DNA of 64,000 nucleotides from the sequence record OP745616; one strand, written 5' to 3'. How positions within the stretch are numbered: position 1 is the first letter of the stretch; the number at the start of each line of letters is the position of its first letter. Under the pieces are notes generated by a model. It had not been told where the DNA came from. It did no database searches and saw nothing but the letters and a program-made list of their open reading frames with translations. The position numbers were made by a program, and so were the translations under genes. Positions 1 to 64,000 of this stretch are shown here, piece after piece. Source of the DNA: Escherichia phage E20.

Positions 1-110
1 AGTTAACGCCCACAAATCCAAGTTTGCTTATTGCTACTATGGAGCATACTCTGCCGGATGTTTTGTATTAGCCGGTTGGATAGCTTACTGGATTTACCAC
101 ATCAACAACT

Positions 111-139
111 AGCCACCCTCAAGGGTGGCTTTCTTTTTT
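111..139 (+). terminator. rho-independent terminator after upstream partial gene
   Basis: GC stem agccaccc/gggtggct with 4-nt loop followed by ttctttttta. Confidence 0.45.
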
Positions 140-186
140 ATCAGCCTTCATAATGATTAGGCATATTTACTCAAGAGGATACATAC

Positions 187-1020
187 ATGCCAACCCTAAA
201 GATTGCGTTTAATAAAACTACCAACGTTGCTACCGTGCTTGATTCAGGTGGCAGTGTTCCAGGTGGTTCCGTGGAAGTAGGTACTTTTGAACATCCAGAT
301 GCCACTTACCCTGATAGCTTAGTTATCTATCACGGTGTTCGTGACCTGTTGTATAAACGTTCTGCTAAAAACCCTGCTGAAGAAGGCTTCTGGCCTGACA
401 ACATCGTGGATATGCAATCGGTCACTATCGACATGCAAGCTACTCCACGACTGACTGTTGCTACCAAACTGCCTCGTGTAGTCTCTGCCATCGAAGGAGT
501 AGATGTTAACTGGCATATTGATGTAGCAGGTGGTAAAGCACCATTTACTTATAAGTGGCAATTCAAAGCTGATACTGCTGGTGCAGTATTCACTGATATT
601 GATTCTGGTGATAACGCATCTGCTATCACTGCAACATTGACCCTTAGTAACGTAACAGCTGCTTCTGCCGGTACTTATAAAGTGATTGTTACTGATGCTA
701 ATGGAACCACGGTAGAAGATACCTCGTTGCTGGCTGTAGGTTACTACGAAGCAAGTTCACTGGTAGCTACTCCTACTTCACTGGCTCTGTCTGTTGCTGA
801 AGATCTCGCCGCTGGCAAGACTGTAACCATTGCTGCTATGCCTGTTGGTTCATCTGCTGGTACTTTGTCTATCAAGACTGCTCCAGATTCTGCCCGTGCT
901 ACAGCTACCATTGCTGGTAACGTACTGACAGTTAAACCTGTGGCTGCTGGTGATGCTACTTCTGTTGTAGTTACCAACGGTACTGTCGATGTAACCATCG
1001 CTGTTACTGTTGCAGAGTAA
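187..1020 (+). CDS. Ig-like domain protein, candidate capsid decoration protein (N4 gp17-like position)
   Basis: 277-aa ORF; Thr/Ala/Val-rich beta-strand repeats such as PFTYKWQF...GTYKVIVTDANG typical of Ig-like/Big folds; strong terminator downstream. Confidence 0.5.
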   Translation: MPTLKIAFNKTTNVATVLDSGGSVPGGSVEVGTFEHPDATYPDSLVIYHGVRDLLYKRSAKNPAEEGFWPDNIVDMQSVTIDMQATPRLTVATKLPRVVSAIEGVDVNWHIDVAGGKAPFTYKWQFKADTAGAVFTDIDSGDNASAITATLTLSNVTAASAGTYKVIVTDANGTTVEDTSLLAVGYYEASSLVATPTSLALSVAEDLAAGKTVTIAAMPVGSSAGTLSIKTAPDSARATATIAGNVLTVKPVAAGDATSVVVTNGTVDVTIAVTVAE

Positions 1021-1071
1021 GGGTATCCCTTATTTGGGGTTATAAACCCCGAAAGGAAACCCTCAAGTTTG

Positions 1072-1100
1072 GCCTCCCTATTGAAGGGAGGTCTTTTTTT
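1072..1100 (+). terminator. rho-independent terminator
   Basis: stem gcctccc/gggaggt, loop tattgaa, then T7 run. Confidence 0.5.
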
Positions 1101-1157
1101 GACTATTGTTTGTCTGTTATATGAATATGTATCAATCTACTAACTAAGAAGGTAACT

Positions 1158-1418
1158 ATGCGTAAAATTGCTATTGGATTCGGTTGTAGTGCTGTTACGG
1201 GCCTTATCGCTTATGCTGCCCACGTAATCTTGGGTATGTCACTGATTGACCTGACACCGGTCATGGTAGCTGCTATCGCAGCCCCACTATTTGGTATCGT
1301 AGTCTTTGACTTTAAAGCATTCAGCCGTGCTGCTGCTGAAGTAAGCAATCTAATCCTGGGCCGACTTGGACATCGTTCCTTTGGTTCTGGTAGTCTATGC
1401 CGACCTCATGGTCTGTAA
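1158..1418 (+). CDS. small hydrophobic (membrane) protein
   Basis: 86-aa ORF with two predicted TM segments (LIAYAAHVILGMSLIDL, VMVAAIAAPLFGIVVF); RBS-like aagaagg upstream. Confidence 0.45.
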   Translation: MRKIAIGFGCSAVTGLIAYAAHVILGMSLIDLTPVMVAAIAAPLFGIVVFDFKAFSRAAAEVSNLILGRLGHRSFGSGSLCRPHGL

Positions 1419-1435
1419 AGTATAAACTGATAGAT

Positions 1436-1463
1436 AAACCCCAGCATTGACTGGGGTTTTTTG
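1436..1463 (+). terminator. rho-independent terminator
   Basis: stem aaccccag/ctggggtt then tttt. Confidence 0.5.
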
Positions 1464-1479
1464 CATCTGGAGCCAGGAA

Positions 1480-1668
1480 ATGTATAAAGAGATTGCATTC
1501 TTCTCGTTCTTGTTAGGAGGGTTAATTGGTGCAGGAATTGTAGCTATTTCTAATACCTACTTTGGTTCTACTCCAAACTCTGTAACACAAACCCACAAGC
1601 ATGAATGTGAATTGAATATCCCTCGTAATCAAAACTGCGTAATGCAGTTCGTACCGGAGAAGAAATGA
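1480..1668 (+). CDS. small membrane protein
   Basis: ORF track frame 1447..1668; first ATG after the terminator at 1480 (MYKEIAFFSFLLGGLIGAGIV), hydrophobic N-terminus. Confidence 0.4.
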   Translation: MYKEIAFFSFLLGGLIGAGIVAISNTYFGSTPNSVTQTHKHECELNIPRNQNCVMQFVPEKK

Positions 1669-1850
1669 AACTTACCCAGTCCCAAGTAATATTCCTTCGC
1701 ATGGTTCAAGGTGGTTCTGCCACCAGCAACCGTAATAACAAAACCGCACAGTCTCTTAAGAAGCTGGGCTTAGTACAGTTCAATACTGGTCTTGGGTGGT
1801 CATTAACCCCTACCGGAGTAATTCAACTCAACGAATTAAAAGGTAACTAA
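1665..1850 (+). CDS. hypothetical protein
   Basis: 61-aa ORF with ATGA start/stop overlap with upstream gene, suggesting translational coupling. Confidence 0.35.
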   Translation: MKLTQSQVIFLRMVQGGSATSNRNNKTAQSLKKLGLVQFNTGLGWSLTPTGVIQLNELKGN

Positions 1851-2177
1851 ATGAAAACTTTAATTGCTGTTGCTGTAGTAGCTTTATCAGTTCTGTCATT
1901 CGGTGCTCAAGCATCTAGTCGTGCAACCTTGCTGGAAGCTGCTGCTGATTACAAAGCTAATAATACAAACTTTGTGAACCAGGGTTACTTCATGGGCATG
2001 GTTACCATGGGGGTGGAAGCAGGAAAGAACTGTGTACCTGACGATATGAAGTTAGGGCACATTTTTGACAGAGTGGCTTCTATTATTCTGTATGACCGAA
2101 AGGTTAATGCAATGAAAGTACCTTCAGACATGGTTCTGTTAGCGATTGATACAGCGTATCCCTGCGTTAAATCTTAA
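1851..2177 (+). CDS. secreted/periplasmic small protein with cleavable signal peptide
   Basis: N-terminus MKTLIAVAVVALSVLSFGAQASS is a classical Sec signal peptide (AQA-S cleavage motif); two Cys in mature part. Confidence 0.5.
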   Translation: MKTLIAVAVVALSVLSFGAQASSRATLLEAAADYKANNTNFVNQGYFMGMVTMGVEAGKNCVPDDMKLGHIFDRVASIILYDRKVNAMKVPSDMVLLAIDTAYPCVKS

Positions 2178-2211
2178 TTAGTAATTCCATTAACTTTAGG
2201 AGAGTAAGTAA

Positions 2212-3264
2212 ATGGCGAGCATTGACTCCTTGACTGTATGTAATACACGCCAAGCCCGTAACTTTATTATCCGTGCCTTACAAGCAGGTAACGTACCGTT
2301 CCTGACTTCATCGCCGGGCATGGGTAAATCTGCAATTATCCGTTCTGTTGCAGAAGAATTTGGCATGAAGCTGATTGACCATCGTCTATCTACTTCTGCC
2401 CCGGAAGACTTATCTGGTCTACCATTCCGTAATGGTGACCGTGCAGAGTTTATCCCTTTCGCTGACTTATTCCCTATTGAGGGGGATGAAGTACCGGAAG
2501 GTTATAATGGCTGGCTCCTGTTCCTTGATGAGTTCAACTCAGCTAAGAAAGAAGTAGTAGCTGCTGCATACAAACTGATTCTAGACCGTATGACTGGACA
2601 GAAGAAACTACATCCTAATGTGATGATTATCTGTGCCGGTAACAAAGCTACTGACCGTGCTATCGTTAACCCACTGGGTACTGCAATGCAGTCCCGTGTT
2701 GTCCACTTCGAAATGGAACTTAACTTCGACATTTTTGTTGAAGACGTAATGATTCCGCAAGAATGGGATGAGCGTCTGGTTGCATTCTTACATGCTAATC
2801 CAGGCTATCTGCATGACTTCGACCCTGCCCATAAGAACAAAACATTCTGTTGTCCTCGTACCTGGGACTTTGTTAACAAAGACCTCAAGAACCGACCAGA
2901 AGGTGCTCTGCCTGATGAAGATTCTATCTACTATGCAGGCCACGTTACTGCCGGTAAAGCTACAGAATTTGTTCAGTTCACCCAGGTATATAATCGTATG
3001 ATTACGATTGAGAAGGTAGTCAAAGACCCATTGGGCTGTGCACTGCCTGAAGATAATAACCTGTGTTGGGCTACTGTTAACCATCTGGCTAACAAGACTA
3101 CTGAAGATAACTTCGTTGATGTACTTAAGTACATTGAACGATTCAAAACGTTCACCCATAAGATTCTGTACTTCCGTACAGCGGGTAAAGCATTACCAGA
3201 AATTCAGGCTACTCCTGAATGGCGTAAAGCTGCTGCCAACATCTCTCGTTACATTCACGGATAA
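2212..3264 (+). CDS. AAA+ ATPase, MoxR-like
   Basis: Walker A SPGMGKSAI and Walker B LLFLDEFN; 350 aa; adjacent to VWA-type partner as in MoxR-VWA pairs. Confidence 0.7.
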   Translation: MASIDSLTVCNTRQARNFIIRALQAGNVPFLTSSPGMGKSAIIRSVAEEFGMKLIDHRLSTSAPEDLSGLPFRNGDRAEFIPFADLFPIEGDEVPEGYNGWLLFLDEFNSAKKEVVAAAYKLILDRMTGQKKLHPNVMIICAGNKATDRAIVNPLGTAMQSRVVHFEMELNFDIFVEDVMIPQEWDERLVAFLHANPGYLHDFDPAHKNKTFCCPRTWDFVNKDLKNRPEGALPDEDSIYYAGHVTAGKATEFVQFTQVYNRMITIEKVVKDPLGCALPEDNNLCWATVNHLANKTTEDNFVDVLKYIERFKTFTHKILYFRTAGKALPEIQATPEWRKAAANISRYIHG

Positions 3265-3271
3265 TCACAAC

Positions 3272-4447
3272 ATGAACCAGATACCTCAGCACACACTTAG
3301 TGATGAACAACTCATGCGCGAGTATGACCGTATTCAGGCCCAAGCTTTCCTAGGCAAGTCTGCTGCGTTTTTTGGTTCATTGCTGTGTAGTCTTAAGTTC
3401 TCATGGAATCGTGAGGATTGCCCCACTGCATGTACTGACGGAATAGAACTCCATTTCAACCCAGACTTCTTTGTCTGGATGTGCCCTGATGCAAGAGAAA
3501 CAGTGCTAATGCACGAACTCTGGCATGTGGCATATCTACATGGCATCCGTTGTGGAAGCCGTGACCCGGAAGTCTGGAACCAGGCATGTGACCACTTCAT
3601 TAACCTTCAGTTAGAAGAAGACGGTTACAAGTTCACTGGTATCGACAAAGGCATTTGCAAAGACCCTCAATATAAAGGATGGGTTGAAGAAGACATCTAC
3701 GATGACCTGATGAAGAACCCTCAGAAAAGGCAGAAGCCGTCAGGGGGTGCTGGAGCAGGTCTTGCTGGCGACATGAAAGCTCCCTCTTCGGGGCAGTCCC
3801 AGGGTGCTGTTGTCAACAACGTAGTACGTGCAATGCAAAGCCAGAAGATGGCTGGTGGAATAATGCCCGGTAAAGGTGCTGGTCGTATGGAAGAGGTTAT
3901 TACCCAATTCCTTAAACCAGTAGTTCCATGGCAGGAAGTCCTGCTGAACTTCTTTACCGACATTGATGACACACACTATACGTGGGCCAGACCTAACCGT
4001 CGTTTTACTGACATCTATCTACCATCACTGGAAGATGATGAAGGTCGTTTACGACACCTAGCTTACTTTGAGGATGTATCTGGTTCTATTAGTAATTCTG
4101 ACTCTCTGCGTTTTAACTCAGAGGTTGCCTACGTTAAGAGCCAGTTCAATCCTAAGAAGATGACCCTTATTACCTTCGACGATATTATCCAAGAAGAAAT
4201 AGACATCACTGAAGAAGATACTTTTGAAGAGATTAAGATTACTGGTCGTGGTGGTACAAACCTTGAACCAGTGCGTGAATGGATTATTAAGAATAAGCCA
4301 ACCGCTGCAATCATATTCTCCGATATGTATGTTCGTCCTATGGAAGAATTACCATTTGATATCCCTATCATCTGGTGTGTTCTGAATAATCCCAATGCTA
4401 CCGTACCTTTTGGGGAGGTAGTTCATATCCCTAAAGGAATGAAATAA
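3272..4447 (+). CDS. putative metallopeptidase-like (HExxH) / VWA-like partner of the AAA ATPase
   Basis: ORF frame 3038..4447; ATG at 3272 directly after upstream stop; HELWH zinc-binding-like motif; overall resembles DUF2201/CoxE-type proteins paired with MoxR. Confidence 0.5.
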   Translation: MNQIPQHTLSDEQLMREYDRIQAQAFLGKSAAFFGSLLCSLKFSWNREDCPTACTDGIELHFNPDFFVWMCPDARETVLMHELWHVAYLHGIRCGSRDPEVWNQACDHFINLQLEEDGYKFTGIDKGICKDPQYKGWVEEDIYDDLMKNPQKRQKPSGGAGAGLAGDMKAPSSGQSQGAVVNNVVRAMQSQKMAGGIMPGKGAGRMEEVITQFLKPVVPWQEVLLNFFTDIDDTHYTWARPNRRFTDIYLPSLEDDEGRLRHLAYFEDVSGSISNSDSLRFNSEVAYVKSQFNPKKMTLITFDDIIQEEIDITEEDTFEEIKITGRGGTNLEPVREWIIKNKPTAAIIFSDMYVRPMEELPFDIPIIWCVLNNPNATVPFGEVVHIPKGMK

Positions 4448-4953
4448 TGGTTGTTAATGGTAATTCTCTATACCGTTCATCTCAATTGCTGGACATCCCA
4501 GACCATAAAGTATCCAAGCATGGTGTAAGTTATGGATTAGGTGAAGCCGGTTATGATATTCGTATCAAACAAGATATCACTTTCTATCGCTTATTCGGGT
4601 TGATTCCAATGGTGAAGACTGTCGATGCTGGGGTTGTTAAACGCCACTTCGGTAAATTCGCATTGGCTTCAGCAATTGAGAAGTTCAACATGTCCCCATC
4701 CTGTGTAGCTATCGTTCACGATAAGTCTACATGGGCAAGACGTGCATTATCAGTGTTCAATACTGTAATAGAACCAGGATGGAAAGGGTATCTTACTCTC
4801 GAACTGGTCTATCATGGTCGTAAGAAACTGCATATCCCGGCTGGTGCTGGGATAGCTCAAGTATTATTTCATCTGGTTCAAGAGCCTGCTAATTACAATG
4901 GCAAGTATCAGAACCAGGAAGACAAACCAGTATCTGCTAGACCTTCAAAATAA
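4447..4953 (+). CDS. dcd: dCTP deaminase/dUTPase-fold protein
   Basis: 168 aa; motifs GYDIRI and VIEPGWKGYLTLEL resemble the dCTP deaminase beta-barrel signature; ATGA overlap with upstream gene. Confidence 0.5.
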   Translation: MVVNGNSLYRSSQLLDIPDHKVSKHGVSYGLGEAGYDIRIKQDITFYRLFGLIPMVKTVDAGVVKRHFGKFALASAIEKFNMSPSCVAIVHDKSTWARRALSVFNTVIEPGWKGYLTLELVYHGRKKLHIPAGAGIAQVLFHLVQEPANYNGKYQNQEDKPVSARPSK

Positions 4954-4983
4954 AAGGCTATCCAGATTAATCAAGGAAATAAC

Positions 4984-5169
4984 ATGTCTGTATTTCAAGT
5001 AACTCCTGCTGACAGTACCCAACGTAAAACTATTGTTGCAACTAACGTAGTAGATGTAGATGAAACTCCGGCTGGTGCTGTAATTCATCTCATTGATGGG
5101 CGAACTGTAACTGTAAAAGAAAGCTACCGTTCGGTACGCGGTTACATTCGTAAAGCTTTAGCTGAGTAA
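4984..5169 (+). CDS. hypothetical protein
   Basis: 61-aa ORF with RBS aaggaaataac upstream and terminator downstream. Confidence 0.4.
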   Translation: MSVFQVTPADSTQRKTIVATNVVDVDETPAGAVIHLIDGRTVTVKESYRSVRGYIRKALAE

Positions 5170-5181
5170 GTAGCTGCCTAA

Positions 5182-5210
5182 ATAGCCCAGCATAGTTGGG
5201 CTATTTGTGA
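5182..5210 (+). terminator. rho-independent terminator (weak)
   Basis: stem atagcccag/ttgggctat then ttgtg. Confidence 0.35.
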
Positions 5211-5242
5211 AGAAACTAACTCAACCCCACATAGGAACTATC

Positions 5243-5503
5243 ATGGAATCTTTAGCAGCAATCCTTATTCTGTTATTTGCACTAGCTGTATACCTTATCC
5301 CTACTATTATTGCTTTTGCACGAGGCCATGCCTCTAAGTGGGGAATTGGTGTACTCAATATTGTATTAGGCTGGTCTTTGGTCTTCTGGGTAGTAGCACT
5401 GATTTGGTCACTGTCTAATAAAGGACAGTCTCAGACTACAATCGTTAACGTTGGTAGTGGGAACCAATACAACGTGTCTCAAACGAGCCAGTCTGATAAG
5501 TAA
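5243..5503 (+). CDS. superinfection immunity (Imm-like) small membrane protein
   Basis: ORF frame 5207..5503; ATG 5243 with RBS aggaac; sequence YLIPTIIAFARGH...IGVLNIVLGWSLVFWVVALIWSL matches the two-TM Imm_superinfect pattern. Confidence 0.55.
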   Translation: MESLAAILILLFALAVYLIPTIIAFARGHASKWGIGVLNIVLGWSLVFWVVALIWSLSNKGQSQTTIVNVGSGNQYNVSQTSQSDK

Positions 5504-5577
5504 CTAACCTAAGCATCATTGCATAGTGGTGCTTGTGGAAGTTACTTTCAGCTCATTGCTTATCCATCTCCTAATCC

Positions 5578-5606
5578 AAGCCCACCTAACCCGTGGGCTT
5601 TTTTAA
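5578..5606 (+). terminator. rho-independent terminator
   Basis: stem agcccac/gtgggct then ttttttaa. Confidence 0.5.
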
Positions 5607-5620
5607 TTACAGGTACTCTT

Positions 5621-6004
5621 ATGTCAAACAGACAAAATGGTAAGTCTATCTTATATGGACTGGACTTAAGTAAACTGGAACAAACTGCAATGCTTACTTT
5701 AGGTAAAACTATACATGACCAAGTAGAGAATGAAATAGAATCAGATGTTTATGCAGCAATGCAAGCTGCTATTCTGAAAGGATGGACTAGTAGATCATTT
5801 AATGTTTTCCCATACATCCCTCCTGAACCTCATCTGAAATCTAAGGTAGACCGTATCATAGATAAGTTCTGGCTTAGTCCTTGCTATGACGAAATGCATC
5901 TTTACCTGGCTCAAATACAAAAGAATCCACGTACTAAGGATTTGTTCAAAGGCAAGAGCACTACCCATCATTACCCTTGGTATAGAAGAGGTAGTAAATA
6001 CTAA
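5621..6004 (+). CDS. hypothetical protein
   Basis: ORF frame 5519..6004; first ATG after the terminator at 5621 (MSNRQNGKSILYG). Confidence 0.45.
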   Translation: MSNRQNGKSILYGLDLSKLEQTAMLTLGKTIHDQVENEIESDVYAAMQAAILKGWTSRSFNVFPYIPPEPHLKSKVDRIIDKFWLSPCYDEMHLYLAQIQKNPRTKDLFKGKSTTHHYPWYRRGSKY

Positions 6005-6447
6005 TGCGTATCCCATTCCTAAGAAAAAGGGAACGAAATCCTGTTCTTTATAATAAAGGCATAGAGGATGAGTACGAACTTAACCGTAAGGCCCGTTCCT
6101 ACGCAGCAAAATTATTAATGGGGGCTACCAACCCTGATAGATTACTGGACTTTGTTTTCGAACAAGTCTTTATCATATACAGCTTAGCTATGTCTGCTGG
6201 TTCACAAGAAGTAAGTGATAAGGCAAGAGATGCTCTCTGTATGCTCCGTAAAGAGTATGAAGCCCTCATGTATGAAGACTTGTACTCCTTTAAAAAAGAA
6301 ACCGCTGTAGCGTGTTCTGTGGCTCTTACTGAAGGTATAGCAGTATTACAGGAACTACCACGTAGTGAGTTTAAACTGGTATATGTTCAGGCCAAGAGGA
6401 TTACAGAAAGCCGTAGTGGTATTACCAACTATCTAAGGTCATTCTAA
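6004..6447 (+). CDS. hypothetical protein
   Basis: 147-aa ORF; ATGA start/stop overlap with upstream gene. Confidence 0.45.
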   Translation: MRIPFLRKRERNPVLYNKGIEDEYELNRKARSYAAKLLMGATNPDRLLDFVFEQVFIIYSLAMSAGSQEVSDKARDALCMLRKEYEALMYEDLYSFKKETAVACSVALTEGIAVLQELPRSEFKLVYVQAKRITESRSGITNYLRSF

Positions 6448-7391
6448 TGATTAAGGCAACTGTCATTGCAGATTCCGTTCATCATGCAACGGGTACTCGT
6501 ATTACTACCTTTGAATTGGTCTATCCCCGATTCATTCACAGTGAGTTTATGACCCACCGTGTATTCAACCGAAATGCTTCAAGTAGTCGTGCTATCCCTA
6601 CTTCTAAGTTCATCGAACAAGTTCGTAATGAACCAGTGATGCCAAGTCACTGGGGCAAGAACCAGAAGGGTATGCAGGCATTTGAGGAACTGTCCGAAGA
6701 CCAACGTAGTGATGCAATCTTTATCTGGAACCAGGCTGCGTCAAGTGCTGCTACCTATGCGGAAATGCTTCGTCGTGGACAAGTTCATAAGCAGATTGTT
6801 AACCGTATTCTGGAACCATTCACACATATCCGTGTAGTGGTAACTTCAACTAGCTGGGCTAATTTCTATGGCTTACGTGACCATGAAGATGCCCAACCAG
6901 AGATTCGTGAATTAGCTCAAGCAATGCGTAAGGCTCATAATGAAAGCACTCCAAGAGCACTCCCACAAGGGGAATGGCATTTACCGTATATTGCTCATAT
7001 TGATCGTGTCGGGGCTTATAATTACTGCAAACATCAGCGAATTACTCGTGATGAACCAAGTAGTGAAGAAGTGTATGGCTTACTTCTTAAGGTAAGTGCT
7101 GCTCGTTGTGCTCGTGCTTCTTACAACAATTTTGAAGGCCGTCCTTCTACTATTGAAGAAGACTTAGGATTGTTTGCTAAGTTAGTAGAGAACCAACCTA
7201 TTCATGCATCCCCTACAGAACACCAGGCAACTCCTATGCTGTTCGGTGATAAGTTCATTAACAACCAGAACCCATTAACCTGGGAACAGGGTGTTACTTC
7301 AATGGATCGTGAAGGTAATCTGTATTCAGGTAACCTGTTAGATTTCATCCAATTCCGTAAACTAATCCCCGGAGAAACAATTACAGAATGA
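6447..7391 (+). CDS. thyX: flavin-dependent thymidylate synthase (ThyX-like)
   Basis: 314 aa; motif EFMTHRVFNRNASSSRAIP resembles the ThyX RHR-x7-S signature. Confidence 0.5.
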   Translation: MIKATVIADSVHHATGTRITTFELVYPRFIHSEFMTHRVFNRNASSSRAIPTSKFIEQVRNEPVMPSHWGKNQKGMQAFEELSEDQRSDAIFIWNQAASSAATYAEMLRRGQVHKQIVNRILEPFTHIRVVVTSTSWANFYGLRDHEDAQPEIRELAQAMRKAHNESTPRALPQGEWHLPYIAHIDRVGAYNYCKHQRITRDEPSSEEVYGLLLKVSAARCARASYNNFEGRPSTIEEDLGLFAKLVENQPIHASPTEHQATPMLFGDKFINNQNPLTWEQGVTSMDREGNLYSGNLLDFIQFRKLIPGETITE

Positions 7392-7624
7392 AACGTTTAG
7401 CTATCCAAGCCCTGTTTATAAGTATCATCCTGGTTCTGGAATTTGTATTTGCACTGCATGGTGCACAGAGCCTAGAAGAGATGTTCTTCGTAGTAGCCCG
7501 TTTTTCTGCATGTGTTCTTAGCTTATGGTGTGTGTATTACTATGCACGCGATTATGTAGCCATCAAGGAACAGGATGATGCTAAGGAACGTCTATTACAA
7601 TTCGTAGAACAGAATCGTAAGTAA
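7388..7624 (+). CDS. small membrane protein
   Basis: 78 aa; hydrophobic N-terminal half (ALFISIILVLEFVFAL, ACVLSLWCVYYYA); ATGA overlap with thyX-like gene. Confidence 0.4.
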   Translation: MKRLAIQALFISIILVLEFVFALHGAQSLEEMFFVVARFSACVLSLWCVYYYARDYVAIKEQDDAKERLLQFVEQNRK

Positions 7625-7630
7625 ACCTAA

Positions 7631-7657
7631 GACCTCCTCCGGGAGGTCTTTTTTTGG
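7631..7657 (+). terminator. rho-independent terminator
   Basis: stem gacctcc/ggaggtc then T7 run. Confidence 0.55.
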
Positions 7658-7684
7658 TTTCAATTAACTCTTTTAGGGGGGCAT

Positions 7685-7897
7685 ATGCCTGCTAAATACC
7701 GTATCAAAGACACTCCACTAATGTGTGAGGGTGAGAAGGGTGACATTGTATATGCCTGTATCCAGGATGATTTCAATGCTGCTCTGATGTTAACCCAAAT
7801 GACAAATACACTGCATGTATCAGTAACACTGGACCCTACCGGTGACTATCCATGCTTCCCTATCCCTGCCCATAACCTGGAGCAAATCCATGATTAA
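7685..7897 (+). CDS. hypothetical protein
   Basis: 70-aa ORF; RBS-like ggggg before ATG. Confidence 0.4.
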   Translation: MPAKYRIKDTPLMCEGEKGDIVYACIQDDFNAALMLTQMTNTLHVSVTLDPTGDYPCFPIPAHNLEQIHD

Positions 7898-8204
7898 TCC
7901 TGAAGTTATTCATAGTAAAACTGGTAAGGCTATTCCACTTAGTGATATTGCAGTTACCGGTGATATTGCTGCTTGTCCGGCTAACATCGCTTCCCTGTGT
8001 ATGTGCATTGCTGCACTAGCAGAGGAACGTAAATTATGGCTGGAACCAAGCAAAGAAATGGTACTAGCTGGCATGTCTGAACTGAATGCACTTCTGAAAG
8101 AAATGTATGACGAGGATGGTCAATTAGTTGAGCCAACTGATGACCAGATTTCTGATGCTGTAGTATTTATCCTTCAAGCAATGGCAGGTAAACGTAATGG
8201 CTAA
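7890..8204 (+). CDS. hypothetical protein
   Basis: ORF frame 7842..8204; internal ATG at 7890 preceded by ggagc and overlapping upstream stop (MINPEVIHSKTG). Confidence 0.4.
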   Translation: MINPEVIHSKTGKAIPLSDIAVTGDIAACPANIASLCMCIAALAEERKLWLEPSKEMVLAGMSELNALLKEMYDEDGQLVEPTDDQISDAVVFILQAMAGKRNG

Positions 8205-8388
8205 TGTAAATATCGCCTCAGAGAAAACATATAGCATTCAAATTAATGGCTTAACAGAATATCAGGTCTTATTCCTAATGAATGCTTTTCAAAACAGTCC
8301 AGTGGGTCACCATCCTAATGATGAACCACGGGAAGAAGCTGAGCTTCGTAAAGCTATTTTTGATAAGTGTAAACAAGTACTACTTTAA
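8197..8388 (+). CDS. hypothetical protein
   Basis: 63-aa ORF overlapping upstream stop. Confidence 0.35.
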   Translation: MANVNIASEKTYSIQINGLTEYQVLFLMNAFQNSPVGHHPNDEPREEAELRKAIFDKCKQVLL

Positions 8389-8415
8389 GCAACATTTAAA
8401 CTGGAGAGTAAATAA

Positions 8416-10983
8416 ATGTTAGTTGCAGATACTAATCAATCAGCCACTTCAGCGACACTGGGTGGCAAAGAAGCAATCGCCTTTGGCATCTCTGATGACC
8501 CGGCATTCTTTCACGTATTAAGTACTTCCTTGTATAACAACCCTACTCTGGCAGTAGTCCGTGAGACTATCTGTAACAGTTGGGATGCCCACATTGAAAC
8601 AGGTAAGACTGATACACCTATCCGTATTACCATTGATACTGACAACTTTATTACCTTCCGTGACTTTGGTAACGGAATCCCGGATGAACTCATTGGTTCC
8701 ATTTACGGTGTCTATGGTGCATCCACTAAGAAGTCCAACAGCAGTGTTACTGGTGGCTTTGGTCTGGGATGTAAATCCCCATTCGCTTATACAGATAGCT
8801 TCCAGGTTACTTCATGGAACCAAGGAAAGATGTCTGTGTATAACGTAGCTAAGGCTGCAATTGAGAATGATGGTAAACCAGGTATTGTTCCTATTGTTAC
8901 TGGTATTCCTACTGAGGAATCTGGTCTGGAAGTTAAATTCCAGTTAGGTAAGCACGACGTAAATACCTTTGTGCATTACATCACATCAATTGTGTTTAAC
9001 GGTGAAATTAAGGCCGAGCTTAGTCTTCCCAAATTAATTCGTGAAGAAACAGGTAATAGTATTCAACAAGGTGACTACACGCTACTGAATACATTAGGTA
9101 TGTCATTTGAACCTGGTTCGTATGATATGTCTGATAGCTGGTATCAAAGCTATATGGGTAGCAGTAACATCTTTGTTCGTTACGGTAACGTAATGTACCC
9201 AATAGTATCCAGCCCAGCTAGTGAAGAAGCTGTAGGTCTTATTCTCAACTTCATGAATATTATTGGTGCTGACACTTTAGTAGTTCAGGCTGCACCAGAT
9301 ACCTTAGCTATTGCCCCTAGTCGTGAAACCCTGTCTAACCAGAAGCTAACTGACGATGGTATTACTGCTCTATGTGTAGATTTAGTAGACCGTATGGAGA
9401 AAGAGATTAAGGCTAAGATTCCTGAAGCTATTAAGCAGATTGAAGAATACGCCTCTGAATCTTCTACTCAATATTGGGAATACCCATCTTTCCTGGGTGC
9501 TGTTACAGATAGAACTGTTCAACGCTATATGTCCTCCAGTTTGTGGGCTAAGCAACGTAAGCATCATATTAAGCACTGGCGTAATCTATCCAATAAGGCA
9601 TTACTAGCTCGCCCTGAGTATGCAGGTCTTAAAAAACTGTATAGTAAAGCTATGAGTGCTCTTAAGGATACTCGTGCAGATGGTACAAGATACCCATTCC
9701 AGGAATTAGTATACCGGCATCTGCACTTACCTCAGCTTGCTGCTTTAAAAGCCACTGGTATTAAGTGGTCTGGTTACATAATGAACCAAGGTTATAGTGT
9801 TGACCTGGTGAAAGGTAAACTTACTGACTACTTTAAGATAGGTTATAACTCCCATCTAGGTATTGGTATTTTCACTACTAAGAACGTTGTAGTTACTCGA
9901 CGTTTATCCGACTGTGCAGTCTCTTTCGCATACTTCCCTGAATACAGTAAAGGTGACCTGGAGCGTACAGCTTTTGTTCACGTTGTTAGTCCTAAGAAGG
10001 GAGAAGCAGAAAAAGCTGTAGCTAAGTTCACTGCTATGGGTTATCGGGTTATTAACCTTACTCAATATAATGAGTGGGACAAGCCAACTAACCTCCGCAG
10101 AGAACAAGCTAAGATAGCTGCTGAGAAACGTGCTAAGACGATAGCTGCCAATAAAACCAAAGCAGGAGGTAAAACTAATGCACTGGTTTCATTGAATGCA
10201 GTACTTGGTACTAACCCTGTACGAGATAAAAGTGGCGATTGGGTATCTAAGCCGTACATTGACGGGGGATTTGCTGACCCAGCACGCCATGAGAAATACG
10301 GTTTTGTTGAGGTAGAACAGCCTAAGTACTACGTACTAGCCAATCAGGTTGGTTCTGGTAGTCCTGTAACTGCTCGAATTGGAACCATGTGGAAATGGTA
10401 CGAGTTATCTGATGAGATGAAAGCAGAGACTGTTGTCTGTCGCAATCAAATCGAGGCTAACAAGGCCAAACGACGTGGTGCTATACACATTGATGATGTT
10501 CGTTTTAACGAACTGATGTCAGTTATTACCAGTAAAGTTTTCAAGAAATATGTTACTGAACACCGTATTGGTATTCTGGAATATGTAGGACTTGATGACA
10601 GAGAATATTGGGAAATCCTTGATATTCTGGGGCTAACCTTCAAACCATTACAGAATCTGATTTTTAAACCAGAGTATGAATGGGCATATGACTTTCTAAG
10701 GAATCGACCACATGGCTACAAAGAAAAACTTGTTGAAATGGGTTGTATTAAGTCAGTGGATGACTTAGAGCCATATACAATGATGGTTAATCCACGTAAT
10801 CATAAGTACTTTGAAATGCTTAATCAATACAAAGGATTATTCCGTTATAGCTGGGGTGCTGGTGACATACTACAGAGTCTGGACTTAGGTAGTTTAGTTA
10901 AACATCTCAAGAGAAATCCAGAGGATATTCCTGGGTTTAAGTCCCTCTACCGTAATCGTCTAAATAAACTGAAAGGTAAATAA
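8416..10983 (+). CDS. rIIA: rIIA-like protein (GHKL-type ATPase N-terminal domain)
   Basis: 855 aa; N-terminal motifs VRETICNSWDAH, RDFGNGIP, GGFGLGCKSPFAYTDSFQVTS match the conserved T4 rIIA ATPase-like block. Confidence 0.75.
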   Translation: MLVADTNQSATSATLGGKEAIAFGISDDPAFFHVLSTSLYNNPTLAVVRETICNSWDAHIETGKTDTPIRITIDTDNFITFRDFGNGIPDELIGSIYGVYGASTKKSNSSVTGGFGLGCKSPFAYTDSFQVTSWNQGKMSVYNVAKAAIENDGKPGIVPIVTGIPTEESGLEVKFQLGKHDVNTFVHYITSIVFNGEIKAELSLPKLIREETGNSIQQGDYTLLNTLGMSFEPGSYDMSDSWYQSYMGSSNIFVRYGNVMYPIVSSPASEEAVGLILNFMNIIGADTLVVQAAPDTLAIAPSRETLSNQKLTDDGITALCVDLVDRMEKEIKAKIPEAIKQIEEYASESSTQYWEYPSFLGAVTDRTVQRYMSSSLWAKQRKHHIKHWRNLSNKALLARPEYAGLKKLYSKAMSALKDTRADGTRYPFQELVYRHLHLPQLAALKATGIKWSGYIMNQGYSVDLVKGKLTDYFKIGYNSHLGIGIFTTKNVVVTRRLSDCAVSFAYFPEYSKGDLERTAFVHVVSPKKGEAEKAVAKFTAMGYRVINLTQYNEWDKPTNLRREQAKIAAEKRAKTIAANKTKAGGKTNALVSLNAVLGTNPVRDKSGDWVSKPYIDGGFADPARHEKYGFVEVEQPKYYVLANQVGSGSPVTARIGTMWKWYELSDEMKAETVVCRNQIEANKAKRRGAIHIDDVRFNELMSVITSKVFKKYVTEHRIGILEYVGLDDREYWEILDILGLTFKPLQNLIFKPEYEWAYDFLRNRPHGYKEKLVEMGCIKSVDDLEPYTMMVNPRNHKYFEMLNQYKGLFRYSWGAGDILQSLDLGSLVKHLKRNPEDIPGFKSLYRNRLNKLKGK

Positions 10984-10987
10984 TCTG

Positions 10988-13018
10988 ATGAAAATCGAAT
11001 TGATTTCTATCATCGCACTGGCAGTTGACAGTCGAAACCTTACACTGTGGAAGCCTGATGGCTCCACGGTTGTATATCCACAGAGTGACCCACGGGTTGC
11101 TCGTATTGTATCTGAAGCACAGACTAAAGGTCTGGGCACTATCCATGACCAAATAGAAGTAAACATTGCACCAGAAGTAGAGTTACGTACTGAATATCTG
11201 GAAGCAGAGAAGAACACCAACGGATTCGTCCGTTTCTTCAAGGTAGCTAAGGCTAAACTCATAGAGTTCTTCGAGGATGGTACAAGTGACCAACCAGCCC
11301 GTACCATCCCGGATATTAAGCTGGGTAATCCTACGAAAACTCTGGTGTCTAAAGCCATGGATACCTTCCTGGCTGTTCAGGCTAATGAACCAGAAGTAAC
11401 AGTAGCAGACGGTTGTTACGATAAACGTGACAATCTAATGTGGGTTACTGGCTGGGATAAAGACCATAACCATCCTGCACTGGTTCGTTTTATTAACGAC
11501 GTACTAGGTTGGGGTTATGACCATACTAACCGTATTCTTAGACGGGAATGGCCTATTGGAATTCGTGCAGTATCTGATGATGAAATGGGGGAGTTTGCTA
11601 AACAAGCCCAGAACATCAAAGGTGTACACGTTGTATTTACCAACCGTGAAGAAACACCATTGCCTTATGAGGAAGTAGTTAAAACTACGAACCAGGATAA
11701 GCTGGCTGCTGCTTCTGAGAAGTTAGCTGCATTAGGTGCTATCAGTACCGATAATGCTAACTTCCACACTGATGTGAAGGAAGATGAGGTAGTTGTTGCT
11801 GTTACCAACAATGGGGTTATCCCTGGAGTTGAGAACCTGCAACGTCACCTGCGTCAATCTGCCAAGCTAAAAGACTACAAGGGCTTTACCAAGTTCCTTG
11901 AGCGTCTAGCTCCGGTTATTAAAGACCGTTTGCACTCAGTGGAAGACCTGATGAAGTTCATGGAAACTGCTGAACTGCCTATTGCTGATGATGGTTCCAT
12001 CCTGTTCCTGAAACGCCTTAAGTTCAGAGGCGAAGAAAATGGTAAACGTGTATTCGTTGACTGTCACTCAGGCAATATCCGTCAATGGGTAGGCTGTAAG
12101 GTACAGGTACGAGAAGACCTGGTAGACCCTGACCGTCGTCAGGACTGCTCTAACGGTCTGCATGTGGCATCCATGAGTTACATCCGTACCTTCGGTGGTA
12201 ACGTAACTATTCTTGGTAAAGTAGCACCAGAAGATGTATTTGCTGTTCCTGAGTACAACACTAATAAGATGCGTGTAGCTGCGTATCACATTATTGCTGA
12301 ACTTCCAGAAGAGGAACGTATTAACGTTAACAATGGTATCTACCTGTCTAAGACAAAAGTGGGTAAGAAATTACTTAATGATGCCATCGTTGGGAACCAT
12401 AGTTCACCTACCACACTTGTTATGGTTGGTGGTCACTATGGTACTAACCTCAAATACACCAATCTCTCATCTGGTTCTGTAGAACAATTCCGTACAGTTG
12501 CTAACAAAGAAGCACTGAATATGGAAGAGTCACTCAATGAAGCTGTAGCTGCTGAACCAGTGAAGGCTACTGACCTTAAACCTATTGTTAATAAGGCCCC
12601 TACCGTGAAAGAACAAATTCAGGAACTGGTAAAAGAGTTCCTCACTGCAACAACCCCAGAAGATAAATTAGCTGCTGCTGACCTTCTGGTAGAACTGCGT
12701 TCCAAAGCCAGAAAGCCTTGGGGTGCATTCGATGTAGGTAGTGATGTAGTAGCTAAGATTGCTGATGTACGTGCAACCTATACAGCTAAGCCTGTTGGCA
12801 AACCTGTGAAGGTTAAAGCCACCAAGTCTAAGTCAGTATCTAAGGGTAAGAATGCAGACATCATTCGTTCCTGGCTCAATGATACTGGTATGTCTGATTA
12901 TCAGAAAGCCCACTCCATTCATGACCTGAAACGTGCAGCTAAGAAGTCATATGCTGCTATGGGTCTTACTGAAGAAGAGTGCAAAGCCATTGATAAGCTG
13001 AAGCACCACCTTAAGTAA
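10988..13018 (+). CDS. rIIB: rIIB-like protein
   Basis: 676-aa ORF immediately downstream of rIIA homolog (conserved rIIA-rIIB synteny); no diagnostic motif verified. Confidence 0.45.
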   Translation: MKIELISIIALAVDSRNLTLWKPDGSTVVYPQSDPRVARIVSEAQTKGLGTIHDQIEVNIAPEVELRTEYLEAEKNTNGFVRFFKVAKAKLIEFFEDGTSDQPARTIPDIKLGNPTKTLVSKAMDTFLAVQANEPEVTVADGCYDKRDNLMWVTGWDKDHNHPALVRFINDVLGWGYDHTNRILRREWPIGIRAVSDDEMGEFAKQAQNIKGVHVVFTNREETPLPYEEVVKTTNQDKLAAASEKLAALGAISTDNANFHTDVKEDEVVVAVTNNGVIPGVENLQRHLRQSAKLKDYKGFTKFLERLAPVIKDRLHSVEDLMKFMETAELPIADDGSILFLKRLKFRGEENGKRVFVDCHSGNIRQWVGCKVQVREDLVDPDRRQDCSNGLHVASMSYIRTFGGNVTILGKVAPEDVFAVPEYNTNKMRVAAYHIIAELPEEERINVNNGIYLSKTKVGKKLLNDAIVGNHSSPTTLVMVGGHYGTNLKYTNLSSGSVEQFRTVANKEALNMEESLNEAVAAEPVKATDLKPIVNKAPTVKEQIQELVKEFLTATTPEDKLAAADLLVELRSKARKPWGAFDVGSDVVAKIADVRATYTAKPVGKPVKVKATKSKSVSKGKNADIIRSWLNDTGMSDYQKAHSIHDLKRAAKKSYAAMGLTEEECKAIDKLKHHLK

Positions 13019-13033
13019 TAGCCTGTTCAAATG

Positions 13034-13064
13034 GCCTCACTTATAATAAAGTGAGGCTATCTTT
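13034..13064 (+). terminator. possible terminator (weak U-tract)
   Basis: stem gcctcac/gtgaggc with 10-nt loop then tatcttt. Confidence 0.3.
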
Positions 13065-13080
13065 GAAGAGGAAATAAGCT

Positions 13081-13476
13081 ATGTCTAAAGTATTCAGAAG
13101 TAATCGCAAAGCAACTGATGAAGACATCATTCGTATGAATGCTGTTGGTCTGTCCCTCGCAACTATCGCTAAGACGTTGGGGGTTCACCCCACTACGGTT
13201 ACTTTGCGATTGCGTTCTCTAAACATTGAACCAGCCGACACACGTCGGACGTTCATGGAGAATGTACTCCGTCCATTACCAACCCATGTGGCAGATTGGC
13301 TTTCAGAACAAGTTGGTCCTAAGTACGAGATTCGCTCATACGTAAGAGACTTGATTCTGGAGGCATATAATAATCGCCACCTTAACCAAGAGAGTGAGCA
13401 TGACAAGTTCATCCGTTTGTACGCTGGCAAAAACCGAAGCCTGGTTCAAGAAGGTAGTACCGAATCCAACGAGTAA
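13081..13476 (+). CDS. putative HTH DNA-binding protein
   Basis: 131 aa; helix-turn-helix-like segment LSLATIAKTLGVHPTTVTLRL. Confidence 0.4.
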   Translation: MSKVFRSNRKATDEDIIRMNAVGLSLATIAKTLGVHPTTVTLRLRSLNIEPADTRRTFMENVLRPLPTHVADWLSEQVGPKYEIRSYVRDLILEAYNNRHLNQESEHDKFIRLYAGKNRSLVQEGSTESNE

Positions 13477-13492
13477 GAATATTAGTACCCAG

Positions 13493-13864
13493 ATGGGTTG
13501 CCATTTGGAGGAAGTAGTAGAGATGCTGGATGTACTCCAGACTAAATATCCTGGTTACAAAAACAAGTTAGATGATGCTCGTAAACATTTACGCTTCATT
13601 TCCAACTTACTGAAACAGGAAGAAGGTAGCTTCTTCATTCAGGAAGAAGACCGTGTGGAACTACTGGACGCACTGGCAGATCAGATTGTTACAGCAACTG
13701 GCGTCGGTACTTTCCTTGGGATGAATGTCTCCGGAGCATTGGCAGAAGTAAATCGCTCAAACTATTCAAAATTTAACGCTGAAGGTGAACCAATCTTCAA
13801 CGAAAATATGAAAGTCATGAAAGGCCCATTTTATACAAAGCCTGATTTAACCCCTTACGTCTAA
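13493..13864 (+). CDS. MazG-like nucleotide pyrophosphohydrolase (all-alpha NTP-PPase) candidate
   Basis: ORF frame 13394..13864; ATG 13493 is first start after upstream stop; acidic helix motifs EEVVEMLDVL and EEDRVELLDALADQIV resemble MazG/HisE metal-binding helices; start uncertain. Confidence 0.35.
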   Translation: MGCHLEEVVEMLDVLQTKYPGYKNKLDDARKHLRFISNLLKQEEGSFFIQEEDRVELLDALADQIVTATGVGTFLGMNVSGALAEVNRSNYSKFNAEGEPIFNENMKVMKGPFYTKPDLTPYV

Positions 13865-13886
13865 CCCTCTACGGAGGGTTTTTTAC
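13864..13886 (+). terminator. rho-independent terminator
   Basis: stem accctc/gagggt with 4-nt loop then T6. Confidence 0.5.
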
Positions 13887-13897
13887 TGGAGATTTAA

Positions 13898-15208
13898 ATG
13901 TTTTCCAAACCTACCAAAGCCCCATTGAACCAGGGGCAAGAAGCGGTTGCGAAGGAGTTCTTCGACTTCCTGCTCGACCCTAATGCCACAGAGTTCGGAA
14001 TCAGTGGACCTGGAGGAACTGGTAAGACATTCCTGATGTCGCACCTGATTGATGACACTATGCCTGCATATATGGAAACCTGTTCTCTGATGGGAACCAA
14101 GCCTCTGTATAACGAAGTTGTCATGACAGCGACCACGAACAAAGCTGCTGAAGTTCTGGCTCAGGCTACTGGACGTCCAACGTCTACCTATCATTCCTTC
14201 CAGGGGCTGATTGTTAAGAATGACTTTAAGACAGGTGAGGCTAATGTCGTACCGTCTAAGTCATTCACTATTAAGAAGAACAAAATCATCTTCGTAGATG
14301 AAGCATCCATGATTGACCGTCAGTTACTTAAGTATGCTCGTGAAGGTACTCACCAGTGCAAACTGGTATTCGTAGGTGATGCTTCTCAGCTTCTGCCCGT
14401 TAAAGAGAGTAAGTCTCCAGTGTATGCAGGTAATATCCCAACACACTATCTGACTGAACAAATGCGTACCGATACACCAGAACTCAAAGCATTGCACCAG
14501 CAATTGCGTGATACGGTGGAGGGTAAGACAGGCTTCCTGCCTATTAAATGTATTCCGGGCATTATTGACTGGGTACAAGGAGAAGAGATGGAGAAACTGG
14601 TTCTCAGTCACTTCACCCAACCCACCAACAGCCGTATTGTTGCTTACACAAATGACCAGGTTATTAATTACAATAACTACATTCGTGAAGCTAATGGCTA
14701 CGTGGGTGAATACTCCATCGGTGAACAGCTTGTTTCTAACTCAGCCGTTCGCTTAGGCGTGGATGACCGTCTGTCTATCGAGCAGGACGTAAAACTCATT
14801 GACCAGGATAGCAGTACTCGCATGATTAAGGTTACAGGTGACCTGGAACTGGAAGTTCGTGATAGTACTCTCGATCTTGGTTATGGTGGTATCGTAAGTG
14901 AAGTACCAGTTCCTACCGACCCAGACTACTTTAACCGTTTGGTTAAGTGGTTAGGTAAAGAGAAGAACTGGGAACCTTATTTCCGTCTTAAAGAAACCAT
15001 TCCAGACCTCCGTGCTACTCATGCATGTACTGTTCATAAATCACAAGGCTCTACTTACGACACAATCTTCATTGATGCAGATGACCTCTCAAGCTGTCGC
15101 CAACCTGATATGGTTGCCCGTCTGCTTTACGTCGCTGTGTCCCGTGCCCGTAAGCGTGTAGTGTTCTATGGCAATCTTGCCAGTAAGTATGGTGGTCTAA
15201 CTTTCTAA
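13898..15208 (+). CDS. SF1 DNA helicase (RecD/Dda-like)
   Basis: Walker A GPGGTGKTF, Walker B IIFVDEASMI, C-terminal VHKSQGSTYD motif typical of RecD/Dda/Pif1 helicases. Confidence 0.75.
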   Translation: MFSKPTKAPLNQGQEAVAKEFFDFLLDPNATEFGISGPGGTGKTFLMSHLIDDTMPAYMETCSLMGTKPLYNEVVMTATTNKAAEVLAQATGRPTSTYHSFQGLIVKNDFKTGEANVVPSKSFTIKKNKIIFVDEASMIDRQLLKYAREGTHQCKLVFVGDASQLLPVKESKSPVYAGNIPTHYLTEQMRTDTPELKALHQQLRDTVEGKTGFLPIKCIPGIIDWVQGEEMEKLVLSHFTQPTNSRIVAYTNDQVINYNNYIREANGYVGEYSIGEQLVSNSAVRLGVDDRLSIEQDVKLIDQDSSTRMIKVTGDLELEVRDSTLDLGYGGIVSEVPVPTDPDYFNRLVKWLGKEKNWEPYFRLKETIPDLRATHACTVHKSQGSTYDTIFIDADDLSSCRQPDMVARLLYVAVSRARKRVVFYGNLASKYGGLTF

Positions 15209-15218
15209 GGGAGGGTAT

Positions 15219-15749
15219 ATGCCTCAGATTGGTTCAGCAACTATTGGTCAGGTTGCCAATAGCAGCGAAATAGTCAAGCACCTGTTCTTAGCAGAACTGG
15301 TTCGTCTTGATGGTGTGTTAAACGGTATCATTGATAAGAATGACCGTATTAATGGTGTAGATGTATCGGCTGGATTCCTTCACCAAGGGGAGTTCTATCA
15401 GCGTTCTAATGCTTCCAGACCCCCAACCTACGGAGAACGATTAACGCTTAATCCAGAACTCTGGCCTGCAATGGACAAGTATCTAAAAGCCTCCAGCCGT
15501 CTGATTATGGAAGTACACCTTGTGAACCAGACTGTATATCGACTGGTTCGTGGTTGTATGTCCTATCAGGATGTACGTGATGCTTTACCTGAATGTCTGG
15601 TAGCACAAGACCAGACTGGTCAGTACAAAGGACTACCGCGTACTCGTGAAGCAGCTTGGACTCTTGCTGGTGATGCTATGGCAATCAAACAGTATGAGAA
15701 GATTCTACCTTCTATTGAGTACTATGCAGCTTCACATCTGATCTTCTAA
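15219..15749 (+). CDS. hypothetical protein
   Basis: 176-aa ORF between helicase and polymerase; RBS gggagggta. Confidence 0.45.
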   Translation: MPQIGSATIGQVANSSEIVKHLFLAELVRLDGVLNGIIDKNDRINGVDVSAGFLHQGEFYQRSNASRPPTYGERLTLNPELWPAMDKYLKASSRLIMEVHLVNQTVYRLVRGCMSYQDVRDALPECLVAQDQTGQYKGLPRTREAAWTLAGDAMAIKQYEKILPSIEYYAASHLIF

Positions 15750-15758
15750 GGTAAAGCT

Positions 15759-18338
15759 ATGCGTTACATCACCTCTCAGGATACTGGCAAGTATCCTATT
15801 GCTATCCTCGGTCATCAAATCCGAAGGGAGGAGATGATTAAAACCTACCTGCTGCCTTATGACCTAAGCATGGAAGATTTCATCTTCCTTGAACTTCATT
15901 CTGCCCCAGGTAAGAAGAAGACTCCTGCAAGGGAGATCAAGGAGTTCATACAGCAGGAACTGCAACAAGTACTGGACGATGCAGAGACTCGGTACATTAT
16001 CTGTACCGATTCTGACTATTTCAAAATACTGACTAAAGAAGCTAAAGCAGAGGCAAACCTCGGCTATGTTTGTGATTCAGTATGGGGTAAGCAGAAGGTT
16101 ATCTATACACCCAGTTACAGACAGGTCTTTTATGACCCACCTGTAGTGAAAGCCAAGATTGCTCAGGGTATGGATGCATTACTTAACCACATTCGTGGAC
16201 AGTATGCTGAACCAGGACAGGGAATCATTGAGTTTGAAGCCTATCCAGATACGCCTGAAAAGATTAAAGCCTGGTTAGACCAGTTGCTTGAGATGAATAA
16301 GCCTCTGGCTATAGACATCGAATCCTTCGGTTTAAAGCACTATAACGCTGGTATAGGAACGATTACGTTCTGTTGGAGTAAGACACAAGGCATAGCCTTT
16401 AATGTGGACTACGAGCCGATTAAGGGGGCTACTGAAGCTCCTTATGGGCGTATCAACAGGAACGATGTTGTTCGTAACCTATTACGTGAGTTCTTCATTA
16501 AGTACACACAGCGGCAGATGTATCACAACATTAGCTATGACGTGTACATACTTATCTATCAGTTATTCATGGATAATCTGATTGATACGGAGGGCTTACT
16601 GCATGGCATGGAAATCATGCTGCGTAACTGGGACTGTACTAAGTTAATCACATATCTGGCTACTAACAGTTGTGCTGGCAATCACCTTAGTCTTAAAGAC
16701 CAGGCTCAGGAGTATGCTGGTAACTATGCTCAGGATGATATTAAAGACATTCGTCTTATTCCTAATGAGCAATTGTTACGCTACAACCTCATTGATGGTT
16801 TGTGTACGTGGTACACCTACGAGAAGCACTGGGATACTCTCATTGCTGATGACCAACTGGATGTTTACAACAACATCTTTAAACCAGCCTGTGAAGACAT
16901 TATTCAGATGCAGTTAACCGGTATGCCCATGAATATGGAAACCGTTAACCAAGTAGCTGAAGAGATGGAAACTGACAGGAACCAGGCACTGAAAACTATT
17001 CATGAGTCTAAGCTCATGAAGAACTTCACCCTGATGCTTCGTCAGGAATGGGTAGACGATAAGAATGCTAAGCTTAAGAAGAAGCAGGTAACGCTGGCTG
17101 ATTGTGACATCGAGTTTAATCCTAACTCCGGTCCACAATTACAGAAACTGTTATTTGATTATATTGGCTTACCAGTTCTTAGTCTTACTAAGAGCAAGCA
17201 ACCTGCTACTGACGGTGACACTATTAAAGCACTGCGTACACATACGCAGAGTGAAGATGTTAAGGAACTGCTCAATGCACTTATCGACTATAAACTCGTG
17301 GATAAGATTATCACTTCATTCATACCAGCTTTCCGTAATGCACAACCTGGACCAGATGGATGGCACTACCTGTTCGGTAACCTCAATCTTGGAGGAACGG
17401 TATCAGGACGTCTCTCAGCGTCCGAACCTAATCTACAGACCATCCCCAGTGGTTCTAAATATGCCAAGAAGATTAAGAAATGCTTCGAAGCACCACCAGG
17501 CTGGATATTTTGTGGACTGGACTTTGCAAGCCTTGAAGACCGTATCTCAGCTTTAACTACGAAAGACCCTCAGAAACTTAAGGTATATACCGATGGTTAC
17601 GATGGGCATAGTCTACGTGCGTATGCTTACTTTGGTGAGCAGATGCCAGACATTGTAGATACAGTTGAGTCAATTAATTCTATTCAGACGAAGTACAAGC
17701 ACTTGCGTAGTGATTCCAAAGCCCCAACGTTCTTGCTTACCTATGGTGGCACGTATATGGGCTTGATGAAAAACTGTGGCTTCTCAGAAGAGAAAGCTAA
17801 GACAACAGAGAAACGTTATCACGACCTCTATGTAGTTAGTGATATGTGGGTTCAGGCTAAGCTAGACGAAGCTGCCAAAACTGGTTATGTAACTGCTGCA
17901 TTTGGTTTGAGAGTGCGTACTCCTTTACTGGCTCAGGTATTACGTGGGACATGTAAGACTCCATATGAAGCAGAAGCTGAAGGTAGAACTGCTGGTAATG
18001 CCTTGGGGCAAAGCTGGTGTCTACTGAATAACCGTGCTGGTTCAGAGTTTATGCGTAAAGTCAGAGCCAGTGAGTTCAGATTAGATATACGTCCTAGTAT
18101 TCACATTCATGATGCTCAGTACTTCATGATTCGTGACAACATGGATACCTTGCAGTACACGAACAAGCATTTGGTTGAAGCCGTTAACTGGCAAGACCAT
18201 CCTGATATTGCTCATCCAGAAGTTGGTTTGGGTGGGGAACTATCCTTGTTTTACCCAACGTGGGCTAACGAGATTGAGATTCCAAATCACGCTACCCCAG
18301 AAGAAGTTAATCAAATAATTCAAAAGGCATTCGCATGA
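15759..18338 (+). CDS. DNA polymerase, family A (Pol I-like) with 3'-5' exonuclease domain
   Basis: 859 aa; exo motif LAIDIESFG, polymerase motif A-like LDFASLEDRI, plus conserved downstream Lys/Tyr-containing region. Confidence 0.8.
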   Translation: MRYITSQDTGKYPIAILGHQIRREEMIKTYLLPYDLSMEDFIFLELHSAPGKKKTPAREIKEFIQQELQQVLDDAETRYIICTDSDYFKILTKEAKAEANLGYVCDSVWGKQKVIYTPSYRQVFYDPPVVKAKIAQGMDALLNHIRGQYAEPGQGIIEFEAYPDTPEKIKAWLDQLLEMNKPLAIDIESFGLKHYNAGIGTITFCWSKTQGIAFNVDYEPIKGATEAPYGRINRNDVVRNLLREFFIKYTQRQMYHNISYDVYILIYQLFMDNLIDTEGLLHGMEIMLRNWDCTKLITYLATNSCAGNHLSLKDQAQEYAGNYAQDDIKDIRLIPNEQLLRYNLIDGLCTWYTYEKHWDTLIADDQLDVYNNIFKPACEDIIQMQLTGMPMNMETVNQVAEEMETDRNQALKTIHESKLMKNFTLMLRQEWVDDKNAKLKKKQVTLADCDIEFNPNSGPQLQKLLFDYIGLPVLSLTKSKQPATDGDTIKALRTHTQSEDVKELLNALIDYKLVDKIITSFIPAFRNAQPGPDGWHYLFGNLNLGGTVSGRLSASEPNLQTIPSGSKYAKKIKKCFEAPPGWIFCGLDFASLEDRISALTTKDPQKLKVYTDGYDGHSLRAYAYFGEQMPDIVDTVESINSIQTKYKHLRSDSKAPTFLLTYGGTYMGLMKNCGFSEEKAKTTEKRYHDLYVVSDMWVQAKLDEAAKTGYVTAAFGLRVRTPLLAQVLRGTCKTPYEAEAEGRTAGNALGQSWCLLNNRAGSEFMRKVRASEFRLDIRPSIHIHDAQYFMIRDNMDTLQYTNKHLVEAVNWQDHPDIAHPEVGLGGELSLFYPTWANEIEIPNHATPEEVNQIIQKAFA

Positions 18339-18640
18339 CTAAAAGTACTAAAGAAACCGTCGTCAAAAAATATCATTGGATGGTGGCAGCACAGGTAATC
18401 TTCCAGCTTCCTAAAGCTGAAGATGGTTCCCTGCTTACCATGAACACAATGCTGCTCACTGACGAACCTCATGTGACTTATAAAGATTTGGCTCGTGTCA
18501 ATCACTCCCTGAAGATTAGTCTGGACCAGCGTTTCGACACCTCGGTTGACCTGAAAGATATTGTTTATCTGTCTCTTAGCAACCTGGGTCTGATGTCTGA
18601 ACCAGAGTTCCAGGCAAACATGATTCCCAAGGGGGAATAA
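18335..18640 (+). CDS. hypothetical protein
   Basis: 101-aa ORF; ATGA overlap with polymerase gene. Confidence 0.4.
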   Translation: MTKSTKETVVKKYHWMVAAQVIFQLPKAEDGSLLTMNTMLLTDEPHVTYKDLARVNHSLKISLDQRFDTSVDLKDIVYLSLSNLGLMSEPEFQANMIPKGE

Positions 18641-18924
18641 TGACTAAGCTCTCCGGTGGTCTTAATAACTACTATGTAGTTCCAATTAAGAATCCCCAAC
18701 GGAAAGAGCAAGAGCCATATCAAGCAGAGTGTGAGGATATTATCCAAGCACTGGGCATGACCTTCGATGAAGGTTGTGCCTTTAAAGCTCTATGGCGAAA
18801 TGCTGCTGCCCGTATGGGTAATGGTAAACCAGGTAACTCTTCGGTGTACGACTCAGAGAAGATTGTGCACTATGCCAATCGAATATTGAAAAAGGCTTAT
18901 AATGAAGATAACCAACAATCATGA
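18640..18924 (+). CDS. hypothetical protein
   Basis: 94-aa ORF; start overlaps upstream stop. Confidence 0.4.
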   Translation: MTKLSGGLNNYYVVPIKNPQRKEQEPYQAECEDIIQALGMTFDEGCAFKALWRNAAARMGNGKPGNSSVYDSEKIVHYANRILKKAYNEDNQQS

Positions 18925-19882
18925 TGTCTCATTGGCTCTGGCTGTATGGCTATTACATGACGAGTATGATTACGTAGACAATCCTAAGTACCTGTCTGCT
19001 ACCACATTGCTTAAACCTATTAAGCAAATCGTCATGAAGCATCGTGTAGATTTTAGTGACCAGTCCATTGATGTTATGGATTTCGTATCCACATCAATGG
19101 GTACTGGCTTACATGACTCTATAGAGAAAGCCTGGAAGCTGGGCCATAAGACTGCATTGAAGAAGCTAGGTTATCCTCAGCGAGTAATTGATGCAGTAGT
19201 CATTAACCCAACCAAAGCAGACTTTGCTGCTAATCCTGACCTTATCCCAATCTACATTGAACAACGTGGAACCAAACAGGTTAAGGGATGGACTATTGGT
19301 GGTAAGTTCGACATCGTAACGGAAGGTCTGCTGCAAGACTTCAAGTCTACCTCAACCTATTCCTGGGTTGCTGGTTCCCGTGATGATGAACACAAGATGC
19401 AAGGCAGCTTGTATCGTTGGATTCACAACGACATCATTACTGAGGATGTAATTCGTATTAACTACATCTTCACCGACTTCATGAAACACATGGCTAACAG
19501 CAATCCGAACTATCCTGCTAATCGCATTATGCATAAGGATATTCCATTGCTATCTGTCGAGAAGACTGAGCGTTGGGTAGAGGAGAAGATTCACTTAATT
19601 GAAAAGTACTGGGATGCACCTGAAGAGGAAATCCCTGAATGTACTGACGAGGAGTTGTGGCGAACAGAGCCACAGTTCAAATACTTCTCTGATGCTTCTA
19701 AGGTAGATGTACCTGGAGCCAGAAGTACCAAAAACTTTGACGATATGGCATCTGCCCGTATCTTCATGGCTGAAAAAGGTGGCAAGGGTGCTATCAAGGT
19801 CGTGGAGGGACAGGTTAAAAGATGTCTTTACTGTCCTGTCGCATCTATTTGCAAACAAAGAGAGAGATATTTTCCATCATGA
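18902..19882 (+). CDS. PD-(D/E)XK-family exonuclease with C-terminal Cys cluster (Cas4/RecB-like)
   Basis: 326 aa; D...E.K-like segment FDIVTEGLLQDFKST; C-terminal cysteines ECTDEE...CLYCPVASIC consistent with Fe-S cluster nucleases. Confidence 0.45.
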   Translation: MKITNNHDVSLALAVWLLHDEYDYVDNPKYLSATTLLKPIKQIVMKHRVDFSDQSIDVMDFVSTSMGTGLHDSIEKAWKLGHKTALKKLGYPQRVIDAVVINPTKADFAANPDLIPIYIEQRGTKQVKGWTIGGKFDIVTEGLLQDFKSTSTYSWVAGSRDDEHKMQGSLYRWIHNDIITEDVIRINYIFTDFMKHMANSNPNYPANRIMHKDIPLLSVEKTERWVEEKIHLIEKYWDAPEEEIPECTDEELWRTEPQFKYFSDASKVDVPGARSTKNFDDMASARIFMAEKGGKGAIKVVEGQVKRCLYCPVASICKQRERYFPS

Positions 19883-22032
19883 GTATTGACCTTACCGGAG
19901 TAGTGCACCATCCAGCGATTGAAGAAATCGTAGATGTGCTCTGCAATAAAACCCAGAATAACGACCGGGGATTCTTCCGTGTCGAAGTAGCCTACTTCTT
20001 GGCTAAAATGGCATCCTGCATGGGTGCAACCATCGTAACTAAAGACCGTGGTGACCTGCCGGTAAACATCTACGCTATGGCGTTGGCTACATCTGGTTTC
20101 GGTAAAGGTCACTCGGTAAATATCATTGAAGACGGGTTCATGACTGGCTTCCGTAAACGTTTTATGGAAGACACCATGCCCGTCATTGCAAATGACCGTT
20201 TATGGAAGATTGCTAACGAACGTGCTGCTCGTCAGGGTACGGACCAGAATGATGAGTTTGATAAAGTCGAAGCAGAGTATAAACGTGCTGGGGCATTCCC
20301 ATTCACATTCGACTCTGGTACAGCACCTGCTGTAAAACAACTTCGTCACAAACTACTTATGGCTGGTTGTGGTGCTATTAACCTACAGATTGATGAGATT
20401 GGTTCCAACCTCATTGCCAACGTTGAAGTACTTAACCTGTTCCTTGAGTTGTATGACCAGGGGAAAGTAAAACAGAAGTTAACCAAGAACACTGCTGAAA
20501 GTATTCGTGGTGAAGAACTGGATGGTAAGACTCCTGCTAACCTGCTGCTGTTCGGTACTCCGAGTAAGCTGCTGGATGGTGGGCAGACTGAAGACCAGTT
20601 CTATGACTTCCTCGATACAGGGTATGCACGTCGTTGTCTGTTTGCGATTGGACACTTAGACAAGCGAGCACATGCAACGCTGACCCCGGAAGAAATCTAC
20701 CGTAACCTGATTAAGCAGGATAACGTTCAATCTCTTGGTAAGTGGGCTAACCACTTCCATAGTCTGGCTGACCCAAACCTGTTTGGCTTTAAGATGATTG
20801 TGGAAGATGCAGTGGGTATTGCTTTAATTACTTACAAAATTGATTGTGAGAAAAAAGCAGAAGCTATGGCTGACCACGAAGAAATTCGTAAGGCTGAAAT
20901 CTCTCACCGTTACTTTAAGGCTCTTAAGCTGGCAGGTGCACTGGCGTTTGTTGACCAGAGTTCATTCATTGAGATGTCTCACCTTAAACAAGCAATCCTG
21001 CTCGTAGAAGAATCCGGGGCAGCATTCCAGGGTATTCTCAATCGCGAGAAAGCCTATGTGAAGCTGGCTAAGTACATTGCCTCCGTAGGTAAGGAAGTGA
21101 CACATGCTGACTTGCTGGAGTCATTACCGTTCTATAAGAGTGGTAATGCAGCTCGCAATGAGATGATGACTCTTGCTACAGCATGGGGTTACAAACAGCA
21201 CATCATTATTAAGAAAACCTTCAATGAAGGTATTGAGTTCTTTCGTGGTGAGACTCTGAAAGAGACTGACACCAATGAGATGATAGTGGCATATAGTGAT
21301 AGCTTTGCTTATGACTATGTTGGTGAACGTGTACCGTTTGACCAGCTACATGTATTAACCCAAGCTCCCGGTATGCACTGGGTGAACCATCACATGAAGA
21401 ATGGGCATCGTTCTGAAGAGAACGTTATTCCAGGATTTAACATGATTGTTATTGATTGTGATGGCGGAGTACCTCTGCATACGTGCCATGAACTGATGAA
21501 GGAATATAAGTTCATGACCTATACCACTAAGCGTCATACCGACGAAGAGAACCGCTTCCGTCTGATTATTCCAATGAACTATGAGTTACACCTCGACACT
21601 GAGGAATACAAAGAGTTCATGAATAACGTTATGGCTTGGCTACCATTTGAAACGGATGAGTCTGCTAACCAACGAGCCAAGAAGTGGATGTCCTGTGAGA
21701 CTGGTTCCTATCATTACAACCTTGATGCAAATCTGTTGGATGTACGTGACTTTATTCCTCGTACCAGTAAGAACGAGCAGTTCCAGAACCAGATGAAGGA
21801 AGTTCAGTCGTTAGACAATCTGGAGCGTTGGTTCGCTGGTCGTATTGCCTCCGGTAATCGTAATAATCAAATGATTAAGTACGCACTGGCATTAGTAGAC
21901 AGTGGTTGGGACTTTGCTCAAGTACAGCAAGCCGTCTACTCATTCAATAAGAAACTGGCTAATCCATTACCAGATGATGAATTGAATTCAACCGTAATGG
22001 TCACCGTGGCTAAACGCTTCGCTGGCAAGTAA
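19879..22032 (+). CDS. primase-like replication protein (N4 gp43-like position)
   Basis: ORF frame 19822..22032; ATG 19879 overlaps upstream stop (ATGA); 717 aa; position between exonuclease and SSB in an N4-like replication module; function inferred from synteny only. Confidence 0.4.
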   Translation: MSIDLTGVVHHPAIEEIVDVLCNKTQNNDRGFFRVEVAYFLAKMASCMGATIVTKDRGDLPVNIYAMALATSGFGKGHSVNIIEDGFMTGFRKRFMEDTMPVIANDRLWKIANERAARQGTDQNDEFDKVEAEYKRAGAFPFTFDSGTAPAVKQLRHKLLMAGCGAINLQIDEIGSNLIANVEVLNLFLELYDQGKVKQKLTKNTAESIRGEELDGKTPANLLLFGTPSKLLDGGQTEDQFYDFLDTGYARRCLFAIGHLDKRAHATLTPEEIYRNLIKQDNVQSLGKWANHFHSLADPNLFGFKMIVEDAVGIALITYKIDCEKKAEAMADHEEIRKAEISHRYFKALKLAGALAFVDQSSFIEMSHLKQAILLVEESGAAFQGILNREKAYVKLAKYIASVGKEVTHADLLESLPFYKSGNAARNEMMTLATAWGYKQHIIIKKTFNEGIEFFRGETLKETDTNEMIVAYSDSFAYDYVGERVPFDQLHVLTQAPGMHWVNHHMKNGHRSEENVIPGFNMIVIDCDGGVPLHTCHELMKEYKFMTYTTKRHTDEENRFRLIIPMNYELHLDTEEYKEFMNNVMAWLPFETDESANQRAKKWMSCETGSYHYNLDANLLDVRDFIPRTSKNEQFQNQMKEVQSLDNLERWFAGRIASGNRNNQMIKYALALVDSGWDFAQVQQAVYSFNKKLANPLPDDELNSTVMVTVAKRFAGK

Positions 22033-22088
22033 GCAAACAGGAGTCTTTCTTTGGTTTGAAGGACTCCTAAACTAAACGAGGAAAAATA

Positions 22089-22841
22089 ATGTCCGAAGAA
22101 ATCTCCAACGATATGAACACTCAGCTAATCCTGATTGCAGGATTCTCAGCAAGTGGTAAATCAGCATCGCTGCGTAATATCCGGAACCAGGAACGCTGGC
22201 TGTATCTGAATACAGAAGCAGGCAAGCGTCTACCTTTTCGTAATAAATTCAACACCTACAACATTGAAGACCCATATCAGATTTGGGAAGCATTTGATGT
22301 TGCATCTCCAGGTGGTGAAATGGCAGATGATGTTGATGGTATCATCATCGACTCTGCTACCTTCATGATGGACATGTTGGAATCCCAGTATGTATTGCCA
22401 TCTGCTAATACTCAGAAAGCCTGGGGAGACTTTGCACAGTTCTTTAAAATACTGCTGCAACAGAAAGTCGTTAAGTTTGGTAAGCCAGTAATTATTACTG
22501 CACATGCCAAAGATGAACTCGACGAAGCTGCTGGTGTGATGAAAACATTCATCCCAGTTAAAGGCTCCCTGAAGAACAATGGCCTTGAGGCTTACTTCTC
22601 TACAGTGGTTTACGCAGAACGTGTAGACATTAAGGAACTGGAGAAGTACGGCAACAAGATGCTTGATATTACGGAAGAAGAACGTGACTTAGGCTATAAG
22701 CACGTATTCCAGACACGTCCAACCAAGAAGTCTGTTGGTAAACGACTTCGCTCACCGATGGGTATGTTTGATAAGTCGCAGACTTACATTGATAATGATG
22801 CCCAAAAACTCTTAGACCATCTGGCTGAATACTACGCTTAA
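22089..22841 (+). CDS. P-loop NTPase (RecA-like/AAA-like)
   Basis: Walker A GFSASGKSA near N-terminus; hydrophobic-strand-Asp IIIDSATF as Walker B candidate. Confidence 0.45.
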   Translation: MSEEISNDMNTQLILIAGFSASGKSASLRNIRNQERWLYLNTEAGKRLPFRNKFNTYNIEDPYQIWEAFDVASPGGEMADDVDGIIIDSATFMMDMLESQYVLPSANTQKAWGDFAQFFKILLQQKVVKFGKPVIITAHAKDELDEAAGVMKTFIPVKGSLKNNGLEAYFSTVVYAERVDIKELEKYGNKMLDITEEERDLGYKHVFQTRPTKKSVGKRLRSPMGMFDKSQTYIDNDAQKLLDHLAEYYA

Positions 22842-22881
22842 GCGTTTGCCTGGTTGTTAATCACTTATTAGGAAAAATATT

Positions 22882-23685
22882 ATGTCACTGTTCGGTAACT
22901 TGAAAGAAAAAACCAAAAACGTTGAAGCTGCAAAAGACACTCTTGGTGGTGGTGGCTTCGGTGCTAAAGAATCTGATATCTACACTGGTACTGTAAAAGT
23001 AGCTTACGTAGGTAAAGCTGATTCTGGTGCAGACTGGATGCAGTTAATCATCGAAAACCTGAAAGGTTCTGACGGCAATGATGCTGGTGAGTTCCGTGCT
23101 CAGGTGTACTTTACTTCCGGTAATGCTAAAGGCAATAAGCCGACTTACGAGAAGAATGGTAAAGAATACTTCCTGCCTGGCTACACTGTCATTAATGACA
23201 TGATGCTGATGGCTACTGGTTGTGAACTGCCAGATGCAGACTTCGAAGAGAAGATTGTTAAAGTCTATGACTTCGACCTGAAAGCTGAAACCAATAAGTC
23301 TGTCATGGTTCCAGTTGACCTGGTTGGGCAGACTGTTACCTTCGCTCTGGAAAAGGTTCTGGAAGCTAAGCAGGTTAAAGGTGACAACGGTTACGTTGAC
23401 TCCGGAGAAACTCGTGAAGTAAACGAGATTCAGAAAGTATTTCACCCGGAATTGCTGGTCACAGTCGTCGAGGCTCAGGAAGCAGAGAAGGCTGAGAAAG
23501 AACTGACCCCAGAACTGGCTGTATTCTATGCAGCATGGCTGGAAAAGAACAAAGGTAAAACCCGTGATAAGACCAAGGGTTCTGCTGGTGGTAATGGTAA
23601 AGGTGGCTTACCTCCTAAACCAGGTGCAGGTGCTGGCACAGGTACTACTCCTGCTGGTGGTAAATCTCTGTTCGGTAAGCGTTAA
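22882..23685 (+). CDS. single-stranded DNA-binding protein candidate (N4 gp45-like position)
   Basis: 267 aa; Gly-rich flexible C-terminal tail (GSAGGNGKGGLPPKPGAGAGTGTTPAGG) typical of SSB tails; synteny. Confidence 0.45.
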   Translation: MSLFGNLKEKTKNVEAAKDTLGGGGFGAKESDIYTGTVKVAYVGKADSGADWMQLIIENLKGSDGNDAGEFRAQVYFTSGNAKGNKPTYEKNGKEYFLPGYTVINDMMLMATGCELPDADFEEKIVKVYDFDLKAETNKSVMVPVDLVGQTVTFALEKVLEAKQVKGDNGYVDSGETREVNEIQKVFHPELLVTVVEAQEAEKAEKELTPELAVFYAAWLEKNKGKTRDKTKGSAGGNGKGGLPPKPGAGAGTGTTPAGGKSLFGKR

Positions 23686-24239
23686 TGAAAATCCCAATTG
23701 TCGGTGCAGACATTAGTCTCCGCAATTGGGGATTAGCTCGTGGGATGCTGGACATTGAGTCCGGCGTCTTCGAGCAGGTCGAACTTAAACTGGTTCAAAC
23801 TGAAGTTGACCACAACAAACAAGTTCGAACCAACTCCAAAGATATACAAGCTGCCCATGATTTGTTTCTTGGTTGTGAGGAATGGTTACGGTCTGCTAAA
23901 GCAGTATTCGTAGAAGTACCAGTAGGCTCTCAGTCTGCTAATGGTATGAAGTCCTATGGTGTATGCGTAGGACTAATCGGTGCATTCCGTGCATTGGGTT
24001 GCCCAATCTTTGAAGTATCCCCAATTGAAAACAAACTTGCACTGGTCGGTGATAAAACTGCATCCAAAGACACGATGATCCGTGCTGCTCATGCCATCTA
24101 TCCTGAAGCCAACTGGCTCACGGATAAGAAAGGTAAACTTCTGAATAAGAATGAGCACTTAGCCGATGCAATCGGTGCAATCCACGCTGGGGTAAATCTA
24201 CCAGCTTTCCAGAATCTCATTAAATTAATAAAGGCATAA
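23685..24239 (+). CDS. RuvC-like Holliday junction resolvase candidate
   Basis: 184 aa; N-terminal IVGADISL (catalytic Asp in first strand), VFVEVP Glu, C-terminal EHLADAIGAIHAG His/Asp motif consistent with RNase H-fold resolvases. Confidence 0.45.
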   Translation: MKIPIVGADISLRNWGLARGMLDIESGVFEQVELKLVQTEVDHNKQVRTNSKDIQAAHDLFLGCEEWLRSAKAVFVEVPVGSQSANGMKSYGVCVGLIGAFRALGCPIFEVSPIENKLALVGDKTASKDTMIRAAHAIYPEANWLTDKKGKLLNKNEHLADAIGAIHAGVNLPAFQNLIKLIKA

Positions 24240-24240
24240 T

Positions 24241-24690
24241 ATGCAAATCGTTCTGAACCAGTCTGAAGTAGAAGCTGCTATTGAAGCTTATGTAAATGAA
24301 CAAGTTAATCTTGCCGGGGACATTAATATCCTGGTGAATGCAGATGGTACTGCCACTATTGGTATCAATGAAGAGGTCGGTCATAGTGATGACACTCCCC
24401 CCGTGGTAGAGAAGAAGACTCGCCGTCCTCGTAAGAACCCACAAGAAGCCAAACACCGTCCGGTAGAACCAGAACCGGTTGTTGAGGATGAAGCCGAAGA
24501 AGAGGTAAAGGAAGAAGAAATCCAGACCTCTACTGGTGGAGCGAACGAGAGTTCTACGCCGGAACCTGAAGAAACAGTAGCTGAACCAGAAGCACAAGAA
24601 GAAGTTGTGCAGGAGGAAGTTAAGGCTGAAGAACCAGCAGAGAAACCTGCTGCGAAGCCTTCACTGTTCGCTGGCCTGAAACGTAGTTAA
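24241..24690 (+). CDS. acidic Glu/Pro-rich protein
   Basis: 149 aa; C-terminal half is strongly acidic low-complexity (EPEPVVEDEAEEEVKEEE...). Confidence 0.45.
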   Translation: MQIVLNQSEVEAAIEAYVNEQVNLAGDINILVNADGTATIGINEEVGHSDDTPPVVEKKTRRPRKNPQEAKHRPVEPEPVVEDEAEEEVKEEEIQTSTGGANESSTPEPEETVAEPEAQEEVVQEEVKAEEPAEKPAAKPSLFAGLKRS

Positions 24691-25791
24691 TCTGGTAGGT
24701 GGCTCAGAAGCTGCTGCTAGGTGTGGTAGTGTTTATAGTCCTGATGCTACTACTGGTCAGGATTATAGACGTGTCGGCTCCATACATAGCTTTTATCATC
24801 ACTGTCATTATCCTGTGGAAATGCAGTGGTAAACACGGTGGTGACAAGCCGCCAGAATAACAACAACCGAACCAGTGGATTGGAATACTCTCCCCAGTCC
24901 ATTGGTTCAATCGGGGTTACTATGAACAAATTTACTATTCACTGGCTCAATGGAAAGGTTAGTTCTTTCATGGGTGGAGAACCTGCTGAAGGAAGCATTG
25001 AAAAAGAGTAGTTAATATCGTGAAGGGTTCTGTTAGAATCTTTTGAGATAGGAACTCCTATCATAACCTTTCTTAACTTAATCTTTGCCGTATGGCACTG
25101 ACGCTAGGGGTGGCCCCCCATCCGTCAGACAGACTATTTTAAGAATGGGTTATCTCAGAAAATGTAAAGCAACATTCGGGTTAATCAATGGCCTCTCCTA
25201 TAGGGGCCATTTCTGAATCTTAGGCTATATCCCAAAGGTTAGTATCTTTGGGATAAGGCTTCAGATCCCTTATCAAACTAACCGCTCATGTTGAGCATAT
25301 TAATTAACCCAGCCCACTAAGGGGGCGGGAGTTTAATGCCGGTAAGCATAAGCCTATCCGACTACAACATCGAACTGTTAGGTCTTACATGCAACATAGG
25401 GTATAAAGGGAGGATTCGTCCCCTCCCTCCTATTATGAACTACCGGAGAGTGCATTAGTTGATTAGCTGTGGAAGGTAGGCCGATGTCCACAAGCGTGGC
25501 CCAGAGCTAGTGTACTCCCCGATAGTTTTCGTAGCGATTATGCGGTTTTTTAGAAACGAACCAATAACATAAATGCAAACGAAGAAGCGTATCTGATGGT
25601 CGCCTAACAGCGTAACCTCAGTCAGGAGTGAGTCGTCCTGATTATCAAACGACCATGGAGTTCTCCCGTCCATGTATTAGAAACGGGGGGCCAATTACCA
25701 GTTGCACGAGATGGCTTGACATGCTCAAGTTTGGACTAAGTGTGACACCGCTAGATTGGAGGGCTGCTGCGGTAAGCTATAGACTCCAACC

Positions 25792-25819
25792 GGAGGTTCG
25801 AATCCTTCACTGGTAACCA
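25792..25819 (+). other. tRNA 3'-half-like element (T arm + acceptor strand + CCA); full tRNA not resolved
   Basis: ggagg-ttcgaat-ccttc T arm followed by actggta-a-cca; matching 5' acceptor strand taccagt lies ~120 nt upstream (25697), too far for a standard tRNA. Confidence 0.25.
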
Positions 25820-25947
25820 ATCAGAAGTAGCACTGCATAGAACGCGAAAAGGTTCAGCGACGTTAGCCATACGGTATTGTAAGGTTCGAGTCCTTACCTA
25901 TGAGCAGTGACGACTGCAACAGTGCTACTTCTAATTGGAATAAATAT

Positions 25948-26025
25948 TGTGGGTGAGCATACGGTTATGCTACAGGCTTCCACACCTGTATGTGAAGTGA
26001 GGTTCAACTCCTCCGCCTGCAACCA
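25948..26025 (+). tRNA. tRNA-like element with atypical anticodon arm (possible tRNA or pseudo-tRNA)
   Basis: manual cloverleaf: acceptor tgtgggt/gcctgca (3 G-U pairs), D stem gcat/atgc, anticodon stem acagg/cctgt with 8-nt loop cttccaca, T arm gagg-ttcaact-cctc, 3' CCA encoded. Confidence 0.3.
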
Positions 26026-26592
26026 AACAATGGGGGTAAGTCGTAAATACGACGGCGTAAGTACCAGATGAAACCTCTGGACGCCCCTACCATATTTGAG
26101 ATGTAACAGTTAAATCCGTACCCGGAAGTGCTATTCTAGATACGCTGCCAATGTGGAGACGGTAAGGCTGTACAGGACTCGGACTCCCATCTCAAACCAA
26201 AGTCGCCAGGTACTTATGGCAAACGGGTAGTAACGAACTAGTCATTCGTCAAACGCCCACCTAATTATGAGTCAGCAAGAACGCCTTCACTTAAACTTAA
26301 ACAAAAAAGCTTAACGCAATAATTATGTAGGGGTATGTAAGGATTGCGAAGAAGGAGCCAGTTAGAGCCTGGCATGACTCACCTAATATGAGCACGTCTA
26401 ATCATCCTGGTTAAGCAGTAGCTAATTACTTATTGCTGTAAAATGAACTACTTAATATAGTTCTTCAGATACAGAGTAACTTGGTTGGATGGGGTAGGTA
26501 TCCTGCCCCTGCTCATTCTATTATAGGTAGCTCGTACTAGTTACGAGGCAGTCAATCTGTGGCAGTGTAAGGCTGCCCTACCCTTTCATTAA

Positions 26593-26665
26593 TACCCGGT
26601 AGGCTTAGTGGCAAAGCCCCACTAGTAAACTAACTAGGACGCAGGTTCGAATCCTGCCCGGGTAA
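26593..26665 (+). tRNA. tRNA (isotype undetermined; non-canonical anticodon arm)
   Basis: manual cloverleaf: perfect 7-bp acceptor tacccgg/ccgggta, D stem ggct/agcc with loop tagtggcaa, T arm gcagg-ttcgaat-cctgc; anticodon arm ctag/ctag core does not give a standard 7-nt loop. Confidence 0.5.
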
Positions 26666-26674
26666 TCATACTAT

Positions 26675-26748
26675 GTCCACTTAGCTTAGACTGGGAAAGC
26701 AACCGACTAATAATCGGAAGGTCACTGGTTCAAATCCAGTAGTGGACA
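26675..26748 (+). tRNA. tRNA (anticodon read as AAU in 7-nt loop cuaauaa; isotype uncertain)
   Basis: manual cloverleaf: 7-bp acceptor gtccact/agtggac, D stem gctt/aagc, anticodon stem ccga/tcgg, T arm actgg-ttcaaat-ccagt; 74 nt; 9 nt after preceding tRNA. Confidence 0.55.
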
Positions 26749-26985
26749 CCCATTCAGCAGTAACATAGTCCTGATTGCATAGCACTCTAAAGACAACACT
26801 GGTAAGACAGTCCAGTGGCTGCTAATGTATTGTTATTCCCCTCGACGGGAATTTCGCTAGTGAAGGTAACACTTAAAAATCCAAACCTACGTCTTACTAC
26901 TATCGGGCTATCAACCCACGGTCGCTTAACCCACTAGTGGTAGTAGTTTGACGGCCTGCCTCGTTGACTGCGTTAAAGTCACTAA

Positions 26986-27021
26986 GTCCCCTGGAGCCGT
27001 CACTCTGGGGGACTTTTTTAT
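26986..27021 (+). terminator. rho-independent terminator closing the RNA-gene region
   Basis: stem gtcccc/ggggac with 15-nt loop followed by ttttttattt. Confidence 0.5.
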
Positions 27022-27190
27022 TTGAGAACTACTTATTGGACGATTCATATGATTGACCTAATCTTAACCCCGTATGCCTATGAGGTAACGGATAACCGAG
27101 GACGTAAGTCTTTGGTGTTTGCAGGTAGCGTAGCCTATAACAACGCAGTCATGTTTAAATACAAACTCAAACCACTCTATGAGGCTAATA

Positions 27191-27571
27191 ATGGCAACAG
27201 TAAGTAAAGAATCAATCGAAGCTAAGATTAAGAGCGTCTACTATTTCAATGGTGCTGATGCAGTAAAGTCTGCCTTCGTTAACCCTTCTGCACTTCCGGC
27301 AGATGATTTGACTAACCTGGGCCTAGTAACATACTGTATTATCATTCTGGAAAATGACTTCAAAGTTGAAGGTGTATCTGCCTGTGTTGACCCAGCTATC
27401 TATGATGAGCAGAAAGGCCGTCAGTATGCATATGAGAATGCATTCAATAAGATTTGGGAATTGGAGGGTTACCTCCTACGTCAGGCACTGCATGAGAAAG
27501 AGGAGACTGCTAAGGCTCTGGCTTCCTTTGCAGAAAACAACACCTGTGATGGTGGTGGTTGCACCATTTAA
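27191..27571 (+). CDS. conserved hypothetical protein (Cys-containing)
   Basis: ORF frame 27179..27571; ATG 27191 preceded by gagg RBS; motifs CIIILENDFKVEGVSACV and C-terminal CDGGGC. Confidence 0.45.
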   Translation: MATVSKESIEAKIKSVYYFNGADAVKSAFVNPSALPADDLTNLGLVTYCIIILENDFKVEGVSACVDPAIYDEQKGRQYAYENAFNKIWELEGYLLRQALHEKEETAKALASFAENNTCDGGGCTI

Positions 27572-27652
27572 CAAACAGGTATATGGTAGTTTTTACCGAA
27601 AGGTACTGAACTACCCGACATGTGGTAAGGCTCATGAAGCCAAAACAAAACA

Positions 27653-27680
27653 AGCCCTCCTAGTGAGGGCTTTATCATTT
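27653..27680 (+). terminator. rho-independent terminator
   Basis: stem agccctc/gagggct then tttatcattt. Confidence 0.45.
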
Positions 27681-27689
27681 GAGGTAGTT

Positions 27690-28190
27690 ATGTCAGAAGA
27701 AATTAAAGTTCACTTCACCAACTACATTGGAACCAAGTGTGTAAATGGTTTCAAGATGAACAAGGAAACATATTGCAAACTTCGTGGATGGGATGTGCCT
27801 GCTAATGAGGACCCGTTAGAAGTAGGTTACTTAGTAGAATACCCGGATTCTAAACCTAACCATGAGCAATTCCGTGGTTATATTAGCTGGTCACCAAGGG
27901 CTGCATTTGAAGCTGCATATTGTGATGTAGACAAAGGCTGCACGTTTGGTCATGCCGTAGAGCTTCTTAAAACAGGCTTCAAACTAGCCCGTAAAGGCTG
28001 GAACGGTAAGGGAATGTACATTGAGTATGTTGCCGCTGAAGAATGGAACAGCAGTAGCCTAGAGCGTCCAGGATTTGCCGATGAACTGAAGCCTCGACCG
28101 TGGATTGGTATCAAAACTGCTGATGACCAGTTTATGCCTTGGGTTCCTTCTCAATCGGATGTATTAGCCGAAGATTGGATAATTCTGTAG
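27690..28190 (+). CDS. DUF2829-domain protein (Tad2-like anti-Thoeris candidate) with extra N-terminal domain
   Basis: ORF frame 27354..28190; ATG 27690 with RBS gaggtag; C-terminal ~85 aa FGHAVELLKTGFKLARKGWNGKGMYIEY...PWIGIKTADDQFMPWVPSQSDVLAEDWIIL matches the DUF2829 consensus pattern as recalled. Confidence 0.5.
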   Translation: MSEEIKVHFTNYIGTKCVNGFKMNKETYCKLRGWDVPANEDPLEVGYLVEYPDSKPNHEQFRGYISWSPRAAFEAAYCDVDKGCTFGHAVELLKTGFKLARKGWNGKGMYIEYVAAEEWNSSSLERPGFADELKPRPWIGIKTADDQFMPWVPSQSDVLAEDWIIL

Positions 28191-28199
28191 GAAACTATT

Positions 28200-28478
28200 A
28201 TGACGCAAGTATCTATTACCTCTGTTGTTCGTGAAGCCATTCTCAACAATACAGTCCGTACTTATTCATTCGATGAAATCGCAGAGAAGCTGGGAGTAAC
28301 CCGTTACGTAGCTAAGAAACTTTACTTCTCTTTCCTGTGGTTCCCTACGGAAGAAACATTACAGAAGATAAAAGAGACTGGTAAATTACCTAGTGAAGGG
28401 CGTAAGTCTAAAATGTGGGAAACATATGACAAAATCATTAGCAGCACATCAAGTACGGGTACTAGTAGAAAGAGATAA
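28200..28478 (+). CDS. hypothetical protein (possible HTH)
   Basis: 92-aa ORF; segment FDEIAEKLGVTRYVAKKL is HTH-like. Confidence 0.35.
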   Translation: MTQVSITSVVREAILNNTVRTYSFDEIAEKLGVTRYVAKKLYFSFLWFPTEETLQKIKETGKLPSEGRKSKMWETYDKIISSTSSTGTSRKR

Positions 28479-28629
28479 TCTCAAAGAGAAGTATGAAGCT
28501 TTGGGTACTTTCTTACTCAGTCACAAGTCCCGTGAAATTGAGCCAGAAGATAAGTACCTACTTGGTTTACAGCATCAAGCTATGGGTTCTTATTTGTATG
28601 TTCTTAATAAGCGAATTGAAAGATTCTAG
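28438..28629 (+). CDS. hypothetical small protein
   Basis: ORF frame 28393..28629; ATG at 28438 (MTKSLAAHQVRVL); overlaps upstream gene in another frame; start uncertain. Confidence 0.3.
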   Translation, partial: LAAHQVRVLVERDNLKEKYEALGTFLLSHKSREIEPEDKYLLGLQHQAMGSYLYVLNKRIERF

Positions 28630-28636
28630 GAGCAGT

Positions 28637-28930
28637 ATGGAACTCTTTAAGAAAGGGCAGCTTATACCAAAGCGTATCGGTGGATTGCATGTCCATCGTA
28701 AAGCAAGACACCGTTTAGTCTTTGGTTGTGATGTACAAATTGATGGTAATAATTGGATTGCCATACCTGATACTGGTAACACAATGATTCACTGCAAGAA
28801 GTTAGGTATTCGTAGAAACAATGGTACTTATCAAAGTGTACATGCTGATTTTGTAGATATTCATTTTGAAGCTAACAAAATTGATTATGTAATCAAGACT
28901 GAACGAAAAATTCTTGTAGTTAAGAAATAA
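28637..28930 (+). CDS. hypothetical protein
   Basis: ATG 28637 preceded by aggagcag RBS within ORF frame 28493..28930; followed by strong terminator. Confidence 0.4.
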   Translation: MELFKKGQLIPKRIGGLHVHRKARHRLVFGCDVQIDGNNWIAIPDTGNTMIHCKKLGIRRNNGTYQSVHADFVDIHFEANKIDYVIKTERKILVVKK

Positions 28931-28936
28931 ATTAGA

Positions 28937-28967
28937 AGCCCCTCCTTTGAGGGGCTTTTTTATTTTA
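28937..28967. terminator. bidirectional terminator between convergent plus and minus blocks
   Basis: stem agcccct/aggggct flanked by A-run upstream and T-run downstream (ttttttatttt); sits between 28930 (+ stop) and 28965 (- stop). Confidence 0.55.
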
Positions 28968-31900
28968 GTTTACTAAGTTCATCCAAGGGTTCAGGTTGTG
29001 AGCACGAAGACCCTGACCAAAGCCCCAAGAGTAATCCAGACTACCCTTAGCAGCAATACTAAAGATGTTGTCCTGAATAGGTAAGCCAACGTTACCAAAC
29101 ATGGTAGGGGTTGGAGCCAGCATCGCCATTGCTGCATGAACCGGGTTGTTACGAATCATGGACACTGCAACCTTAGCTGAACGAATCTTAAAGTTGTAGA
29201 ACCACATCAAACCAACACTTTCCATATACCCACGGAAGCGACCTGGTAAACGGTCATAGTTAACGAACTCTTCCGTTACACGTCCCAGTGCTTCTTCACG
29301 AGTCTTACCTTTACGCTGAGTCAGTTCATCATAGATGATTGCTTTAGCGATGAAGTCGGAGTACTCAACAGTCTTCTGGATACCCTGGAACAAAGCAGTA
29401 TCCTTAGTGATAAGTGCATAACGACCAGCAGTACGTACAGACTTAGGTAATTTATCAGCCAGCTTTTCCATGTATTCGTGAAGTTTGCCCTCAGTAATCA
29501 AGATGTCATCACGACCAATACCAGCATCTGCAATTGAAGAGAACTCACCTGCTTCTAACAGAGGCCAGATACTCATACGCTTATGGCTATCAGTAATAGA
29601 CTGAATTTCAGCCTTAAGTTTACGAATCTGGTTCGGGTTAGTAGCTGCACGTAATTCTGCTTCTGCATCTACCTGACGCAGACGAGATTTAAGATACTGG
29701 TTAATCTCAGCAGTTTTCTGTGGAATGCTCTTAGCAATATTCTTAACAGGTACACCACGAGCAACCATCTGGTAAAGGTTAGCCAAGAAGTTAACAGCAG
29801 GTACGACTACTGACTTAACTACAATCAGCGTCTTAGCTTCTTTAACTAAGTTTTGAACCAGGTTCTCACCACCCATTGTGTACTTATAAGCACGGTTGCC
29901 AAATACACCCAGCATAGCTTTCTTGAAGGTATCCAATGTTTCCGGGGACCAACGAGAATTACCTGACCAGGCATCTCCAACGGAAGCTGCACGATAACCT
30001 AGTGCATCATTCAGCATGTCACGACGTACCCACAGTTCACCTTCACCGAACAAACTCTCTGCTTTCTGGCGTGTTTCACTATTCATCAGCTTAAGAGCAT
30101 CAGCAGTTACTGGGTCCAGTTTAGAACCAAGAAGGTTAACGTACTGGGACTTATTAGCAGAAGACATCTTAATGTCATTCTCATACATGCTATGCAGGTT
30201 CTCAATCAGCATATCGTTGAAACGCTGAGCCTTAGCTTCTTCCACCTGACGACCACGCCATACACCTATTGCACGGGCAAGATGGTTTTCACCTTCAATG
30301 TGTTTCAGCATGTTAGGGTCAATGGATTGTTCATAGGCAACCACATTACCTTTATCGTCATATACAGGCATCAGTGGTTCATTACCACGTTCCCCACGAG
30401 CCAATGCTTTAGTGATACGGTCTACGGAAGGCTTGTCAGTAATACGACCAGCTACCATGGAACCCATCGTAAAACCTGTGCCGATGTCTACACCACCAGC
30501 AGTATTGCGAACGTTTTGTAGGATACCCTGTGAGAAAGGAGCTTGTGCCTGTACCGGTGCAAAATAGTAGCTACGTGCTGGACCACGATTAGCGGAGCTA
30601 CCTTGATAAGTACCCAGACGTACATAGGACTTCTCAATCAAATCACCAAACTGACTATCTTCAGCAACAATCAGATTAACACCTTGTTTAGTCTCACTCG
30701 GGATATGTCCTTTGTACTGGTTCAAGGTTGCACGCATATCAGATTTGGCTTTAGCCATTTCATCTTTACGCTGACCAACCAGGTAAGAAGTAGCAAAATC
30801 CATTCCATCAACTTCTGATTGAGCCAGTGAAGATAACATCTCACGGTCGGACTTGTTCATTGCTTCCAGTGCATACAGGGTAATCAGCTTATCCAGTTGA
30901 GCTACATCTACAGTAGAACGAGCAGCCTGACGTTCGCCCAGCATACGGGAGATTGCAGTAGCATTACGCAGCAGGTTATTACCGACTGTACCGTTAATCA
31001 TGAACTGAGCCAGTTGCTTAGATTTACGACTAATCAGAGGCCAGTTACGGCCTGCTTGTTTCTGTAAATCTGCTTCCAGCTTATTCACTTCACGGTCAAC
31101 AATCTTCTGGTCAGACAGCAAGTCACGGATTTCAGCCAGAGACATGGTGTCACGCAGAACAGCCAAATCAGTTTTACCCATACCAGTGTGCATTGCTTTC
31201 CACTCATCGTTAGTCAGCTTACGGCTGAACTTAGATGCGATAGTGGTAGGCAGATGTTCACGGAACTGCTGACGATCTGCCTGCACCTGTGCACGCACTG
31301 CTTTAATCAAATCGTATACAGAAGCATTACTCTTAGTACGACCAGTTAAGTCATTAACCAGGTCATGGAAAGGTTGCCATACCTTACCCTGGTTCATTGC
31401 AGCCATAACACCTTCAGCTACGATTGCACCATTCTTCTCTGTAGCAATAGCAGCTATCAGTTGTGCAGCATGAGCAGCACCTTTGACCAATGGATTCTTG
31501 GTATTAGCTGCAACTTCACGAGCACTTTCTAAAGCACGGGTAGACAGTGCATCAATAGAATCCACCAGATACTGGTTAGAACGGTCAATAGCATTACCAC
31601 TAGGAGTAGCAACAGAATCATATAATGACTGTGCATTGAGGCTAGTCTGCATGATTGTTTGAGCCAGTGCATCCATACCTTCCTGTACGTTGGTAGCTTT
31701 AGTGTCACCTGCTACACGGGCATTCAAGCTAGACATTGCAGCAGTACCGATGTTAGTCAGCATTGCATCAATGGTATTCCCAGATTTCTTATCTGCTTTC
31801 ATAACAGGAATGTTAGCCAGTACGTTACGTACTTCTTCGCTTACCATTGCCAGACCAACAAAGGTAGGCAGTAAGGAAGAACGACCCTGTGCGTCAAACT

Positions 31901-34900
31901 CAATATTGTTAGCACCCATGATGGTATCGAACTTCTGCTGAGCATAGTAACGGTCAGCTGGGTTAGTGCTATCCGGGTCAGCCATGAATGCTTCAACTGT
32001 CAGGTTCTTAGTAACGTGTGCATAGTATTCCTGTGCCCGAGAAAGAGCAGCCGGACTAATAGCAGCTTCAATAGCCAAAGCAGCAACGATATTAGTGAAC
32101 AGGCGTTGTTCCTGCATATTCATAGTAAAGCCATGAGCCTGAACATCACGGGTTACTTTAGTTGCATTCACTACTGCATCAGAGAACTTACCTTTACGAA
32201 TTACTTGCTGTACTGGTTCAGAACCAATGTAGTTAGTAATCAGTTTGTCAAAAGTCTGTCCCAACTCTTCCAGACGGATATTGTCACCATACGCCTTGTT
32301 ATGGAACAAGGTAGTGTCTTTGGATACAGCAGCCGTAGGAGCCTGTCCACGCATAACTACAGAAGAGTTAAACAGCAAGCCGGAGAACATATCATCTGCA
32401 TTAGCAGGTGCTTTCTTACGACCAAATACCAGACGCTTGATTGCCTCATACACAGACTGAACCATAGTTTTCAATGCAGTGGTTTTCTTCTGCTTACCAA
32501 TCAGTTCACGGTTGGTTAAACCCCAAGCCATATACTCATTCAGTGCAGCAGCTTTAGCCATTGCAGGTTCAATAAAGCCATTAGACAAGTGACCGTTAAT
32601 GGTATTGAGAGCATCAGCATATGCTTCACGTACTGCCGGGGATTCATTCTTAACATCCAGAGTACGGAACTGGTTCATCAGGTCTTCAATATTCTGAACT
32701 GCTTCATTAGGAGTACCCTCATAGTGAGCCAGTACAGATTCAAAAGTAGAAGCATGTACTAATTCATGAACCAGAGTCTCTAAGGAAGGGGTAACTAAGT
32801 AGATGGTCTTATCATCAAAGTTAGTCCAGCCATATGCATTACCAGCTTCGGCAGCTTCAATATCTTCTGGTGCTGGGCGAGTAATGTTCTTCTCAATAGC
32901 ATAAGCATCCAGTTGAGCAGGAGTACCGTAAACAACCTTGTAGTCTTTAGCAGCAAGGGATTTCTGTACTTCTTTCAATACTGCTTGCTGTTCAGGAGAC
33001 ATCTCTTTAGCCAGCCTAGTGATAGCAGTATTGGACAGCATACGTACACCAGACTTCAGTACACGACCAACCTGTTCCATTGCTGGTACTTCTTTAACAG
33101 GTACTTCTTTCACTGGTTCTGCTTTAGCAGCACGTACTGCATCGCGACGCTTGTTTAATTCAGCATCAAACAGTTCGTTCAGCTTAGCTACTTGCTGGTC
33201 TACAGTCAGACCTTCCAGAGAGATTTTACCGTTGTTCACATAAGGAGCACCCACAGCAGCCATCTGATCAACAGTGGTCTGTACCTGGTTCATTACTTTG
33301 TGGCGAATATCTACACCCAGAGCAATGTTACGCAGGTTACGTTCAATAAGGTTAACACCGGAATTCTTAATCATATCAATCTTATACTGCCTGTCTCCCT
33401 CAACACGACTGATATGAGAAAGCTGTTCAAAATCCAAAGCAGAACGGGCAATGTCATCAATTGTCTTATCCGACAACTTATTAAAGTCTACGTTCTTCAT
33501 GAACTTAGAGAAGGAGTCATAAACATTCTTGATAGGATTACCCTGCCAAGAAGTATATACAGCCTCATTAGCTTTACGGCTTGCATCAGTGATGTCATTG
33601 ATACCAATGTTCATACCATCAAAGATTTTCAGGGTATTCTTCGGTGCACCTTTCATAGTAGAAAGGGTCTGCATCATCATGCCATCACCAGTACCAATGG
33701 TCATAAATGGAATACCTGCAACACCTGCTTGTGAAGGAGCATAGACGCTCATTGGCACACGCATACGGTCATCTAAGTTGGTAGCCAGTACTTGGTTAGC
33801 AACATCAGTATTCTCACTACCAGCAATGTAGAAAGTTTGTGAGCCAGTCTCAATCATTGGAGCCAGTGGAGATAATGATTCCTGGATTTCATTAAGTTCT
33901 TTCTGCGTTAAGAAATCGCCCTTCTTCCAGGTTGGGTCTTTTTCTTTTTCTGCTAGTTTAGCCTGTACTGCTTGTTGGAACATATCCTGCAATACTAAAG
34001 ACTGAATTTGAGTAGCCTTCTGCAAGTTCTCAGTGGAGTGCATCAGACCTTCACCAACAGTGAACCGGATACTTTGTCTCATTGGTTCAACGAAGAAGTG
34101 CAACATATTCTCTTGTAAGTTCTTAAGGGCATCACCAGATACAGTAAACTCCTGGGGATCTAACTCACCAGTCAGAGCACCATCTACCTCCTTAATAAAT
34201 AACTTACCTTTACGCTTGGCTGGAATTTTACCAGTCAGTGCTTCCATAGAAGTAAGGAAAGTATCCAGCATAGCCTGAGCATCCGCTTCAGACGCAGCCT
34301 CCTTACCAAACATTGCCATAGCTGGGGAAATGCTAGGGTCAGCAGCACGTGCTTGCAGAACGTCACTGAGGCGTTCATAGATGGTATCAGTAATTGCACT
34401 AACCATCTTGCCAGCAATACCACGAGCACCAGAACCATAGATGGTAATGGTCAGTGGGTTTTTAGCTATACCACGTTTCAGGTCCAGAGTACCGTCTTCA
34501 TTCAGGTTAAAGTCTTTAATGAACAGGTCCATTAACTTCTGGAGATGATTCATCTGGCTCATAATCGGAACGTTGTTACGGTAAGCACTACGTAATTCAT
34601 TTAGATAGAATTGCAAACTATTGGTAGATGCTTCATATAAGTCAATGCTGTCATCATATGAATGATGTTCATTCATAGTCTTACCGGCTTTACCGAAGAA
34701 CAAGCCACCCTTAGCAGTATTCTTAATCCAATTTTGGGTGAACTTACCACCAGTCATTAATACCATTGCGTTGATTGGGCCGTTGGTTACACCATCAGCT
34801 TCGACATACAGTGGGGTATTAAAGTTGGCACGGTCATCGCTGTTCAGGTAACGGGCATATTCCATCAGAGCCATGAGAGCTACAAAGGATTTGTTATCAC

Positions 34901-37900
34901 CCAGGGAGGACTTCAGAATATCTACTGCATCTGTGGGTAAGTAACCAGACTTATTAAATTCAACCATCATATCAACAGCAGGCTTCAGATTGCCTTCCAG
35001 AGCTTTGGTCAGATTTTCAGACATAGCTTCACGGGACATTTTATGTACCTTAATGCCTAATGCCTGAGCCAGTCCCAGCTGGAAGTCAGAGAACGCTTGG
35101 CTATTTTCATTACTCAGGTCAATAGTAGAGAAGGTTGGCAGAATTGCTTCACGAACCAGCTTACTGGATTGTGGGTTGTTCTTACCAAGCATCTGCATAC
35201 GACCTACTCGGGTCATGTTATAGCCATAGTGAATGGGGGTATCCAAACCATTCTCTTGTTCTTTTAGCTGATTAATTAAACCGAACAAGGAATCATATGC
35301 CATAGATACTGATAAGTTCTTACCTTCCAGTGATTTGGCATTGTTCTTATTCAGCAAATCGGGATTAAGAGTACCAGCACCCATTAGTTCCAGAATGCTG
35401 TCTCGACCCAATGCTTCATAGAAGTTAACCATCGGCATGTGTACACGGAACTCAGTAGCCTGTTCAGCTTTCAGTGCAGCTTTCTGTTCGGGGGTATTCT
35501 TAACAGCAGGATTACGTAACTGAGTTTGGGCCACGGAAGGAATGTCGTCACCAAAGTACATTTTCTCTTCCGGATTTACCAACACAGCTTCTTCAATTGC
35601 TGTAGGGAAATTATTAATAGGGTCTTTATCAGCCAACTTATTAATAGTGTACAGACCAATAGTCTTATTAGAGTCCGGGTCAATCTCAGACACATCCAGC
35701 ATAGTCTCTGTAACTGCACCCATCTCAATGAGGGAAGACAGAATCTCTGTAGCCATTGCCACTGGAATGCCTTTTGTATAACCCAGTGGTGCATTAGGGT
35801 TACGATTCAAACCCCAATAAGATTCAATCTTCTGAGCCAGTGAGCTAGTAGCTTCGACCAGGGTCTGGGCATTCTCAAATTCAGCCAGAATACTTTCTGG
35901 TAACAAGGATGCTTCTACTCCAGTAATGGCAGCTACGTCTTTTATGTCTTTAATGGCAGCATTCTGTGCAGCAGTCAGTCGCCATTGCAGACCAGCAAGC
36001 ACGGCAGTCTCTAACAACTGGTCATTGAACTTAAAGGTATCACCATCTTTTTCAACGATATTCAGCAGTTTGCCACCTACCCAACGGTTAGCTTCAGTAC
36101 CTTCTGCAAAACGTTTACCAACGTTCTTATTAGCAAGGAACTTAGCCAGTCGTTCAGACAGAGTAGTCTTCAGTGTTTCCCCAAAGTCCATCAAATCTTG
36201 GTAACGTTCTAACACATCACCCGTGAGAGCGTTATTTTCTTTTTGAGTGAATGCTTCAAAGCGAGCAGCAGAAGACAGTGCTTGCTTAATATCAGCTAAA
36301 GGAGATTCAGAACCAATGGTACGGGACTTGGGTTCTTCTGGCAGGGTAAATGCTTTCAGGAACTGGTTCGGTGTCTTTTCATTGTTATAGACAGGGAACA
36401 CTGTTTCCATCTCAGAAAGAGGTTTGCCACCTACTGTATAATCTGCTTTTAGCTGAGCCAGCGATACTTCATCTTTCTCCACGTTGTTAGTGTTACGGCC
36501 AGAGGTATCTACACCAACCAGAATCTGTGCATTATTGGCTTCAACGAAAGATTGAACAGTATTGAATTGTTCAGCGGTCAGCTTTTGATTATCAAACAGT
36601 TGTAGGGACACAAACGGTTGTTCACTGCCTTTATAGAAAGTAGAGCGAATAGAACCAGTATCCAAAGACATATCACGATAGCCATCATGCCCAAATACGT
36701 CAGACAGGCTGATATGGTCGCCATTAGAACCAACCACAGTACCATCAGCAAACAACCACGGACTCTCTCTACGGTCACCACTCTTATTAAGAGTTTCCTG
36801 TGAAATGGTATTTTCTTTCACATAAGCATCTCTTTCAGATTCAGTAGGTTGCTCAATGGTATCCTCATTAGTGAGGGTAGCATCTACTGTTTCAGGCTTA
36901 GTAGTAGAAACTTCTTCTGTTTTTGGGCTAGTCTCCTTAGTAGGAGCAGTCTTATTTTCTACCACTGGTTTAGCTTTAGGCTGTACAGTAGTAGTGTCCT
37001 CTTGCACTGGTGCAGGAGTTTCATCAACCTGATTCACTGGTTCATTAGTCTGTTGAGACTGAGTGGCATCAAGACCACCTTGACGGAACTCTTTAACTAC
37101 CTGGGCAGCAGGCTTGTTCAGACGTGAATCCAACGAGGTAACTTTCACATGAGAAACATTAAGCTCCGGGTAAGCCGTAGCAAGTGCATTAGCAATATCA
37201 GCTACGGTCTTGGCTTCCAGTCCTACTTGCTGGGCAAACTTAACAGACTTGGTATCATACGGATTGACACCGAGGCCAGTACGACTACGTACCCATTCAC
37301 GGGAAGGCGAGAGAGCCTGATAATGAACAGACTTATTCTTATCCGCATTCCCCGAAATCAGATGCTCATTCAACGCTCCGACCTTATTCTGCATGTGCTG
37401 GGCGAACTTCATAAAGTCGCTCAGATAAGCGGAGGCCAAATCGAAGTTACCAGAGTTATACGCAGAACGAATGCGTTTCGCATGTTGCAACGCAGAGTAC
37501 TGTCCTTCATTAGAACGAGACTCATCGGTTTTAATCTGTTTACTAACAATGTCTTGAGGACGTAAGCCTAGTTCTTCTGCTTTAGCGTCGAACTCACGTG
37601 CACCCTGTAACAAGGCAGCAGCAGATTGCAGGGCAGCACGTTGACGATTCCCTAATGTAATCTTACCTTCACTCGCATGTTTCAGAATCATGTTAACTGA
37701 ATCTGCATCCAGTACTTCTGGAGACACATCAGCAGCCATAGCAATATTGTTTGCTTGGGCTTGATTAGCTTCTTCAGTAGCTTTCAGCTTACCTGCTTCA
37801 GCCTGTTCCTGAATCATGGAATGGATGGCACGGAATGCACGAAGTACTTTAGGGGTATTCTGTACGTTAGCCATCAGGCCAGAGAACTGGTCTACGATTG

Positions 37901-39797
37901 CAGCAGCAGGGGAACCTTGTTCCAGATTAGCCAGAGCACCCGGGTCACGGTTAATGAAGCTATCCATAGACATGATGTTGTCGTACATCTGGATTGCAGC
38001 TTCCATTTGAACGTTGGGGTCTTCGGCAGTATTAACCAAGTCAGCCATCTTCTGAATAGCTTCTACACGGTTAGTGGAACCAGAAACAGCTTCACGGATT
38101 ACTGGGTTAACTTGTTCCAGTTCTACTGGGTCAAACTTCATTGCCTGAGTTAAGTCAGCAGCATACTGGGTAGCAGCAGCTTTCTCTTCCGGAGAAATAT
38201 CCATTGCATCTACTGCTTCCTGTACAGTTGCTTGTGCTTGTTCTGCCTGAGCAGCAGCTTCCTGTGCAGCAGCATTAACCGTAGCATCAGCTACAGGGGA
38301 TGCTTGTTCATTACGCTTGGCAACTTCTTCACCACGTTGAACCAGAATGTTAGTAAGAGGAGATGCAGCTTTTGCTAGTGTTTTACCAACCAGAGAAGCA
38401 CCAGCCAGGGTAGTACGAAGAGTAGGGCCAGCAGCAGCACCGGCAGCTTTAACAGTTGCACCAGGGACTTGAGCAACTCCAGCACTACCGAAGCCATAAA
38501 GTGCACCAAGACCTGCTTGCTCACCAACCCCTTTGAGGGTGTCACGGGATGCATCAACGTTTTCTTTGATTGCAGTATTCTGTGCGAACTGACCAAAGCC
38601 GGATTGAATACCTTCCTCTACAGTTTCACGCAGCATATTAGAACCAGCACCTGCCAGTGAACCTACCTTAAGTGGGTTAAGTTCAAAGCGAGATACCAGT
38701 GGGCCGGTAGCAGCAGCAACTGGAGCAGTTAAGCCAGCAGCAATGATACCTGTTTCAGATGCAGTCTGACGACGTGCTTCATCAGGAGATAAACCATCAG
38801 CAATATGCTGTTGGTAAACAGGAGACTTACTTGCCAGTTCTTGGTGGGACATCTTCATGATTTCAGAAGCAGTCTGTTGGTATGCACCACCAGCTTCCAT
38901 ACCACCGATTGCAATAGCAGGTGCAGCAACACGACCAGCAGACAGTGCAACCTGTGCAGGACGTGAACCTAACCCAGCAGCTAAGGTAATACCCTTAACA
39001 GCTTTATCACCACCTACCATTACTTTACCGAGTGCAGATACACCACGAATAAGTGGACCACCGGTAAAGAGGGAACCAACACCTTCACTCAGTCCGTCAG
39101 AGGCAGCCATACCATTATCAAGTGTATTAGCAACAGAATCGAAAGCATCACGACCAATACGAGACAAGGAGGCAACCAAATCGTTCTCCCCATTTTTGAT
39201 GTCTTGTTCATAAAGTTTCTGATTCTTTTGAGCAGAAATCTGGTTCTGATTCTGAACAACCTTACGGGTAGCATTCAGTGCATCAGACTGTAGATTGTGT
39301 ACGCCTTCATTCAACCAATCCATCCCGGAAGCAATGGTTGCCCCGGCATTATCATTGACCAAACCTGTGCCAAGAGCAGCAATGCCCCCAAGGGTATTAG
39401 CAACACCAAGACCAACACCAGAAAGAGTATCGCCAAATGCTTCTGCGTTAGTACGTTGTTTAGATAAGTCCTGACGTACAACATCCGCAGCATTAGCTCG
39501 GCTATTAAGAATTTGTAGACCTTGCTCATTACCGTATTTATTAATGATTTCTAATGGGGAGGCTTGAGTGAAATCTGCCTGAAGTGAACCTGGTTCGAAT
39601 GCACCGATTCCAAGATTACCTACACGTCCGGTCTGGAGATTGTAAGCATTCTCTGGGGTTAATTGGAAAGGGATTTGCCCTTGTGCAGCTTGCTTCTGAG
39701 AGGTTGCAGTAGAGACATCGACTCGCTTAGCATTAGTGATGCTGTCTGCGAAACCTGCCAGACGGTCAAATGTTGACATAGCATGTTTCCTGTTCAA
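28965..39797 (-). CDS. giant virion-associated RNA polymerase (N4 gp50-like vRNAP) candidate
   Basis: single 3610-aa ORF on minus strand at head of late block, in the size range I recall for N4 vRNAP (~3500 aa); context of N4-like replication and structural genes; catalytic motifs not verified by eye. Confidence 0.75.
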   Translation of the reverse strand: MNRKHAMSTFDRLAGFADSITNAKRVDVSTATSQKQAAQGQIPFQLTPENAYNLQTGRVGNLGIGAFEPGSLQADFTQASPLEIINKYGNEQGLQILNSRANAADVVRQDLSKQRTNAEAFGDTLSGVGLGVANTLGGIAALGTGLVNDNAGATIASGMDWLNEGVHNLQSDALNATRKVVQNQNQISAQKNQKLYEQDIKNGENDLVASLSRIGRDAFDSVANTLDNGMAASDGLSEGVGSLFTGGPLIRGVSALGKVMVGGDKAVKGITLAAGLGSRPAQVALSAGRVAAPAIAIGGMEAGGAYQQTASEIMKMSHQELASKSPVYQQHIADGLSPDEARRQTASETGIIAAGLTAPVAAATGPLVSRFELNPLKVGSLAGAGSNMLRETVEEGIQSGFGQFAQNTAIKENVDASRDTLKGVGEQAGLGALYGFGSAGVAQVPGATVKAAGAAAGPTLRTTLAGASLVGKTLAKAASPLTNILVQRGEEVAKRNEQASPVADATVNAAAQEAAAQAEQAQATVQEAVDAMDISPEEKAAATQYAADLTQAMKFDPVELEQVNPVIREAVSGSTNRVEAIQKMADLVNTAEDPNVQMEAAIQMYDNIMSMDSFINRDPGALANLEQGSPAAAIVDQFSGLMANVQNTPKVLRAFRAIHSMIQEQAEAGKLKATEEANQAQANNIAMAADVSPEVLDADSVNMILKHASEGKITLGNRQRAALQSAAALLQGAREFDAKAEELGLRPQDIVSKQIKTDESRSNEGQYSALQHAKRIRSAYNSGNFDLASAYLSDFMKFAQHMQNKVGALNEHLISGNADKNKSVHYQALSPSREWVRSRTGLGVNPYDTKSVKFAQQVGLEAKTVADIANALATAYPELNVSHVKVTSLDSRLNKPAAQVVKEFRQGGLDATQSQQTNEPVNQVDETPAPVQEDTTTVQPKAKPVVENKTAPTKETSPKTEEVSTTKPETVDATLTNEDTIEQPTESERDAYVKENTISQETLNKSGDRRESPWLFADGTVVGSNGDHISLSDVFGHDGYRDMSLDTGSIRSTFYKGSEQPFVSLQLFDNQKLTAEQFNTVQSFVEANNAQILVGVDTSGRNTNNVEKDEVSLAQLKADYTVGGKPLSEMETVFPVYNNEKTPNQFLKAFTLPEEPKSRTIGSESPLADIKQALSSAARFEAFTQKENNALTGDVLERYQDLMDFGETLKTTLSERLAKFLANKNVGKRFAEGTEANRWVGGKLLNIVEKDGDTFKFNDQLLETAVLAGLQWRLTAAQNAAIKDIKDVAAITGVEASLLPESILAEFENAQTLVEATSSLAQKIESYWGLNRNPNAPLGYTKGIPVAMATEILSSLIEMGAVTETMLDVSEIDPDSNKTIGLYTINKLADKDPINNFPTAIEEAVLVNPEEKMYFGDDIPSVAQTQLRNPAVKNTPEQKAALKAEQATEFRVHMPMVNFYEALGRDSILELMGAGTLNPDLLNKNNAKSLEGKNLSVSMAYDSLFGLINQLKEQENGLDTPIHYGYNMTRVGRMQMLGKNNPQSSKLVREAILPTFSTIDLSNENSQAFSDFQLGLAQALGIKVHKMSREAMSENLTKALEGNLKPAVDMMVEFNKSGYLPTDAVDILKSSLGDNKSFVALMALMEYARYLNSDDRANFNTPLYVEADGVTNGPINAMVLMTGGKFTQNWIKNTAKGGLFFGKAGKTMNEHHSYDDSIDLYEASTNSLQFYLNELRSAYRNNVPIMSQMNHLQKLMDLFIKDFNLNEDGTLDLKRGIAKNPLTITIYGSGARGIAGKMVSAITDTIYERLSDVLQARAADPSISPAMAMFGKEAASEADAQAMLDTFLTSMEALTGKIPAKRKGKLFIKEVDGALTGELDPQEFTVSGDALKNLQENMLHFFVEPMRQSIRFTVGEGLMHSTENLQKATQIQSLVLQDMFQQAVQAKLAEKEKDPTWKKGDFLTQKELNEIQESLSPLAPMIETGSQTFYIAGSENTDVANQVLATNLDDRMRVPMSVYAPSQAGVAGIPFMTIGTGDGMMMQTLSTMKGAPKNTLKIFDGMNIGINDITDASRKANEAVYTSWQGNPIKNVYDSFSKFMKNVDFNKLSDKTIDDIARSALDFEQLSHISRVEGDRQYKIDMIKNSGVNLIERNLRNIALGVDIRHKVMNQVQTTVDQMAAVGAPYVNNGKISLEGLTVDQQVAKLNELFDAELNKRRDAVRAAKAEPVKEVPVKEVPAMEQVGRVLKSGVRMLSNTAITRLAKEMSPEQQAVLKEVQKSLAAKDYKVVYGTPAQLDAYAIEKNITRPAPEDIEAAEAGNAYGWTNFDDKTIYLVTPSLETLVHELVHASTFESVLAHYEGTPNEAVQNIEDLMNQFRTLDVKNESPAVREAYADALNTINGHLSNGFIEPAMAKAAALNEYMAWGLTNRELIGKQKKTTALKTMVQSVYEAIKRLVFGRKKAPANADDMFSGLLFNSSVVMRGQAPTAAVSKDTTLFHNKAYGDNIRLEELGQTFDKLITNYIGSEPVQQVIRKGKFSDAVVNATKVTRDVQAHGFTMNMQEQRLFTNIVAALAIEAAISPAALSRAQEYYAHVTKNLTVEAFMADPDSTNPADRYYAQQKFDTIMGANNIEFDAQGRSSLLPTFVGLAMVSEEVRNVLANIPVMKADKKSGNTIDAMLTNIGTAAMSSLNARVAGDTKATNVQEGMDALAQTIMQTSLNAQSLYDSVATPSGNAIDRSNQYLVDSIDALSTRALESAREVAANTKNPLVKGAAHAAQLIAAIATEKNGAIVAEGVMAAMNQGKVWQPFHDLVNDLTGRTKSNASVYDLIKAVRAQVQADRQQFREHLPTTIASKFSRKLTNDEWKAMHTGMGKTDLAVLRDTMSLAEIRDLLSDQKIVDREVNKLEADLQKQAGRNWPLISRKSKQLAQFMINGTVGNNLLRNATAISRMLGERQAARSTVDVAQLDKLITLYALEAMNKSDREMLSSLAQSEVDGMDFATSYLVGQRKDEMAKAKSDMRATLNQYKGHIPSETKQGVNLIVAEDSQFGDLIEKSYVRLGTYQGSSANRGPARSYYFAPVQAQAPFSQGILQNVRNTAGGVDIGTGFTMGSMVAGRITDKPSVDRITKALARGERGNEPLMPVYDDKGNVVAYEQSIDPNMLKHIEGENHLARAIGVWRGRQVEEAKAQRFNDMLIENLHSMYENDIKMSSANKSQYVNLLGSKLDPVTADALKLMNSETRQKAESLFGEGELWVRRDMLNDALGYRAASVGDAWSGNSRWSPETLDTFKKAMLGVFGNRAYKYTMGGENLVQNLVKEAKTLIVVKSVVVPAVNFLANLYQMVARGVPVKNIAKSIPQKTAEINQYLKSRLRQVDAEAELRAATNPNQIRKLKAEIQSITDSHKRMSIWPLLEAGEFSSIADAGIGRDDILITEGKLHEYMEKLADKLPKSVRTAGRYALITKDTALFQGIQKTVEYSDFIAKAIIYDELTQRKGKTREEALGRVTEEFVNYDRLPGRFRGYMESVGLMWFYNFKIRSAKVAVSMIRNNPVHAAMAMLAPTPTMFGNVGLPIQDNIFSIAAKGSLDYSWGFGQGLRAHNLNPWMNLVN

Positions 39798-39842
39798 ACT
39801 TATATCGTATATAGGTAACTTACTCTACAGTAAGCCAGTGTA

Positions 39843-39868
39843 AGAAAAAAGCCCCGTAGGGCTTTTAT
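39843..39868 (-). terminator. rho-independent terminator (minus strand) upstream of vRNAP gene
   Basis: minus-strand reading aaagccctacggggctttttt: stem agccc/gggct then T6. Confidence 0.45.
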
Positions 39869-39873
39869 TAGTA

Positions 39874-41838
39874 TTACCGATTTTGTCTTGGTTGCATATA
39901 CTCGGGCAGTCCTTGTGCCTGACGTAAGTATCGTGCAGCACGCTCTTCATCTTCCTTGGCTCGTGCCCTGTCCACACTAGCCTGTGACTGGAAACCTCTT
40001 GGAGCCAGGTTAGCTGGGTCAGCTTGAACTTGTGCCTGTGCAGCTTGGAGCATTGCAGCAGCTTTAGTAACAGCTTCCTGTCTTGCAGGTAACAATGCAG
40101 TAAGACCTGTTTGTCCGGTGTTAATCTTATTCTGGGTATTTGCCAGTGCAGCTACAGCAGCATCATATGCAGTCTGTGCTGCCTGAATATTCTGCATAGC
40201 TTGAGCACGACCCAGGTTACGAACACTACCTTCCAGTGGCTCTCCCCGTTTCACACCCTCAATTAACTGTTCTACCTGACGGTCATTAAGACGCATACCA
40301 TTACCAGCTTCATTGGTAATGAATGGGTTAACTGCATCAATAGCACGGCTAATATAACCCTCCGGTACACCAGTCTGTGCACGTTGCATAACAGCAGCAG
40401 CCATAGCTGGTGACATATTCCCACGTTGAGAAATATCATTCAGTCGGTTCAGTACCCAGTTACGGTCAGCACCTTTAAAATCACCCTCCAACAGACGGTT
40501 AGCAATCTCACCTACTGGGGTATTATCAGTGACAGTACCAAGGAAGTCGGTGTTAAGACTACCGGTGTTATCCTGCATAGAACGAGTACCAATCATACCA
40601 GTAGCCAAAGTAGATACTGCCTGATTACCTTGATTATTCTGAACCATAGCGAGTGGGTCAGCCCCCACTTCTGCTTGGGCAATAACAGGTTTAATCTGTT
40701 CCCAAGTCATATCCTTATAAGCACCCGGAGTAGAGTTAGGTAGAGCAGCCCAGGTATCTTTAAGATTACCATTCTTGCGAGACTCGAAGATAGCCTTACC
40801 AATCTTATCCTGGTTCTCAGGAGAAAGCGGCTGGCTTTGCCAATCTGAACCAAGAACTTTAGGAGCGAAGTCTTGCAGAGTAGCTTGGTTAATCTGGAAT
40901 GCACCAACAGGTGAAGCACCCTGGTTCGTCTTCATACCTTCTTGATGCTTAACTACATCACCAATACTCATTTGAGTAATAGGAGTAGAAGTACCAGCAA
41001 ACTGGTAAGTAACATCATAAGGGGAACCCTGACGTGTACCAGCAGTACCCGGAGCAGATGCAGCACCCACACCATTACCGTATACACCCGGGTAAGCACT
41101 AGCCAGTAATCCCTGCAAACGTGCCTGTGCAACCGGGGACAGGTTCTTACTATATGCTTCTGCCAACAGACGGGCATCATTAGGGTTCTCAGCACCACGG
41201 GTAATCTGTGACATTACACCCATAGCAGCCTGACTATCAGCATCATTACGCTGAGCAACACCTAAATCAAAACGATTCTGAGCTTGATTAATAGCCTGAC
41301 CACCCTGACCTTGAAGACTACTCAGCATGTCCAATTGCTGGTTAGCAGGGAGTGCAGACAATGCATCACGGGTCTGACTTAATGCAGCATTAATACGGTT
41401 CTGGTCACCGGACTGATAAGCCTCAGACAGTAAACGAATAGCAGGGGAAGCATTATCTAATGCAGAGTTAGTATCCTGCAAACGTCCAAAGATATAAGCA
41501 TTGTAGTCATTGGTTCCCTGCTGACCTTGTTGAGTCAGTAATGTACCTGCTCTCTCGTCCAGATTCTGGAGAGTACGCTGGTTTATCAGTGAAGGGTCAA
41601 CCCCCTGAAACAATGCACCAGATGCTAAAGCATTACGGTACTCATTCGGGTCTTGATACTGCATAGCATTCATCATGACGGCATTGCCAGCCTCCTGCTT
41701 GGCAGCGTTCTGGAAATTACCCAGTGCATCACTTAAGCCGGAGGTGGCGTTACCAATCATGTTGCCAAATGTGCGAATGCTGTCACCAACTCCAGAGAAG
41801 TTAGGTGCATCAACATTTCTCCACGTTATCTGAGCCAT
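39874..41838 (-). CDS. virion structural protein (N4 gp51-like position)
   Basis: 654-aa ORF, Gln/Ala/Asn-rich, directly upstream of vRNAP gene in late block. Confidence 0.45.
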   Translation of the reverse strand: MAQITWRNVDAPNFSGVGDSIRTFGNMIGNATSGLSDALGNFQNAAKQEAGNAVMMNAMQYQDPNEYRNALASGALFQGVDPSLINQRTLQNLDERAGTLLTQQGQQGTNDYNAYIFGRLQDTNSALDNASPAIRLLSEAYQSGDQNRINAALSQTRDALSALPANQQLDMLSSLQGQGGQAINQAQNRFDLGVAQRNDADSQAAMGVMSQITRGAENPNDARLLAEAYSKNLSPVAQARLQGLLASAYPGVYGNGVGAASAPGTAGTRQGSPYDVTYQFAGTSTPITQMSIGDVVKHQEGMKTNQGASPVGAFQINQATLQDFAPKVLGSDWQSQPLSPENQDKIGKAIFESRKNGNLKDTWAALPNSTPGAYKDMTWEQIKPVIAQAEVGADPLAMVQNNQGNQAVSTLATGMIGTRSMQDNTGSLNTDFLGTVTDNTPVGEIANRLLEGDFKGADRNWVLNRLNDISQRGNMSPAMAAAVMQRAQTGVPEGYISRAIDAVNPFITNEAGNGMRLNDRQVEQLIEGVKRGEPLEGSVRNLGRAQAMQNIQAAQTAYDAAVAALANTQNKINTGQTGLTALLPARQEAVTKAAAMLQAAQAQVQADPANLAPRGFQSQASVDRARAKEDEERAARYLRQAQGLPEYMQPRQNR

Positions 41839-41850
41839 GATGGTTTCCTA

Positions 41851-42315
41851 TTAACGGGTTAGTTTATTAGCTGCAATGTAAGCATCAGCTGAAGACTGGT
41901 CACGGTTCTCTGCTGTAGCACGACTACGAGCACGGTCTTCCAGTGCAGTGTTATAAGACTTAATCTGGTTATTCAGGTTAGTGTTAGTAACACTCTTAGT
42001 AAAGTTCAACTGGTCTTTGGCTAACTTGTTAGCCTGGAAACCACTATAGATACCAGCTAAGGAACCAAGTGCACCAAGTCCTAGTTGGAAGGTAGGTACA
42101 TTCATACCAAACTGATTAGCTGAACCAGACAAGAAAGAGGTAGGGGTAGTTAACCCTGTACCTGCATTCATACCAATAGCTGCACCGGGGGCATAGTTCA
42201 TAGCTGGGGTATTAAAGTTCTGATTGTTATTAGACATCCAAGACATAGCCGCTGGCTGTGGGGTTTGGTTGCCTGTTAAGAATGACAAATCCATAGGGAT
42301 TCTCCTGTTAAACAA
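41851..42315 (-). CDS. virion protein, hypothetical
   Basis: 154-aa ORF in late block; Gly/Ala/Asn-rich. Confidence 0.4.
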   Translation of the reverse strand: MFNRRIPMDLSFLTGNQTPQPAAMSWMSNNNQNFNTPAMNYAPGAAIGMNAGTGLTTPTSFLSGSANQFGMNVPTFQLGLGALGSLAGIYSGFQANKLAKDQLNFTKSVTNTNLNNQIKSYNTALEDRARSRATAENRDQSSADAYIAANKLTR

Positions 42316-44962
42316 GGTCAGTATTAAGAGTCATATCAGAGTAGCTGCCAACCATGTTTAAAGACATGTCAGCTATATCCGAACCAGTCATAAGAGTACG
42401 TGAGAGGAAAGAATCCAACGACTCCATTGACACAAATTGCATAGGGTCAATTACACCCTGCCCAGCAGTACCAAACATTTCTTCATACTGCTTATTGATT
42501 GCCATCATATCAGTATTGTACTGCTGCATTACATTCTCTGCTTTCTGAATAGTAACAGCCGTAGATGCATTAATATACTGGCTAATGCCGTTACCTACTG
42601 AACTGGTAAGTTGCATGATGTTCTGAGCATTCATCATTTCACTGGCTAAAGTAGATAAGGATGTACCAGTAGACAGAGCAGTACCAACGTTCATGGCTAC
42701 CATTGAAGCAACAGCAGCAATGATAAAGCCTAGCTTATCACCAAAGAGTGAAGTGGATACTTTAGTGATAATAGATACCAGAATCATTGCAGCAATGGCG
42801 TTTGCTACAGCACCTACTATTACAGCAGCCAATCCAACAAAACCAAGTGATGCACCAACTGCACCGTATGCCCCAAGAATACCTGCACCACCAGCACCCA
42901 TAGTGAATACGGATACAACAACAGCAACTACAACAACCACAATCTTAAAGGCAGATGTTGTATACCATTTCTGCTTAACTTTCTTATATGAGTTCATTAC
43001 TAAGTAGGAACAAGCAGTAGACAGTTGAGTACTACGAGTCAGTGACATTGAACGGTAGATGTTAGTGTGCAGTGGGATAATGAATCCACTCTCTTCTGCA
43101 TCACCCATTGCTTCAGCAACATCAATGCTTACTGACTTATTTTTATATACCCTGTTATTGTGATTTAAACCAAGTACCCTAAGTTTACGGTAGGTATTGT
43201 TACCATCCTGCCAAAGCAATTCATACTCCTGCATAGAATAAAACGTAGTGGTAACTTCCAGTTTCTTAGTCGAACCAGAGTTACTAGCAGTTCGTATATT
43301 CTTACGGGTAAGTGTTATATCTCCTGCATACCTGGCTCGAAGTTGCCCTTGCTTAGCACCAGTCCATGCTTCACCGGAATGGGTAGTTTCAGACGCATAG
43401 TTCCACCCAATGGTCATGTCGTACTTGTACTGTTTATTACTATGTACCCTAAACTCTCGCTTAGGTATAACAGGGTATTCTGGAAGAGGTGGAGGTGTTC
43501 CAACAGTTTGACCTTCCTGCCTGTTCCACCATTCTACGTATGCATCAACTGCATCATTTGCTGCCTGATAACCTGCAATCACTGCTTCCAGTGTGGGGTA
43601 GGTTGGGTCAGGTGGGAATGCTTCAGTAGCCATCTGAAAGAAACGGTAGATGTATTCCTTAGCAGTATCCTCAGGAGTATTAAGAGATACACCGAATGTG
43701 CCATAGATGTATTGGATATCACCTATGTCGTCATTCTTCTTAAGCTCAGTCACTACTTTATTGAGCTTACCACCAGTAGCTTTATAGAGTGCCTTCTTGC
43801 AGTGAGGGTAGATTGGGTCATTCTCTACCCATTGCTTATCATTCCTGATTGGAATGAATGGATAGAATCGGTTATCAGTAGCTTCAGTCTCAAACAGAGA
43901 ATCGAGTGCAACGTTGCCAGAGTTCTGCTTATAGATAAGCATCTTAGGTGTACCAACAGCAGTCATCTCAGTATCAGTACGAGTAGTCTGGGATGAGTAC
44001 TTACGAACCAGTGTCTCTGTAGTTGTAGTGATTGTATCAGTGCGAGTAACACCTCCACCTAAATCAACAACATTGGTAGTTACAGTAGTACTGGATTGAA
44101 TCTCACCAAACTTTGTATGAGTCATTACCCTGTCAGATACAACTACAGTTACATCATCAGGTTTCTCAGTGAACCCTCTACGGTAAACCTTAACGTAAGA
44201 GTTCCAGTTATCCACACTTGGTTCAGTAACAGTACTGTCTTCATCCGGTCTACCATCAGAGTAAACAGAATGAGTCTGTATAGTCTTAGTAAGATTGGTT
44301 GTGTTAGCTGTCGTATCGCTTGAGATGGTAGTCCACAACAAAGTAGACGGTAAGTCATCCTCGTCATCATAGACAGTAGTCGGTCCTACTACTGGTGGAT
44401 TAGTAGCTGGGGACTTATAGAATGTGTAATCAGCATAGAGGTATAAAGCACCTGGTTCAAAGTTAGTAGGTGTGAATGTAATGGTAGAACCTCCATCCAG
44501 GGAGGTCATAGTAATTTCATTAGTATCCTCATCAATGTCTACGTCGAATCGTTCCATGATTCGACTTGGGGCATTCTCGTAAAGATACTGATCACACCAT
44601 TGCTCAAAGTCAGCAAAGCCAATCTCTGCTGCCTGAACATAGACTGATTCACCAGCAGGTGGAGTAATTTGACCCTCTATAACAGTAGGGTCAATCTTAG
44701 CCAGTACACCTAATGAAGAACCTGCCATACCAACTTCTGAGTCATAGTGGTTCTTACTCCAGCTGGAGAACAGTCGCATACGAATACCAGGCCCATTCAG
44801 ATAACTATCAGAGATAGTGTCTGCCATAGTGAAACCTGTATCAGCAACAATCTTACCGATGACTACAGTCTTCATATAGTTTGGACGCTTATGAATATCC
44901 CCTGCCATGTTATAGACAGAGGATGCTACGTATACTTTGGTCTTCCCACTGAATAAGCCCAT
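42308..44962 (-). CDS. large virion structural protein (internal/ejection protein candidate)
   Basis: 884-aa ORF; C-terminal region has hydrophobic Gly/Ala-rich segments (VVVVVAVVVSVFTMGAGGAGILGAYGAVGASLGFVGLAAVIVGAVANAIAAMILV) suggesting membrane insertion. Confidence 0.45.
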   Translation of the reverse strand: MGLFSGKTKVYVASSVYNMAGDIHKRPNYMKTVVIGKIVADTGFTMADTISDSYLNGPGIRMRLFSSWSKNHYDSEVGMAGSSLGVLAKIDPTVIEGQITPPAGESVYVQAAEIGFADFEQWCDQYLYENAPSRIMERFDVDIDEDTNEITMTSLDGGSTITFTPTNFEPGALYLYADYTFYKSPATNPPVVGPTTVYDDEDDLPSTLLWTTISSDTTANTTNLTKTIQTHSVYSDGRPDEDSTVTEPSVDNWNSYVKVYRRGFTEKPDDVTVVVSDRVMTHTKFGEIQSSTTVTTNVVDLGGGVTRTDTITTTTETLVRKYSSQTTRTDTEMTAVGTPKMLIYKQNSGNVALDSLFETEATDNRFYPFIPIRNDKQWVENDPIYPHCKKALYKATGGKLNKVVTELKKNDDIGDIQYIYGTFGVSLNTPEDTAKEYIYRFFQMATEAFPPDPTYPTLEAVIAGYQAANDAVDAYVEWWNRQEGQTVGTPPPLPEYPVIPKREFRVHSNKQYKYDMTIGWNYASETTHSGEAWTGAKQGQLRARYAGDITLTRKNIRTASNSGSTKKLEVTTTFYSMQEYELLWQDGNNTYRKLRVLGLNHNNRVYKNKSVSIDVAEAMGDAEESGFIIPLHTNIYRSMSLTRSTQLSTACSYLVMNSYKKVKQKWYTTSAFKIVVVVVAVVVSVFTMGAGGAGILGAYGAVGASLGFVGLAAVIVGAVANAIAAMILVSIITKVSTSLFGDKLGFIIAAVASMVAMNVGTALSTGTSLSTLASEMMNAQNIMQLTSSVGNGISQYINASTAVTIQKAENVMQQYNTDMMAINKQYEEMFGTAGQGVIDPMQFVSMESLDSFLSRTLMTGSDIADMSLNMVGSYSDMTLNTDLV

Positions 44963-44963
44963 A

Positions 44964-45806
44964 TTAGTTCAGCCCGTTGTTAGACTTCAGCTTGGTCAGA
45001 ATGGTATCAATACTTGCGTTAGTGAAACCATTAGGTGGGTTCAAGCCTTCATCAATAGTCTTCTGTGTAATCCATGCATCAGTAAACAGTTTAGATGCTT
45101 TAACTTCTGCATCACGTTGGTAAGAAGTAATCTGTTGAGAGTACAACTCTTTCTGCTTACCTACGGAACCAGTAACAGTAGCTCCATCACTGCGAGTATC
45201 CAGTGTCTGTGCACGCTGTGCTTCGGTCTGCTCAGTAATCAGTTTAAGCTGTTGAGGTAACATCTGGTCAGCATTAAACAATGCAGCACAGTATGTTTCA
45301 GACTCAGTAGCAATCTTCAACTTAGTGAGAGCATATTCACTCTTAGCAGACAGTGCCTGAATCTTAGCTAGCACAAACTGTGCCTTAGATGCTGCCAGTT
45401 GAACACGAGCAGTAACTGCCTGAATCTGTGCCATAGCAGCAGCCCAGTATGCTTGGTCACGACCAAGTAAGAACTGAACAGCATTGCTCATGCACGATTC
45501 CATCATAGCAATATATGCTTTGGTATATTCACCACCGGTAATACGGTTAGCTTTAAACTCAGCTTTAAGATGGTTATGTGCAGATTCCATTAATGCATCA
45601 AACGTACCACTACCACCTACTTCACGGGTAGTAAGTGATTCGTTGGTTACTTTAGAAATAGCATCAAAGATTGGGGAATCATCACCACCAGGAATATCCC
45701 ATTCAGGGCCAGACATATCAATATCAGGGAGGGTAAAGTCATCACCCTTAGTTAACTCTTCTAGGAGTCGGTTAGCTTCTACCTCAGCAGAACAAGACAT
45801 AATCAT
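44964..45806 (-). CDS. virion structural protein, hypothetical
   Basis: 280-aa ORF in late block. Confidence 0.4.
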
Positions 45807-45814
45807 TCCTCTTG

Positions 45815-45858
45815 GTTCAAAAAGAAACGGCCCACGGAGTTACCCCAGTGAGCCGTGT
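45815..45858 (-). terminator. possible terminator (minus strand)
   Basis: stem cacgg/ccgtg with long loop; minus-strand sequence continues gggccgtttcttttt. Confidence 0.3.
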
Positions 45859-45876
45859 TGAACTGTAGCTTATACG

Positions 45877-46518
45877 TTAATCGTTCAGGCTACCAGCAGC
45901 AATCTGTGCTTGAGCCAGTTGAGCCAATTCTGCTTCAGTCAGCGGAGGCAATACTTCAATGGAGAACTCTCGTGCTTCTGTTGCACGGATATCCGGTAAG
46001 CCATTTTTACCTTTACGAGTCGTAATGTTGATGAACTTACGTTCTTTGAGGAACTCGTAGATACAGTACGGAATATGATAACCATTGTCGGTCACTTCAC
46101 CGAATGGAACAAACTTACGTACAGTACCCATATATTCGTTAGCTACGGTGATAATCTCACCAGGCAGGTCTTTCTTCTTAGGATCAAGGTTCTGGATACG
46201 TACACGAATCAGTCGAGTCTGTTCTGCACGAATCTTCTGACCCAGAGTCATTTTCTTAACACCTGCTTCTTGTTTTTCACCCAAAGGATTAACAGCAGTT
46301 TCTTTTACTTCTGGTTCATCTTTTGCTTGTGCAGCTTCAATCTTCTCACGGAGTTTCTCAACGGAGATGTTGTTAGAGAACTTAATATTCATCAACGTTG
46401 CACGTTGCTTAAGAACTTCAAGTTCGCTAGGCATTGCAATATCGTTAACGGTATCTTCGTTGCCCTGTACGTCCAGTTCTACGTCAGTGGTCGGTTTATC
46501 GTTAATGCTCATGTTCAT
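45877..46518 (-). CDS. hypothetical virion-associated protein
   Basis: 213-aa ORF downstream of capsid gene. Confidence 0.4.
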   Translation of the reverse strand: MNMSINDKPTTDVELDVQGNEDTVNDIAMPSELEVLKQRATLMNIKFSNNISVEKLREKIEAAQAKDEPEVKETAVNPLGEKQEAGVKKMTLGQKIRAEQTRLIRVRIQNLDPKKKDLPGEIITVANEYMGTVRKFVPFGEVTDNGYHIPYCIYEFLKERKFINITTRKGKNGLPDIRATEAREFSIEVLPPLTEAELAQLAQAQIAAGSLND

Positions 46519-46547
46519 ATTTCCTGTGGTTCAACTAGTTTTATTAA

Positions 46548-46578
46548 GAGGGGGACTTATGTCCCCCTTGTTTTATTT
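46548..46578. terminator. strong hairpin after major capsid gene (terminator/attenuator candidate)
   Basis: 8-bp stem agggggac/gtccccct with loop ttat; T-rich tract on plus side only. Confidence 0.35.
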
Positions 46579-46585
46579 AGGACTA

Positions 46586-47788
46586 TTACAGAGGAGCAAC
46601 AGTCTTAATCAGAGCCAGACGTTCTGGACGTTTAACCAGGATACCGTAGTACCACTTGATGGAACTGAAGCCAGTCTCACCATACGGATCATTACGGTCA
46701 GCAGTTTCTCGACCAGGCATCTTAGTCATGATGGAGAACTTAACAGACTTACCATCAGTCTGGAAGCCAATGGTAGAGAAGGAGTCATCACCAACTACCA
46801 GCATCGGGAATACGTCGTAGTGTTCTTGACCACTAACCATAGAAGAACGATAACCTGGGTTAGTAGTAACCTGAGCACCAGCACCTGCCCAATGCAGCAT
46901 TTCTGGAACCTGGATAATACGGAACTTGTCGATACAACCAATCTCACCATTCATCAGAGTACCAGCATCAGCATAGTGCTGAACCTCGATGAATGCTTTG
47001 TTACCGAACAGGTCTTTCATCGCTTTCAGTTCTGGAACCAGTTCAGAACCAACGTACATTACACGAGTACCACCAAGTACTTTGGTATCAGTAAGTTTAG
47101 AACCAGTGATGATAGTAGTCTGGGTCGGAGTACGGTTCTCAGTAAGAATCTGGTCAAGACGCATCAGGTTCTTATAAGAAACTACAGACGGGGTAGAACC
47201 TTCGCCAGTGATGGTAGCATCAGAGGTAGCAGCACCTGCATACAGTACAGTACCAGCAGCAGCCAACAGGTCTTTCTGGAGAACAGCTTCAGTCAACTGT
47301 ACAGCACCGTTCATCAGTTCACGAGACAGGTGTTCTTTCAGCTGGTCATCAGAATCAAAGTCCAGGGACTCTTGAGTAAATTCGTAGAAGAAACCGAACT
47401 TATGAATGGAACCTTCACGAGACAGACGGGTAAAGCCTACACGGTTAACACGACCACCGTTCTCTGACAGCAGAGGCAGTTTAGAGGTGATGTTACCAAC
47501 GTCTTTAGAAGAACCGTACAGGTTACCATTAACGATGGTAGCACCGTTGGCATCAATACCCTGGTCGTTAATGTTCTTATCGTCAAGCAGTGGAACGTAC
47601 TCATACACCTTAACAGTCTTACCGTAGTGCTTCGGCATGTTAATGGTGTTAGCCAGTGGCATGAAGTACTGGTCTTTACGAGACTGAATAATAGCTTTCT
47701 TCAGCCAGTAATAGGTATTCATCTGGTCGGAACCAGCACCATCAATGCTAGATTTCTGGCCGTCAATTGGGGCGTTATAGTTTAACAT
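46586..47788 (-). CDS. major capsid protein candidate (N4 gp56-like)
   Basis: 400-aa ORF (N4 MCP is ~401 aa as I recall); position between scaffold-like and virion genes; followed by strong hairpin. Confidence 0.6.
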
Positions 47789-47804
47789 ATCATCTTATTC
47801 CTGT

Positions 47805-49025
47805 TTAAAGACTACCCGGTACTGGGAGTTTAGCGAAATCTTCATCACTCATAGCGAGTGGGTTTACAATAGGTGTTGCTTTACGTGTAGCAGCCCGATT
47901 AAGGGAAGCTGCTTTAGCTTGCTCACTGTTAGCCAGAGTCTGCTTAGGTTGTGCTACACGCACTACCGGCTGAACTACTGGTTTAACTGCTTGTACCGGT
48001 TCTGGCTTAGCTACTCGGTTAAATGCCCCTTGTTGTGCAAGGAGGTTACCGACGTGGTTATAAGCCTGAATGAACGGAGTACCTACCGGAATCTGACCTA
48101 ACATCTGAAGACGGTTCACTTCATTTGCAATGGTGTCATAAATACCATTCTCACGTTGTTCGTGAATAGTCTGGAGTAGGCCACGATTCTGGTAAAGAGC
48201 ATCTTTACTGGCAGCATCCCATGTCGAGCCGATAACACCTAATGTAGCTTGTCCTTCTTGAGTAGACTTTAAGTCGTCAATTTCGGTTGCAAAATCTGCT
48301 TCGGTGTCGGTAACACGGTGATTGCCACCCTGGTAGTTAATTTCCTCATCTGGGTTAAAGTCCAGAGGATCTGTACCAGAGTCTTTGAGCAACTTCTTAA
48401 TGGCTTCAGGATTCTTTTTATCCAGGTCAATAAGGAAAGAAAGTTTATCCTCATCCATTAAACCGTTGTTCTGTAACATCAGCATTACCTTACGGTAAGG
48501 CTTTAGTTCTTGCATCTTACGAGTATAGTTAGCACCCATCTGCATCAGGCTAATGGCCTCCTCCGGTGAACGGGGAGTAATCACTTTGCCGTTAGCTTTA
48601 AAAGGAGCCATCAACTTCTCGTAACTTTCCTTATAGTTGAAGTCAGCAGGCAGACCTTCAGACTGTTTGCCTTCTTCTTCCTGTTCCTGGCCTGGTTCAG
48701 TAGTAGAAGGTTCAGCTTTAGTAATCGGCTCGCCGTTACTATCAACTTCTGTGTCAACAACTTTATCATCAACTTTATCAGAAGTTAAAGGATTTGCTGA
48801 ATCTTCTTCATCAGGTTCAATTTCAGGGGAGGTTTCTTCGGTTGGTGGGTTTTCAACAGCAGGGGTGTCAACTTCTTCTTCAGGAGTCTGTACGCCGTTG
48901 GTTTCTGGGTTGTTCTGAGTGGAAGTATCTTCCTCAGCGATAATTGCTGGGGCTTCCATATTCAGAATCTCATCATCCGACATTGCGAGAATGTCGGAAG
49001 CTGTGGCTGCAGCTTCCGTAGTCAT
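47805..49025 (-). CDS. scaffolding-like protein candidate
   Basis: 406 aa; acidic low-complexity N-terminal third (EEDTSTQNNPETNGVQTPEEEVDTPAVENPPTEETSPEIEPDEED); located between portal and capsid genes. Confidence 0.35.
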   Translation of the reverse strand: MTTEAAATASDILAMSDDEILNMEAPAIIAEEDTSTQNNPETNGVQTPEEEVDTPAVENPPTEETSPEIEPDEEDSANPLTSDKVDDKVVDTEVDSNGEPITKAEPSTTEPGQEQEEEGKQSEGLPADFNYKESYEKLMAPFKANGKVITPRSPEEAISLMQMGANYTRKMQELKPYRKVMLMLQNNGLMDEDKLSFLIDLDKKNPEAIKKLLKDSGTDPLDFNPDEEINYQGGNHRVTDTEADFATEIDDLKSTQEGQATLGVIGSTWDAASKDALYQNRGLLQTIHEQRENGIYDTIANEVNRLQMLGQIPVGTPFIQAYNHVGNLLAQQGAFNRVAKPEPVQAVKPVVQPVVRVAQPKQTLANSEQAKAASLNRAATRKATPIVNPLAMSDEDFAKLPVPGSL

Positions 49026-49044
49026 AGGAAATATCTCCGGTTAA

Positions 49045-49389
49045 TTATTCGTCTTCAGGTTCAGCACGAACTGCGTCGAGTTCTTCTTCTACCTGTAGAA
49101 TAACGTCAGCTTCATTTTCGCCCATGCGAATGGCGAGGTCGAGCCAACGACGTAAGTGACCAGCAGCTTGAGCCATGTTCAATGCATCTGCACGGTTATT
49201 AGCTTCAAGCAGTGGGTCACCAGACTCTTGCACGTAACGTGCACAATCTTCCGTACAGAACTGGCGAAGAATTACTTTACGGAACAGTGGATTCTCCAGA
49301 AGTTTACGTACATCTTCTGCATGTGCAACTGCACCTTTAGCAGCTTCCAGGCGATGTTCCAGTCCAGCGATTGTTGTTTCTTTACTCAT
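49045..49389 (-). CDS. hypothetical protein
   Basis: 114-aa ORF between portal and scaffold-like genes. Confidence 0.4.
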   Translation of the reverse strand: MSKETTIAGLEHRLEAAKGAVAHAEDVRKLLENPLFRKVILRQFCTEDCARYVQESGDPLLEANNRADALNMAQAAGHLRRWLDLAIRMGENEADVILQVEEELDAVRAEPEDE

Positions 49390-49402
49390 GTGAAGGTCTG
49401 CC

Positions 49403-51673
49403 TTACAGGTTCATGCCAAGAGCCGATGCTGGGTCTTGGCTAGGGTCATAGTATTGGGAACTAAGTGAATAAGCCGGGTCTTGCTGAGCAGCTAAATCAC
49501 GTTCTGGTATAGAGTTCCCGTCAGTCAAAGTATTATATCCAACAGCAGCAGATATGTTGGGGGTAGTTTCCCCTTCTTTAATAGGTGTTGTCAATGCCTT
49601 AGTTATTTGAAGGTTCTGGTTTCCTTGGGATTGTGCTTTTTGTTTTTCCATATCACGAGCATGTTTAGTACCAGATTCCTGTTCCAGATAATCCAGATCT
49701 TTAAGGTCACCAGCAGAAGCAGCCTCTTTAGCCTTAGCCATATTGAGTGCAATCTTACTTTGTAACTCTTCATTCTCAAGCTGTGCTTTCTGAATTGCCA
49801 ATTGCTTAAGCTGTTCTTCCATAGGGTCTGGTTGTGGTTGCCAAGTACGTAACTCATGGGCCAGGTCAGGCATACGTTTAAGTTCTGCAATTTTAGCTAC
49901 AAGAGATAATGTAATAGTCTGGTCAACCGTATTACCCAATGTTTGAACCATGAAGCTCAAGTCCTGGGATTTATGGTTATCAATTTCAGCAGTGTTAATA
50001 TCAACCTCAATGTCGAAGTTACCTTTAAGGTCTTCACGGTTAATCTCTACATACTGCTCGTTAGTAATACGTACTACTTCCTTCTCAGATAAGAACACAG
50101 CATTCATTGCACAAATCTTAGTACCAATATCTGCCATACCCTTAGCTAATCGACGAAGGATTGCCATCTCACGTTTGGATGCTGCATCAAGTGCTCCACG
50201 AATACCAGCAGCCACATCTCCATAAGCTGAACCAGTTACACCACCAGAGAATGCTTTAACACCAGTTAGGGATTCAGCTTCCTGGTTTTGCATCTGGGTC
50301 ATTATTATTGCCGACTGAGGTAACTCAGGGAACTTATGTTCCATAATGGCCTGACTAGGATTGCCCTGCATCGGGTTGTATTCATAGTCTTGCCCATCGT
50401 CATATCGACGGCGGTTTAGTGTATCCAGCATCCCTTTAGGATAACCACGTTGACCATTTGCACTTCGACCTAACAGGTCAATCATCCCACGCATAGTTGC
50501 ACCAAGAATTGCTTGGTTATCTCCTAACAGTTCAGCATCAGCTTCACCGAATAGCTCTCGTTTACGTGGCATGTAAGGAACAACTACCAAAGGTAACTTA
50601 CCATCCGGGAAAGGGTTCTTCTCCATACGAATAAGAGTAGAGCCAATCCAGGTAGCAACAATTGGTTCCAGAGAACCATCATCATTGATGTCGTAAAATC
50701 CCCAGTACTCATAAGCAACGACTTTCTTACGTAGTGCATCCTTAAACTGGAAGTCGCTTGGAGTTTTACTCTCATGGTCTGGATCAGTCATAGGACTGGA
50801 GCTTTCCCAATCAATCTTATCTAAATTGTGGTAACGATCTTTGTTCTTCATGAGGTCTGCTTTACATGTCTCAAACGAGATAACTGCATACAGAGCCTTA
50901 TCCAAATCACCATTACAACTAGGGTCAATAACTACGTTATTAGGGTTAAGCATTTCAACGGTGGGTCTGTTAACCAGTGCCTTCTCTACTTCTACTTCAG
51001 TAACCCCAGTCTGGATTGCATAGGTAGCTTCCCCAGTTTCATTGAAGTAGTTAACAGCTTCTTTAATATCTTCAGGCATTGTTTCATCGTACTCACGAGG
51101 ATTCTCTGCCTGAAGCTGTAAAGCCTGTTGAAGAACATCTGCCTGTTCCTGGTTCTCAATTGGATACAACTGAAATACTGGAGTTTCAGTTTTAATCTTA
51201 ACAGTCTTACGTTCCCAACCAATACGAGCAATACCAGTACCGTCATCTACGACACTGTGTACGTAATCATCTATCAGTTTCACTTTATTAAGCTGGGTAC
51301 GGAATTGGTAGTTAAGAACTAATTCATTCTGACGTGCAGCTAATTCATCTTCAAAAGTAACCGGAGTTACTTTAAAGAGTTTATTAGATGAGAGGAATGG
51401 TTCAGACAATGGAGCATATCGCCACTCTGCCTGACGGCGAACCAGTCTAGGCTGGACTTGCGAACGTCCCTTAACCTTTGGGGGTTTAGCCTTACCCTTG
51501 ACTTCCATCAGGTCATTCCACTCACGAATCTGTGCCATAATCGCATCGTGAGCAGGTTTAGCTGATTCCAAATCACCCTTCAGCAATTGGATACTTGGTT
51601 CCTTCTTCCAGTCCGTTATCTTCTCTGATTGAGCCGGGTCTGGTAAAGGCTTAAAAGTGTCTTGGTGTTCCAT
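49403..51673 (-). CDS. portal protein candidate (N4 gp59-like)
   Basis: 756-aa ORF (N4 portal ~763 aa as I recall) upstream of scaffold-like and capsid genes. Confidence 0.55.
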
Positions 51674-51681
51674 AGTTATTC

Positions 51682-52182
51682 CTATTCAAAAAGTTTACGG
51701 TCAGCCTGAATTTGTTTACCCAACTCAATTAGTTGGTTGTCACGGAGTCTAACAGTTGCCCGGAGTTCTTCAACCAAACGTCTGCCTTCTTCAAGACTGT
51801 TGTCGAGTCTGGCTGCATGGCTTGCAAGACTTCTGCACTCAAGGGTTCCGGCTTCGGCTTGACGTTTATATACCGATGCTCGTCTTTCAGACTGTTGCAT
51901 CCGGCTGTCGTAATCACTGCTAACGCGAGCAAGCTCGCTTGCGTAATTACTCTCAGCCGTCTGCAACCGGGAAGTGAGTAACCCGACTTCATAACTATGG
52001 TTTCTTTGGAGAGCATTGTATTTGTCCTGTAGTTTTTGTATTGCCTTCAGGTCTTCAACCTTTTGGACATCCCACTTCTTTTGAACAGTAGACTGCCCAT
52101 TGGAATTGCCCCAAAAGTAAATGGTGGCCCCGAGGACCACCACCAGAAGATAAGGCCAACCTTTAGAGATTAGCATCTTCAT
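51682..52182 (-). CDS. Rz-like i-spanin
   Basis: N-terminal TM ([16 protein letters not shown]) then coiled-coil periplasmic domain; start assigned to internal Met (MKMLISKG), uncertain; overlaps end of muramidase gene. Confidence 0.45.
51729..51992 (-). CDS. Rz1-like o-spanin embedded in Rz gene (different frame)
   Basis: [32 protein letters not shown] lipoprotein-like signal with lipobox-like TAGC, then short Pro-rich mature peptide (KPKPEP). Confidence 0.4.
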   Translation of the reverse strand: MKSGYSLPGCRRLRVITQASLLALAVITTAGCNSLKDEHRYINVKPKPEPLSAEVLQAMQPDSTTVLKKADVWLKNSGQLLDSVTTN

Positions 52183-52798
52183 TACATGCCTCCAGTGGTA
52201 CATTACCAATTCGGTTAGCTACCCAACCATACGTAAAGTCTGGCATGTTCAATGAGGTGTAGTGGTTCAGCTGTTTAGCATCAAGTAACTTAATCACTAC
52301 CTGACATGCTGCAACTTTGCCTCGTTTTTTCTGTAATGCTTTATATGCATTAACAGTACCTGCACCGACTTTACCATCAACTTGTATTTTAGGGTAGTCT
52401 TTGCCATCACGGGACATTTCATTAAGAGATTGCTGCAACCACTTAGCTGGTCTGGTTACACCGGTATTAACACCAGCATCAACCAGTTTATGTGTTACAG
52501 CAGGAGATATATCAGCGAAGGCTACGAAGTTAGGCTTAAGTACGTAGTCATCAATGTATATCTCAGCAGCCATCTCTTTCGATAAACCCTTCATGGAACC
52601 ATTCCAACCATACTCCGTAGCCAGAACTTCTTTATGAGACTTAGCTACTGATTGGGTAATACCATGATTAGTTTCCCCACCTGGGTCACGGGGATTGTTT
52701 ACGTACCCTCCTTCCATATAAAACACTGCCCCCAGAATAGCAGCGACAACTCCTCCCACTGCACCACCTTTTGCAGCAAGTTTCTGTTTAGCTTTCAT
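52163..52798 (-). CDS. GH108-family N-acetylmuramidase endolysin with SAR-like N-terminus
   Basis: hallmark EGGYVNNPRDPGGETNHGIT motif; N-terminal Gly/Ala-rich weakly hydrophobic segment KGGAVGGVVAAILGAVFY. Confidence 0.7.
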   Translation of the reverse strand: MKAKQKLAAKGGAVGGVVAAILGAVFYMEGGYVNNPRDPGGETNHGITQSVAKSHKEVLATEYGWNGSMKGLSKEMAAEIYIDDYVLKPNFVAFADISPAVTHKLVDAGVNTGVTRPAKWLQQSLNEMSRDGKDYPKIQVDGKVGAGTVNAYKALQKKRGKVAACQVVIKLLDAKQLNHYTSLNMPDFTYGWVANRIGNVPLEACNEDANL

Positions 52799-53114
52799 GA
52801 GAATCTTCCTTTGGATGGAATCGTATTAGTCTGCCTACAATGTTTAGGGCAAACAAAGCGATTGTAATGCTGGAACCATGGGGAATATCTTCAAGGATGT
52901 GACGAGGTAGTCCTGTTAGCATTGGTTGGATAATATCTACAGCAGAAAACAGAATTAACCCAAACGTACTAATCTGAACAGATGCCCACTTCCAGGACTT
53001 CTTCCAGTTAGGTACTAGCCCTATCTTTCTTTTTAGCCTGCAAACCATGCGAATATCTCCCGTCTTGCAGCAGCCAATACACCAATAATTGCACCTGCTC
53101 CAGCCCACACCCAC
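52788..53114 (-). CDS. holin-like membrane protein candidate
   Basis: two predicted TM segments (VQISTFGLILFSAVDIIQPML, SITIALFALNIVGRLI); adjacent to endolysin; true start may be internal Met. Confidence 0.35.
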   Translation of the reverse strand: MGVGWSRCNYWCIGCCKTGDIRMVCRLKRKIGLVPNWKKSWKWASVQISTFGLILFSAVDIIQPMLTGLPRHILEDIPHGSSITIALFALNIVGRLIRFHPKEDSHES

Positions 53115-53365
53115 TTACCAAAAATTCCAGCACCAGCAACTTTATGTTTAATGGTGATGAACTCTTCGATAGTAGGTTCAGACTTAGTGATGCTCTCCTC
53201 TACCCGTTTAAGTCGGGTACTAAGATCGCCCATAGACTCACTTAGTTTTTTAATAGACTCTTCCATTTTCTCCCTTTCCCTCGCTTCTCGGGTTTGGTTT
53301 TCGAAAATGTTTCTCAATCTCTCTTCGAGTCTGGCTAGAGTTACGTTATCTGGTTCATTTCCCAT
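53033..53365 (-). CDS. membrane protein with N-terminal coiled coil and C-terminal TM
   Basis: 110 aa; charged coiled-coil N-terminus, C-terminal GIFGKWVWAGAGAIIGVLAAA TM. Confidence 0.35.
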   Translation of the reverse strand: MGNEPDNVTLARLEERLRNIFENQTREAREREKMEESIKKLSESMGDLSTRLKRVEESITKSEPTIEEFITIKHKVAGAGIFGKWVWAGAGAIIGVLAAARREIFAWFAG

Positions 53366-53435
53366 AGGGACTTTCTCAGGTTAGTTAAGTCGTGATTGAC
53401 TGAAACAGTCTACATAAAGGATTGTTTGGGATACA

Positions 53436-53470
53436 ACAAAAAAGCCCCCAGACGGGGGCTTTGTTTTATT
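53436..53470 (-). terminator. rho-independent terminator (minus strand; bidirectional-looking)
   Basis: stem agccccc/gggggct with loop agac, A-run before and T-run after on plus; reads as stem + ttttttg on minus. Confidence 0.55.
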
Positions 53471-55725
53471 TAGGTGTTATCAGCAACTACCTCAAGTACT
53501 CCGTTATTAGAACGAAGGCGTTTGTAAGTACTATCCCCCACATCTCGGAGTATAATCCCTTTGGTAGCATACATAGTACCGAAACGTCCATCCTTAGAAC
53601 CAATATCCTGCAAGGAATCTGTTACTGCTGTCATAACCCCTGCAACACGATTAACTTTACGGGCATACCAGACATTTTTGCCAACATCTTTATCCATAGC
53701 AACATCGAAGTTAAAGTTTGCAGTATTGGTAGATAAACCATTCATTGCTGCACTAGAAGTATCAACAGTAATCTTGAGAGTACCTCCAGTAAGTCCATCA
53801 GCAGAAACGTACAACTCTGCATTCTTAAAGTTACGAATGCCACCTAGACCATTGGCAAAGGTAACTTTAGATGCATCACCATAAACAATTAACCGATTCT
53901 CTTTGAATCGTTCTGCGTAAAGACCGAAAGGAGTAGCGTCCTGATCTTCAATATTAATTGTTGCATGGTTAGTGTTAATGGTGGGTGGGATACCAAATGT
54001 AATAGTATTCCCTTTAAACTCTTTAACTTTGAAATTCAAACGATACTCATCAGCATAATCATTTGCATATCTGTTCTGAAGTTCACAATCAATAAAGCTA
54101 TAACACTCAAAACCCATAGCAGCAGGCCAGCCAGTATCAATAATACTGCCTATGATGGTTGTGCCTACAAACTTAATATTACGGGCATTACCAGCATTGG
54201 ATACAGCACCCTCAGAGTGCATACTATGTAGCACGCCACCCACAACCAGAATATCGTTAACAGTCCCCGGTACGGATACAGTCTGGAATGCACACTTACC
54301 GGTGTTAACAATTTTAGGGTTAATAACACGAATGTTGTAAGGGTTTCCCCCTTCAGCTTCAATATCAATACCTGCTTCCGGTCCGGTATAATGAGTACCA
54401 ATCCCACCAGCTTTATTGCCTGAGCGGGTAATTACTGGATTAATGATATCAATGTTAGCTCCACCAGTCAGGGAGTAGCAGTTGCGCCCACAGGAATCCC
54501 AGTAACAGTCTTCAATAACAGTGCGTGGAACAATATCCAAGAAACTGAAGCTACCGGTAGATTGATGATATAAGCCATCTACAGGCGAATTAAGGTATTT
54601 ATGTCGGTAAACACGAGCACCTGCTGACTGGTTAATCCACATGTTATAACAAGGAATCTGATAACCAGTGTTACCAAACTTACCCCCCCATACAGCAGAG
54701 GCTAAGTTACCATCACTGGTCCCACCATTAATTACGACGTTAGGTGCTTTGTACAGTTTAATAAGAAAACCTTGGTAAGCCATATAGCTATAATCAGGGG
54801 TTTCAGCTACAACATCCGGTGCAATAGAACCAGTAACAGGATCAAAAGCCCCTAAACGCATACCGTCATTAATCTTAAGTGTCCAGTTACTCATCTCCAG
54901 TTCGATATTAGCATCCGTCATATGAATGGAGAACCAGCCTTTAGCAGAAGCATCTGTCCAGGCACGCTGCTCATAGGAAGGTTTATAAGAACCACCCTGA
55001 CCAGTAGAACCAGTGAGATACTGGGAACCTACTAAACTAGTGCCAGCAGGGAATATCACCTTAACCGGTTCAGTTACCTGTGTGCTTAAGTATTGACCCA
55101 ATTCCCAAAGAGCGTCTGCGTTATCAGCAGAGTCAACAGTTACACCAAAATCCGTAGCATAGATTACACGTCTACCCATTAAATCCATGTTAGCAGCTAC
55201 GTTGGTATTAATTGCATTAGGCATACGAACATAGGGAACTTCTTCAGACTTAACTAATGGGCTTAACTTACTCCAGGCATCATTAGCTACACCACCTGAG
55301 TTTTCTGGTGTAGAGGATGCCGGGACAACTTTAGGGAATGCACCATTCCAAATATAATACTCACCATTATGAATCAGTCTTTGGTTTTTAACGGTAAGGG
55401 TAGCCCCAGTAGTAAATGAACCGGGAGAGTTAATATACTCCTTACGTTCTACAGCCAGAGCACCTAAGTCAACATTACCAGCAGAGTGAACTAATACCCC
55501 AGCAGGACTAAGACTTACAGCAGTAACACCTGAACCAATATCAGCAGGTAAGGAGTAAGCACGCTGTGACGCTTTGTCATAGATGACTTTATAACCGCTT
55601 AGTACAGCACCAGTAGAGAAGTAAACAACCTCAGATTGCTTAACCCCAAAGTGACGGGCTACTGCTTGTTTGTTGGTTAAGATTCCAGTTGAACCCTTAC
55701 CACCTTGTGAAAACATTTCGTTCAT
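53470..55725 (-). CDS. tailspike/tail fibre protein (beta-helix-type) candidate
   Basis: 751 aa; Gly/Asn/Thr-rich repetitive beta-strand composition typical of phage receptor-binding proteins; position before terminase module. Confidence 0.45.
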   Translation of the reverse strand: MNEMFSQGGKGSTGILTNKQAVARHFGVKQSEVVYFSTGAVLSGYKVIYDKASQRAYSLPADIGSGVTAVSLSPAGVLVHSAGNVDLGALAVERKEYINSPGSFTTGATLTVKNQRLIHNGEYYIWNGAFPKVVPASSTPENSGGVANDAWSKLSPLVKSEEVPYVRMPNAINTNVAANMDLMGRRVIYATDFGVTVDSADNADALWELGQYLSTQVTEPVKVIFPAGTSLVGSQYLTGSTGQGGSYKPSYEQRAWTDASAKGWFSIHMTDANIELEMSNWTLKINDGMRLGAFDPVTGSIAPDVVAETPDYSYMAYQGFLIKLYKAPNVVINGGTSDGNLASAVWGGKFGNTGYQIPCYNMWINQSAGARVYRHKYLNSPVDGLYHQSTGSFSFLDIVPRTVIEDCYWDSCGRNCYSLTGGANIDIINPVITRSGNKAGGIGTHYTGPEAGIDIEAEGGNPYNIRVINPKIVNTGKCAFQTVSVPGTVNDILVVGGVLHSMHSEGAVSNAGNARNIKFVGTTIIGSIIDTGWPAAMGFECYSFIDCELQNRYANDYADEYRLNFKVKEFKGNTITFGIPPTINTNHATINIEDQDATPFGLYAERFKENRLIVYGDASKVTFANGLGGIRNFKNAELYVSADGLTGGTLKITVDTSSAAMNGLSTNTANFNFDVAMDKDVGKNVWYARKVNRVAGVMTAVTDSLQDIGSKDGRFGTMYATKGIILRDVGDSTYKRLRSNNGVLEVVADNT

Positions 55726-55744
55726 ATAAACCTCATTGTTTTTC

Positions 55745-55775
55745 TATAAAAGCCCCCTCGGGGGCTTTCTTTAAA
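55745..55775 (-). terminator. rho-independent terminator (minus strand)
   Basis: stem agccccc/gggggct flanked by a/t runs. Confidence 0.5.
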
Positions 55776-58452
55776 AGAATTGAGAATCAATTGAGTAGGT
55801 AATTGTCCCACGTAATTCAGCAGTAGGAGTAATGTCCGATTCTAATAGTGCTGTCGTAGCCTCTTCAGGCTGTTTAAGTATTTGAATTACATTAGACCCT
55901 CTATTCATTACTACAGAAAGTTGTGGGGTTCCTGGTTGCAATCCAGTATATGCACTAATAGTACCACTTGCAGCATTCTTAGCAGGGTAGGGCATATTAC
56001 GTATTTGCATAGCACCCGTTTGACCACCTGCACCATTAAGCTTAATAAAGAACTCTACGGTAACTGTATTACCTGTTTTAGTGTACTTAATATCTTTAGT
56101 AGCACCTCCCACATCTGAGGTTACTGAACCAAAAGTAATAGCTGCAAGGGGAACGTCAGCAGTTTCATTCCATGCCTCAAAATTGATGAGGTTGGAATCT
56201 CCAGTTACAATATGTATAAACTTGTTGCTGCCAGTATTAACAATAATCTTAGAGCCAGCAGCATTAGCACTTACCCCAATCTTAGGCAGTTCTCCATTAG
56301 AGAAACGTCCATTGTTAAAGACAATATGGTTGTTAGGTCCATGTATCCACATATCCCTGGAGTATGTAGTTCCATATGCTAAAAAAGTATTAAATATGAT
56401 AAAGTTATCATTACCTACTGAAATTAAAGGGTTTTGCTCATTTGTTTTAGGCAAGCAATAAAAATCATCAACAGTCATATCATTGCCAGAATTAAAATGA
56501 GCAGCTACCCCATAACCTGCATCAGTAGCAGATGGTAACTCAGAACCACAACCACTAATGTGAAGTCCATTGTTATTGTCAAAGTAATAGGCAGTACGCA
56601 CCGTACCATCAGAAGCACAGCTTTGCATATTACCATATTGATGATTCAGGATACGGTACGCCCCTGGTGCAACAGAAGGATCTGTTACTTTAGCAAAACA
56701 GTTTCTATAGTTAGCGGACGTACCACCCTCATGTAATATCTGACCCCAGGCACTAATATTACTAATTTCAGTCATCCACACTTCTTTCATCCAAAGTGCA
56801 ATTTTGGTTTTTAGAAAACCAAGATGATGCAGTTTAAAATTATGACCTTGTAATATTACTAAACCTGCTTCGCCCCCAGAGTCATCCCCCTCAAAGGTAA
56901 TCCCCTCAATTATAGTACCAGCAGGGAAAGAATTTGCTTGGGGTTGATCTGGGTTAACATAACCAACTGTATCTACTGTTAATGGCCCTACTGGTGTACC
57001 ACTACCCATAGAAGAGGTCAGTGTAATGGTATCATTACCAGTCTTTTTAATACGTCTGGTTGAAATAGGTATAGACCCACTTTCGGTAAACCTTAAGTCG
57101 TGATTACCTATATATGTTTCATACGAATCAAACATATAACCTGTAGATGGTGCTGAGAAACCATTTCTAATGTTGGCATATGAAATATCCAAAGCACTTT
57201 TAACATCCATAGCAGTATTAGTTATGGGTTCTTCATAACCAATGGTTGTTGCACCACCAATTGCTGCTAATTCTTGTTTATGCTTGGGTACTAAATCTTC
57301 CGCTGAATTTGGCACAGGAGTTAAAGATACAACTACATTACCAGGCTGGTAAGTTAACTGACCATTACTAACGGATGCAATGTATACATTAGTAGGCAAA
57401 GCAGGTAACCCATACGCCTTCTGTTCACTAACAGAGTAGACAATCTTCTTATCATTTAGGAATTGAGTGGTGTCAGTACTAAGAATTACCTCACTATCCT
57501 TAACGTTAGCTGCACGAGCCACTTCCTGAACAGTATGGTCTACTATTTCAAGTATCTTAGCTTCCCCACCTAACTGGACAATCAAACGATCATTGGTTGC
57601 TAATGGTTCAGTAAGAATGATTAGGTTGTTATCTGCGTCAATTGTATAGGAGTTATTGGCTAACCCTTTGTAGAATCGTAAACCATTTTTATATACAGCT
57701 GGTACAGATTGGAAGGTATAGGGGATATCAATTACCTGTTCCCCACCTACAGCAGCTCCATGGTTGTACAACCAGTTAAGGGTTACCCAATCGGAAACGT
57801 TAGGATTATCTGGGGTTGCAGGAACACCAGTACGCATTACTACTACAAAGTCACCCGATTCCAGTGGCGTAGCGAAGCTAACCTCAAAAGCTACTGGGTC
57901 GTACTCAAAATCATATCCCTCAGTCTGCCAGTCACCATTAACAATCATAAAGGGTGCACCAGCCGTTTCATCCGGGATACGAATGGTAGTCTCACCACCA
58001 TTAGCAGAACCAGAGTTATAAATCCACGGGATGTATCCACCATCATTGGTAGACTCGCCACCATCTCCACCAGTACCTGAAGTAGCTACCTTAACCCATG
58101 AACCAGTTGCAGTAACATCATCCGGGATGACTCCAGTACGATCACCCTCTACGTACAAGTAGTCAGTAACCTGACGGTCACCAGCAGGAGTCTTATCATA
58201 GATACGGGCAAAGGTAGCCTTAGTAGTTAATGCTTTAAGTTCTGCTTCAGACTGTACACCAAGAACCATTCCATACTGGTTCAGGAAGTCGTAGATAAGT
58301 TTCAGGTTACCCAAGTTACAGTAGACAGTACGAACCACGTGGTAAGCATTACCAAGCAGTGCATCTACCATCGGGTCATTGGAACTGTTCTGGCAGTAAG
58401 GATTGGTCCAATCCTGTTTTGCATCGAAGGGGGTATGTGCGTTCATCGCCAT
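55771..58452 (-). CDS. tail fibre/tailspike protein candidate
   Basis: 893 aa; Gly/Asn/Thr/Ser-rich; overlaps start of downstream gene. Confidence 0.45.
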   Translation of the reverse strand: MAMNAHTPFDAKQDWTNPYCQNSSNDPMVDALLGNAYHVVRTVYCNLGNLKLIYDFLNQYGMVLGVQSEAELKALTTKATFARIYDKTPAGDRQVTDYLYVEGDRTGVIPDDVTATGSWVKVATSGTGGDGGESTNDGGYIPWIYNSGSANGGETTIRIPDETAGAPFMIVNGDWQTEGYDFEYDPVAFEVSFATPLESGDFVVVMRTGVPATPDNPNVSDWVTLNWLYNHGAAVGGEQVIDIPYTFQSVPAVYKNGLRFYKGLANNSYTIDADNNLIILTEPLATNDRLIVQLGGEAKILEIVDHTVQEVARAANVKDSEVILSTDTTQFLNDKKIVYSVSEQKAYGLPALPTNVYIASVSNGQLTYQPGNVVVSLTPVPNSAEDLVPKHKQELAAIGGATTIGYEEPITNTAMDVKSALDISYANIRNGFSAPSTGYMFDSYETYIGNHDLRFTESGSIPISTRRIKKTGNDTITLTSSMGSGTPVGPLTVDTVGYVNPDQPQANSFPAGTIIEGITFEGDDSGGEAGLVILQGHNFKLHHLGFLKTKIALWMKEVWMTEISNISAWGQILHEGGTSANYRNCFAKVTDPSVAPGAYRILNHQYGNMQSCASDGTVRTAYYFDNNNGLHISGCGSELPSATDAGYGVAAHFNSGNDMTVDDFYCLPKTNEQNPLISVGNDNFIIFNTFLAYGTTYSRDMWIHGPNNHIVFNNGRFSNGELPKIGVSANAAGSKIIVNTGSNKFIHIVTGDSNLINFEAWNETADVPLAAITFGSVTSDVGGATKDIKYTKTGNTVTVEFFIKLNGAGGQTGAMQIRNMPYPAKNAASGTISAYTGLQPGTPQLSVVMNRGSNVIQILKQPEEATTALLESDITPTAELRGTITYSIDSQFF

Positions 58453-59153
58453 CCTCGTTGTTCAAATTTAGTTTCGGTAATTGAAATACTTCCATTAGCT
58501 AGGTCGTAATCAACAACCTCACCACAGATGCTTTCATACGTTTGCAGATATTCTGCTGCTTTAGCGTTAGCTTCCGGGGTATTCAAACCAGTGTGGTAAC
58601 GGTAACCCACCCAGTTATGAAGTGCCGTCATTAGCGTATCAGCTAAATCAACTTCCTGTTCTTCATCCCCCGTAAGTACTGGGTGCTTAGCTTGATACGT
58701 TACGTTAAGTGCCTCGAAGTGTCGAGGTCGCATACACTGAATAGTATCAGGCCGTGGGGTGAAAATAGCACGAGGGTCTGAGTCGTCGTTCAGTCTACGT
58801 CGATTCCCAGAGTTATCAAACACATTTAAGATTTTAATAACATCATCCTGGAAAGGTTTCATGAACCCATCCATGATGTACGGATATTGAACCTCAAGGG
58901 TAGGCTTAGTAAACCTGGAGTAAGCATATTTGGATTGAAGGGGATAATCAGTACGACCTTCCTTCATCTCCACAATGCAGCTATTAGTCTTAAGTGGGAA
59001 ACGACTATGAAGTCGTACCAACCCCTCATTAATAGCTGCTAGTATCTCAGGCTTACTATCTGATTCAATGCCCAGTCTGTCATCCGTGACTGAGCCAGTA
59101 CCCTTCAAGGTACTCAGTGCCAAGCCACGGTATACTTCCGATAATTTCTGCAT
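58443..59153 (-). CDS. hypothetical virion/tail-associated protein
   Basis: 236-aa ORF between terminase large subunit and fibre genes. Confidence 0.4.
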   Translation of the reverse strand: MQKLSEVYRGLALSTLKGTGSVTDDRLGIESDSKPEILAAINEGLVRLHSRFPLKTNSCIVEMKEGRTDYPLQSKYAYSRFTKPTLEVQYPYIMDGFMKPFQDDVIKILNVFDNSGNRRRLNDDSDPRAIFTPRPDTIQCMRPRHFEALNVTYQAKHPVLTGDEEQEVDLADTLMTALHNWVGYRYHTGLNTPEANAKAAEYLQTYESICGEVVDYDLANGSISITETKFEQRGWR

Positions 59154-59159
59154 GGTTCC

Positions 59160-60770
59160 TCACACAATGTATGAACGTAGTGGGTTAACACTATCTTCTT
59201 CTTCCTCATCCCACATCGGGTCACCCTTGTTATCCACCAAAGTCATACCTGCTTGTGGTTTCCAAGGATTGAGATAACCCAGCATGGAGATAGTATCAAT
59301 ACAGTCATCCTTACCTTTAATTCCATTAATGGTAGCTAGTTTAATCTGGCCCATGAACAAACCCATAATAGTTGTATCTCTCAACTCTTCTGGGAAATAC
59401 ATCTTACCGGCTTTGAACCATGGAACCACCAGGTTAAAGCGTGACAGTTTAGAGGTTACAGGACGGATGCCTGGCTTACCACCCTCAGAGGATGCAAAGT
59501 TAAAGAAGACATTTCGGTTAATCATTTCTTTCTGAAGTAGTGAAATGAATCCACCTTGCTGTCCTGTAATTTCGACCCCAACGTTTTGAGGTTGGTATTC
59601 TTGAACCAGACGGAACAAGTCGTCAAAGTTTTTATCCATAAGCTGACGATTAGCCACACCATCAACCCAGAACCAATCTCCATTAGAACTATAAGCCCAA
59701 ACTGATATGACACTGTAGTCACTGGTCTGTTTCTCCGAAGTAGCAAAGTCGGTTGTAATGTAATAGTTATAGCAAGACTTCATCCTTAATAGTTGCTGCC
59801 TGCTATACCATCTAATTTCACTATCCTGAACCAGTCTCTCATCTTCAGAGCTAATACGGAGCATAAGTTCCTGGTAGAAGCCCGCCAGCTTACCGGTCTT
59901 AACTGCCATGTCGTATTGGGCTTTGATGTAGTCATATGAGAAACGGTCATCCCATGCACCCTGAAATTCTTCCCTACTACAAGGGAACTTCTCACACACA
60001 GGCCATACGTTGACATCCCATGCACCGGACTCTACTGCTTCAATGATAATGTCTTCCTTATTAAAGGGAGTACCATTGAAAATTACTTTACGACGTGTCG
60101 GGTCAAGAGCATGGTTCACACCTTTATAAACAGTATCCTTAATAGCTTCCATGCTTGTCTTAGAGTTAGCATCACCATCACTAATTAAGTCATCCAGTAC
60201 GCAGAGTGTTGGACGTTTGCCGTATATCTTCGTACCACGAAGACCTGTCTTAGCACCAAACAACTTAACGCCCAGTCGATGACCTTCTGCATTACGAAAC
60301 TCTAACAGGTTATCCGTAAAGGTAGCTTCAGGTATCCATTGCTGAAGGAACTCACTATTCTTGTATCGGAATTCAATGTTCTTGCGTGCAGACTTAGCAC
60401 CATTATCCATTGAGTCAGATACGTAAATCATCCCTTCTACCTTACCTAAACTTGGTAAGTGCCCAAACACTGCCAGGAACAAAGTAAAGTATTCCATGAA
60501 CACAGCAGTCTTACCTGCACCACGGAAGCACAGGTTAACTACATACTGGTTCGGGGTAATCATCTTATCCAACATCTTCAGATGAACTGGGGGTGTTTTG
60601 TTGGATTCACCTTCTTTGCCATTAACTAACTTAATAAAGTTGGCAAAGGTAAGAGCAAACTGACTAGGAACATAGTTAGAAGAATTAAGGTGGGAGTAAT
60701 CCACCTGGTCTAGCCATTCATCTAGTTCCTGTTTAATTAACTCAGACATCTGTAATGTCCTCATCTGCAC
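59160..60770 (-). CDS. terminase large subunit
   Basis: Walker A-like CFRGAGKTAVFM near N-terminus, Walker B-like TLCVLDDLISD, C-terminal nuclease-like acidic motifs; 536 aa. Confidence 0.75.
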   Translation of the reverse strand: MQMRTLQMSELIKQELDEWLDQVDYSHLNSSNYVPSQFALTFANFIKLVNGKEGESNKTPPVHLKMLDKMITPNQYVVNLCFRGAGKTAVFMEYFTLFLAVFGHLPSLGKVEGMIYVSDSMDNGAKSARKNIEFRYKNSEFLQQWIPEATFTDNLLEFRNAEGHRLGVKLFGAKTGLRGTKIYGKRPTLCVLDDLISDGDANSKTSMEAIKDTVYKGVNHALDPTRRKVIFNGTPFNKEDIIIEAVESGAWDVNVWPVCEKFPCSREEFQGAWDDRFSYDYIKAQYDMAVKTGKLAGFYQELMLRISSEDERLVQDSEIRWYSRQQLLRMKSCYNYYITTDFATSEKQTSDYSVISVWAYSSNGDWFWVDGVANRQLMDKNFDDLFRLVQEYQPQNVGVEITGQQGGFISLLQKEMINRNVFFNFASSEGGKPGIRPVTSKLSRFNLVVPWFKAGKMYFPEELRDTTIMGLFMGQIKLATINGIKGKDDCIDTISMLGYLNPWKPQAGMTLVDNKGDPMWDEEEEDSVNPLRSYIV

Positions 60771-61431
60771 GTACTAGTTTAGAACCAGCAATCTCTTTGG
60801 TAGGTACGCCACTATTGATTGCATTAATTTGCTGTTCAGCTAATGCAGCAAGTGTTGCCTTGAGGTCAGTCAACCCTGAGTTCTCCCTCAAGTCCAGATT
60901 GATATTCGTTACCTGGTCTTTTGGTTTAGCTAAATGAGTAAGGATAGAGTTAGCTGCATCGCATCTTACTTTCTCACTTGCTGCTGTAGTCATCAGCTCA
61001 ACTTGAACATTGATTGCCTTCTGATAATTGTCTTGGTTCACAATCCACACTGGAACTAAACTTTGTTCCATAATGAGGTTAACTAACTTACCTCTGTGAT
61101 AAGCAGATACATAAGCACTAATATCTTTCTCACTGGTTCCTCGTGCTATGAGTTCTGCTTGTCGGTTAGGGAATGTTTTGAAGTAGGCTTCCTTATTTGA
61201 ATAGCCCATGTGTTTGTAAGTCACATACTGAACTGCATTCATGTAGTCCTGTGTCTTAAACTTACCTTCCTTCATAACACCAGAGTAAGAGATGAAGTTT
61301 TCCCGGAATGCTTCAGCAACTAGTTGGTCTTGGGTTATGTTATTAATCGTGTCTACCAACTCCTGGCTTACACTGTTCTTGAAGTTAGCAGGTAAGGCAT
61401 TAATGATCTGCTGCTTAGTTAGCTCACTCAT
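60742..61431 (-). CDS. putative terminase small subunit / DNA-packaging accessory protein
   Basis: 229-aa ORF immediately upstream of and overlapping terminase large subunit; positional inference only. Confidence 0.3.
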   Translation of the reverse strand: MSELTKQQIINALPANFKNSVSQELVDTINNITQDQLVAEAFRENFISYSGVMKEGKFKTQDYMNAVQYVTYKHMGYSNKEAYFKTFPNRQAELIARGTSEKDISAYVSAYHRGKLVNLIMEQSLVPVWIVNQDNYQKAINVQVELMTTAASEKVRCDAANSILTHLAKPKDQVTNINLDLRENSGLTDLKATLAALAEQQINAINSGVPTKEIAGSKLVRADEDITDV

Positions 61432-61602
61432 ACTTATCTCTCTACAAAGTTATGTCTATTAACGAAGATTATTTTCTTGGGGTGAGATACCCCTTGAAGA
61501 AACCATACCATACAGTTACACTTTAGTCATGATATAGAAAAAGTTCATGATACTAAATAGTATGTAATGTTCCGATGACCCTATTCCCCAAGGAGTACTC
61601 CC

Positions 61603-61893
61603 TTGAGAATCTATATGAGAGTCCTCGACTCTAAAGATGAATACAAGGAGCTAGACCATACCAAGGCTGGTATTCTACCGGATGATATTATCATTACACA
61701 TGATGAAGATACCTACCATGAATTAGCTGGGATGATGCTGTTAGAGAATCGTCCAGGCATTAAGATTTTAGAACCAAGAGAAACTTACTCTTTAGAAAAA
61801 CGCTTTTCAGCTCTTGTGTTCTTCACAAAATTACCTCATAGTGTCTCCATCAAACGAAGCAAAGATAGCGTTCGGATGACGGTGATGATGTGA
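61603..61893 (+). CDS. small protein, paralog family member 1
   Basis: shares core motif with five downstream ORFs (DDIIITHDEDTYHELAGMMLLENRPGIKILEP); start 61603 or 61615 uncertain. Confidence 0.4.
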   Translation: MRIYMRVLDSKDEYKELDHTKAGILPDDIIITHDEDTYHELAGMMLLENRPGIKILEPRETYSLEKRFSALVFFTKLPHSVSIKRSKDSVRMTVMM

Positions 61894-62042
61894 TTAGTCA
61901 TACCGCCTAGTAGACAGTGGCGGTACTCGTAAAGAGTTAATAACTTCTACAGTCAGGGTTCCCCGGCTCCTTTCCTACTCCGTAGGTCTAACGGTACATA
62001 AGTACCTAGGGGGATGAACTGACCCGTGATTGAAAACGGTAA

Positions 62043-62080
62043 GGGGTAGAGTCGAGAGGCTCTACCCCATTTCTTTTTCT
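62043..62080 (+). terminator. rho-independent terminator
   Basis: 9-bp stem ggggtagag/ctctacccc with 8-nt loop then atttcttttt. Confidence 0.5.
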
Positions 62081-62094
62081 GGAGGTATGCAATT

Positions 62095-62493
62095 ATGAGC
62101 ATCTACTTTTTTGATATTGATATTACTGGTGTACTACGCAAACAGGAACCCTATTACCTCGAAGAACCAGAGGTAGTAAGTAAGATGTTATCCCCGAGAC
62201 AATCAGTATTCTTTCCTGATTGCGAGGAGTCCCATGAGATTATTGGTTCTCTTTTTCTATCCAACCATCAGCTTAACGCTGAGATTCTTACTGAACCAAA
62301 GGTATACGACATTACCAAGTATAGTGATTTCGAGGAGTTCTTCCCCGGTGTACGATTCTATAAGATAGATGGTTGGGAATTGATAGCTGACCATAACGTC
62401 TTTAATAAAACACTTTCCATTTACTTCAGGCCTATCCCTAAAGGAAGGAAAATTAATCATGAAATTCGTAATGACCGCCCCCAGTTTTGTTAA
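62095..62493 (+). CDS. small protein, paralog family member 2
   Basis: 132 aa; core motif SVFFPDCEESHEIIGSLFLSNHQLNAEILTEP; RBS ggaggtatg upstream. Confidence 0.5.
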   Translation: MSIYFFDIDITGVLRKQEPYYLEEPEVVSKMLSPRQSVFFPDCEESHEIIGSLFLSNHQLNAEILTEPKVYDITKYSDFEEFFPGVRFYKIDGWELIADHNVFNKTLSIYFRPIPKGRKINHEIRNDRPQFC

Positions 62494-62773
62494 AGGGGAG
62501 TCCATGTACACAACTGACTTCACTTTAGAAGAAGTCATGGATAGCAACCCAAATCGTGTGATCCTGGTTCCTACCCTAGAGGATTACCATGAAGTAAGGG
62601 GTCAACTGTTCCTAGCAGGTAATGACCGTAAGGTTGTATGTATTATTCCACCCTCTGTCTATACAAACCACAATGCTAATGATCCTATACCTTACATGCT
62701 GGTATCCGATGAATACCAATGGGATAGTCGCTATGAGAATGGTGAGTACCGTTACTACTATGTGAGGAAGTAA
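62459..62773 (+). CDS. small protein, paralog family member 3
   Basis: 104 aa; core motif RVILVPTLEDYHEVRGQLFLAGNDRKVVCIIPP; overlaps upstream gene end. Confidence 0.5.
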   Translation: MKFVMTAPSFVKGESMYTTDFTLEEVMDSNPNRVILVPTLEDYHEVRGQLFLAGNDRKVVCIIPPSVYTNHNANDPIPYMLVSDEYQWDSRYENGEYRYYYVRK

Positions 62774-62776
62774 GCT

Positions 62777-63097
62777 ATGCACTTCTACTCATTAATTGCA
62801 CTAAGTACAAGCTGCTATCTCAGTAAGGTAACTAAGCAAGATTTCTTAAATGGTATACTGGATGGTGCTACTGTTTTATATGAACCTAGCGAAGAAGCTG
62901 ATGAGTTTATTGGTTCTTGTCTGATGTTAGGTATACCAATTACATTCATTAAGATAGATACATCGGTTGAAGTATCTGAGTTTGCACGGATATACATCTT
63001 CTCCTCCTGTGAACCTATGGTAGCTACTACTCTTACTGGTAGACTCATTACCCTCTATCCTTCCTCATATTTATCTAGCGACGAGTGTACCCAATGA
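62777..63097 (+). CDS. small protein, paralog family member 4
   Basis: 106 aa; core motif TVLYEPSEEADEFIGSCLMLGIPITFIKID. Confidence 0.5.
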   Translation: MHFYSLIALSTSCYLSKVTKQDFLNGILDGATVLYEPSEEADEFIGSCLMLGIPITFIKIDTSVEVSEFARIYIFSSCEPMVATTLTGRLITLYPSSYLSSDECTQ

Positions 63098-63432
63098 GTA
63101 GAGTGCTATTCTTACATCAATATACGGATGAGGTTTCTTTTTACTCAGGGAACGTCACTAAAGCTATTGAGTGGTTATTGCCAGAAGACTGTCATATGCT
63201 CATGCTACCGGGTGAACTAGCAGATAGTACTCGTGGTTCCATTCTTCTTCTAAATAGTCCAGCTAAGTTAACCATCCTTAATCCTGGAGAATCCATAAGG
63301 ATACCTGCTGGTGAATCCGCATTCTTGTTCTTTGAACCAAGGATAGATGAAGGTTTTGATGGGCTTACTATAGATGGTAGACCTAATAAAGATTTTAAAA
63401 GAGTAAGGATTATATCTCATGAAACTTACTAA
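63085..63432 (+). CDS. small protein, paralog family member 5
   Basis: 115 aa; core motif HMLMLPGELADSTRGSILLLNSPAKLTILNP. Confidence 0.5.
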   Translation: MYPMSRVLFLHQYTDEVSFYSGNVTKAIEWLLPEDCHMLMLPGELADSTRGSILLLNSPAKLTILNPGESIRIPAGESAFLFFEPRIDEGFDGLTIDGRPNKDFKRVRIISHETY

Positions 63433-63745
63433 GATAGGTTATGCTGGTGGACCCAATCCCACTATTCATACAACTTTACAGAACCTTGAACCAGGTAGAC
63501 TCACTCCTATTATCCTAGTACCTGATGAGCAAACCCTCCATGAAGTGAAAGGTCTCGCTCTAATACTAGGCAGGAAAGTTATTGTAAAACTACAAGAACC
63601 AGGAAAGGAATTACCATGGTCCTCTTCCTTGTACTCCCCCTGGCATGTGAATACGGATAAGTACACTCTTACCTTCATCATGAGTGATACCTTACAATCT
63701 CCCCATTTGGTATACGCTCCCTCCTATTTAACTGCTTATAAGTGA
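63419..63745 (+). CDS. small protein, paralog family member 6
   Basis: 108 aa; core motif TPIILVPDEQTLHEVKGLALILGRKVIVKLQEP. Confidence 0.5.
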   Translation: MKLTKIGYAGGPNPTIHTTLQNLEPGRLTPIILVPDEQTLHEVKGLALILGRKVIVKLQEPGKELPWSSSLYSPWHVNTDKYTLTFIMSDTLQSPHLVYAPSYLTAYK

Positions 63746-63946
63746 GATAGTTATAATATTTTTGCATACCAATTTGGTCATAGCTATGTGTAACTGTAGT
63801 GGTGTGGCAGGGGCTACACCCTTACACTCAACCATCCCCCCCGGTATGTTGACCGTGTAGCCACTACCCTACCCCACCTTACACGTTACACGTTGCTCCG
63901 CAACCTATGGACATGTCGTCCTATCATCAACTATTGGAGCTATCAT

Positions 63947-64000
63947 CATGACTACTACCGCTACTGTACGTATGACCGCAGGAACTTTACTTGGTACTGT
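63947..64000 (+). CDS. 5' end of a plus-strand gene truncated by window edge
   Basis: ATG at 63947 (MTTTATVRMTAGTLLGT...) continuing to window end; preceded by 200-bp non-coding region. Confidence 0.3.

Follow-up and report, generated by a model that had tools for sequence, protein, structure and literature searches.

Sequence and fold analysis of the gp42-type exonuclease of N4-like phages, a Cas4-like PD-(D/E)XK nuclease with an oddly placed fourth cysteine

The window, which is the whole stretch of 64,000 nucleotides of Escherichia phage E20 (OP745616) that was analysed, carries at positions 18902..19882 (+) the coding sequence of a gp42-type exonuclease, a reading frame of 326 amino acids that begins with ATG and is given with its stop codon included, as in the ORF listing. 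Between positions 18000 and 21000 the window is 100% identical to record OP870143.1 of Escherichia phage vB_Eco_F22 (Schitoviridae, Enquatrovirinae, Gamaleyavirus), and the 326-amino acid protein is 100% identical to the product of F22_0050, which was deposited in that record under the label 'exonuclease'. The gp42 protein of phage N4, also labelled 'exonuclease' in RefSeq, is 71% identical over the full length. The protein is assigned to PHROG 2139, 'exonuclease', with an E value of 7e-153 over residues 1-325; length, motifs, the four cysteines, and gene position agree with those of N4 gp42 and this family, and no difference of substance exists. The gene is, then, that of the N4 gp42-type exonuclease, a catalogued gene with a sensible annotation, which is confirmed here by fold and motifs.

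The start of the exonuclease gene overlaps an upstream ORF of 94 amino acids by 23 nt and is preceded by a purine run of the AAGG type, located 8-13 nt 5' of it. The called start is considered correct, because the N-terminus MKITNNHD also begins N4 gp42 and the 24%-identical homologue of Leptospira phage LE4. At the other end, the stop codon of the exonuclease gene and the start codon of the primase gene overlap in ATGA, which suggests translational coupling of the two genes. A mechanical ORF list lets the primase ORF begin at an ATG at 19822, within the exonuclease gene; the start at 19879 is favoured by the deposited annotation and by the PHROG match. The small upstream ORF (18640-18924, +) is labelled 'polynucleotide kinase' in OP870143.1. 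Of the 202 amino acids of N4 gp41, however, only the N-terminal 86 have a counterpart in it (80% identical), and among larger PHROG families, including one of 3'-phosphatase/5'-polynucleotide kinases, its match is confined to an end segment of about 90 residues. The name kinase thus seems to have been transferred on the strength of a small domain held in common.

The surrounding genes form a replication module in the order Dda-like helicase, a small ORF, family A DNA polymerase, two small ORFs, exonuclease, primase, Sak4-like protein, SSB, and RuvC-like protein. The family A DNA polymerase (15759..18338, +) is the homologue of N4 gp39 (PHROG 17, E 5e-171) and the DNA primase (19879..22032, +) that of N4 gp43 (PHROG 2135, E 0), both in accordance with the annotation. 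[quoted passage not shown] The gene order of N4 is the same, and N4 gp44 is annotated as the same Sak4-like annealing protein. The first-pass annotation had placed the gene in the position of the N4 exonuclease, between polymerase and primase, and this is where it lies, since gp42 is located between the DNA polymerase gp39 and the primase gp43 of N4. The Sak4-like protein is the probable recombination partner of the exonuclease.

When the relatives G7C, PhAPEC5, Mimir124, UE-M6, and U1G were compared with positions 18000-21000 of the window, several were found to carry an HNH homing endonuclease gene adjoining the exonuclease gene. In the HNH-bearing relatives the match is interrupted, falling into two or three segments, and its length is greater by about 700 bp; F22 is devoid of an HNH gene, and this distribution marks the stretch of the replication module as a hot spot of homing-endonuclease gain and loss.

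Full-length homologues of the exonuclease were found by translated search in 471 phage records, nearly all of them of N4-like phages. The hosts of these belong to Escherichia, Pseudomonas, Vibrio, the Roseobacter group, Rhizobium, Erwinia, and others, with Leptospira phage LE4 as an additional source. At E<=0.001 the homologue family comprises 2,617 clusters at 50% identity, and relatives are named 'PD-(D/E)XK endonuclease-like domain-containing protein' in UniRef. For the analysis of conservation, 150 representatives of such 50%-identity clusters were collected, 143 of which aligned over the full length with the query to give a set of 144 sequences. Identity of these 143 homologues to the query ranges from 36 to 53%, and the mean column identity is 32%.

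Besides PHROG 2139, the query matches PHROG 1706, a family of phage Cas4-like proteins, with an E value of 3.7e-12, which supports a Cas4/RecB-like fold. Assignment to a nuclease superfamily by Pfam models is near the threshold for the query itself. The Pfam model PDDEXK_1 (PF12705) gives 17.6 bits, which is below the gathering cut-off of 22, and N4 gp42 scores 20.3 bits; the model matches 59 of the 144 family members at E<=0.01, with 3.7e-7 as the lowest value, and the match spans profile positions 102-247 only. The Cas4 model PF01930 is without a match to the query even at E<=10, the NCBIfam search with the query returned zero matches, and in a PDB sequence search neither the query nor the 144-sequence profile nor the LE4 homologue found a match. 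The solved structures discussed below are linked to the protein by fold comparison only and not by sequence search.

The catalytic motifs, on the other hand, are complete. The PD-(D/E)XK core consists of G134-K-F-D137 and D146-F-K148 (19301..19345, +; codons checked), and is followed by Q167-G-S-L-Y171 (19400..19414, +), the QxxxY motif of RecB/Cas4-type nucleases. Upstream of the core, H71 and E75 are part of the motif G-T-x-x-H-x-x-I-E (19112..19126, +), and the N-terminal motif S32-x-T34-x-L36-x-K38-P39 (18995..19018, +) is the counterpart of V-T-D-L-x-x-C in Cas4. Among the 144 sequences, the columns of S32, G67, H71, E120, G134, D137, D146, K148, Q167, Y171, P205, and C247 are invariant, and E75 is conserved in 97%. 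Altogether, 38 of the 326 columns are conserved to at least 90%, and these include all four cysteines and every catalytic residue; each of H71, D137, D146, K148, Q167, and Y171, and each of the cysteines, is conserved to at least 98.6% in the 143 homologues. Because the catalytic residues are invariant, an inactive or purely structural protein is ruled out.

Profile comparison places these motifs directly upon those of Cas4. The reference was the sequence of SSO0001, which is 100% identical to 4ic1_A, within an alignment of 75 family members in which C32, H62, D99, E113, K115, Q131, Y135, C188, C191, and C197 are invariant. In hhalign the gp42 family and the Cas4 alignment match with a probability of 80% and an E value of 1.4e-5, with all catalytic motifs in register: H71 is paired with H62, E75 with E66, D137 with D99, D146 with E113, K148 with K115, Q167 with Q131, and Y171 with Y135. 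At the N-terminus, T34 is paired with T27, L36 with L29, and P39 with C32, and the same register is obtained in a run with single sequences. The histidine equivalent to H71 is presumably a metal ligand. An AlphaFold2 model calculated from the 144-sequence alignment has a mean pLDDT of 97.5 and a pTM of 0.91; Cas4 is its best structural match, Dna2, Exo5, and MGME1 are among the top matches, and Foldseek is in agreement, with 4IC1 (SSO0001) at an E value of 5e-7. The fold, as modelled, is of the RecB/Cas4-like PD-(D/E)XK type. With its D...(D/E)-x-K core and QxxxY motif, the protein is a member of the PD-(D/E)XK superfamily in its RecB-like branch, and the Cas4/RecB-like core that had been read from the sequence in the first place stands.

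This resemblance to Cas4 raises the question of whether the protein might be a phage-borne Cas4 that opposes the defences of the host, its target being either the choice of new CRISPR spacers, which it would skew, or the nucleases of the host. Besides Cas4 being the best structural match, such a role would be in line with the match to PHROG 1706, which is categorized as 'CRISPR/Cas system associated'. Skewing of spacer acquisition by Cas4 has been proposed for Campylobacter phages (PMC4283603). Against it, the query is without a match to the Cas4 Pfam model, the PADLOC search returned nothing for it, and neither cas1 nor cas2 nor a CRISPR array is present near the exonuclease gene. The matches in the 471 phage records extend over many host genera, and in N4 and F22, the two records examined for this, the gene is located in the replication module. 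Cas4 is, moreover, not known to take part in the type I-E and I-F CRISPR systems of E. coli. A CRISPR-related role was rejected on the gene context, the earlier idea of an action against nucleases of the host finds no support from either gene context or PADLOC, and a function in anti-defence as a whole is regarded as highly improbable. The protein is Cas4-like and is not Cas4; the qualified name is chosen because two marks of Cas4 are missing, namely the match to the family model and a first cysteine in N-terminal position.

The second of these marks concerns the only unusual trait of the protein. There are exactly four cysteines among its 326 residues, C247 (in IPECTD), C308 and C311 (in CLYC), and C317 (in SIC), which are spaced C-x60-C-x2-C-x5-C and are all located C-terminal of Y171. 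The pattern C...CLYC...C behind the core had been pointed out by the first-pass annotation, and it is a genuine feature of the family, C247 being conserved in 100%, C308 and C311 in 99.3% each, and C317 in 98.6% of the 143 homologues. Conservation of the cysteines is more than would be expected by chance, because with 38 of 326 columns conserved the probability that all four would fall into conserved columns upon random placement is (38/326)^4, or about 2e-4. It had been named beforehand that a missing PD-(D/E)XK fold and cysteines not conserved in homologues would tell against the proposal; the fold was detected, and the cysteines are conserved.

The three C-terminal cysteines form the triad C308-x2-C311-x5-C317 (19823..19852, +), which aligns to C188, C191, and C197 of Cas4. 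In a profile comparison restricted to the C-terminal part, C308, C311, and C317 fall on these three residues with an E value of 6e-5, and C-x2-C-x5-C is present in 142 of the 144 sequences. The first cysteine of Cas4 behaves differently. C32 of Cas4, which is N-terminal, corresponds to P39 here; in the 144 sequences position 38 is occupied by K or R and position 39 by P or S, and a cysteine is found at neither position in any of them. Cysteines located before D137 are sporadic across the 144 sequences, and a conserved one is not found before residue 247. C247, the fourth cysteine, is situated behind the nuclease core, and the profile comparison yielded no counterpart of it in the Cas4 alignment. 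Thus the initial statement that the cysteines are arranged as in Cas4/AddB holds for the triad, which aligns to that of Cas4, and does not hold for the first cysteine, which follows the core instead of preceding it. As judged from the sequences, the canonical N-terminal cysteine of Cas4 would have been lost, with P39 in its place, and C247 would be an additional invariant cysteine at a non-homologous position.

In the iron-staple domains of AddB, AdnB, Dna2, and Exonuclease V (Exo5), one cysteine is situated N-terminal of the nuclease motifs and the cluster ties both ends of the domain together. The ligands thus bracket the motifs, an arrangement that was checked for Cas4, whereas all four cysteines are C-terminal in the present protein. 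The protein also stands alone, with no helicase fusion. Compared with SSO0001 of Saccharolobus solfataricus (PDB 4IC1), a 5'-to-3' ssDNA exonuclease with a [4Fe-4S] cluster and 202 amino acids, it is longer, with 326 residues; an insert of about 58 amino acids precedes the triad, and residues 76-118 are without a counterpart in the hhalign alignment. It further differs in the absence of a cas context and of a PF01930 match. To lambda exonuclease, RecE, and YqaJ-type phage exonucleases, which are paired with annealing proteins and form ring-shaped oligomers, there is no relationship at the sequence level, and enzymes of these types are not known to have a cysteine cluster. By analogy, the protein would be expected to work like Cas4, AddB, Dna2, or Exo5.

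C247 is embedded in a motif of its own, C247-T-D-E-E-L-W253 (19640..19660, +), which combines the non-canonical fourth cysteine with residues specific to the family. Its general form is P-x-C-T-x-E-E-L-W, in which L252 is conserved in 97% and W253 in 99%. Residues 248-305 (19643..19816, +) constitute the family-specific insert of about 58 amino acids between C247 and the triad; its secondary structure is strand-strand-helix-strand, and no structural match was obtained for it.

The same layout recurs in LE4 gp62, which possesses a motif of the C247 type (C[TS]xE[ED]xW) and the triad and is without an N-terminal cysteine. Around it a clade of 32 relatives, encoded on contigs of uncultured viruses, was assembled, 27 of which contain the motif C[TS]xE[ED]xW in its strict form. 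In 30 of the 32, the triad is spaced C-x3-C-x5-C or C-x4-C-x5-C and an N-terminal cysteine is absent.

By analogy with Cas4, the triad of which binds an Fe-S cluster in SSO0001, C308, C311, and C317 are most likely ligands of an Fe-S cluster. For the fourth ligand we infer that C247 replaces the N-terminal cysteine, because it is invariant and a fourth ligand is needed. Alternatively, the four cysteines of the same nuclease might coordinate a structural Zn2+ in place of an Fe-S cluster and form a zinc knuckle to which the inserted domain would be anchored; some caution regarding Fe-S is advisable, given that the first ligand is displaced and that triad spacing varies within the LE4-like clade. 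However, no top structural neighbour that possesses such a cysteine triad is known to bind anything but Fe-S, and the spacing of the triad, which is aligned to that of Cas4, is exactly the Cas4 one in all but two of the 144 sequences. One Cas4 is reported to be active in vitro even without its cluster (PMC8610317), and yet that cluster is of the Fe-S kind, which likewise counts against zinc. Because 142 of the 144 sequences keep precisely the spacing of Cas4, Fe-S is favoured over Zn2+, and coordination of zinc is deemed unlikely.

With an Fe-S cluster as the preferred reading, the gp42 family, and the LE4-like clade with it, might represent a rewired Fe-S nuclease, in which the staple cysteine would have been lost, C247 would have taken over, and the cluster would anchor an extra domain; we give this scenario an even chance. 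If it were true, the extra domain could dock the Sak4-like protein, the SSB, or the replisome, or could sense DNA ends. The only new point of the analysis is the combination of the insert with a fourth cysteine out of its usual place, of which no description was found. The cysteine arrangement differs from that of every characterised Cas4, AddB, Dna2, or Exo5 enzyme, and the family, with its roughly 2,600 clusters, is large; nature would here have performed an experiment on the purpose of the cluster in such nucleases, which may be of modest interest to enzymology. As a discovery the gene is of little consequence, being already catalogued and annotated; it is a known gene, ordinary and conserved apart from one oddly placed cysteine.

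Concerning function, it is considered quite probable that the protein as a whole is a gp42-type PD-(D/E)XK nuclease of the RecB/Cas4 class with a four-cysteine module, likely acting as a 5'-to-3' exonuclease in replication and recombination. The active site would be formed by H71, D137, D146, and K148 with a divalent metal, Q167 and Y171 constituting the QxxxY motif of the RecB type, and the C-terminal module would hold an Fe-S cluster by means of the triad and C247. DNA would be degraded in the 5'-to-3' direction, by which ends and terminal repeats would be resected to leave 3' single strands. The Sak4-like protein and the SSB would then pair the resected strands, giving rise to concatemers and recombination-dependent replication. 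Removal of primers or 5' flaps would be a possible extra task.

The polarity of degradation is most likely 5'-to-3', given that 5' ends are the substrate of the closest structural relatives and that a 5'-3' exonuclease domain is missing from the polymerase of the phage; this polarity and the role in recombination are drawn from analogy and gene order only. The nearest structural neighbours are enzymes that we take to be Fe-S-containing and 5'-end-processing. Dna2, Exo5, and MGME1 are flap or 5'-end processing enzymes. In the 1980s, an N4-coded 5'-3' exonuclease was reportedly purified in the Rothman-Denes laboratory and was required for replication in vitro. An open-access paper tying this activity to gp42 was not found, nor was a specific biochemical, Fe-S-content, or structural study of gp42 in the literature. 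For Cas4 of the SSO0001 type, 5'-to-3' exonuclease activity along with an Fe-S cluster is described (PMC3466216). If the assignment is true, the enzyme that carries out the exonuclease step when N4-type phages replicate and recombine, working with the Sak4-like protein and the SSB, would be identified at the molecular level.

A different emphasis would make removal of primers or 5' flaps during lagging-strand maturation the main role of the enzyme, which would replace the domain missing from PolA instead of resecting ends. Such a role would agree with the translational coupling suggested for the exonuclease gene and the primase gene and with the presence of Dna2, Exo5, and MGME1 among the top structural matches. 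It has been described that PolA of the N4 type is without a 5'-3' exonuclease domain (PMC2784036). The same gene block, however, holds the Sak4-like annealase, the SSB, and the RuvC-like resolvase, and the LE4 homologue is encoded near a RecT-like annealase with no polymerase or primase around. Replication of N4 is also reported to use the 5'-3' exonuclease of the host Pol I. Primer or flap removal as the main role is compatible with everything seen, and it and end resection are not mutually exclusive; as the main role it is judged possible though somewhat doubtful.

As to the resection reading, the LE4 homologue is located one gene away from the RecT-like annealing protein and outside a polymerase/primase context; such a pairing of exonuclease and annealase is standard in phage recombination modules. 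When annealase, SSB, primase, or polymerase neighbours were sought in 45 LE4-like viral contigs by tblastn with proteins of F22 and LE4, no match was obtained, save one helicase. The pairing of exonuclease and annealase in the LE4-like clade is accordingly known from LE4 alone, because no partners were found in the 45 contigs.

Some further observations were made on these contigs and on the window. The LE4 locus (L003, 2732-4909) and the loci L005-L048 represent a separate gp42-like clade on contigs of 40-65 kb that are not N4-like, and the gene neighbours in the LE4-like contigs other than that of LE4 have no detectable similarity to the replication proteins of LE4 or F22. Downstream of the replication module of the window, ARAGORN predicted two adjacent tRNA-like genes at 26593-26665 and 26674-26752 (both +), one of which is a tRNA-Ile with the anticodon AAT. 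The second call, directly upstream of the tRNA-Ile, has a two-base anticodon and was assigned no identity; possibly it is a tRNA that has decayed or is of an unusual kind. Only the tRNA-Ile is annotated in the GenBank record. The cumulative GC skew rises to a peak near 30 kb and declines thereafter (about 28000-32000 of the window). The peak coincides with the switch from the replication genes on the plus strand to the virion RNA polymerase on the minus strand, so that the strand bias appears to follow the direction in which the genes are transcribed.

Follow-up and report, generated by a model that had tools for sequence, protein, structure and literature searches.

What a phage does with some 2 kb of DNA that carries no credible open reading frame (ORF) is the question raised by one locus of Escherichia phage E20, a Gamaleyavirus (G7C/N4-like coliphage). 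The window, that is, the whole 64-kb stretch of DNA analyzed here, has Bas96 as its closest relative (96.6%); PhAPEC5, Bp4, and IME11 are also near. The locus lies between the ssb-side genes and the genes for a gp48-like protein and the virion RNA polymerase, and its non-coding part was set to start at 25012 because two short conserved ORFs fill the preceding interval.

24699-24860: short conserved ORF between the acidic-protein gene and 25011
about 24841-25011: short conserved ORF between the acidic-protein gene and 25011
26984-27021 (+): intrinsic terminator at the array end; 13-bp stem at 26984-27015 with 7 GC pairs, then a T run

A sequence-only reading had described a ~2-kb region without a credible ORF that ends in a terminator. 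Both statements were borne out: the longest ORF in 25012-26983 on either strand is 72 aa, the 13-bp stem and T run are in place, and the PhAPEC5 record annotates a terminator at the equivalent position. A missed protein-coding gene, which that reading had named as one of the findings that would count against it, was looked for by Pfam and PHROG searches, and a coding explanation was rejected on their results. Six of the seven ORFs of at least 40 aa in 25012-26983 (the five longest among them) had no Pfam match. A single 40-aa ORF matched phrog_37481, a PHROG without known function that was itself assembled from comparably short annotated ORFs. In its anatomy, the stretch is probably a modular array of structured RNAs that includes a tmRNA-like coding cassette without a tRNA-like domain (TLD), and we infer that it is the Gamaleyavirus version of the N4-like phage tRNA island, polycistronic and transcribed rightward.

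The tmRNA-like coding module

The coding cassette (S3) is laid out as follows.

25521-25690 (+): S3, tmRNA-like coding module without a tRNA-like domain
25524-29/25553-57 (+): helix AGTTTT/GAAAC
25575 (+): resume codon GCA, preceded by ..ATAAAT
25575-25604 (+): tag ORF of 10 codons, ANEEAYLMVA
25605-25607 (+): stop codon TAA, in the loop of hairpin 25601-03/25610-12
25623-27/25636-40 and 25632-35/25650-53 (+): pseudoknot a
25654-59/25669-74 and 25665-68/25684-87 (+): pseudoknot b

In the covariation analysis of S3, 80.5% of cells were paired, and double changes fell at 12 pairs (60 cells; shuffles gave 24.6 cells and slid controls no more than 20). The stop codon hairpin, the equivalent of tmRNA helix 5, showed double changes at two pairs, and the stems of the two H-type pseudoknots downstream covary (MAFFT misaligns some of the second stems). 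A search for an upstream PK1 returned a single helix, 90% paired, with one double change. Across phages, the tag was found in 29 distinct 10-codon DNA versions that fit AN[DE]xx[YFV]L[AM][AV]A; ANDDVVLMAA has seven different encodings, and TAA, TAG, and TGA are all seen as stop codons. Because the 29 versions keep the tag through synonymous changes, the tag peptide is, on this comparative evidence, under selection. An ATG frame overlapping the tag (MQTKKRI) was rejected, since its length and sequence vary among phages, and a CTCCCCG/CGGGGGG terminal helix around S3 was rejected because changes in its 5' strand are uncompensated in relatives.

The module was missed by Rfam, ARAGORN, and PGAP. 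It scored 23.1 bits with tmRNA_permuted and 16.7 bits with beta_tmRNA, and its homologues scored 11 to 12 bits with RF00023, below the Rfam tmRNA gathering score of 47 bits. No TLD was found in the 64-kb window by Rfam (E ≤ 1) or ARAGORN, and the same tool recognized genuine TLDs in L071 and L156. Promoter-like sites that may allow the module to be expressed on its own in other phages were seen in two settings: BUCT541 has TTGACA-17-TAGATT immediately upstream of the module, and a T5-like contig has such a site as well. In the literature on phage tmRNA-like RNAs and on non-coding regions of N4-like phages, coverage of which was partial, so that an earlier description is possible, the modules were not described.

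S3 might instead be a decoy that mimics the message/pseudoknot region of tmRNA and titrates a host factor bound there (RNase R, ribosomal protein S1, or the tail of SmpB/mRNA channel), or that blocks host trans-translation during infection; we consider this unlikely, though less so than the other alternatives. The absence of a TLD from the window is consistent with it, as is the report that the TLD-only tmRNA of mycobacteriophage DS6A inhibits host tmRNA (PMC4131195). Within the tag codons of E. coli ssrA, moreover, 10 nt are complementary to positions 25523-25532, a match that is possibly due to chance because its E value is 2.2; it was the only match when the region was searched for sequences antisense to host ssrA or rnpB, and it is not relied on. 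A pure decoy, however, needs structure and not a conserved peptide, and in S3 the tag length, the stop, and the C-terminal L[AM][AV]A are kept through synonymous change.

Structured-RNA cassettes along the array

Two tRNA cloverleaves had been named in the sequence-only reading, which had called for ARAGORN and Rfam scans. The scans returned exactly these two, Rfam at the same coordinates and ARAGORN in agreement.

26593-26665 (+): tRNA-like gene with a 6-nt anticodon loop (AAACTA); Rfam RF00005, 40 bits
26675-26748 (+): tRNA-Ile, anticodon AAT; RF00005, 65 bits; ARAGORN, tRNA-Ile(AAU)

Only they passed the RF00005 gathering score (29 bits); S4, S5, and S7 had no RF00005 match even at E ≤ 10. 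A 7-nt loop with a readable anticodon is present in the gene at 26675-26748, which has a compensatory anticodon-stem change in KKP3715, but not in S6 (8 nt) or in the gene at 26593-26665 (6 nt), which ARAGORN lists as "tRNA-???". The odd loop of the latter is kept in five relatives, with a compensatory acceptor change in IME11. Between S3 and these genes lie further elements with tRNA-like features.

25695-25819 (+): S4, tRNA-like four-way junction of 125 nt
25695-25702/25809-25816 (+): S4 acceptor, 8 bp, TTACCAGT/ACTGGTAA, covarying
25792-25808 (+): S4 T-arm GGAGGTTCGAATCCTTC, then ACTGGTAA and CCA
25817-25819 (+): S4 encoded CCA
25817-25938 (+): S5, stem-closed core with T-arm; closing stem 25817-25835/25920-25938
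25880-25896 (+): S5 T-arm TAAGGTTCGAGTCCTTA
25947-26025 (+): S6, tRNA-Sec-like cloverleaf ending in ACCA; RF01852, 33.5 bits against a gathering score of 47
26032-26092 (+): S7, small three-way element GGGGG...CCCC, then TACCA; z = -2.6

T-arm elements at 25792-25819, around 25880-25904, and at 25948-26025 had been noted earlier as elements for which no standard partners could be seen. The elements are real, but partners exist: 25695-25702 pairs with 25809-25816 (8 bp, covarying), and 25817-25835 is 95% complementary to 25920-25938 over 19 nt. S4, called by neither ARAGORN nor Rfam, has two long arms of invariant sequence and double changes at three acceptor pairs, one T-stem pair, and one hairpin pair; its Kuravirus analogue is closed by TTACAGGT/ACCTGTAA plus CCA. 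The idea that S4 or S8 is homologous to ssrA or rnpB of E. coli was rejected (BLAST against the MG1655 genes, best E = 0.6). S5 has a fold z score of -4.45 and compensatory changes in its closing stem and T-stem relative to Bas96, L056, and IME11. Aligned to RF01852, S6 (25947-26022) has an acceptor of 9 bp and a T-stem of 4 bp, in line with the 13-bp (or 12-bp) acceptor/T branch of tRNA-Sec, and a 6-bp D-stem with a 4-nt loop; its anticodon loop, CTTCCACA, has 8 nt and is not UCA in a 7-nt loop, and its variable region of 5 nt, versus 18 in the model, leaves no long variable arm. S6 is present only in the window and Bas96, which have different anticodon loops in it. S7 is present or missing as a whole unit among relatives. 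CCA stands 3' of closing stems at 25691, 25817, 26023, 26090, and 26197, the last of these in the right-hand group of cassettes.

26095-26199 (+): S8, 9-bp closing stem (26095-26103/26188-26196) plus CCA
26200-26592 (+): S9-S11, cassettes resolved less well; z = -2.4 and -2.0
about 26268-26381 (+): stem-closed three-way element in the S9-S11 block
26493-26508 (+): decayed T-arm/acceptor copy in the S9-S11 block
26526-26582 (+): cloverleaf-like element in the S9-S11 block
26757-26873 (+): S12, stem-closed GCAGT/GCTGC (26757-26822) with inner CACTGG/CCAGTG, then hairpin AGTG/CACT (26859-26873)

The core of S8 (~85 nt) is nearly invariant, with double changes at three stem pairs, and N4 proper (L061) and a Certrevirus tRNA cluster (L062) contain the cassette too. 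S12 is conserved in N4, KP8, and one IMG/VR phage and has double changes in both hairpins; 26518-26581, within the S9-S11 block, is common to KP8. To the left of S3 lie the following elements.

25012-25246 (+): S1a, left block, 94 to 99.6% identical among the Gamaleyavirus relatives compared
25247-25443 (+): S1b, block common to Kuravirus; matches to 76- to 79-kb Kuravirus genomes at about 25246-25524
25448-25517 (+): S2, 13-bp closing stem (25448-25460/25505-25517) and core

In S1a, hairpins were predicted at about 25022-25044, 25047-25062, 25098-25128, 25187-25212, and 25228-25255, and the first ~40 nt (TATCGTGAAGG..) are common to Kuravirus PGN6866. The Gamaleyavirus relatives are 94 to 99% similar in S1a and S9-S10, too close for structure testing there. 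The hairpins singled out earlier, at 25228-25255 and 25408-25427, are both present. The first is weakened in three relatives by G>A changes and is overlapped by an S1b hairpin, GATAAGG/CCTTATC (about 25251-25273), that has two double changes and covaries with Kuravirus; the second, GGGAGG/CCTCCC with an ATAGG/CCTAT extension, has one. The S2 closing stem is changed on both sides at 10 of its 13 pairs, over three unrelated stem sequences (fold z = -4.1). The ~44-nt S2 core (25461-25504), in contrast, is invariant in Gamaleya-, Kura-, and Kaypoctavirus and in Ackermannviridae and probably forms a pseudoknot (GTGGA/TCCAC plus GGCC/GGCC). Bp4 retains the S2 stem with a different core. A hammerhead-like CUGANGA in the core was discarded, as the window reads CUGUGGA and no Rfam ribozyme matched.

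Exchange of cassettes and the alternatives it bears on

Altogether, about 12 discrete plus-strand cassettes were distinguished, which relatives gain, lose, and swap at sharp junctions (25689/25691, 25835-39, 26030, 26200, 26264, 26388-92, 26512-24, 26588, and 26672). No single cassette is essential, because presence and absence vary among relatives. Several of the cassettes recur in Kuravirus, Ackermannviridae, Certrevirus, N4, 46-kb siphoviruses, T5-like phages, and the lambdoid HK633, always unannotated and either within tRNA clusters or in a late-operon leader. In phiMAM1, BUCT541, UPM2146, and F1M1E, the shared pieces lie inside tRNA clusters; in HK633, the piece sits between pR'/qut and the holin gene; and N4 itself has an array of the same kind. 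The sequence-only reading had overlooked the tmRNA-like module, the cassette structure, and this spread through unrelated phages. The covariation analysis across related phages that it had called for was run and gave compensatory changes across phage families in at least five modules (S2, S3, S4, S8, and S12, with changes in S5 as well). Among the options it had offered for the region, structured RNAs are thus strongly supported.

Its second option, degenerate tRNAs, holds only for parts of the region, namely the decayed copy at 26493-26508 and S6, whose anticodon loop has drifted relative to Bas96. Extended to the whole, it would make the stretch a graveyard of decaying tRNA genes, neutral relics of a larger cluster in which the two intact tRNAs alone are functional. 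Those two parts fit such a history, as do the other tRNAs that Bp4 has at the same junctions, e.g., Cys(ACA) and Ala(CGC), and the fact that individual phages do without given cassettes. Neutral relics are nevertheless expected to gather indels and lose reading frame, whereas the 10-codon tag ORF is maintained in its 29 DNA versions, and covarying stems and invariant cores persist across phage families that otherwise share nothing. S2, S3, S8, and S12, moreover, are not tRNA-shaped. A graveyard is improbable on these grounds.

A split, two-piece tmRNA, in which the acceptor piece for S3 would be S4 or, elsewhere among the phages, some other tRNA-like cassette that ends in CCA, is quite improbable. 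Both the window and KP8 have S4 directly after S3; L071 and L156 have permuted tmRNAs in two pieces, with full TLDs and related tag starts (ARAGORN "tmRNA*"); and the segment upstream of the S3 resume codon (CATAAAT followed by GCAAACGA) is similar to the permuted-tmRNA consensus. Position 3:70 of S4, however, is C3:G70 and not G3:U70, so that the alanine identity pair is missing, and covarying pairs within S4 close it on itself. Inserts of 200 to 340 nt separate S3 from S4 in Bas96 and PhAPEC5, and the S3 carriers HK633 and the 46-kb phages have no S4. No specific S3-S4 pairing was found, with RNAduplex energies for S3-S4 or S3-M2 no better than those of shuffles. A one-piece tmRNA over 25441-25819 (5' TACCGGA pairing with ACTGGTA) was likewise rejected, because KP8 lacks the distal strand, the local 5' strand covaries, and relatives carry the inserts just described.

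The third option, a replication origin or other DNA-level regulatory region, is very improbable: a long non-coding stretch rich in inverted repeats would suit it, but iterons and arrays of tandem or direct repeats are absent, the sequence nowhere turns AT rich (GC is 0.40 to 0.50 throughout), the RNA features (tRNAs, CCA ends, and terminator) are strand specific and all on the plus strand, and other phages carry the same modules in tRNA operons and a late-transcript leader. Least probable of all are missed small protein genes, for although Bas96 (10 "hypothetical proteins" of 29 to 70 aa), Mimir124, and PhAPEC5 have short ORFs annotated here and one 40-aa ORF has its PHROG match, the ORFs lie on both strands, overlap tRNA-like structures, lack Pfam matches, and are crossed in relatives by indels of lengths that are not multiples of 3, and other annotators call none.

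Proposed function and comparison with known RNAs

For the modular array of structured RNAs, a course of events can be proposed, although its functional part, taken alone, is tentative. Readthrough transcription from upstream middle genes would end at the terminator (26984-27021), the acceptor-like closing stems of the array would be cut by host enzymes of tRNA maturation, and RNase III may cut the long perfect stems. Processing at the closing stems is proposed because five cassettes end in "stem + (N) + CCA," the signature of RNase P and tRNA 3'-end processing. The resulting small RNAs would be stable and would serve as tRNAs, as mimics of tRNAs, or as decoys that affect host translation, and the tag ORF would be read on rescued ribosomes or S3 would compete with host tmRNA. 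Cassettes would be exchanged most likely by recombination in shared stems and "CCAAT" junctions.

Canonical trans-translation of a tag ORF requires an alanine-accepting tRNA-like domain, linked covalently or by base pairs. S3 could be a free-standing coding piece that is used on ribosomes once host Ala-tmRNA/SmpB or an unrecognized acceptor RNA has rescued them. Alternatively, its last pseudoknot and the (N)CCA that follows S3 in N4-like phages (25654-25693) may form a pseudoknotted acceptor mimic like the tRNA-like structures of plant viruses. With either option, rescued proteins would be re-tagged with a -VA-ending peptide, maybe not recognized by host ClpXP. It is possible, though doubtful, that enterobacterial phages share mobile RNA cassettes that mimic tRNA ends and that one of them is a new form of tmRNA without a conventional TLD.

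If the cassettes are functional, a few percent of the coding capacity of many coliphage groups (N4-like, phiEco32-like, Vi01-like, rV5-like, and T5-like phages and lambdoid prophages) would be unannotated structured RNAs, 157 of 5,426 complete E. coli genomes included, which current pipelines pass over or miscall as tiny proteins. The occurrence of the tmRNA message domain with no tRNA domain, its peptide under selection, would then go against the view that the two halves are inseparable, and S3 would offer a direct handle on phage tampering with ribosome rescue and protein tagging. The odd tRNAs (A34 anticodons, 6- or 8-nt loops) would be candidate decoys or replacements against tRNA-targeting defense nucleases. 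Conserved stems with swappable cores suggest a natural cassette exchange for RNA genes.

S3 resembles tmRNA (SsrA, including the permuted and phage-borne forms; PMC11915505, PMC4131195) in the GCA resume codon after ..ATAAAT, the 10-codon tag with an AN(D/E) start and a hydrophobic-A/V-A end, the stop in a hairpin loop, and the H-type pseudoknots downstream; phage-borne tmRNAs are listed in the tmRNA database (PMC11915505, PMC4131195). Unlike tmRNA, it has no acceptor stem, T-arm, G3:U70, or D-loop analogue; Rfam tmRNA models give 11 to 25 bits, far under gathering, and ARAGORN is silent; downstream pseudoknots number two instead of three, PK1 not being established; tags of the S3 type mostly end in VA and not AA; and in some phages a promoter-like site of its own directly precedes the module. 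Like DS6A with its TLD-only tmRNA (PMC4131195; PMC11915505), carriers of S3 hold one tmRNA half, but the halves are opposite: a tRNA-like domain without a tag in DS6A, and a tag and pseudoknots without a tRNA-like domain in S3.

Irregular tRNAs, among them allo-tRNAs that resemble tRNA-Sec, have been described, and in some phages and bacteria such tRNAs are reported to share polycistrons (Mukai et al., PMC5389517). S6 resembles these in its lengthened acceptor (9 bp), shortened T-stem (4 bp), 6-bp D-stem, and a polycistron shared with other odd tRNAs; it differs in its unconserved 8-nt anticodon loop, the lack of a long variable arm, and a score under tRNA-Sec gathering. As with GOLLD, ROOL, and the tRNA-mimicking Y RNA-like YrlA, the array adjoins phage tRNA genes and is modular structured RNA, but it consists of many small independent cassettes and not of one large RNA like GOLLD or ROOL. 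At E ≤ 10, Rfam matched neither GOLLD nor ROOL, and the YrlA match (18.2 bits, where gathering is at 69) covered a T-arm only. T4 species 1 and 2 (rnaC and rnaD) are small stable RNAs of the T4 tRNA cluster whose function is unknown; they show no convincing homology to the array in sequence, 10- to 12-nt words at 25079-25092 being the sole matches. Like S4 and S5, rnaC combines a T-arm with an acceptor-like end, and the location and tRNA-like ends of the array fit RNAs of the rnaC/rnaD type.

Position and coding content of the array

The array at 25012-26983 lies in a region whose matches are G7C-like relatives of N4 (genus Gamaleyavirus, Schitoviridae), with Bas96 the closest (96.6%), followed by KKP 3715, ST4, PhAPEC5/7, Bp4, ECBP1, and IME11. 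In all Gamaleyavirus relatives compared, the array is located 3' of the ssb-side gene block and 5' of gp48/gp49-like genes and of the virion RNA polymerase gene, which has the opposite orientation; N4 itself has ~1.5 kb without ORFs at the equivalent position. Just upstream (24699-24860), a short hydrophobic ORF of 53 aa probably encodes a real small membrane protein; it is membrane-like, and its counterpart in N4 proper is recognisable by eye.

A sequence-only reading had described this stretch as ORF free, and the description holds: the longest ORF on either strand of 25012-26983 is 72 aa. Pfam gave no match for six of the seven ORFs of at least 40 aa, including the five longest. A single 40-aa ORF matched a PHROG without assigned function, and the relatives' indels at this place are not multiples of 3. 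Some annotators called "hypothetical proteins" of 29 to 70 aa on both strands of the gap, and others called none. The records of Bas96 (locus L001, 1575-3548) and Mimir124 carry 8 to 10 such proteins across the array, which are likely annotation artefacts, and phrog_37481 appears to have been built from one short ORF of this kind.

Rfam and ARAGORN returned the same two tRNAs that had been named from the sequence and no others. The first has a 6-nt anticodon loop, retained in five relatives, with a compensatory acceptor change in IME11; the second is tRNA-Ile(AAU). Such arrays often encode tRNAs with a wobble adenosine, a rarity among bacteria: 26675-26748 of the window is Ile(AAT), Bp4 and phiMAM1 each have Cys(ACA), and phiMAM1 also has Pro(AGG) (outside the window, 1384-1462 in locus L006 and 1266-1357 and 3082-3155 in locus L011). 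The array also contains five T-arm-like GGTTCGAATCC motifs. The terminator proposed at its 3' end was recovered at 26984-27015 plus a T-run and is the strongest of the neighbourhood. Composition is unremarkable (GC, 0.40 to 0.50), and a search of the array for direct-repeat arrays found none. Elsewhere in the window, sub-threshold Rfam matches at 28876-28967 and 52610-52724 (STnc100, 26.8 bits; U6atac, 25.1 bits) are probably noise.

Structured cassettes are mobile between phages

Block-wise BLAST of the 2-kb array against nine relatives showed that it splits into pieces present or missing as whole units, with recurrent junctions at 25689/25691, 25835-39, 26030, 26200, 26264, 26388-92, 26512-24, 26588, and 26672. 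At the same junctions, relatives carry alternative cassettes: a tRNA-Cys(ACA)-like gene, a degenerate tRNA-Ala(CGC), or stem-loops with other cores. A closing stem resembling an acceptor is present in most cassettes; in five, an encoded CCA comes next (25691, 25817, 26023, 26090, and 26197) and then A(A/T)T, a junction syntax also found in N4 and in an Ackermannviridae phage. The cassettes analysed structurally include the following.

Structured cassettes of the array (+ strand)
S2, 25448-25517: 13-bp stem closing an invariant core of ~44 nt; stem found in three unrelated sequence versions
S3, 25521-25690: tmRNA-like coding module
S4, 25695-25819: 125-nt four-way junction with 8-bp acceptor, canonical T-arm, and CCA
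S8, 26095-26199: three covarying stem pairs surrounding a conserved core of ~85 nt
S12, 26757-26873: conservation reaching N4 and KP8; two hairpins covary

Covariation analysis across related phages, which the sequence-only reading had proposed as a check, supports stems of S2, S3, S4, S5, S8, and S12. Both sides of the S2 closing stem have changed at 10 of 13 pairs, and Bp4 keeps the stem with a different core; therefore, cores are exchangeable. Double changes in S4 affect three pairs of the acceptor and one pair each of the T-stem and a hairpin, its two long arms being invariant, and the Kuravirus analogue of S4 has a covarying acceptor (TTACAGGT/ACCTGTAA plus CCA). In S5, both the T-stem and the 19-nt closing arms carry compensatory changes. 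For S1a and S9-S10, the available relatives were too similar for covariation testing. One spot in S1a (25079-25092) is matched by both T4 rnaC (ATCTTTGCCGTA; E=0.03) and rnaD (TAATCTTTGC; E=0.33), which may be a coincidence or a motif in common. Selection acts on the cassettes, which are discrete and structured.

Array sub-blocks were also searched against 50,697 phage records.

Sub-blocks shared with other phages
25246-25524: Kuravirus (phiEco32-like, 76 to 79 kb)
25458-25505: ~300 Ackermannviridae and one 111-kb T5-sized record
25510-25690: Serratia phage phiMAM1, lambdoid HK633, 46-kb siphoviruses (BUCT541, Akira, C1, and Bas79), and Klebsiella N4-likes
26086-26205: N4 proper and 150-kb Certrevirus phages

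None of these matches coincided with an annotated feature. The cassettes are mobile among phages and lie alongside tRNA genes: the matches sit in a tRNA cluster in phiMAM1, BUCT541, UPM 2146, F1M1E, and KP8, and in HK633 the match lies in the leader that separates pR'/qut from the holin gene. The HK633-type array occurs in 157 of 5,426 complete E. coli genomes, where PGAP annotates nothing. The 111-kb record OR844942.1 ("Enterococcus phage Efm 3-10," UNVERIFIED_ORG; locus L059) carries an S2 core typical of enterobacterial phages, and its Enterococcus host looks doubtful.

Between the modules of lambdoid and 46-kb phages lies a conserved inverted repeat, (CACAA)CAGGTAAGAGCATT ... AGTGCTCTTTCCG(TTGTGG), with a conserved U.U mismatch and variable loops between the arms (1432-1444, 1682-1694, and 1766-1778 in locus L010; also in L012, L014, L018, and L024). 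Because the arms alternate, either module set could be enclosed; the repeat may serve for cleavage by RNase III or for cassette exchange.

The S3 module and its tag peptide

The pointer to S3 was a sub-threshold Rfam match to permuted tmRNA (23 bits). Its frame, CATAAAT followed by GCA AAC GAA GAA GCG TAT CTG ATG GTC GCC TAA, encodes ANEEAYLMVA*, and the alignment with homologues from HK633, phiMAM1, and BUCT541 runs across this ORF and past it. Two pattern scans of IMG/VR yielded ~150 more S3-type loci, and the S3 loci with the 10-codon frame comprise 29 distinct DNA versions.

Tag peptides of S3 loci (further variants occur)
ANEEMYLAVA, ANDDVVLMAA, ANDEQFLAVA, ANDNVFLAVA, ANDDQFLAVA
ANEEVYLAVA, ANDNAYLMVA, ANDTQYLAVA, ANEERFLMAA

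Gamaleyavirus has two tag alleles, ANEEAYLMVA and ANDDVVLMAA. Across the S3 loci, ANDDVVLMAA alone has seven DNA spellings. The stop codon is TAA, TAG, or TGA, and an ATG frame overlapping the tag is constant in neither length nor sequence. The S3 peptide is under selection.

A small hairpin holds the stop codon in its loop, like helix 5 of tmRNA, with two H-type pseudoknots 3' of it. In a 20-sequence alignment, standard pairs occupied 80.5% of cells and 12 pairs had double changes; 60 double-change cells were observed, compared to 24.6 ± 3.6 in shuffled alignments (none of 500 shuffles reached 60) and 4 to 20 in slid controls. The most conserved 5' part of S3 (TAGTTTTCGT, 25523-25532) is the exact complement of nt 97-106 of E. 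coli ssrA, which fall within the host's tag codons; chance alone would yield about one such 10-mer (E=2.2).

Rfam at E≤1 found no tRNA-like domain (TLD) anywhere within the 64-kb window, and ARAGORN called no tmRNA in the window or in any S3 homologue. Complete permuted tmRNAs carrying G3:U70 were recognised by ARAGORN on two unrelated IMG/VR phage contigs, at loci L071 and L156. These two-piece genes (L071 485-913 and L156 11391-11718; one contig is 281 kb) have the tags ANDSHFLQAANA and ANDSTYLKAA. S3 had no BLAST similarity to E. coli ssrA, and among species-representative bacterial genomes the exact extended S3 pattern occurred in just three, all of them Enterobacterales, which rules out a copy of resident bacterial ssrA. 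BUCT541-type phages have a putative promoter (TTGACA-17-TAGATT) directly upstream of S3, and a T5-like contig has a promoter-like site just 5' of the module.

Proposed working and comparison with known systems

The array would be cotranscribed with the upstream + strand genes, with transcription ending at the terminator. The "stem plus NCCA" ends suggest that the cassettes may be substrates of RNase P and the 3' tRNA-maturation pathway; 3'-RCCA is recognised by E. coli RNase P. RNase III may cut the long perfect stems of 13 to 20 bp, and the products would be stable RNAs of tRNA size. We think that the S3 tag is read on ribosomes, because its conservation pattern is otherwise unexplained; an alternative option is that S3 is a decoy after all. 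For a tag read on ribosomes, delivery could use an unrecognised acceptor partner, the host Ala-tmRNA/SmpB, or a pseudoknot-plus-CCA acceptor mimic. A plausible, putative role for the irregular tRNAs (the window's Ile[AAU], the Cys[ACA] and Pro[AGG] of other phages, and tRNA-like genes whose anticodon loops have 6 or 8 nt) is as decoys or replacements against tRNA-directed host nucleases.

Among known families, tmRNA is nearest to S3. Because S3 lacks the defining TLD and falls below every model threshold, it is a tmRNA-derived or tmRNA-like coding RNA and is not classed as tmRNA. The tmRNA database lists 79 phage tmRNAs from TLD-dependent tools and includes "no-CDS" forms such as that of DS6A; a TLD-less form is absent from its list (2014 and 2025 papers; PMC4131195, PMC11915505). 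S6, a cloverleaf at 25947-26025, resembles tRNA-Sec-like irregular tRNAs (PMC5389517) and departs from them in anticodon loop, variable arm, and score. The classical non-tRNA stable RNAs of a phage tRNA operon, T4 species 1 and 2, whose function is still unknown, showed no real sequence homology to the array, and the array does not match the Rfam families GOLLD, ROOL, and YrlA. In the searchable literature, coverage of which is incomplete, no earlier description of the cassettes or of a TLD-less module was found. The structured region first noticed from the sequence is real and richer than supposed. As a tRNA island it is ordinary; specialists would be surprised by the unannotated cassette family and above all by a TLD-less tmRNA-like module whose peptide is under selection.

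Follow-up and report, generated by a model that had tools for sequence, protein, structure and literature searches.

A virion RNA polymerase gene of the N4 type in Escherichia phage E20, with an additional predicted domain in its first linker

As compared with the T7-like single-subunit RNA polymerases, the N4-type virion RNA polymerases (vRNAPs) are about four times larger, are packaged in the virion, are autoinhibited by their C-terminal domain (CTD) and read single-stranded DNA hairpins, not duplex promoters. Kazmierczak et al. (2002), cited in PMC2784036 and PMC13492108, showed that the two groups are related. The N4 enzyme, gp50, is an experimentally expressed protein of 3500 aa with a solved structure (PMC13434306); full-length cryo-EM structures exist (PDB 9PNQ, 9PNR, 9PNT and 11GP), in addition to those of the mini-vRNAP (2PO4, 3C2P and 3Q0A). 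Its N-terminal domain (NTD) is lipid-binding and associated with injection, and its CTD has roles in autoinhibition and encapsidation (PMC13434306, PMC13492108). The N4 proteins gp51 and gp52 are co-ejected channel proteins (PMC13434306). Absence of cysteine has been reported for the N4 and roseophage vRNAPs (PMC2784036). N4-type vRNAPs, which bear a zincin-like HExxH domain, were counted by Iyer et al. (2017; PMC5512222) among the polyvalent proteins, very large chains that travel along with the DNA and join several effector or enzymatic domains of unrelated kinds, in most cases including a zincin-like MPTase. Another giant RNA polymerase ejected from the virion, gp66 of the crAss-like phage phi14:2, has an unrelated fold akin to the RNAi-type and two-barrel polymerases (PMC13434306), and no sequence similarity was seen between gp66 and the protein described here.

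The DNA analysed was a stretch of 64,000 nucleotides of Escherichia phage E20 (sequence record OP745616; hereafter the window). A single uninterrupted open reading frame (ORF) is located on the minus strand at 28965-39797, with 3610 aa when counted in the ORF listing from the first TTG past the upstream stop. The probability of 3610 open codons in DNA of 44% GC is (61/64)^3610, about e^-173, so that a chance origin is impossible and the giant ORF of the initial annotation is real. That annotation gave no strand and counted from the TTG, and here it needs correction. An in-frame ATG at 39779 is located 6 nt past an AGGAAA sequence and opens a protein beginning MSTFDRLAGF, as compared with MSVFDRLAGF in N4 gp50; the N-terminus of G7C gp50 matches too. 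The mechanical TTG is almost certainly not the true start, which is probably this ATG, giving a coding sequence at 28965-39779 (minus strand) for 3604 aa plus the stop codon, a delimitation also based on nucleotide identity to relatives, on alignment to PDB chains and on the phrog_2206 match given below.

At the nucleotide level the gene was 96.6% identical to the vB_Eco_F22 gene annotated as RNA polymerase and 92.8% identical to G7C gp50, and near-identical annotated vRNAP genes covering at least 80% of the query were found in 58 phage records. The occurrence of the same uninterrupted gene in these independent genome records, together with its collinearity with the N4 protein, makes an assembly or annotation artefact, such as a sequencing error that joined two genes, a negligible prospect, the unusual length being the sole point in its favour. 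A phmmer comparison with the full-length N4 vRNAP chains (E = 0) aligned aa 1-996 with N4 1-1005 and aa 1136-3603 with N4 1027-3499, and the match to phrog_2206 (virion RNA polymerase) spanned aa 25-3603. The T7-like core expected in the central region was detected: aa 1135-2218 aligned with the crystallised N4 mini-vRNAP chains (3q0a, 3c2p and 2po4; E = 0), and all four Pfam domains of N4 vRNAP (PF21624, PF21894, PF21867 and PF21769) were located at aa 1431-2174, all far above their gathering cut-offs (N4_RNAP_helical, E = 1.4e-100; vRNAP_dom_2, 4e-57; vRNAP_dom, 1e-51; vRNAP_plug, 7e-25).

The mini-vRNAP residues R119, W129, R424, D559, K670, Y678 and D951 were conserved at aa 1223, 1233, 1527, 1662, 1773, 1781 and 2054, respectively, and the 11-mers around these seven residues were unchanged save for one flanking substitution each near R119 and K670. 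R424, D559, K670, Y678 and D951 serve catalysis within motifs T/DxxGR, A, B and C, here in conserved local context; the T7-like single-subunit RNA polymerases have the same motifs, including two catalytic Asp residues, a Lys and a Tyr. Both the catalytic centre and the residues that contact the hairpin promoter are intact. No cysteine is present in the 3604 residues; the F22 and G7C vRNAPs have one each. The catalytic and −11G contact residues, the HExxH motif, the lack of cysteine, the adjacent gp51 and gp52 genes and the geometry of the promoter hairpin are all shared with N4.

From these results the gene is assigned, with a probability of about 95%, as the gp50 orthologue, the virion-encapsidated RNA polymerase of a G7C-like coliphage (Schitoviridae, Gamaleyavirus), in agreement with the initial annotation; in the sequence comparisons nothing counts against this assignment. 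The ORF could also be read as a degenerate vRNAP devoid of polymerase function, an ejection or internal virion protein retained only as part of a channel or plug, since podophage giant ejection proteins without polymerase activity, such as T7 gp16, do exist (PMC13434306). This reading is very improbable in view of the conservation of all catalytic and promoter-contact residues, the 70.7% identity of the polymerase (Pol) domain to that of N4 at a dN/dS of 0.09-0.16, the persistence of cognate hairpin promoters in the lineage and the presence, as in N4, of genes for a second, heterodimeric phage RNA polymerase in the early region served by these promoters (F22 annotation). As a gene call the virion RNA polymerase is of an already known and annotated kind, G7C-type vRNAPs having been annotated since 2011, and the accessory linker domain described below is a minor addition.

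The chain has the same NTD-linker-Pol-linker-CTD order as N4 gp50 and is collinear with it throughout the NTD, Pol and CTD, which allowed the domain boundaries to be mapped by alignment to the N4 protein, as had been proposed. The NTD comprises aa 1-901 (37077-39779, minus strand, as are all the segments that follow; N4 aa 1-906) and is 60% identical to that of N4. Linker 1 comprises aa 902-1122; its first part, aa 902-985 (36825-37076), is of low complexity and rich in P, T, E and K, aligns to the N4 linker from residue 907 onward and has a dN/dS of 0.36 versus G7C, indicating fast evolution. The Pol (mini-vRNAP) domain, with its T7-like single-subunit core, extends over aa 1123-2220 (33120-36413) as defined by the PDB chains and Pfam, with 71% identity to N4. 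A short linker 2 separates it from the CTD, aa 2237-3604 (28968-33071; C1, 2237-2480; C2, 2481-3604), which is collinear with N4 2124-3500 at 69% identity and contains the HExxH motif at aa 2338-2342 (window 32754-32768). The result is a precise map of the departures of a Gamaleyavirus vRNAP from the N4 structural model.

The main departure is in linker 1, which has 221 aa as compared with about 100 in N4 owing to an inserted folded module. The protein exceeds N4 gp50 by 104 residues, and the indel map ascribed essentially all of them to one module of about 130 aa at aa 986-1115 (36435-36824), here called module B. Of the extra terminal or insert domains suggested by the initial annotation to account for the length, the insert was therefore borne out by the indel map and an AF2 prediction, and a terminal extension was not. 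The AF2 model (pLDDT 91.7, pTM 0.86) predicts a compact alpha/beta domain. Module B is under purifying selection, with a dN/dS of 0.085, a constraint like that of the polymerase core.

The full module was present in 28 of the 67 matching phage records and in about 40% of the Gamaleyavirus vRNAPs. F22 (F22_0061, whose vRNAP is 5 aa longer than the E20 protein) and G7C (gp50) have the same neighbouring genes and the same module, with 100% and 94% amino acid identity within it, respectively. In contrast, about 60% of the close relatives, PhAPEC7 included, are without it, so it is dispensable for the basic function of the vRNAP. The vRNAPs of the PhAPEC7 type of Gamaleyavirus (3450 aa) are otherwise 98.6%, 91% and 98% identical in the NTD, Pol and CTD, respectively, and lack the module exactly between the sequences TLTNEDTI and EMETVFPVY. 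A second linker module of about 120 aa, unrelated to module B, is present in Shigella phage B2 and in the G7C vRNAP (3748 aa) and is absent here. In Gamaleyavirus vRNAPs, linker 1 is a place where optional folded modules are inserted. In the literature searched no description of vRNAP linker modules was found.

A word-indexed protein search gave zero matches to module B, and its homologues (21 sequences) surfaced only by exhaustive phmmer search. One of them is a distant vRNAP, with the module N-terminal of its Pol domain; another is an LPD7 protein adjoining mobC on a Vibrio plasmid; several are found in proteins with LPD22, LPD38, LPD39, ddrB-ParB, InPase, SLT or SNF2+MTase domains, those that bear LPDs being giant proteins. 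One linker-1 module belongs to a domain family common to the polyvalent proteins of phages and plasmids. Eight residues (S, P, L, G, D, H, R and Q) were invariant in homologues only 23-40% identical. The Ig-like repeat protein P0015, another candidate homologue, was rejected as spurious (8 short stretches). When 18 members were compared with Pfam and NCBIfam, no match at E ≤ 1 was found save scattered single ones (E ≥ 0.028), and the module was not found in any named LPD or Pfam family of these databases. A profile search against PDB sequences gave only noise (E ≥ 0.009), and the sole match of a search in BFVD was the copy of the module carried by Shigella phage pSb-1. The accessory domains of vRNAPs described in PMC5512222 (ART, lysozyme and PBECR) differ from module B.

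The RNA polymerase core, the HExxH domain and module B are combined in one chain, as expected of a polyvalent protein, whose transfer together with the DNA would follow the N4 model. Our best guess is that module B is a cargo or effector domain brought to the site of DNA entry. A bolder proposal, less likely than not, is that it represents an unnamed domain family of polyvalent proteins and is injected as an effector, whose invariant residues (S/P/L, D-H, R and Q) would serve either catalysis or the binding of a target. Linker 1 would tether it where the phage DNA enters, and the approximately 40% of Gamaleyaviruses that have it would gain a function in host takeover or counter-defence which is missing from N4 and the PhAPEC7-type phages. 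It is also possible, if doubtful, that the module has no activity of its own and is a structural bead, one that makes the tether from the membrane-bound NTD to the cytoplasmic polymerase longer or stiffer or that aids packing in the capsid. Its location is in agreement with such a role, the corresponding N4 linker being a low-complexity tether of about 100 aa (PMC13434306), as are the strong variation in linker content (a second, unrelated module in G7C and B2, none in many relatives) and the lack of an enzyme family or fold match. Against this role, one would not expect a simple spacer to evolve under a constraint at the level of the polymerase core, or to preserve eight polar or structural residues without change at such low identity. 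The module is also found again, as a separate unit, in unrelated polyvalent proteins, both from phages and from a plasmid of the conjugative type. For the effector proposal, the natural pairs with and without the module (F22 or G7C versus PhAPEC7) make it an easy target, with the PhAPEC7-type vRNAPs as natural module-less controls.

The orthologues of gp51 (39874-41838) and gp52 (41851-42315), both on the minus strand, were identified by phrog_6126, phrog_2646 and synteny with G7C. They are located immediately upstream of the vRNAP gene, and the gp51-gp54 order is that of G7C. Such a late-gene setting beside the ejection proteins is the one expected of an N4-type vRNAP. In the G7C record, virion confirmation is noted only for gp51 and gp54. 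A terminator-like hairpin followed by a T-run (39847-39866, minus strand; AAAAGCCCTACGGGGCTTTTTTCTT) is located between the gp51 stop (39874) and the vRNAP start, with a folding energy of −7.9 kcal/mol (z = −5.0), and a terminator is annotated at the same place in PhAPEC7. At the other end, a bidirectional intrinsic-terminator hairpin (28934-28959) separates the vRNAP gene from a convergent plus-strand gene ending at 28930; it has a GC-rich stem of 9-11 bp with T-runs on both strands (−10.5 kcal/mol, z = −4.1), and a matching terminator is annotated in G7C and PhAPEC7. A scan for sigma-70 promoters gave fewer sites than shuffled sequences did, with nothing convincing upstream of the vRNAP gene, to which no promoter is therefore assigned.

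The cognate promoters expected of an N4-type vRNAP precede early genes and are hairpins with a stem of 5-7 bp and a 3-nt loop, the middle base of which is a G on the template strand. One candidate vRNAP early promoter was found within the window, most of the early region falling outside it: the plus-strand site 63892-63904, with the template-strand hairpin GTTGC-GGA-GCAAC. It is identical to the site upstream of F22 gene 1 and has the geometry of the N4 P2 hairpin, and its predicted GG start (63909-63910) precedes the first early gene, whose ATG is at about 63948. The left 8.5 kb of F22, the closest relative, contains five such sites as compared with 0.08 expected, and the F22-type promoter hairpins have covarying stems around an invariant loop. 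The stems of this lineage, recognised after inspection of the F22 left end, are GTTGC or GCTGC as compared with GAAGC in N4, the loop being conserved; the N4 P2 hairpin sequence itself (GAAGCGGAGCTTC) did not occur beyond chance in the window. As a candidate promoter, the hairpin would match the R119 and W129 contacts (aa 1223 and 1233).

By analogy with N4 (PMC13434306, PMC13492108), the capsid would hold a few vRNAP copies, loosely folded like beads on a string, which upon receptor binding would be expelled after gp52 and gp51 via a tail channel of about 35 Å. The NTD would insert at the inner membrane; on the cytoplasmic side, the Pol and CTD would regain their folds while tethered by the linker. 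Autoinhibition of the Pol by the CTD would last until the Pol engages a DNA hairpin extruded by supercoiling, recognised by its 5-bp stem and template-strand GGA loop, with −11G stacked on W129. The early genes would then be transcribed from the GG start, and this transcription may also help genome entry (PMC13434306, PMC13492108).

The antisense ORFs within the vRNAP gene had been dismissed as chance frames in the initial annotation, and this was upheld. Twelve antisense stop-to-stop frames of at least 100 aa were counted (longest 214 aa), as compared with 10.3 ± 2.1 when the synonymous codons of the sense gene were shuffled 200 times (mean longest 215), which supports their compatibility with chance. 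One phase relative to the sense codons is common to six of the seven listed antisense ORFs.

A single uninterrupted open reading frame was found on the minus strand at 28965–39797, with 3610 codons counted from the first TTG in the ORF listing of the window, which confirmed the giant ORF described in the initial annotation; in DNA of 44% GC a frame of this length cannot be due to chance. Inspection of the upstream sequence revealed an in-frame ATG at 39779 with AGGAAA 6 nt before it. The N-terminus read from this ATG (MSTFDRLAGF) corresponds to that of gp50 of phage N4 (MSVFDRLAGF), and the N-terminal starts of gp50 of the phages G7C, F22 and PhAPEC7 agree with it as well. The product is therefore a protein of 3604 amino acids, encoded at 28965–39779 including the stop codon. 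The antisense strand contains 12 stop-to-stop frames that reach 100 aa or more, with a maximum of 214 aa, and synonymous-codon shuffles of the sense gene gave 10.3 ± 2.1 such frames with a mean longest one of 215 aa. Both values match, and six of the seven listed antisense ORFs lie in a single shared phase, so that these ORFs are by-products of the sense frame and not genes, as had been proposed.

The protein was identified as a virion RNA polymerase (vRNAP), the gp50 orthologue of N4-type phages. Megablast against 50,697 phage records gave 88 matching records, 58 of them covering at least 80% of the gene, with vB_Eco_F22 at the top (96.6%, annotated as "RNA polymerase"), RudolfBernhard_Bas96 at 94.6% and G7C at 92.8% (gp50, "virion RNA polymerase"); the best-matching phages all belong to the Schitoviridae, genus Gamaleyavirus. 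Four Pfam domains specific for the N4 vRNAP were found at aa 1431–2174 (E-values 1e-100 to 1e-25), and PHROG 2206, "virion RNA polymerase", spans aa 25–3603. In phmmer searches of PDB sequences, aa 1–996 and 1136–3603 matched residues 1–1005 and 1027–3499 of the full-length 3500-aa N4 vRNAP chains (E = 0), and the central region (aa 1135–2218) matched the mini-vRNAP crystal chains, also with E = 0. These matches, together with the conserved catalytic residues, support the vRNAP assignment made from the sequence alone, and there is nothing unusual about the gene, which is already annotated and belongs to a structurally well-characterised family.

The catalytic and recognition residues were taken from the N4 list (PMC2784036, PMC13492108), with an offset of 997 from mini-vRNAP to gp50 numbering. 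The −11G recognition residues R119 and W129 are conserved at aa 1223 and 1233, R424 (T/DxxGR) at aa 1527, D559 of motif A at aa 1662, K670 and Y678 of motif B at aa 1773 and 1781, and D951 of motif C at aa 2054. The 11-residue contexts of all seven are unchanged, save for one flanking substitution each near R119 and K670. The HExxH motif described for CTD-C1 (PMC5512222, PMC13434306) is present at aa 2338. The domain mapping suggested in the initial annotation, with the boundaries published for N4 carried over by alignment, gave a collinear NTD (aa 1–901), linker 1 (aa 902–1122), Pol (aa 1123–2220), linker 2 (aa 2221–2236) and CTD (aa 2237–3604), with identities to N4 gp50 of 60% for the NTD, 70.7% for Pol and 69% for the CTD. 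The protein has no cysteines, as in N4; PhAPEC7 is also devoid of them, and F22 and G7C each carry a single one in the Pol domain (aa 1706 and 1850, respectively).

The five-way alignment placed the excess over N4 in linker 1, and the insert domain that had been guessed behind the extra length thus corresponds to about 139 aa common to the window protein, F22 and G7C and missing from N4 and PhAPEC7, where the gap edges are exact (between TLTNEDTI and EMETVFPVY). In N4 this linker is a low-complexity tether of about 100 aa, invisible in cryo-EM (PMC13434306). By tblastn the complete segment was found in 28 of the 67 matching phage records, the others matching its C-terminal flank only. G7C differs from the window protein in an additional linker-1 module of about 120 aa (gp50 aa ~975–1095, FTGKQQATYMQIGQYFDYNGKEY...) 5′ of the common one; beyond G7C it was seen in Shigella phage B2 alone (OM858838.1, 28193–28552), in 3 phage records in all, and gave no match in a Pfam search.

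The AF2 model of the common module from the single sequence was mediocre. When 1.84 billion representatives were searched exhaustively with phmmer, 21 matches were obtained, and with 17 of these aligned AF2 predicted an alpha/beta domain from aa 986 to about 1115 (pLDDT 91.7, pTM 0.86). Eight residues are invariant in this alignment: S, P and L of SPWL, G of ADG, D and H of GDH, R of TGAIR and Q of GQxLT. The dN/dS values between E20 and G7C were 0.085 for the module, 0.093 for Pol, 0.103 for the CTD and 0.36 for the adjacent low-complexity linker. The homologues reside in giant proteins with LPD22, LPD38, LPD39, ddrB-ParB, InPase, SLT or SNF2-helicase plus methyltransferase domains, which are the "polyvalent proteins" among which N4-type vRNAPs have been placed (Iyer et al. 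2017, PMC5512222). One homologue is a distant vRNAP of 3597 aa, in which the module is likewise N-terminal to the Pol domain. Another (30% identity) is a 1417-aa LPD7 protein encoded right after mobC at 5755–10008 of the Vibrio cholerae plasmid NZ_CP090388.1, which also bears type IV secretion genes, which shows that polyvalent proteins of the conjugation type carry the domain about as well. A role as a putative effector is plausible, and alternatively the module may be a structural bead in the linker. No coverage of the linker-1 module and its polyvalent-protein link was found in the literature searched, and we consider this optional module a modest lead, not a discovery.

The upstream same-strand neighbours are orthologues of gp51, gp52, gp53 and gp54; in N4 the first two are ejected along with the vRNAP and form the periplasmic tunnel and the outer-membrane channel (PMC13434306). 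The vRNAP gene is set apart from the convergent block of early/middle genes by a strong bidirectional terminator hairpin (28934–28959). On its other side, a terminator-like hairpin with a T-run (39847–39866, minus strand) stands between gp51 and the start of the gene; the annotations of G7C and PhAPEC7 include both hairpins. Since the second one is directly 5′ of the vRNAP gene, transcription of this gene may depend on a late promoter of its own. A sigma-70 consensus scan found no promoter just 5′ of the gene (39800–39846, minus strand); the late promoters of N4 are weak and SSB-activated. The replication genes are separated from the vRNAP gene by a gap with two neighbouring tRNA genes (26593–26752, plus strand), one tRNA-Ile (AAT) and the other of undetermined anticodon, and F22 has a tRNA-Ile annotated at the same place.

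By the offset to F22 (OP870143.1) the window begins about 7.3 kb into the genome, and most of the early region therefore lies outside it. The final 219 bases (63782–64000) are 97.7% identical to F22 198–419, so that the window extends into the left-end sequence and the source sequence crosses the genome ends, through either a terminal repeat or circular permutation of the assembly; this implies a unit about 70.9 kb long. Early gene 1 begins in this stretch (ATG at about 63948), which also holds the first of the early promoter hairpins. The candidate vRNAP promoter hairpin, GTTGC-TCC-GCAAC at 63892–63904 (template strand GTTGC-GGA-GCAAC), is the same as the site 5′ of F22 gene 1. The left 8.5 kb of F22 contains five hairpin sites of this type versus 0.08 expected, with stems GTTGC/GCAAC, GCTGT/ACAGC and GCTGC/GCAGC, in which pairing is kept despite the changes and the loop is invariant; the N4 P2 site (GAAGC-GGA-GCTTC, template strand) has the same geometry. 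A template CC lies 11 nt from the central loop G of the window hairpin, and the RNA start is therefore predicted as GG at 63909–63910, which would fit the initiating GTPs of the N4 initiation complex.

Taking the steps from N4 and only the sequence features from this phage, a few vRNAP copies would be packed in the virion as loosely folded beads and expelled through the tail after gp52 and gp51. The NTD would anchor at the inner membrane, Pol and the CTD would refold in the cytoplasm, held by the linker tether, and the early genes, among them that of the second phage RNAP, would then be transcribed.

In N4, GCTGC-TCC-GCAGC followed by TTTTGG (4548–4560 for the hairpin) stands immediately 5′ of gp15 (RNAP1); it shares its stem with two hairpins of F22 (1243 and 5107) and is presumably one of the three known N4 early promoters. 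A further hairpin with the promoter-type loop, CCTAC-TCC-GTAGG (61974–61986, plus strand), is located about 110 nt 5′ of a small plus-strand gene block starting at 62095; its downstream flank is unlike that of the other promoters, and it may be due to chance, about two of its kind being expected in the window by our estimate. At the extreme left end of the F22 record, 95–238 is an inverted copy of 273–419 (its own promoter and gene-1 start), 94.5% identical and with N bases, which looks like an assembly artefact of that record rather than biology.

Follow-up and report, generated by a model that had tools for sequence, protein, structure and literature searches.

The 64,000-nt stretch of Escherichia phage E20 DNA analysed here (OP745616; the window) very probably contains a multigene lysis cassette of a G7C-like podophage of the N4 family, with a mechanism that can be read by homology with the N4 cassette. 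The initial annotation had placed a lysis cassette at 51682-52798. A cassette was confirmed there, but this extent was too short, and two more membrane-protein lysis genes carry it to 53365. Five genes lie on the minus strand in the order gp63-like, gp62-like, gp61-like and gp60-like, with gp60'/gp60a inside the last (Table 1), and the portal gene follows directly downstream. The source is a G7C-like N4-family podophage (Gamaleyavirus), and the cassette region was 97.6% identical in nucleotide sequence to Escherichia phage ST4 over 1.8 kb and 96.2% identical to G7C. Synteny and annotation agreed with G7C, Bas96, Mimir124 and N4, and Pfam/PHROGs-type family matches were obtained for all cassette proteins except the o-spanin. 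A GC-rich hairpin occupies the gap that separates the tailspike stop (53470) from the gp63-like start, and is possibly the upstream boundary or an attenuator of the lysis/portal transcription unit. A promoter consensus scan of the coding strand found none.

Table 1. Coordinates of the lysis cassette and associated features in the window.
Feature	Coordinates	Strand	Basis
Lysis cassette, complete N4-type	51682-53365	minus	gene order, domains, motifs
gp60-like i-spanin (Rz), 166 aa	51682-52182	minus	phrog_6197, sequence, alignment, identities
gp60'/gp60a-like o-spanin (Rz1), wholly inside Rz, +1 frame	51729-52016	minus	ORF, conservation, relatives' annotation
Candidate lipobox T-A-G-C, Thr at -3	51897-51908	minus	sequence, PS51257-type match
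gp61-like endolysin, 211 aa, predicted GH108 N-acetylmuramidase + PG_binding_3	52163-52798	minus	Pfam, phrog_315, identities
Putative SAR-type segment of endolysin, aa 11-28 (GGAVGGVVAAILGAVFYM)	52715-52768	minus	hydropathy, composition, alignment
gp62-like gene, 86 aa, two TMDs (aa 23-41, 60-78)	52788-53048	minus	Pfam DUF7940, phrog_1356, Kyte-Doolittle windows
gp63-like gene, 110 aa, putative pinholin	53033-53365	minus	ORF, phrog_5211 (3.9e-49), N4 gp63 identity
GC-rich hairpin, terminator-like on both strands	53441-53462	.	consensus scan only

The GH108 assignment made for the endolysin was borne out: the hallmark EGGYVNNPRDPGGETNHG was present at residues 29-46, Pfam Glyco_hydro_108 (PF05838) matched residues 24-113 at 71.9 bits (gathering cutoff 21.2; 6.6e-20), and identity to N4 gp61 was 67%, or 70% over the catalytic body. 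Further matches were to PG_binding_3 (PF09374; residues 117-196, 31.1 bits with the cutoff at 24.6, 2.8e-7) and to phrog_315 (endolysin; 1.3e-41). The protein was 96% identical to G7C gp61 and had PDB relatives in 6v3z and 6v40. The EGGY motif, which in GH108 reportedly contains an essential Glu, is E29-G-G-Y32, and the column reads EGG[Y/W] in 16/16 aligned relatives. Family membership is supported by these matches; muramidase activity on peptidoglycan has been demonstrated for N4 gp61 only (bioRxiv 10.1101/2025.11.12.688109).

The N-terminus of the endolysin reads MKAKQKLAAK-GGAVGGVVAAILGAVFYM-E29, and the bracketing residues are K2, K4, K6 and K10 upstream and Glu29 of EGGY (52712-52714) immediately downstream. 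This stretch is the most hydrophobic in the protein. Kyte-Doolittle windows and Hessa-scale sums failed to set it apart from the cassette's remaining TMDs; only Gly/Ala composition did, its share being 47-58% where the Rz and gp62 TMDs have 16-18%. The arrangement of four Lys, an 18-residue Gly/Ala-rich segment and E29-GGY is kept in 16 relatives, which represent over 10 genera, and the segment aligns residue for residue with the SAR domain of N4 gp61, G15 being the partner of N4 G12. N4 gp61 is a SAR endolysin by experiment: it is membrane-associated, its holin-independent lysis is slow, delayed and gradual, its rapid-lysis mutations, such as G12E, put negative charge into the segment, and it complements endolysin defects with a canonical holin or a pinholin alike (bioRxiv 10.1101/2025.11.12.688109). 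Composition, flanking lysines and alignment with this experimentally supported domain support the reading of the N-terminus as SAR-type, as the initial annotation had suggested.

The pinholin candidate, the gp63 homologue, lies two genes upstream of the endolysin. It has an N-terminal cytoplasmic coiled-coil, a 'Receiver' motif PTIEEFITIKHK (residues 64-75) and a C-terminal Gly/Ala-rich TMD (residues 81-99), and was 60% identical to N4 gp63, with Receiver and TMD almost identical. N4 gp63 is a pinholin that complements S21 but not S105 (bioRxiv 10.1101/2025.11.12.688109), and by this homology the gp63-like protein is probably a pinholin as well. Two allelic N-terminal cytoplasmic domains, swapped by recombination within the gene, were observed for the gp63-like pinholin. 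The gp62-like protein matched Pfam DUF7940 (52.7 bits) and phrog_1356 'holin' (7.7e-29) and was 53% identical to N4 gp62; its open frame can be extended to GTG 53114 (108 aa). The N4 protein is described as a triggerable regulator of lysis that is not essential and has a dual start (bioRxiv 10.1101/2025.11.12.688109), and its homologue is likewise a putative holin-like lysis regulator.

Both frames previously assigned to the endolysin and the Rz-like gene were recovered on the minus strand, 52163-52798 as the 211-aa ORF and 51682-52209 as an open, Rz-like frame. The Rz character of the latter held (phrog_6197, Rz-like spanin, 3.8e-77), but not its start at TTG 52209: GGAGG at 52189-52193, 6 nt before ATG 52182, makes the ATG the most likely start, and from there the 5' end of Rz overlaps the 3' end of the endolysin by 20 nt. 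Rz was 98% identical to G7C gp60 and 56% to N4 gp60, and gave no match in an NCBIfam search. An N-terminal TMD (residues 8-24, nt 52111-52161) is followed by a helical periplasmic domain; SpaninDB predicts 93.5% helix in the periplasmic domains of the G7C and PhAPEC5/7 i-spanins (PMC6139136). For a homotypic disulfide to form, one spanin subunit or the other must carry one or more Cys in the periplasm (Kongari 2018). Rz supplies a single one, Cys117, kept in most but not all aligned relatives, and mature Rz1 has no Cys beyond the lipidated one.

An Rz1 gene embedded out of frame in Rz had been proposed, and was found in the +1 frame at 51729-51992/52016. Its candidate starts, ATG 51992 (87 aa) and ATG 52016 (95 aa), give the same 56-aa mature lipoprotein. 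Counted from ATG 51992, the gene begins 190 nt past the Rz start and stops 47 nt before the Rz stop, offsets identical to those of the PhAPEC5 and PhAPEC7 entries in SpaninDB (PMC6139136 supplement), where G7C, PhAPEC5/7, EC1-UPM and N4 form one embedded family ('emb', family N4) (PMC6139136). The embedded gene is already annotated in G7C, Bas96 and Mimir124. Mature Rz1 was identical to that of G7C and 80% identical (45/56) to N4 gp60a, though the whole Rz reached only 56%; N4 gp60/gp60a fully complemented lambda Rz/Rz1 amber mutants (bioRxiv 10.1101/2025.11.12.688109).

Pfam, PHROGs and NCBIfam searches with the o-spanin gave no match, and because these collections hold no profile for it, conservation was shown directly from the loci. 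A homologous +1-frame lipoprotein ORF was present in the Rz genes of 59/59 distinct relatives from many genera; neither a failure of such conservation nor a missing TM segment or lipobox, both named beforehand as possible refutations, was seen. The first pass with a lipobox regular expression missed five of the 59 and picked the wrong box in one, and inspection found the homologous ORF in all six, where the box deviates (NGC, LAGC after Y, NAC, PGC) or the Cys comes earlier. When synonymous codons of Rz were resampled, 3.3% of the trials produced an out-of-frame ATG-ORF of at least 87 aa and 0.34% a lipoprotein-like one, so the ORF by itself is only modestly unlikely. Over all sequences, wobble entropy in Rz fell from 1.69 and 1.64 bits in the two flanks to 0.75 bits exactly where mature Rz1 overlaps it, and within the clade with the TAGC lipobox alone, 49/78 wobble sites were variable outside the overlap versus 15/56 inside (Fisher p = 5e-5). 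Its conservation in every relative examined and the lost wobble variation over the overlap show that the ORF is real, and an embedded Rz1 under dual-coding constraint is supported.

No strong Shine-Dalgarno sequence was found beside either candidate start (51992, 52016). It is the ATG at -39 (52016), not the usually annotated one at -31 (51992), that is conserved across the Gamaleyavirus/Moovirus-like clade. A start at TTG -11 was rejected for want of a basic n-region, as was a lipobox 'SLPGC' at ORF residues 6-10, which has no hydrophobic region before it.

The codon of the candidate acylated Cys is 51897-51899, and the residue is at position 32 or 40 depending on the start used. The mature N-terminus would be C-N-S. 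Under the Lol-avoidance rule, Asp at +2 bars sorting to the outer membrane; since +2 is Asn here, Rz1 has no inner-membrane retention signal. The non-canonical lipobox with T at -3 that had been pointed out is present: TAGC fails the strict consensus [LVI][ASTVI][GAS]C through its Thr, though it lies within the PROSITE PS51257 lipoprotein pattern, which allows T at -3, and Lys/Arg occur in the n-region. The description of the product as a lipoprotein-like, Pro-rich peptide stood in its first part only, because Pro accounts for 4/56 residues (7%) and is concentrated just locally, in KPKPEP. Every one of the 14 distinct sequences in the Gamaleyavirus/Moovirus-like clade had TAGC, which was confined to them, other genera having L/I/V and rarely S, N or P variants; T at -3 is thus a trait of the Gamaleyavirus/Moovirus clade. 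It was already catalogued in 2018, when EC1-UPM was listed with 'TTAG' in SpaninDB (PMC6139136).

The endolysin N-terminus could also be an ordinary cleavable Sec signal peptide, with the enzyme secreted in soluble, active form. Its position, basic n-region and hydrophobic core would suit this, and small residues (…ILGA|V…) are loosely compatible with the -3/-1 rule, but no A-X-A-type site lies ahead of E29 and the hydrophobic stretch passes straight into the catalytic EGGY. An active muramidase secreted constitutively would moreover cause early host death, and the behaviour of N4 gp61 (membrane association, delayed and gradual lysis without a holin, charge gained in the segment by rapid-lysis mutants) points the other way, so that secretion of this kind is highly unlikely. 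A permanent signal anchor, from which the enzyme would act while tethered as gp62/gp63 made large holes instead of pinholes, would fit the Kyte-Doolittle hydropathy of the segment (1.78), equal to that of bona fide TMDs of the cassette, and the annotation of gp62-family proteins as 'holin'. It is barely conceivable, given a Gly/Ala content typical of SAR domains, the function of N4 gp61 with a pinholin, and the failure of N4 gp63 to complement a canonical-holin defect. A releasable SAR segment is the preferred reading.

A comparable doubt attaches to Rz1, whose ORF in this clade could be decaying or non-lipidated if Thr at -3 and a leader of 31-39 aa blocked Lgt/LspA, outer-membrane disruption then being dispensable or otherwise done. 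The unmatched strict consensus and the weak Shine-Dalgarno sequences would agree with such a loss, as would the absence from the Gamaleyavirus/Moovirus clade of the Met at -15 found in N4, because of which the n-region is long; spanins are also dispensable in some laboratory conditions. Against this, the frame was open throughout in the 14 TAGC-clade sequences, TAGC and the 56-aa length were invariant, wobble sites in the clade were less variable over mature Rz1 (15/56 vs 49/78, p = 5e-5), PS51257 permits the Thr, and SpaninDB holds many deviant working lipoboxes, one of which, AWAC, has been validated by experiment. Decay is accordingly judged very unlikely and Rz1 is read as a working o-spanin. 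That the Thr(-3) lipobox, the missing proximal Met and the resulting 31-39-residue leader are adaptive and not neutral drift, and could slow or gate o-spanin maturation, is an unlikely idea, as is the separate one that through the allelic N-terminal domains of gp63-like proteins lysis timing or lysis inhibition could be tuned in one way in G7C-like phages and in another in N4.

On the model of the characterised N4 cassette, the GH108 muramidase would be exported by the Sec system and would remain anchored in the inner membrane through its Gly/Ala-rich, presumably weakly hydrophobic SAR segment, the catalytic glutamate of EGGY sitting at the membrane surface. The C-tail-anchored gp63-like pinholin would trigger, form pinholes and depolarise the membrane, whereupon the SAR segment would be released and the active muramidase would degrade peptidoglycan all round the cell; the gp62-like protein with its two TMDs may modulate the timing. 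The Rz i-spanin and the 56-residue lipidated o-spanin in the outer membrane would then disrupt that membrane by fusion, the o-spanin, translated from the nested +1-frame gene, presumably binding the C-terminus of Rz.

The cassette is well conserved but ordinary and brings nothing new in kind: in close relatives it has already been annotated and catalogued, and its function tested. Its importance outside correct annotation is small: the window carries an N4-type cassette that is complete, with a predicted SAR endolysin, a predicted pinholin and an embedded spanin. Nested o-spanins are often overlooked by automatic gene callers, and in several close GenBank records this one is missing or the genes are labelled 'hypothetical' or 'tape-measure'. 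Three small additions are the dual-coding signature of the N4 spanin family put into numbers, a TAGC lipobox fixed in the Gamaleyavirus/Moovirus-like clade, and the -39 ATG as the clade-conserved o-spanin start in place of the -31 ATG of the usual annotations.

The closest known system was gp63-gp62-gp61-gp60/gp60' of vB_EcoP_G7C (HQ259105, Gamaleyavirus), alike in gene order, overlaps and lengths, with proteins 95-98% identical. Only point differences were seen, such as an A/V exchange in the signal peptide of the o-spanin and a small number of residues across gp61-gp63. The G7C gp60' is annotated as longer, with an upstream extension that a stop codon closes in the window. The N4 cassette gp60/gp60a-gp61-gp62-gp63 (Stojkovic & Rothman-Denes 2007; Awuah et al., bioRxiv 10.1101/2025.11.12.688109) shares the five genes and their order, the Gly/Ala-rich SAR segment adjoining EGGY, the 56-aa mature o-spanin whose embedded +1 frame stops 47 nt short of the Rz stop, and the Receiver motif of gp63, T65 and T71 included. 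Identities to N4 were 53-67% except for mature Rz1 (80%), and the N4 functional data come from a preprint. In N4 the lipobox is canonical, IVGC, and a Met stands at -15, but the window has TAGC and Mets only at -31 and -39; the alternative start Met17 of N4 gp63 is a Leu in the window.

Lambda Rz/Rz1 is similar in having a type II inner-membrane helical protein and a small outer-membrane lipoprotein gene entirely inside it in the +1 frame, but sequence similarity was undetectable and SpaninDB places it in a separate family. The Rz1 of the window does not have the Pro-rich centre or penta-proline of the lambda Rz1-type proline-rich o-spanins (family defined in PMC6139136), and its 4/56 Pro compare with 8/41 in phage 21 Rz1 (PMC6139136). 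Unlike lambda, the window has its single candidate disulfide Cys in Rz (C117), and Rz1 has none in the periplasm beyond the lipidated Cys. With phage 21 R21 and P1 Lyz, together with S21, the cassette would share a common logic, an N-terminal, weakly hydrophobic, Gly/Ala-rich SAR domain activated by pinholin depolarisation. The catalytic fold is unrelated, being that of a predicted GH108 muramidase and not of a T4-lysozyme-like GH24 enzyme, and P1-type disulfide caging is impossible because the SAR segment has no Cys. The putative pinholin of the window has a single TMD and is C-tail-anchored, whereas S21-type pinholins have two TMDs.

The region 51600-53400 matched 93 phage records by megablast, the best being Escherichia phage ST4 (97.6% identity, full length), then F22, PhAPEC5 and G7C (96.2%); all belong to the genus Gamaleyavirus among the N4-like Schitoviridae. 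The initial annotation had placed the lysis genes at 51682-52798, which covers the last three genes of the cassette but misses two upstream membrane-protein genes belonging to it. Adjacent cassette genes overlap by 11-20 nt, and 8 nt separate the Rz stop from the start of the portal gene.

Features of the lysis cassette and its upstream border, in window coordinates.
Feature	Coordinates	Strand	Length	Remark
Tailspike gene	53470-55725	minus	751 aa	upstream of cassette
GC-rich hairpin	53441-53462			between tailspike stop and gp63-like start
gp63-like ORF	53033-53365	minus	110 aa	
gp62-like ORF	52788-53048	minus	86 aa	
Endolysin (gp61-like) ORF	52163-52798	minus	211 aa	
Rz (gp60-like) ORF	51682-52182	minus	166 aa	GGAGG 6 nt 5' of ATG
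Rz1 ORF	51729-51992 or 51729-52016	minus	87 aa or 95 aa	nested in Rz, +1 frame

The Rz protein matched PHROG 6197 ('Rz-like spanin', 3.8e-77) and has an N-terminal transmembrane domain (TMD) at residues 8-24, the remainder being long and helical. The precursor encoded by the 87-aa Rz1 ORF consists of 31 residues, the lipobox Cys and 55 more residues. It is lipoprotein-like, as had been proposed, but with Pro at only 4 of 56 mature residues it does not count as proline-rich by the standard of lambda Rz1. When Rz was resampled with synonymous codons, an out-of-frame ATG-initiated ORF of at least 87 aa arose in 3.3% of trials, and a lipoprotein-like one in 0.34%.

The evidence we regard as decisive for an Rz1 ORF beyond chance is comparative. 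Fifteen annotated relatives and 52 IMG/VR loci yielded 59 distinct Rz genes, with identities to the window Rz down to ~31%. All 59 contained a homologous +1-frame ORF with a signal peptide and Cys, the mature product being usually 54-59 aa (full range 54-69 aa) with the conserved core ...INVKPK.EPLS...LQAMQP.ST..LKKAD.W..NSG.LLDSV.... In the codon alignment, Rz third-position entropy was 0.75 bits under mature Rz1, below the first-position entropy there, versus 1.69 and 1.64 bits in the flanks outside the overlap. Among the 14 close-clade (Gamaleyavirus/Moovirus-like) sequences, 15/56 wobble sites were variable inside the overlap versus 49/78 outside (Fisher p=5e-5). This wobble suppression is the signature expected of dual coding and shows that the Rz1 frame is under selection in exactly the clade carrying Thr at -3. 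The embedded o-spanin and its conservation in relatives are thereby borne out. In Burkholderia phage HN03 (locus L010, 1601-2353) the Rz frame continues 250 aa beyond the usual stop, which reflects either a genuine C-terminal extension or an error of sequencing or annotation; its record annotates only the embedded ORF, as 'Rz/RzI'.

Rz1 fits a PROSITE PS51257-type lipoprotein pattern and fails the strict [LVI][ASTVI][GAS]C consensus because its -3 residue is Thr. This non-canonical lipobox, already remarked on in the initial annotation, reads TAGC in 14 of 14 distinct close-clade sequences and nowhere else in the 59-gene set, the other genera having L/I/V or, in a few cases, S, N or P. Asn at +2 would be compatible with outer-membrane sorting. 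Many o-spanin lipoboxes are deviant, and one (AWAC) has been validated; SpaninDB lists the EC1-UPM lipobox as 'TTAG' (family 'N4') and G7C, PhAPEC5 and PhAPEC7 as 'emb', with an 87-aa o-spanin that matures to 56 aa (Kongari et al. 2018, PMC6139136). The window Rz1 offsets equal those of PhAPEC5 and PhAPEC7 (190 and 47 nt), and the G7C entry instead places the start further upstream, at offset 76 (PMC6139136).

There are two candidate Rz1 starts, numbered back from the Cys. The -31 ATG (51992), the start that is usually annotated and the one chosen in SpaninDB and Bas96, is absent from an IMG/VR relative of 84% identity (L024) and from Klebsiella phage KP8; the -39/-40 ATG (52016, AGGA 8 nt 5') occurs in every member of the clade as well as in KP8 and N4. 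N4 has an extra Met at -15, giving a conventional 15-aa leader, and for EC1-UPM one SpaninDB table proposes a non-ATG 'LRVITQ...' start (PMC6139136). The mature lipoprotein is the same from either window start.

The endolysin exceeded the Pfam cutoffs for Glyco_hydro_108 (71.9 bits) and for PG_binding_3 (31.1 bits) and matched PHROG 315 'endolysin'. Among its relatives are GH108-type muramidases of known structure, for example 6v3z. The motif quoted for the endolysin, EGGYVNNPRDPGGETNHG, lies at residues 29-46. Its N-terminus reads MKAKQKLAAK - GGAVGGVVAAILGAVFYM - E29: four Lys, an 18-residue uncharged stretch and, without a gap, the EGGY glutamate, a layout shared by 16 relatives that span more than 10 genera. 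Gly and Ala make up about half of this stretch versus 16-18% of the Rz and gp62 TMDs; simple hydrophobicity sums alone did not demonstrate that its hydrophobicity is 'weak'. N4 gp61 is a membrane-associated muramidase that complements endolysin defects with a canonical holin or pinholin, causes slow lysis without a holin, and yields rapid-lysis mutants when negative charge enters its SAR (signal-anchor-release) segment, e.g. G12E (bioRxiv 10.1101/2025.11.12.688109). G12 aligns with window G15, and a 2015 genome note (PMC4319500) had already assigned the N4 protein to the SAR endolysins. Homology to N4 and composition thus favour the proposed SAR-type reading of the Gly/Ala-rich N-terminus; the GH108 muramidase claim is supported as well. 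Cys165 and Cys205, in the C-terminal half, are invariant across 16/16 aligned relatives; the SAR segment itself contains no Cys. It is plausible that a structural disulfide forms after export, and P1-Lyz-type disulfide caging is not plausible.

The 110-aa protein is an orthologue of N4 gp63, a pinholin that complements S21 but not S105 and is lethal upon CCCP triggering (bioRxiv 10.1101/2025.11.12.688109). The Receiver motif PTIEEFITIKHK, with the T65 and T71 positions at which N4 rapid lysers carry mutations, is conserved in the window protein, as is the C-terminal TMD. The 86-aa two-TMD protein (DUF7940; PHROG 1356 'holin') is orthologous to N4 gp62, a non-essential lysis regulator that triggers slowly (bioRxiv 10.1101/2025.11.12.688109). 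Its frame is open 5' to GTG 53114 (52788-53114, minus), giving 108 aa and resembling the 109-aa form and dual-start motif of N4 gp62; the better Shine-Dalgarno (GGGAGA, 7 nt 5') belongs to the 86-aa form.

Nucleotide similarity is lost 5' of ~53214, inside the pinholin gene (53214-53365), in many Gamaleyavirus genomes (Mimir124, IME11, Uz-1, ECBP1, K57alpha1.2 and others). The N-terminal cytoplasmic coiled-coil (aa 1-60) occurs in two allelic types, one in the window, G7C and Bas96 and the other in Mimir124, near-identical to KP8; the Receiver and TMD are common to both. The pattern suggests a recombination breakpoint within gp63, adjoining the variable tail-fibre module. The tailspike, whose sole Pfam match is the N-terminal Tail_spike_N, compares with 851 aa in G7C gp63.1 and 642 aa in Bas96, and is probably an exchanged receptor-binding module. 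The hairpin (9 bp, T-runs on both strands) looks like a bidirectional terminator; a 'terminator' is annotated somewhere within the matched region in the PhAPEC7 and SP5M records.

Genes, motifs, architecture and selection are thus established for the window sequence; all elements of the initial annotation are real and its interpretation is supported. We infer the biochemical steps of lysis from N4, whose model is the most likely mechanism. The muramidase would be Sec-exported and membrane-tethered, depolarisation by the pinholin would release the SAR segment, peptidoglycan would be degraded, and a Rz/Rz1-type complex would then disrupt the outer membrane.

The cassette is already known: the G7C record annotates it, SpaninDB (2018) catalogues it, and in N4 it has been characterised by experiment. 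In the G7C record gp62 is a putative holin, gp61 an N-acetylmuramidase and gp60 an Rz/Rz1 spanin, with gp63 also annotated and gp60' described as 'embedded within ORF60'; Bas96 has an 87-aa 'o-spanin' at exactly matching coordinates, and Mimir124 marks the embedded gene by a manual misc_feature. Most of the phage records compared, RefSeq N4 included, omit the embedded o-spanin, and many of them wrongly label the gp63 orthologue 'tail length tape-measure protein'. The G7C proteins are 95-98% identical to those of the window, with an identical mature o-spanin; identities to N4 are 60% (gp63), 53% (gp62), 67% (gp61), 56% (gp60) and 80% (mature o-spanin).
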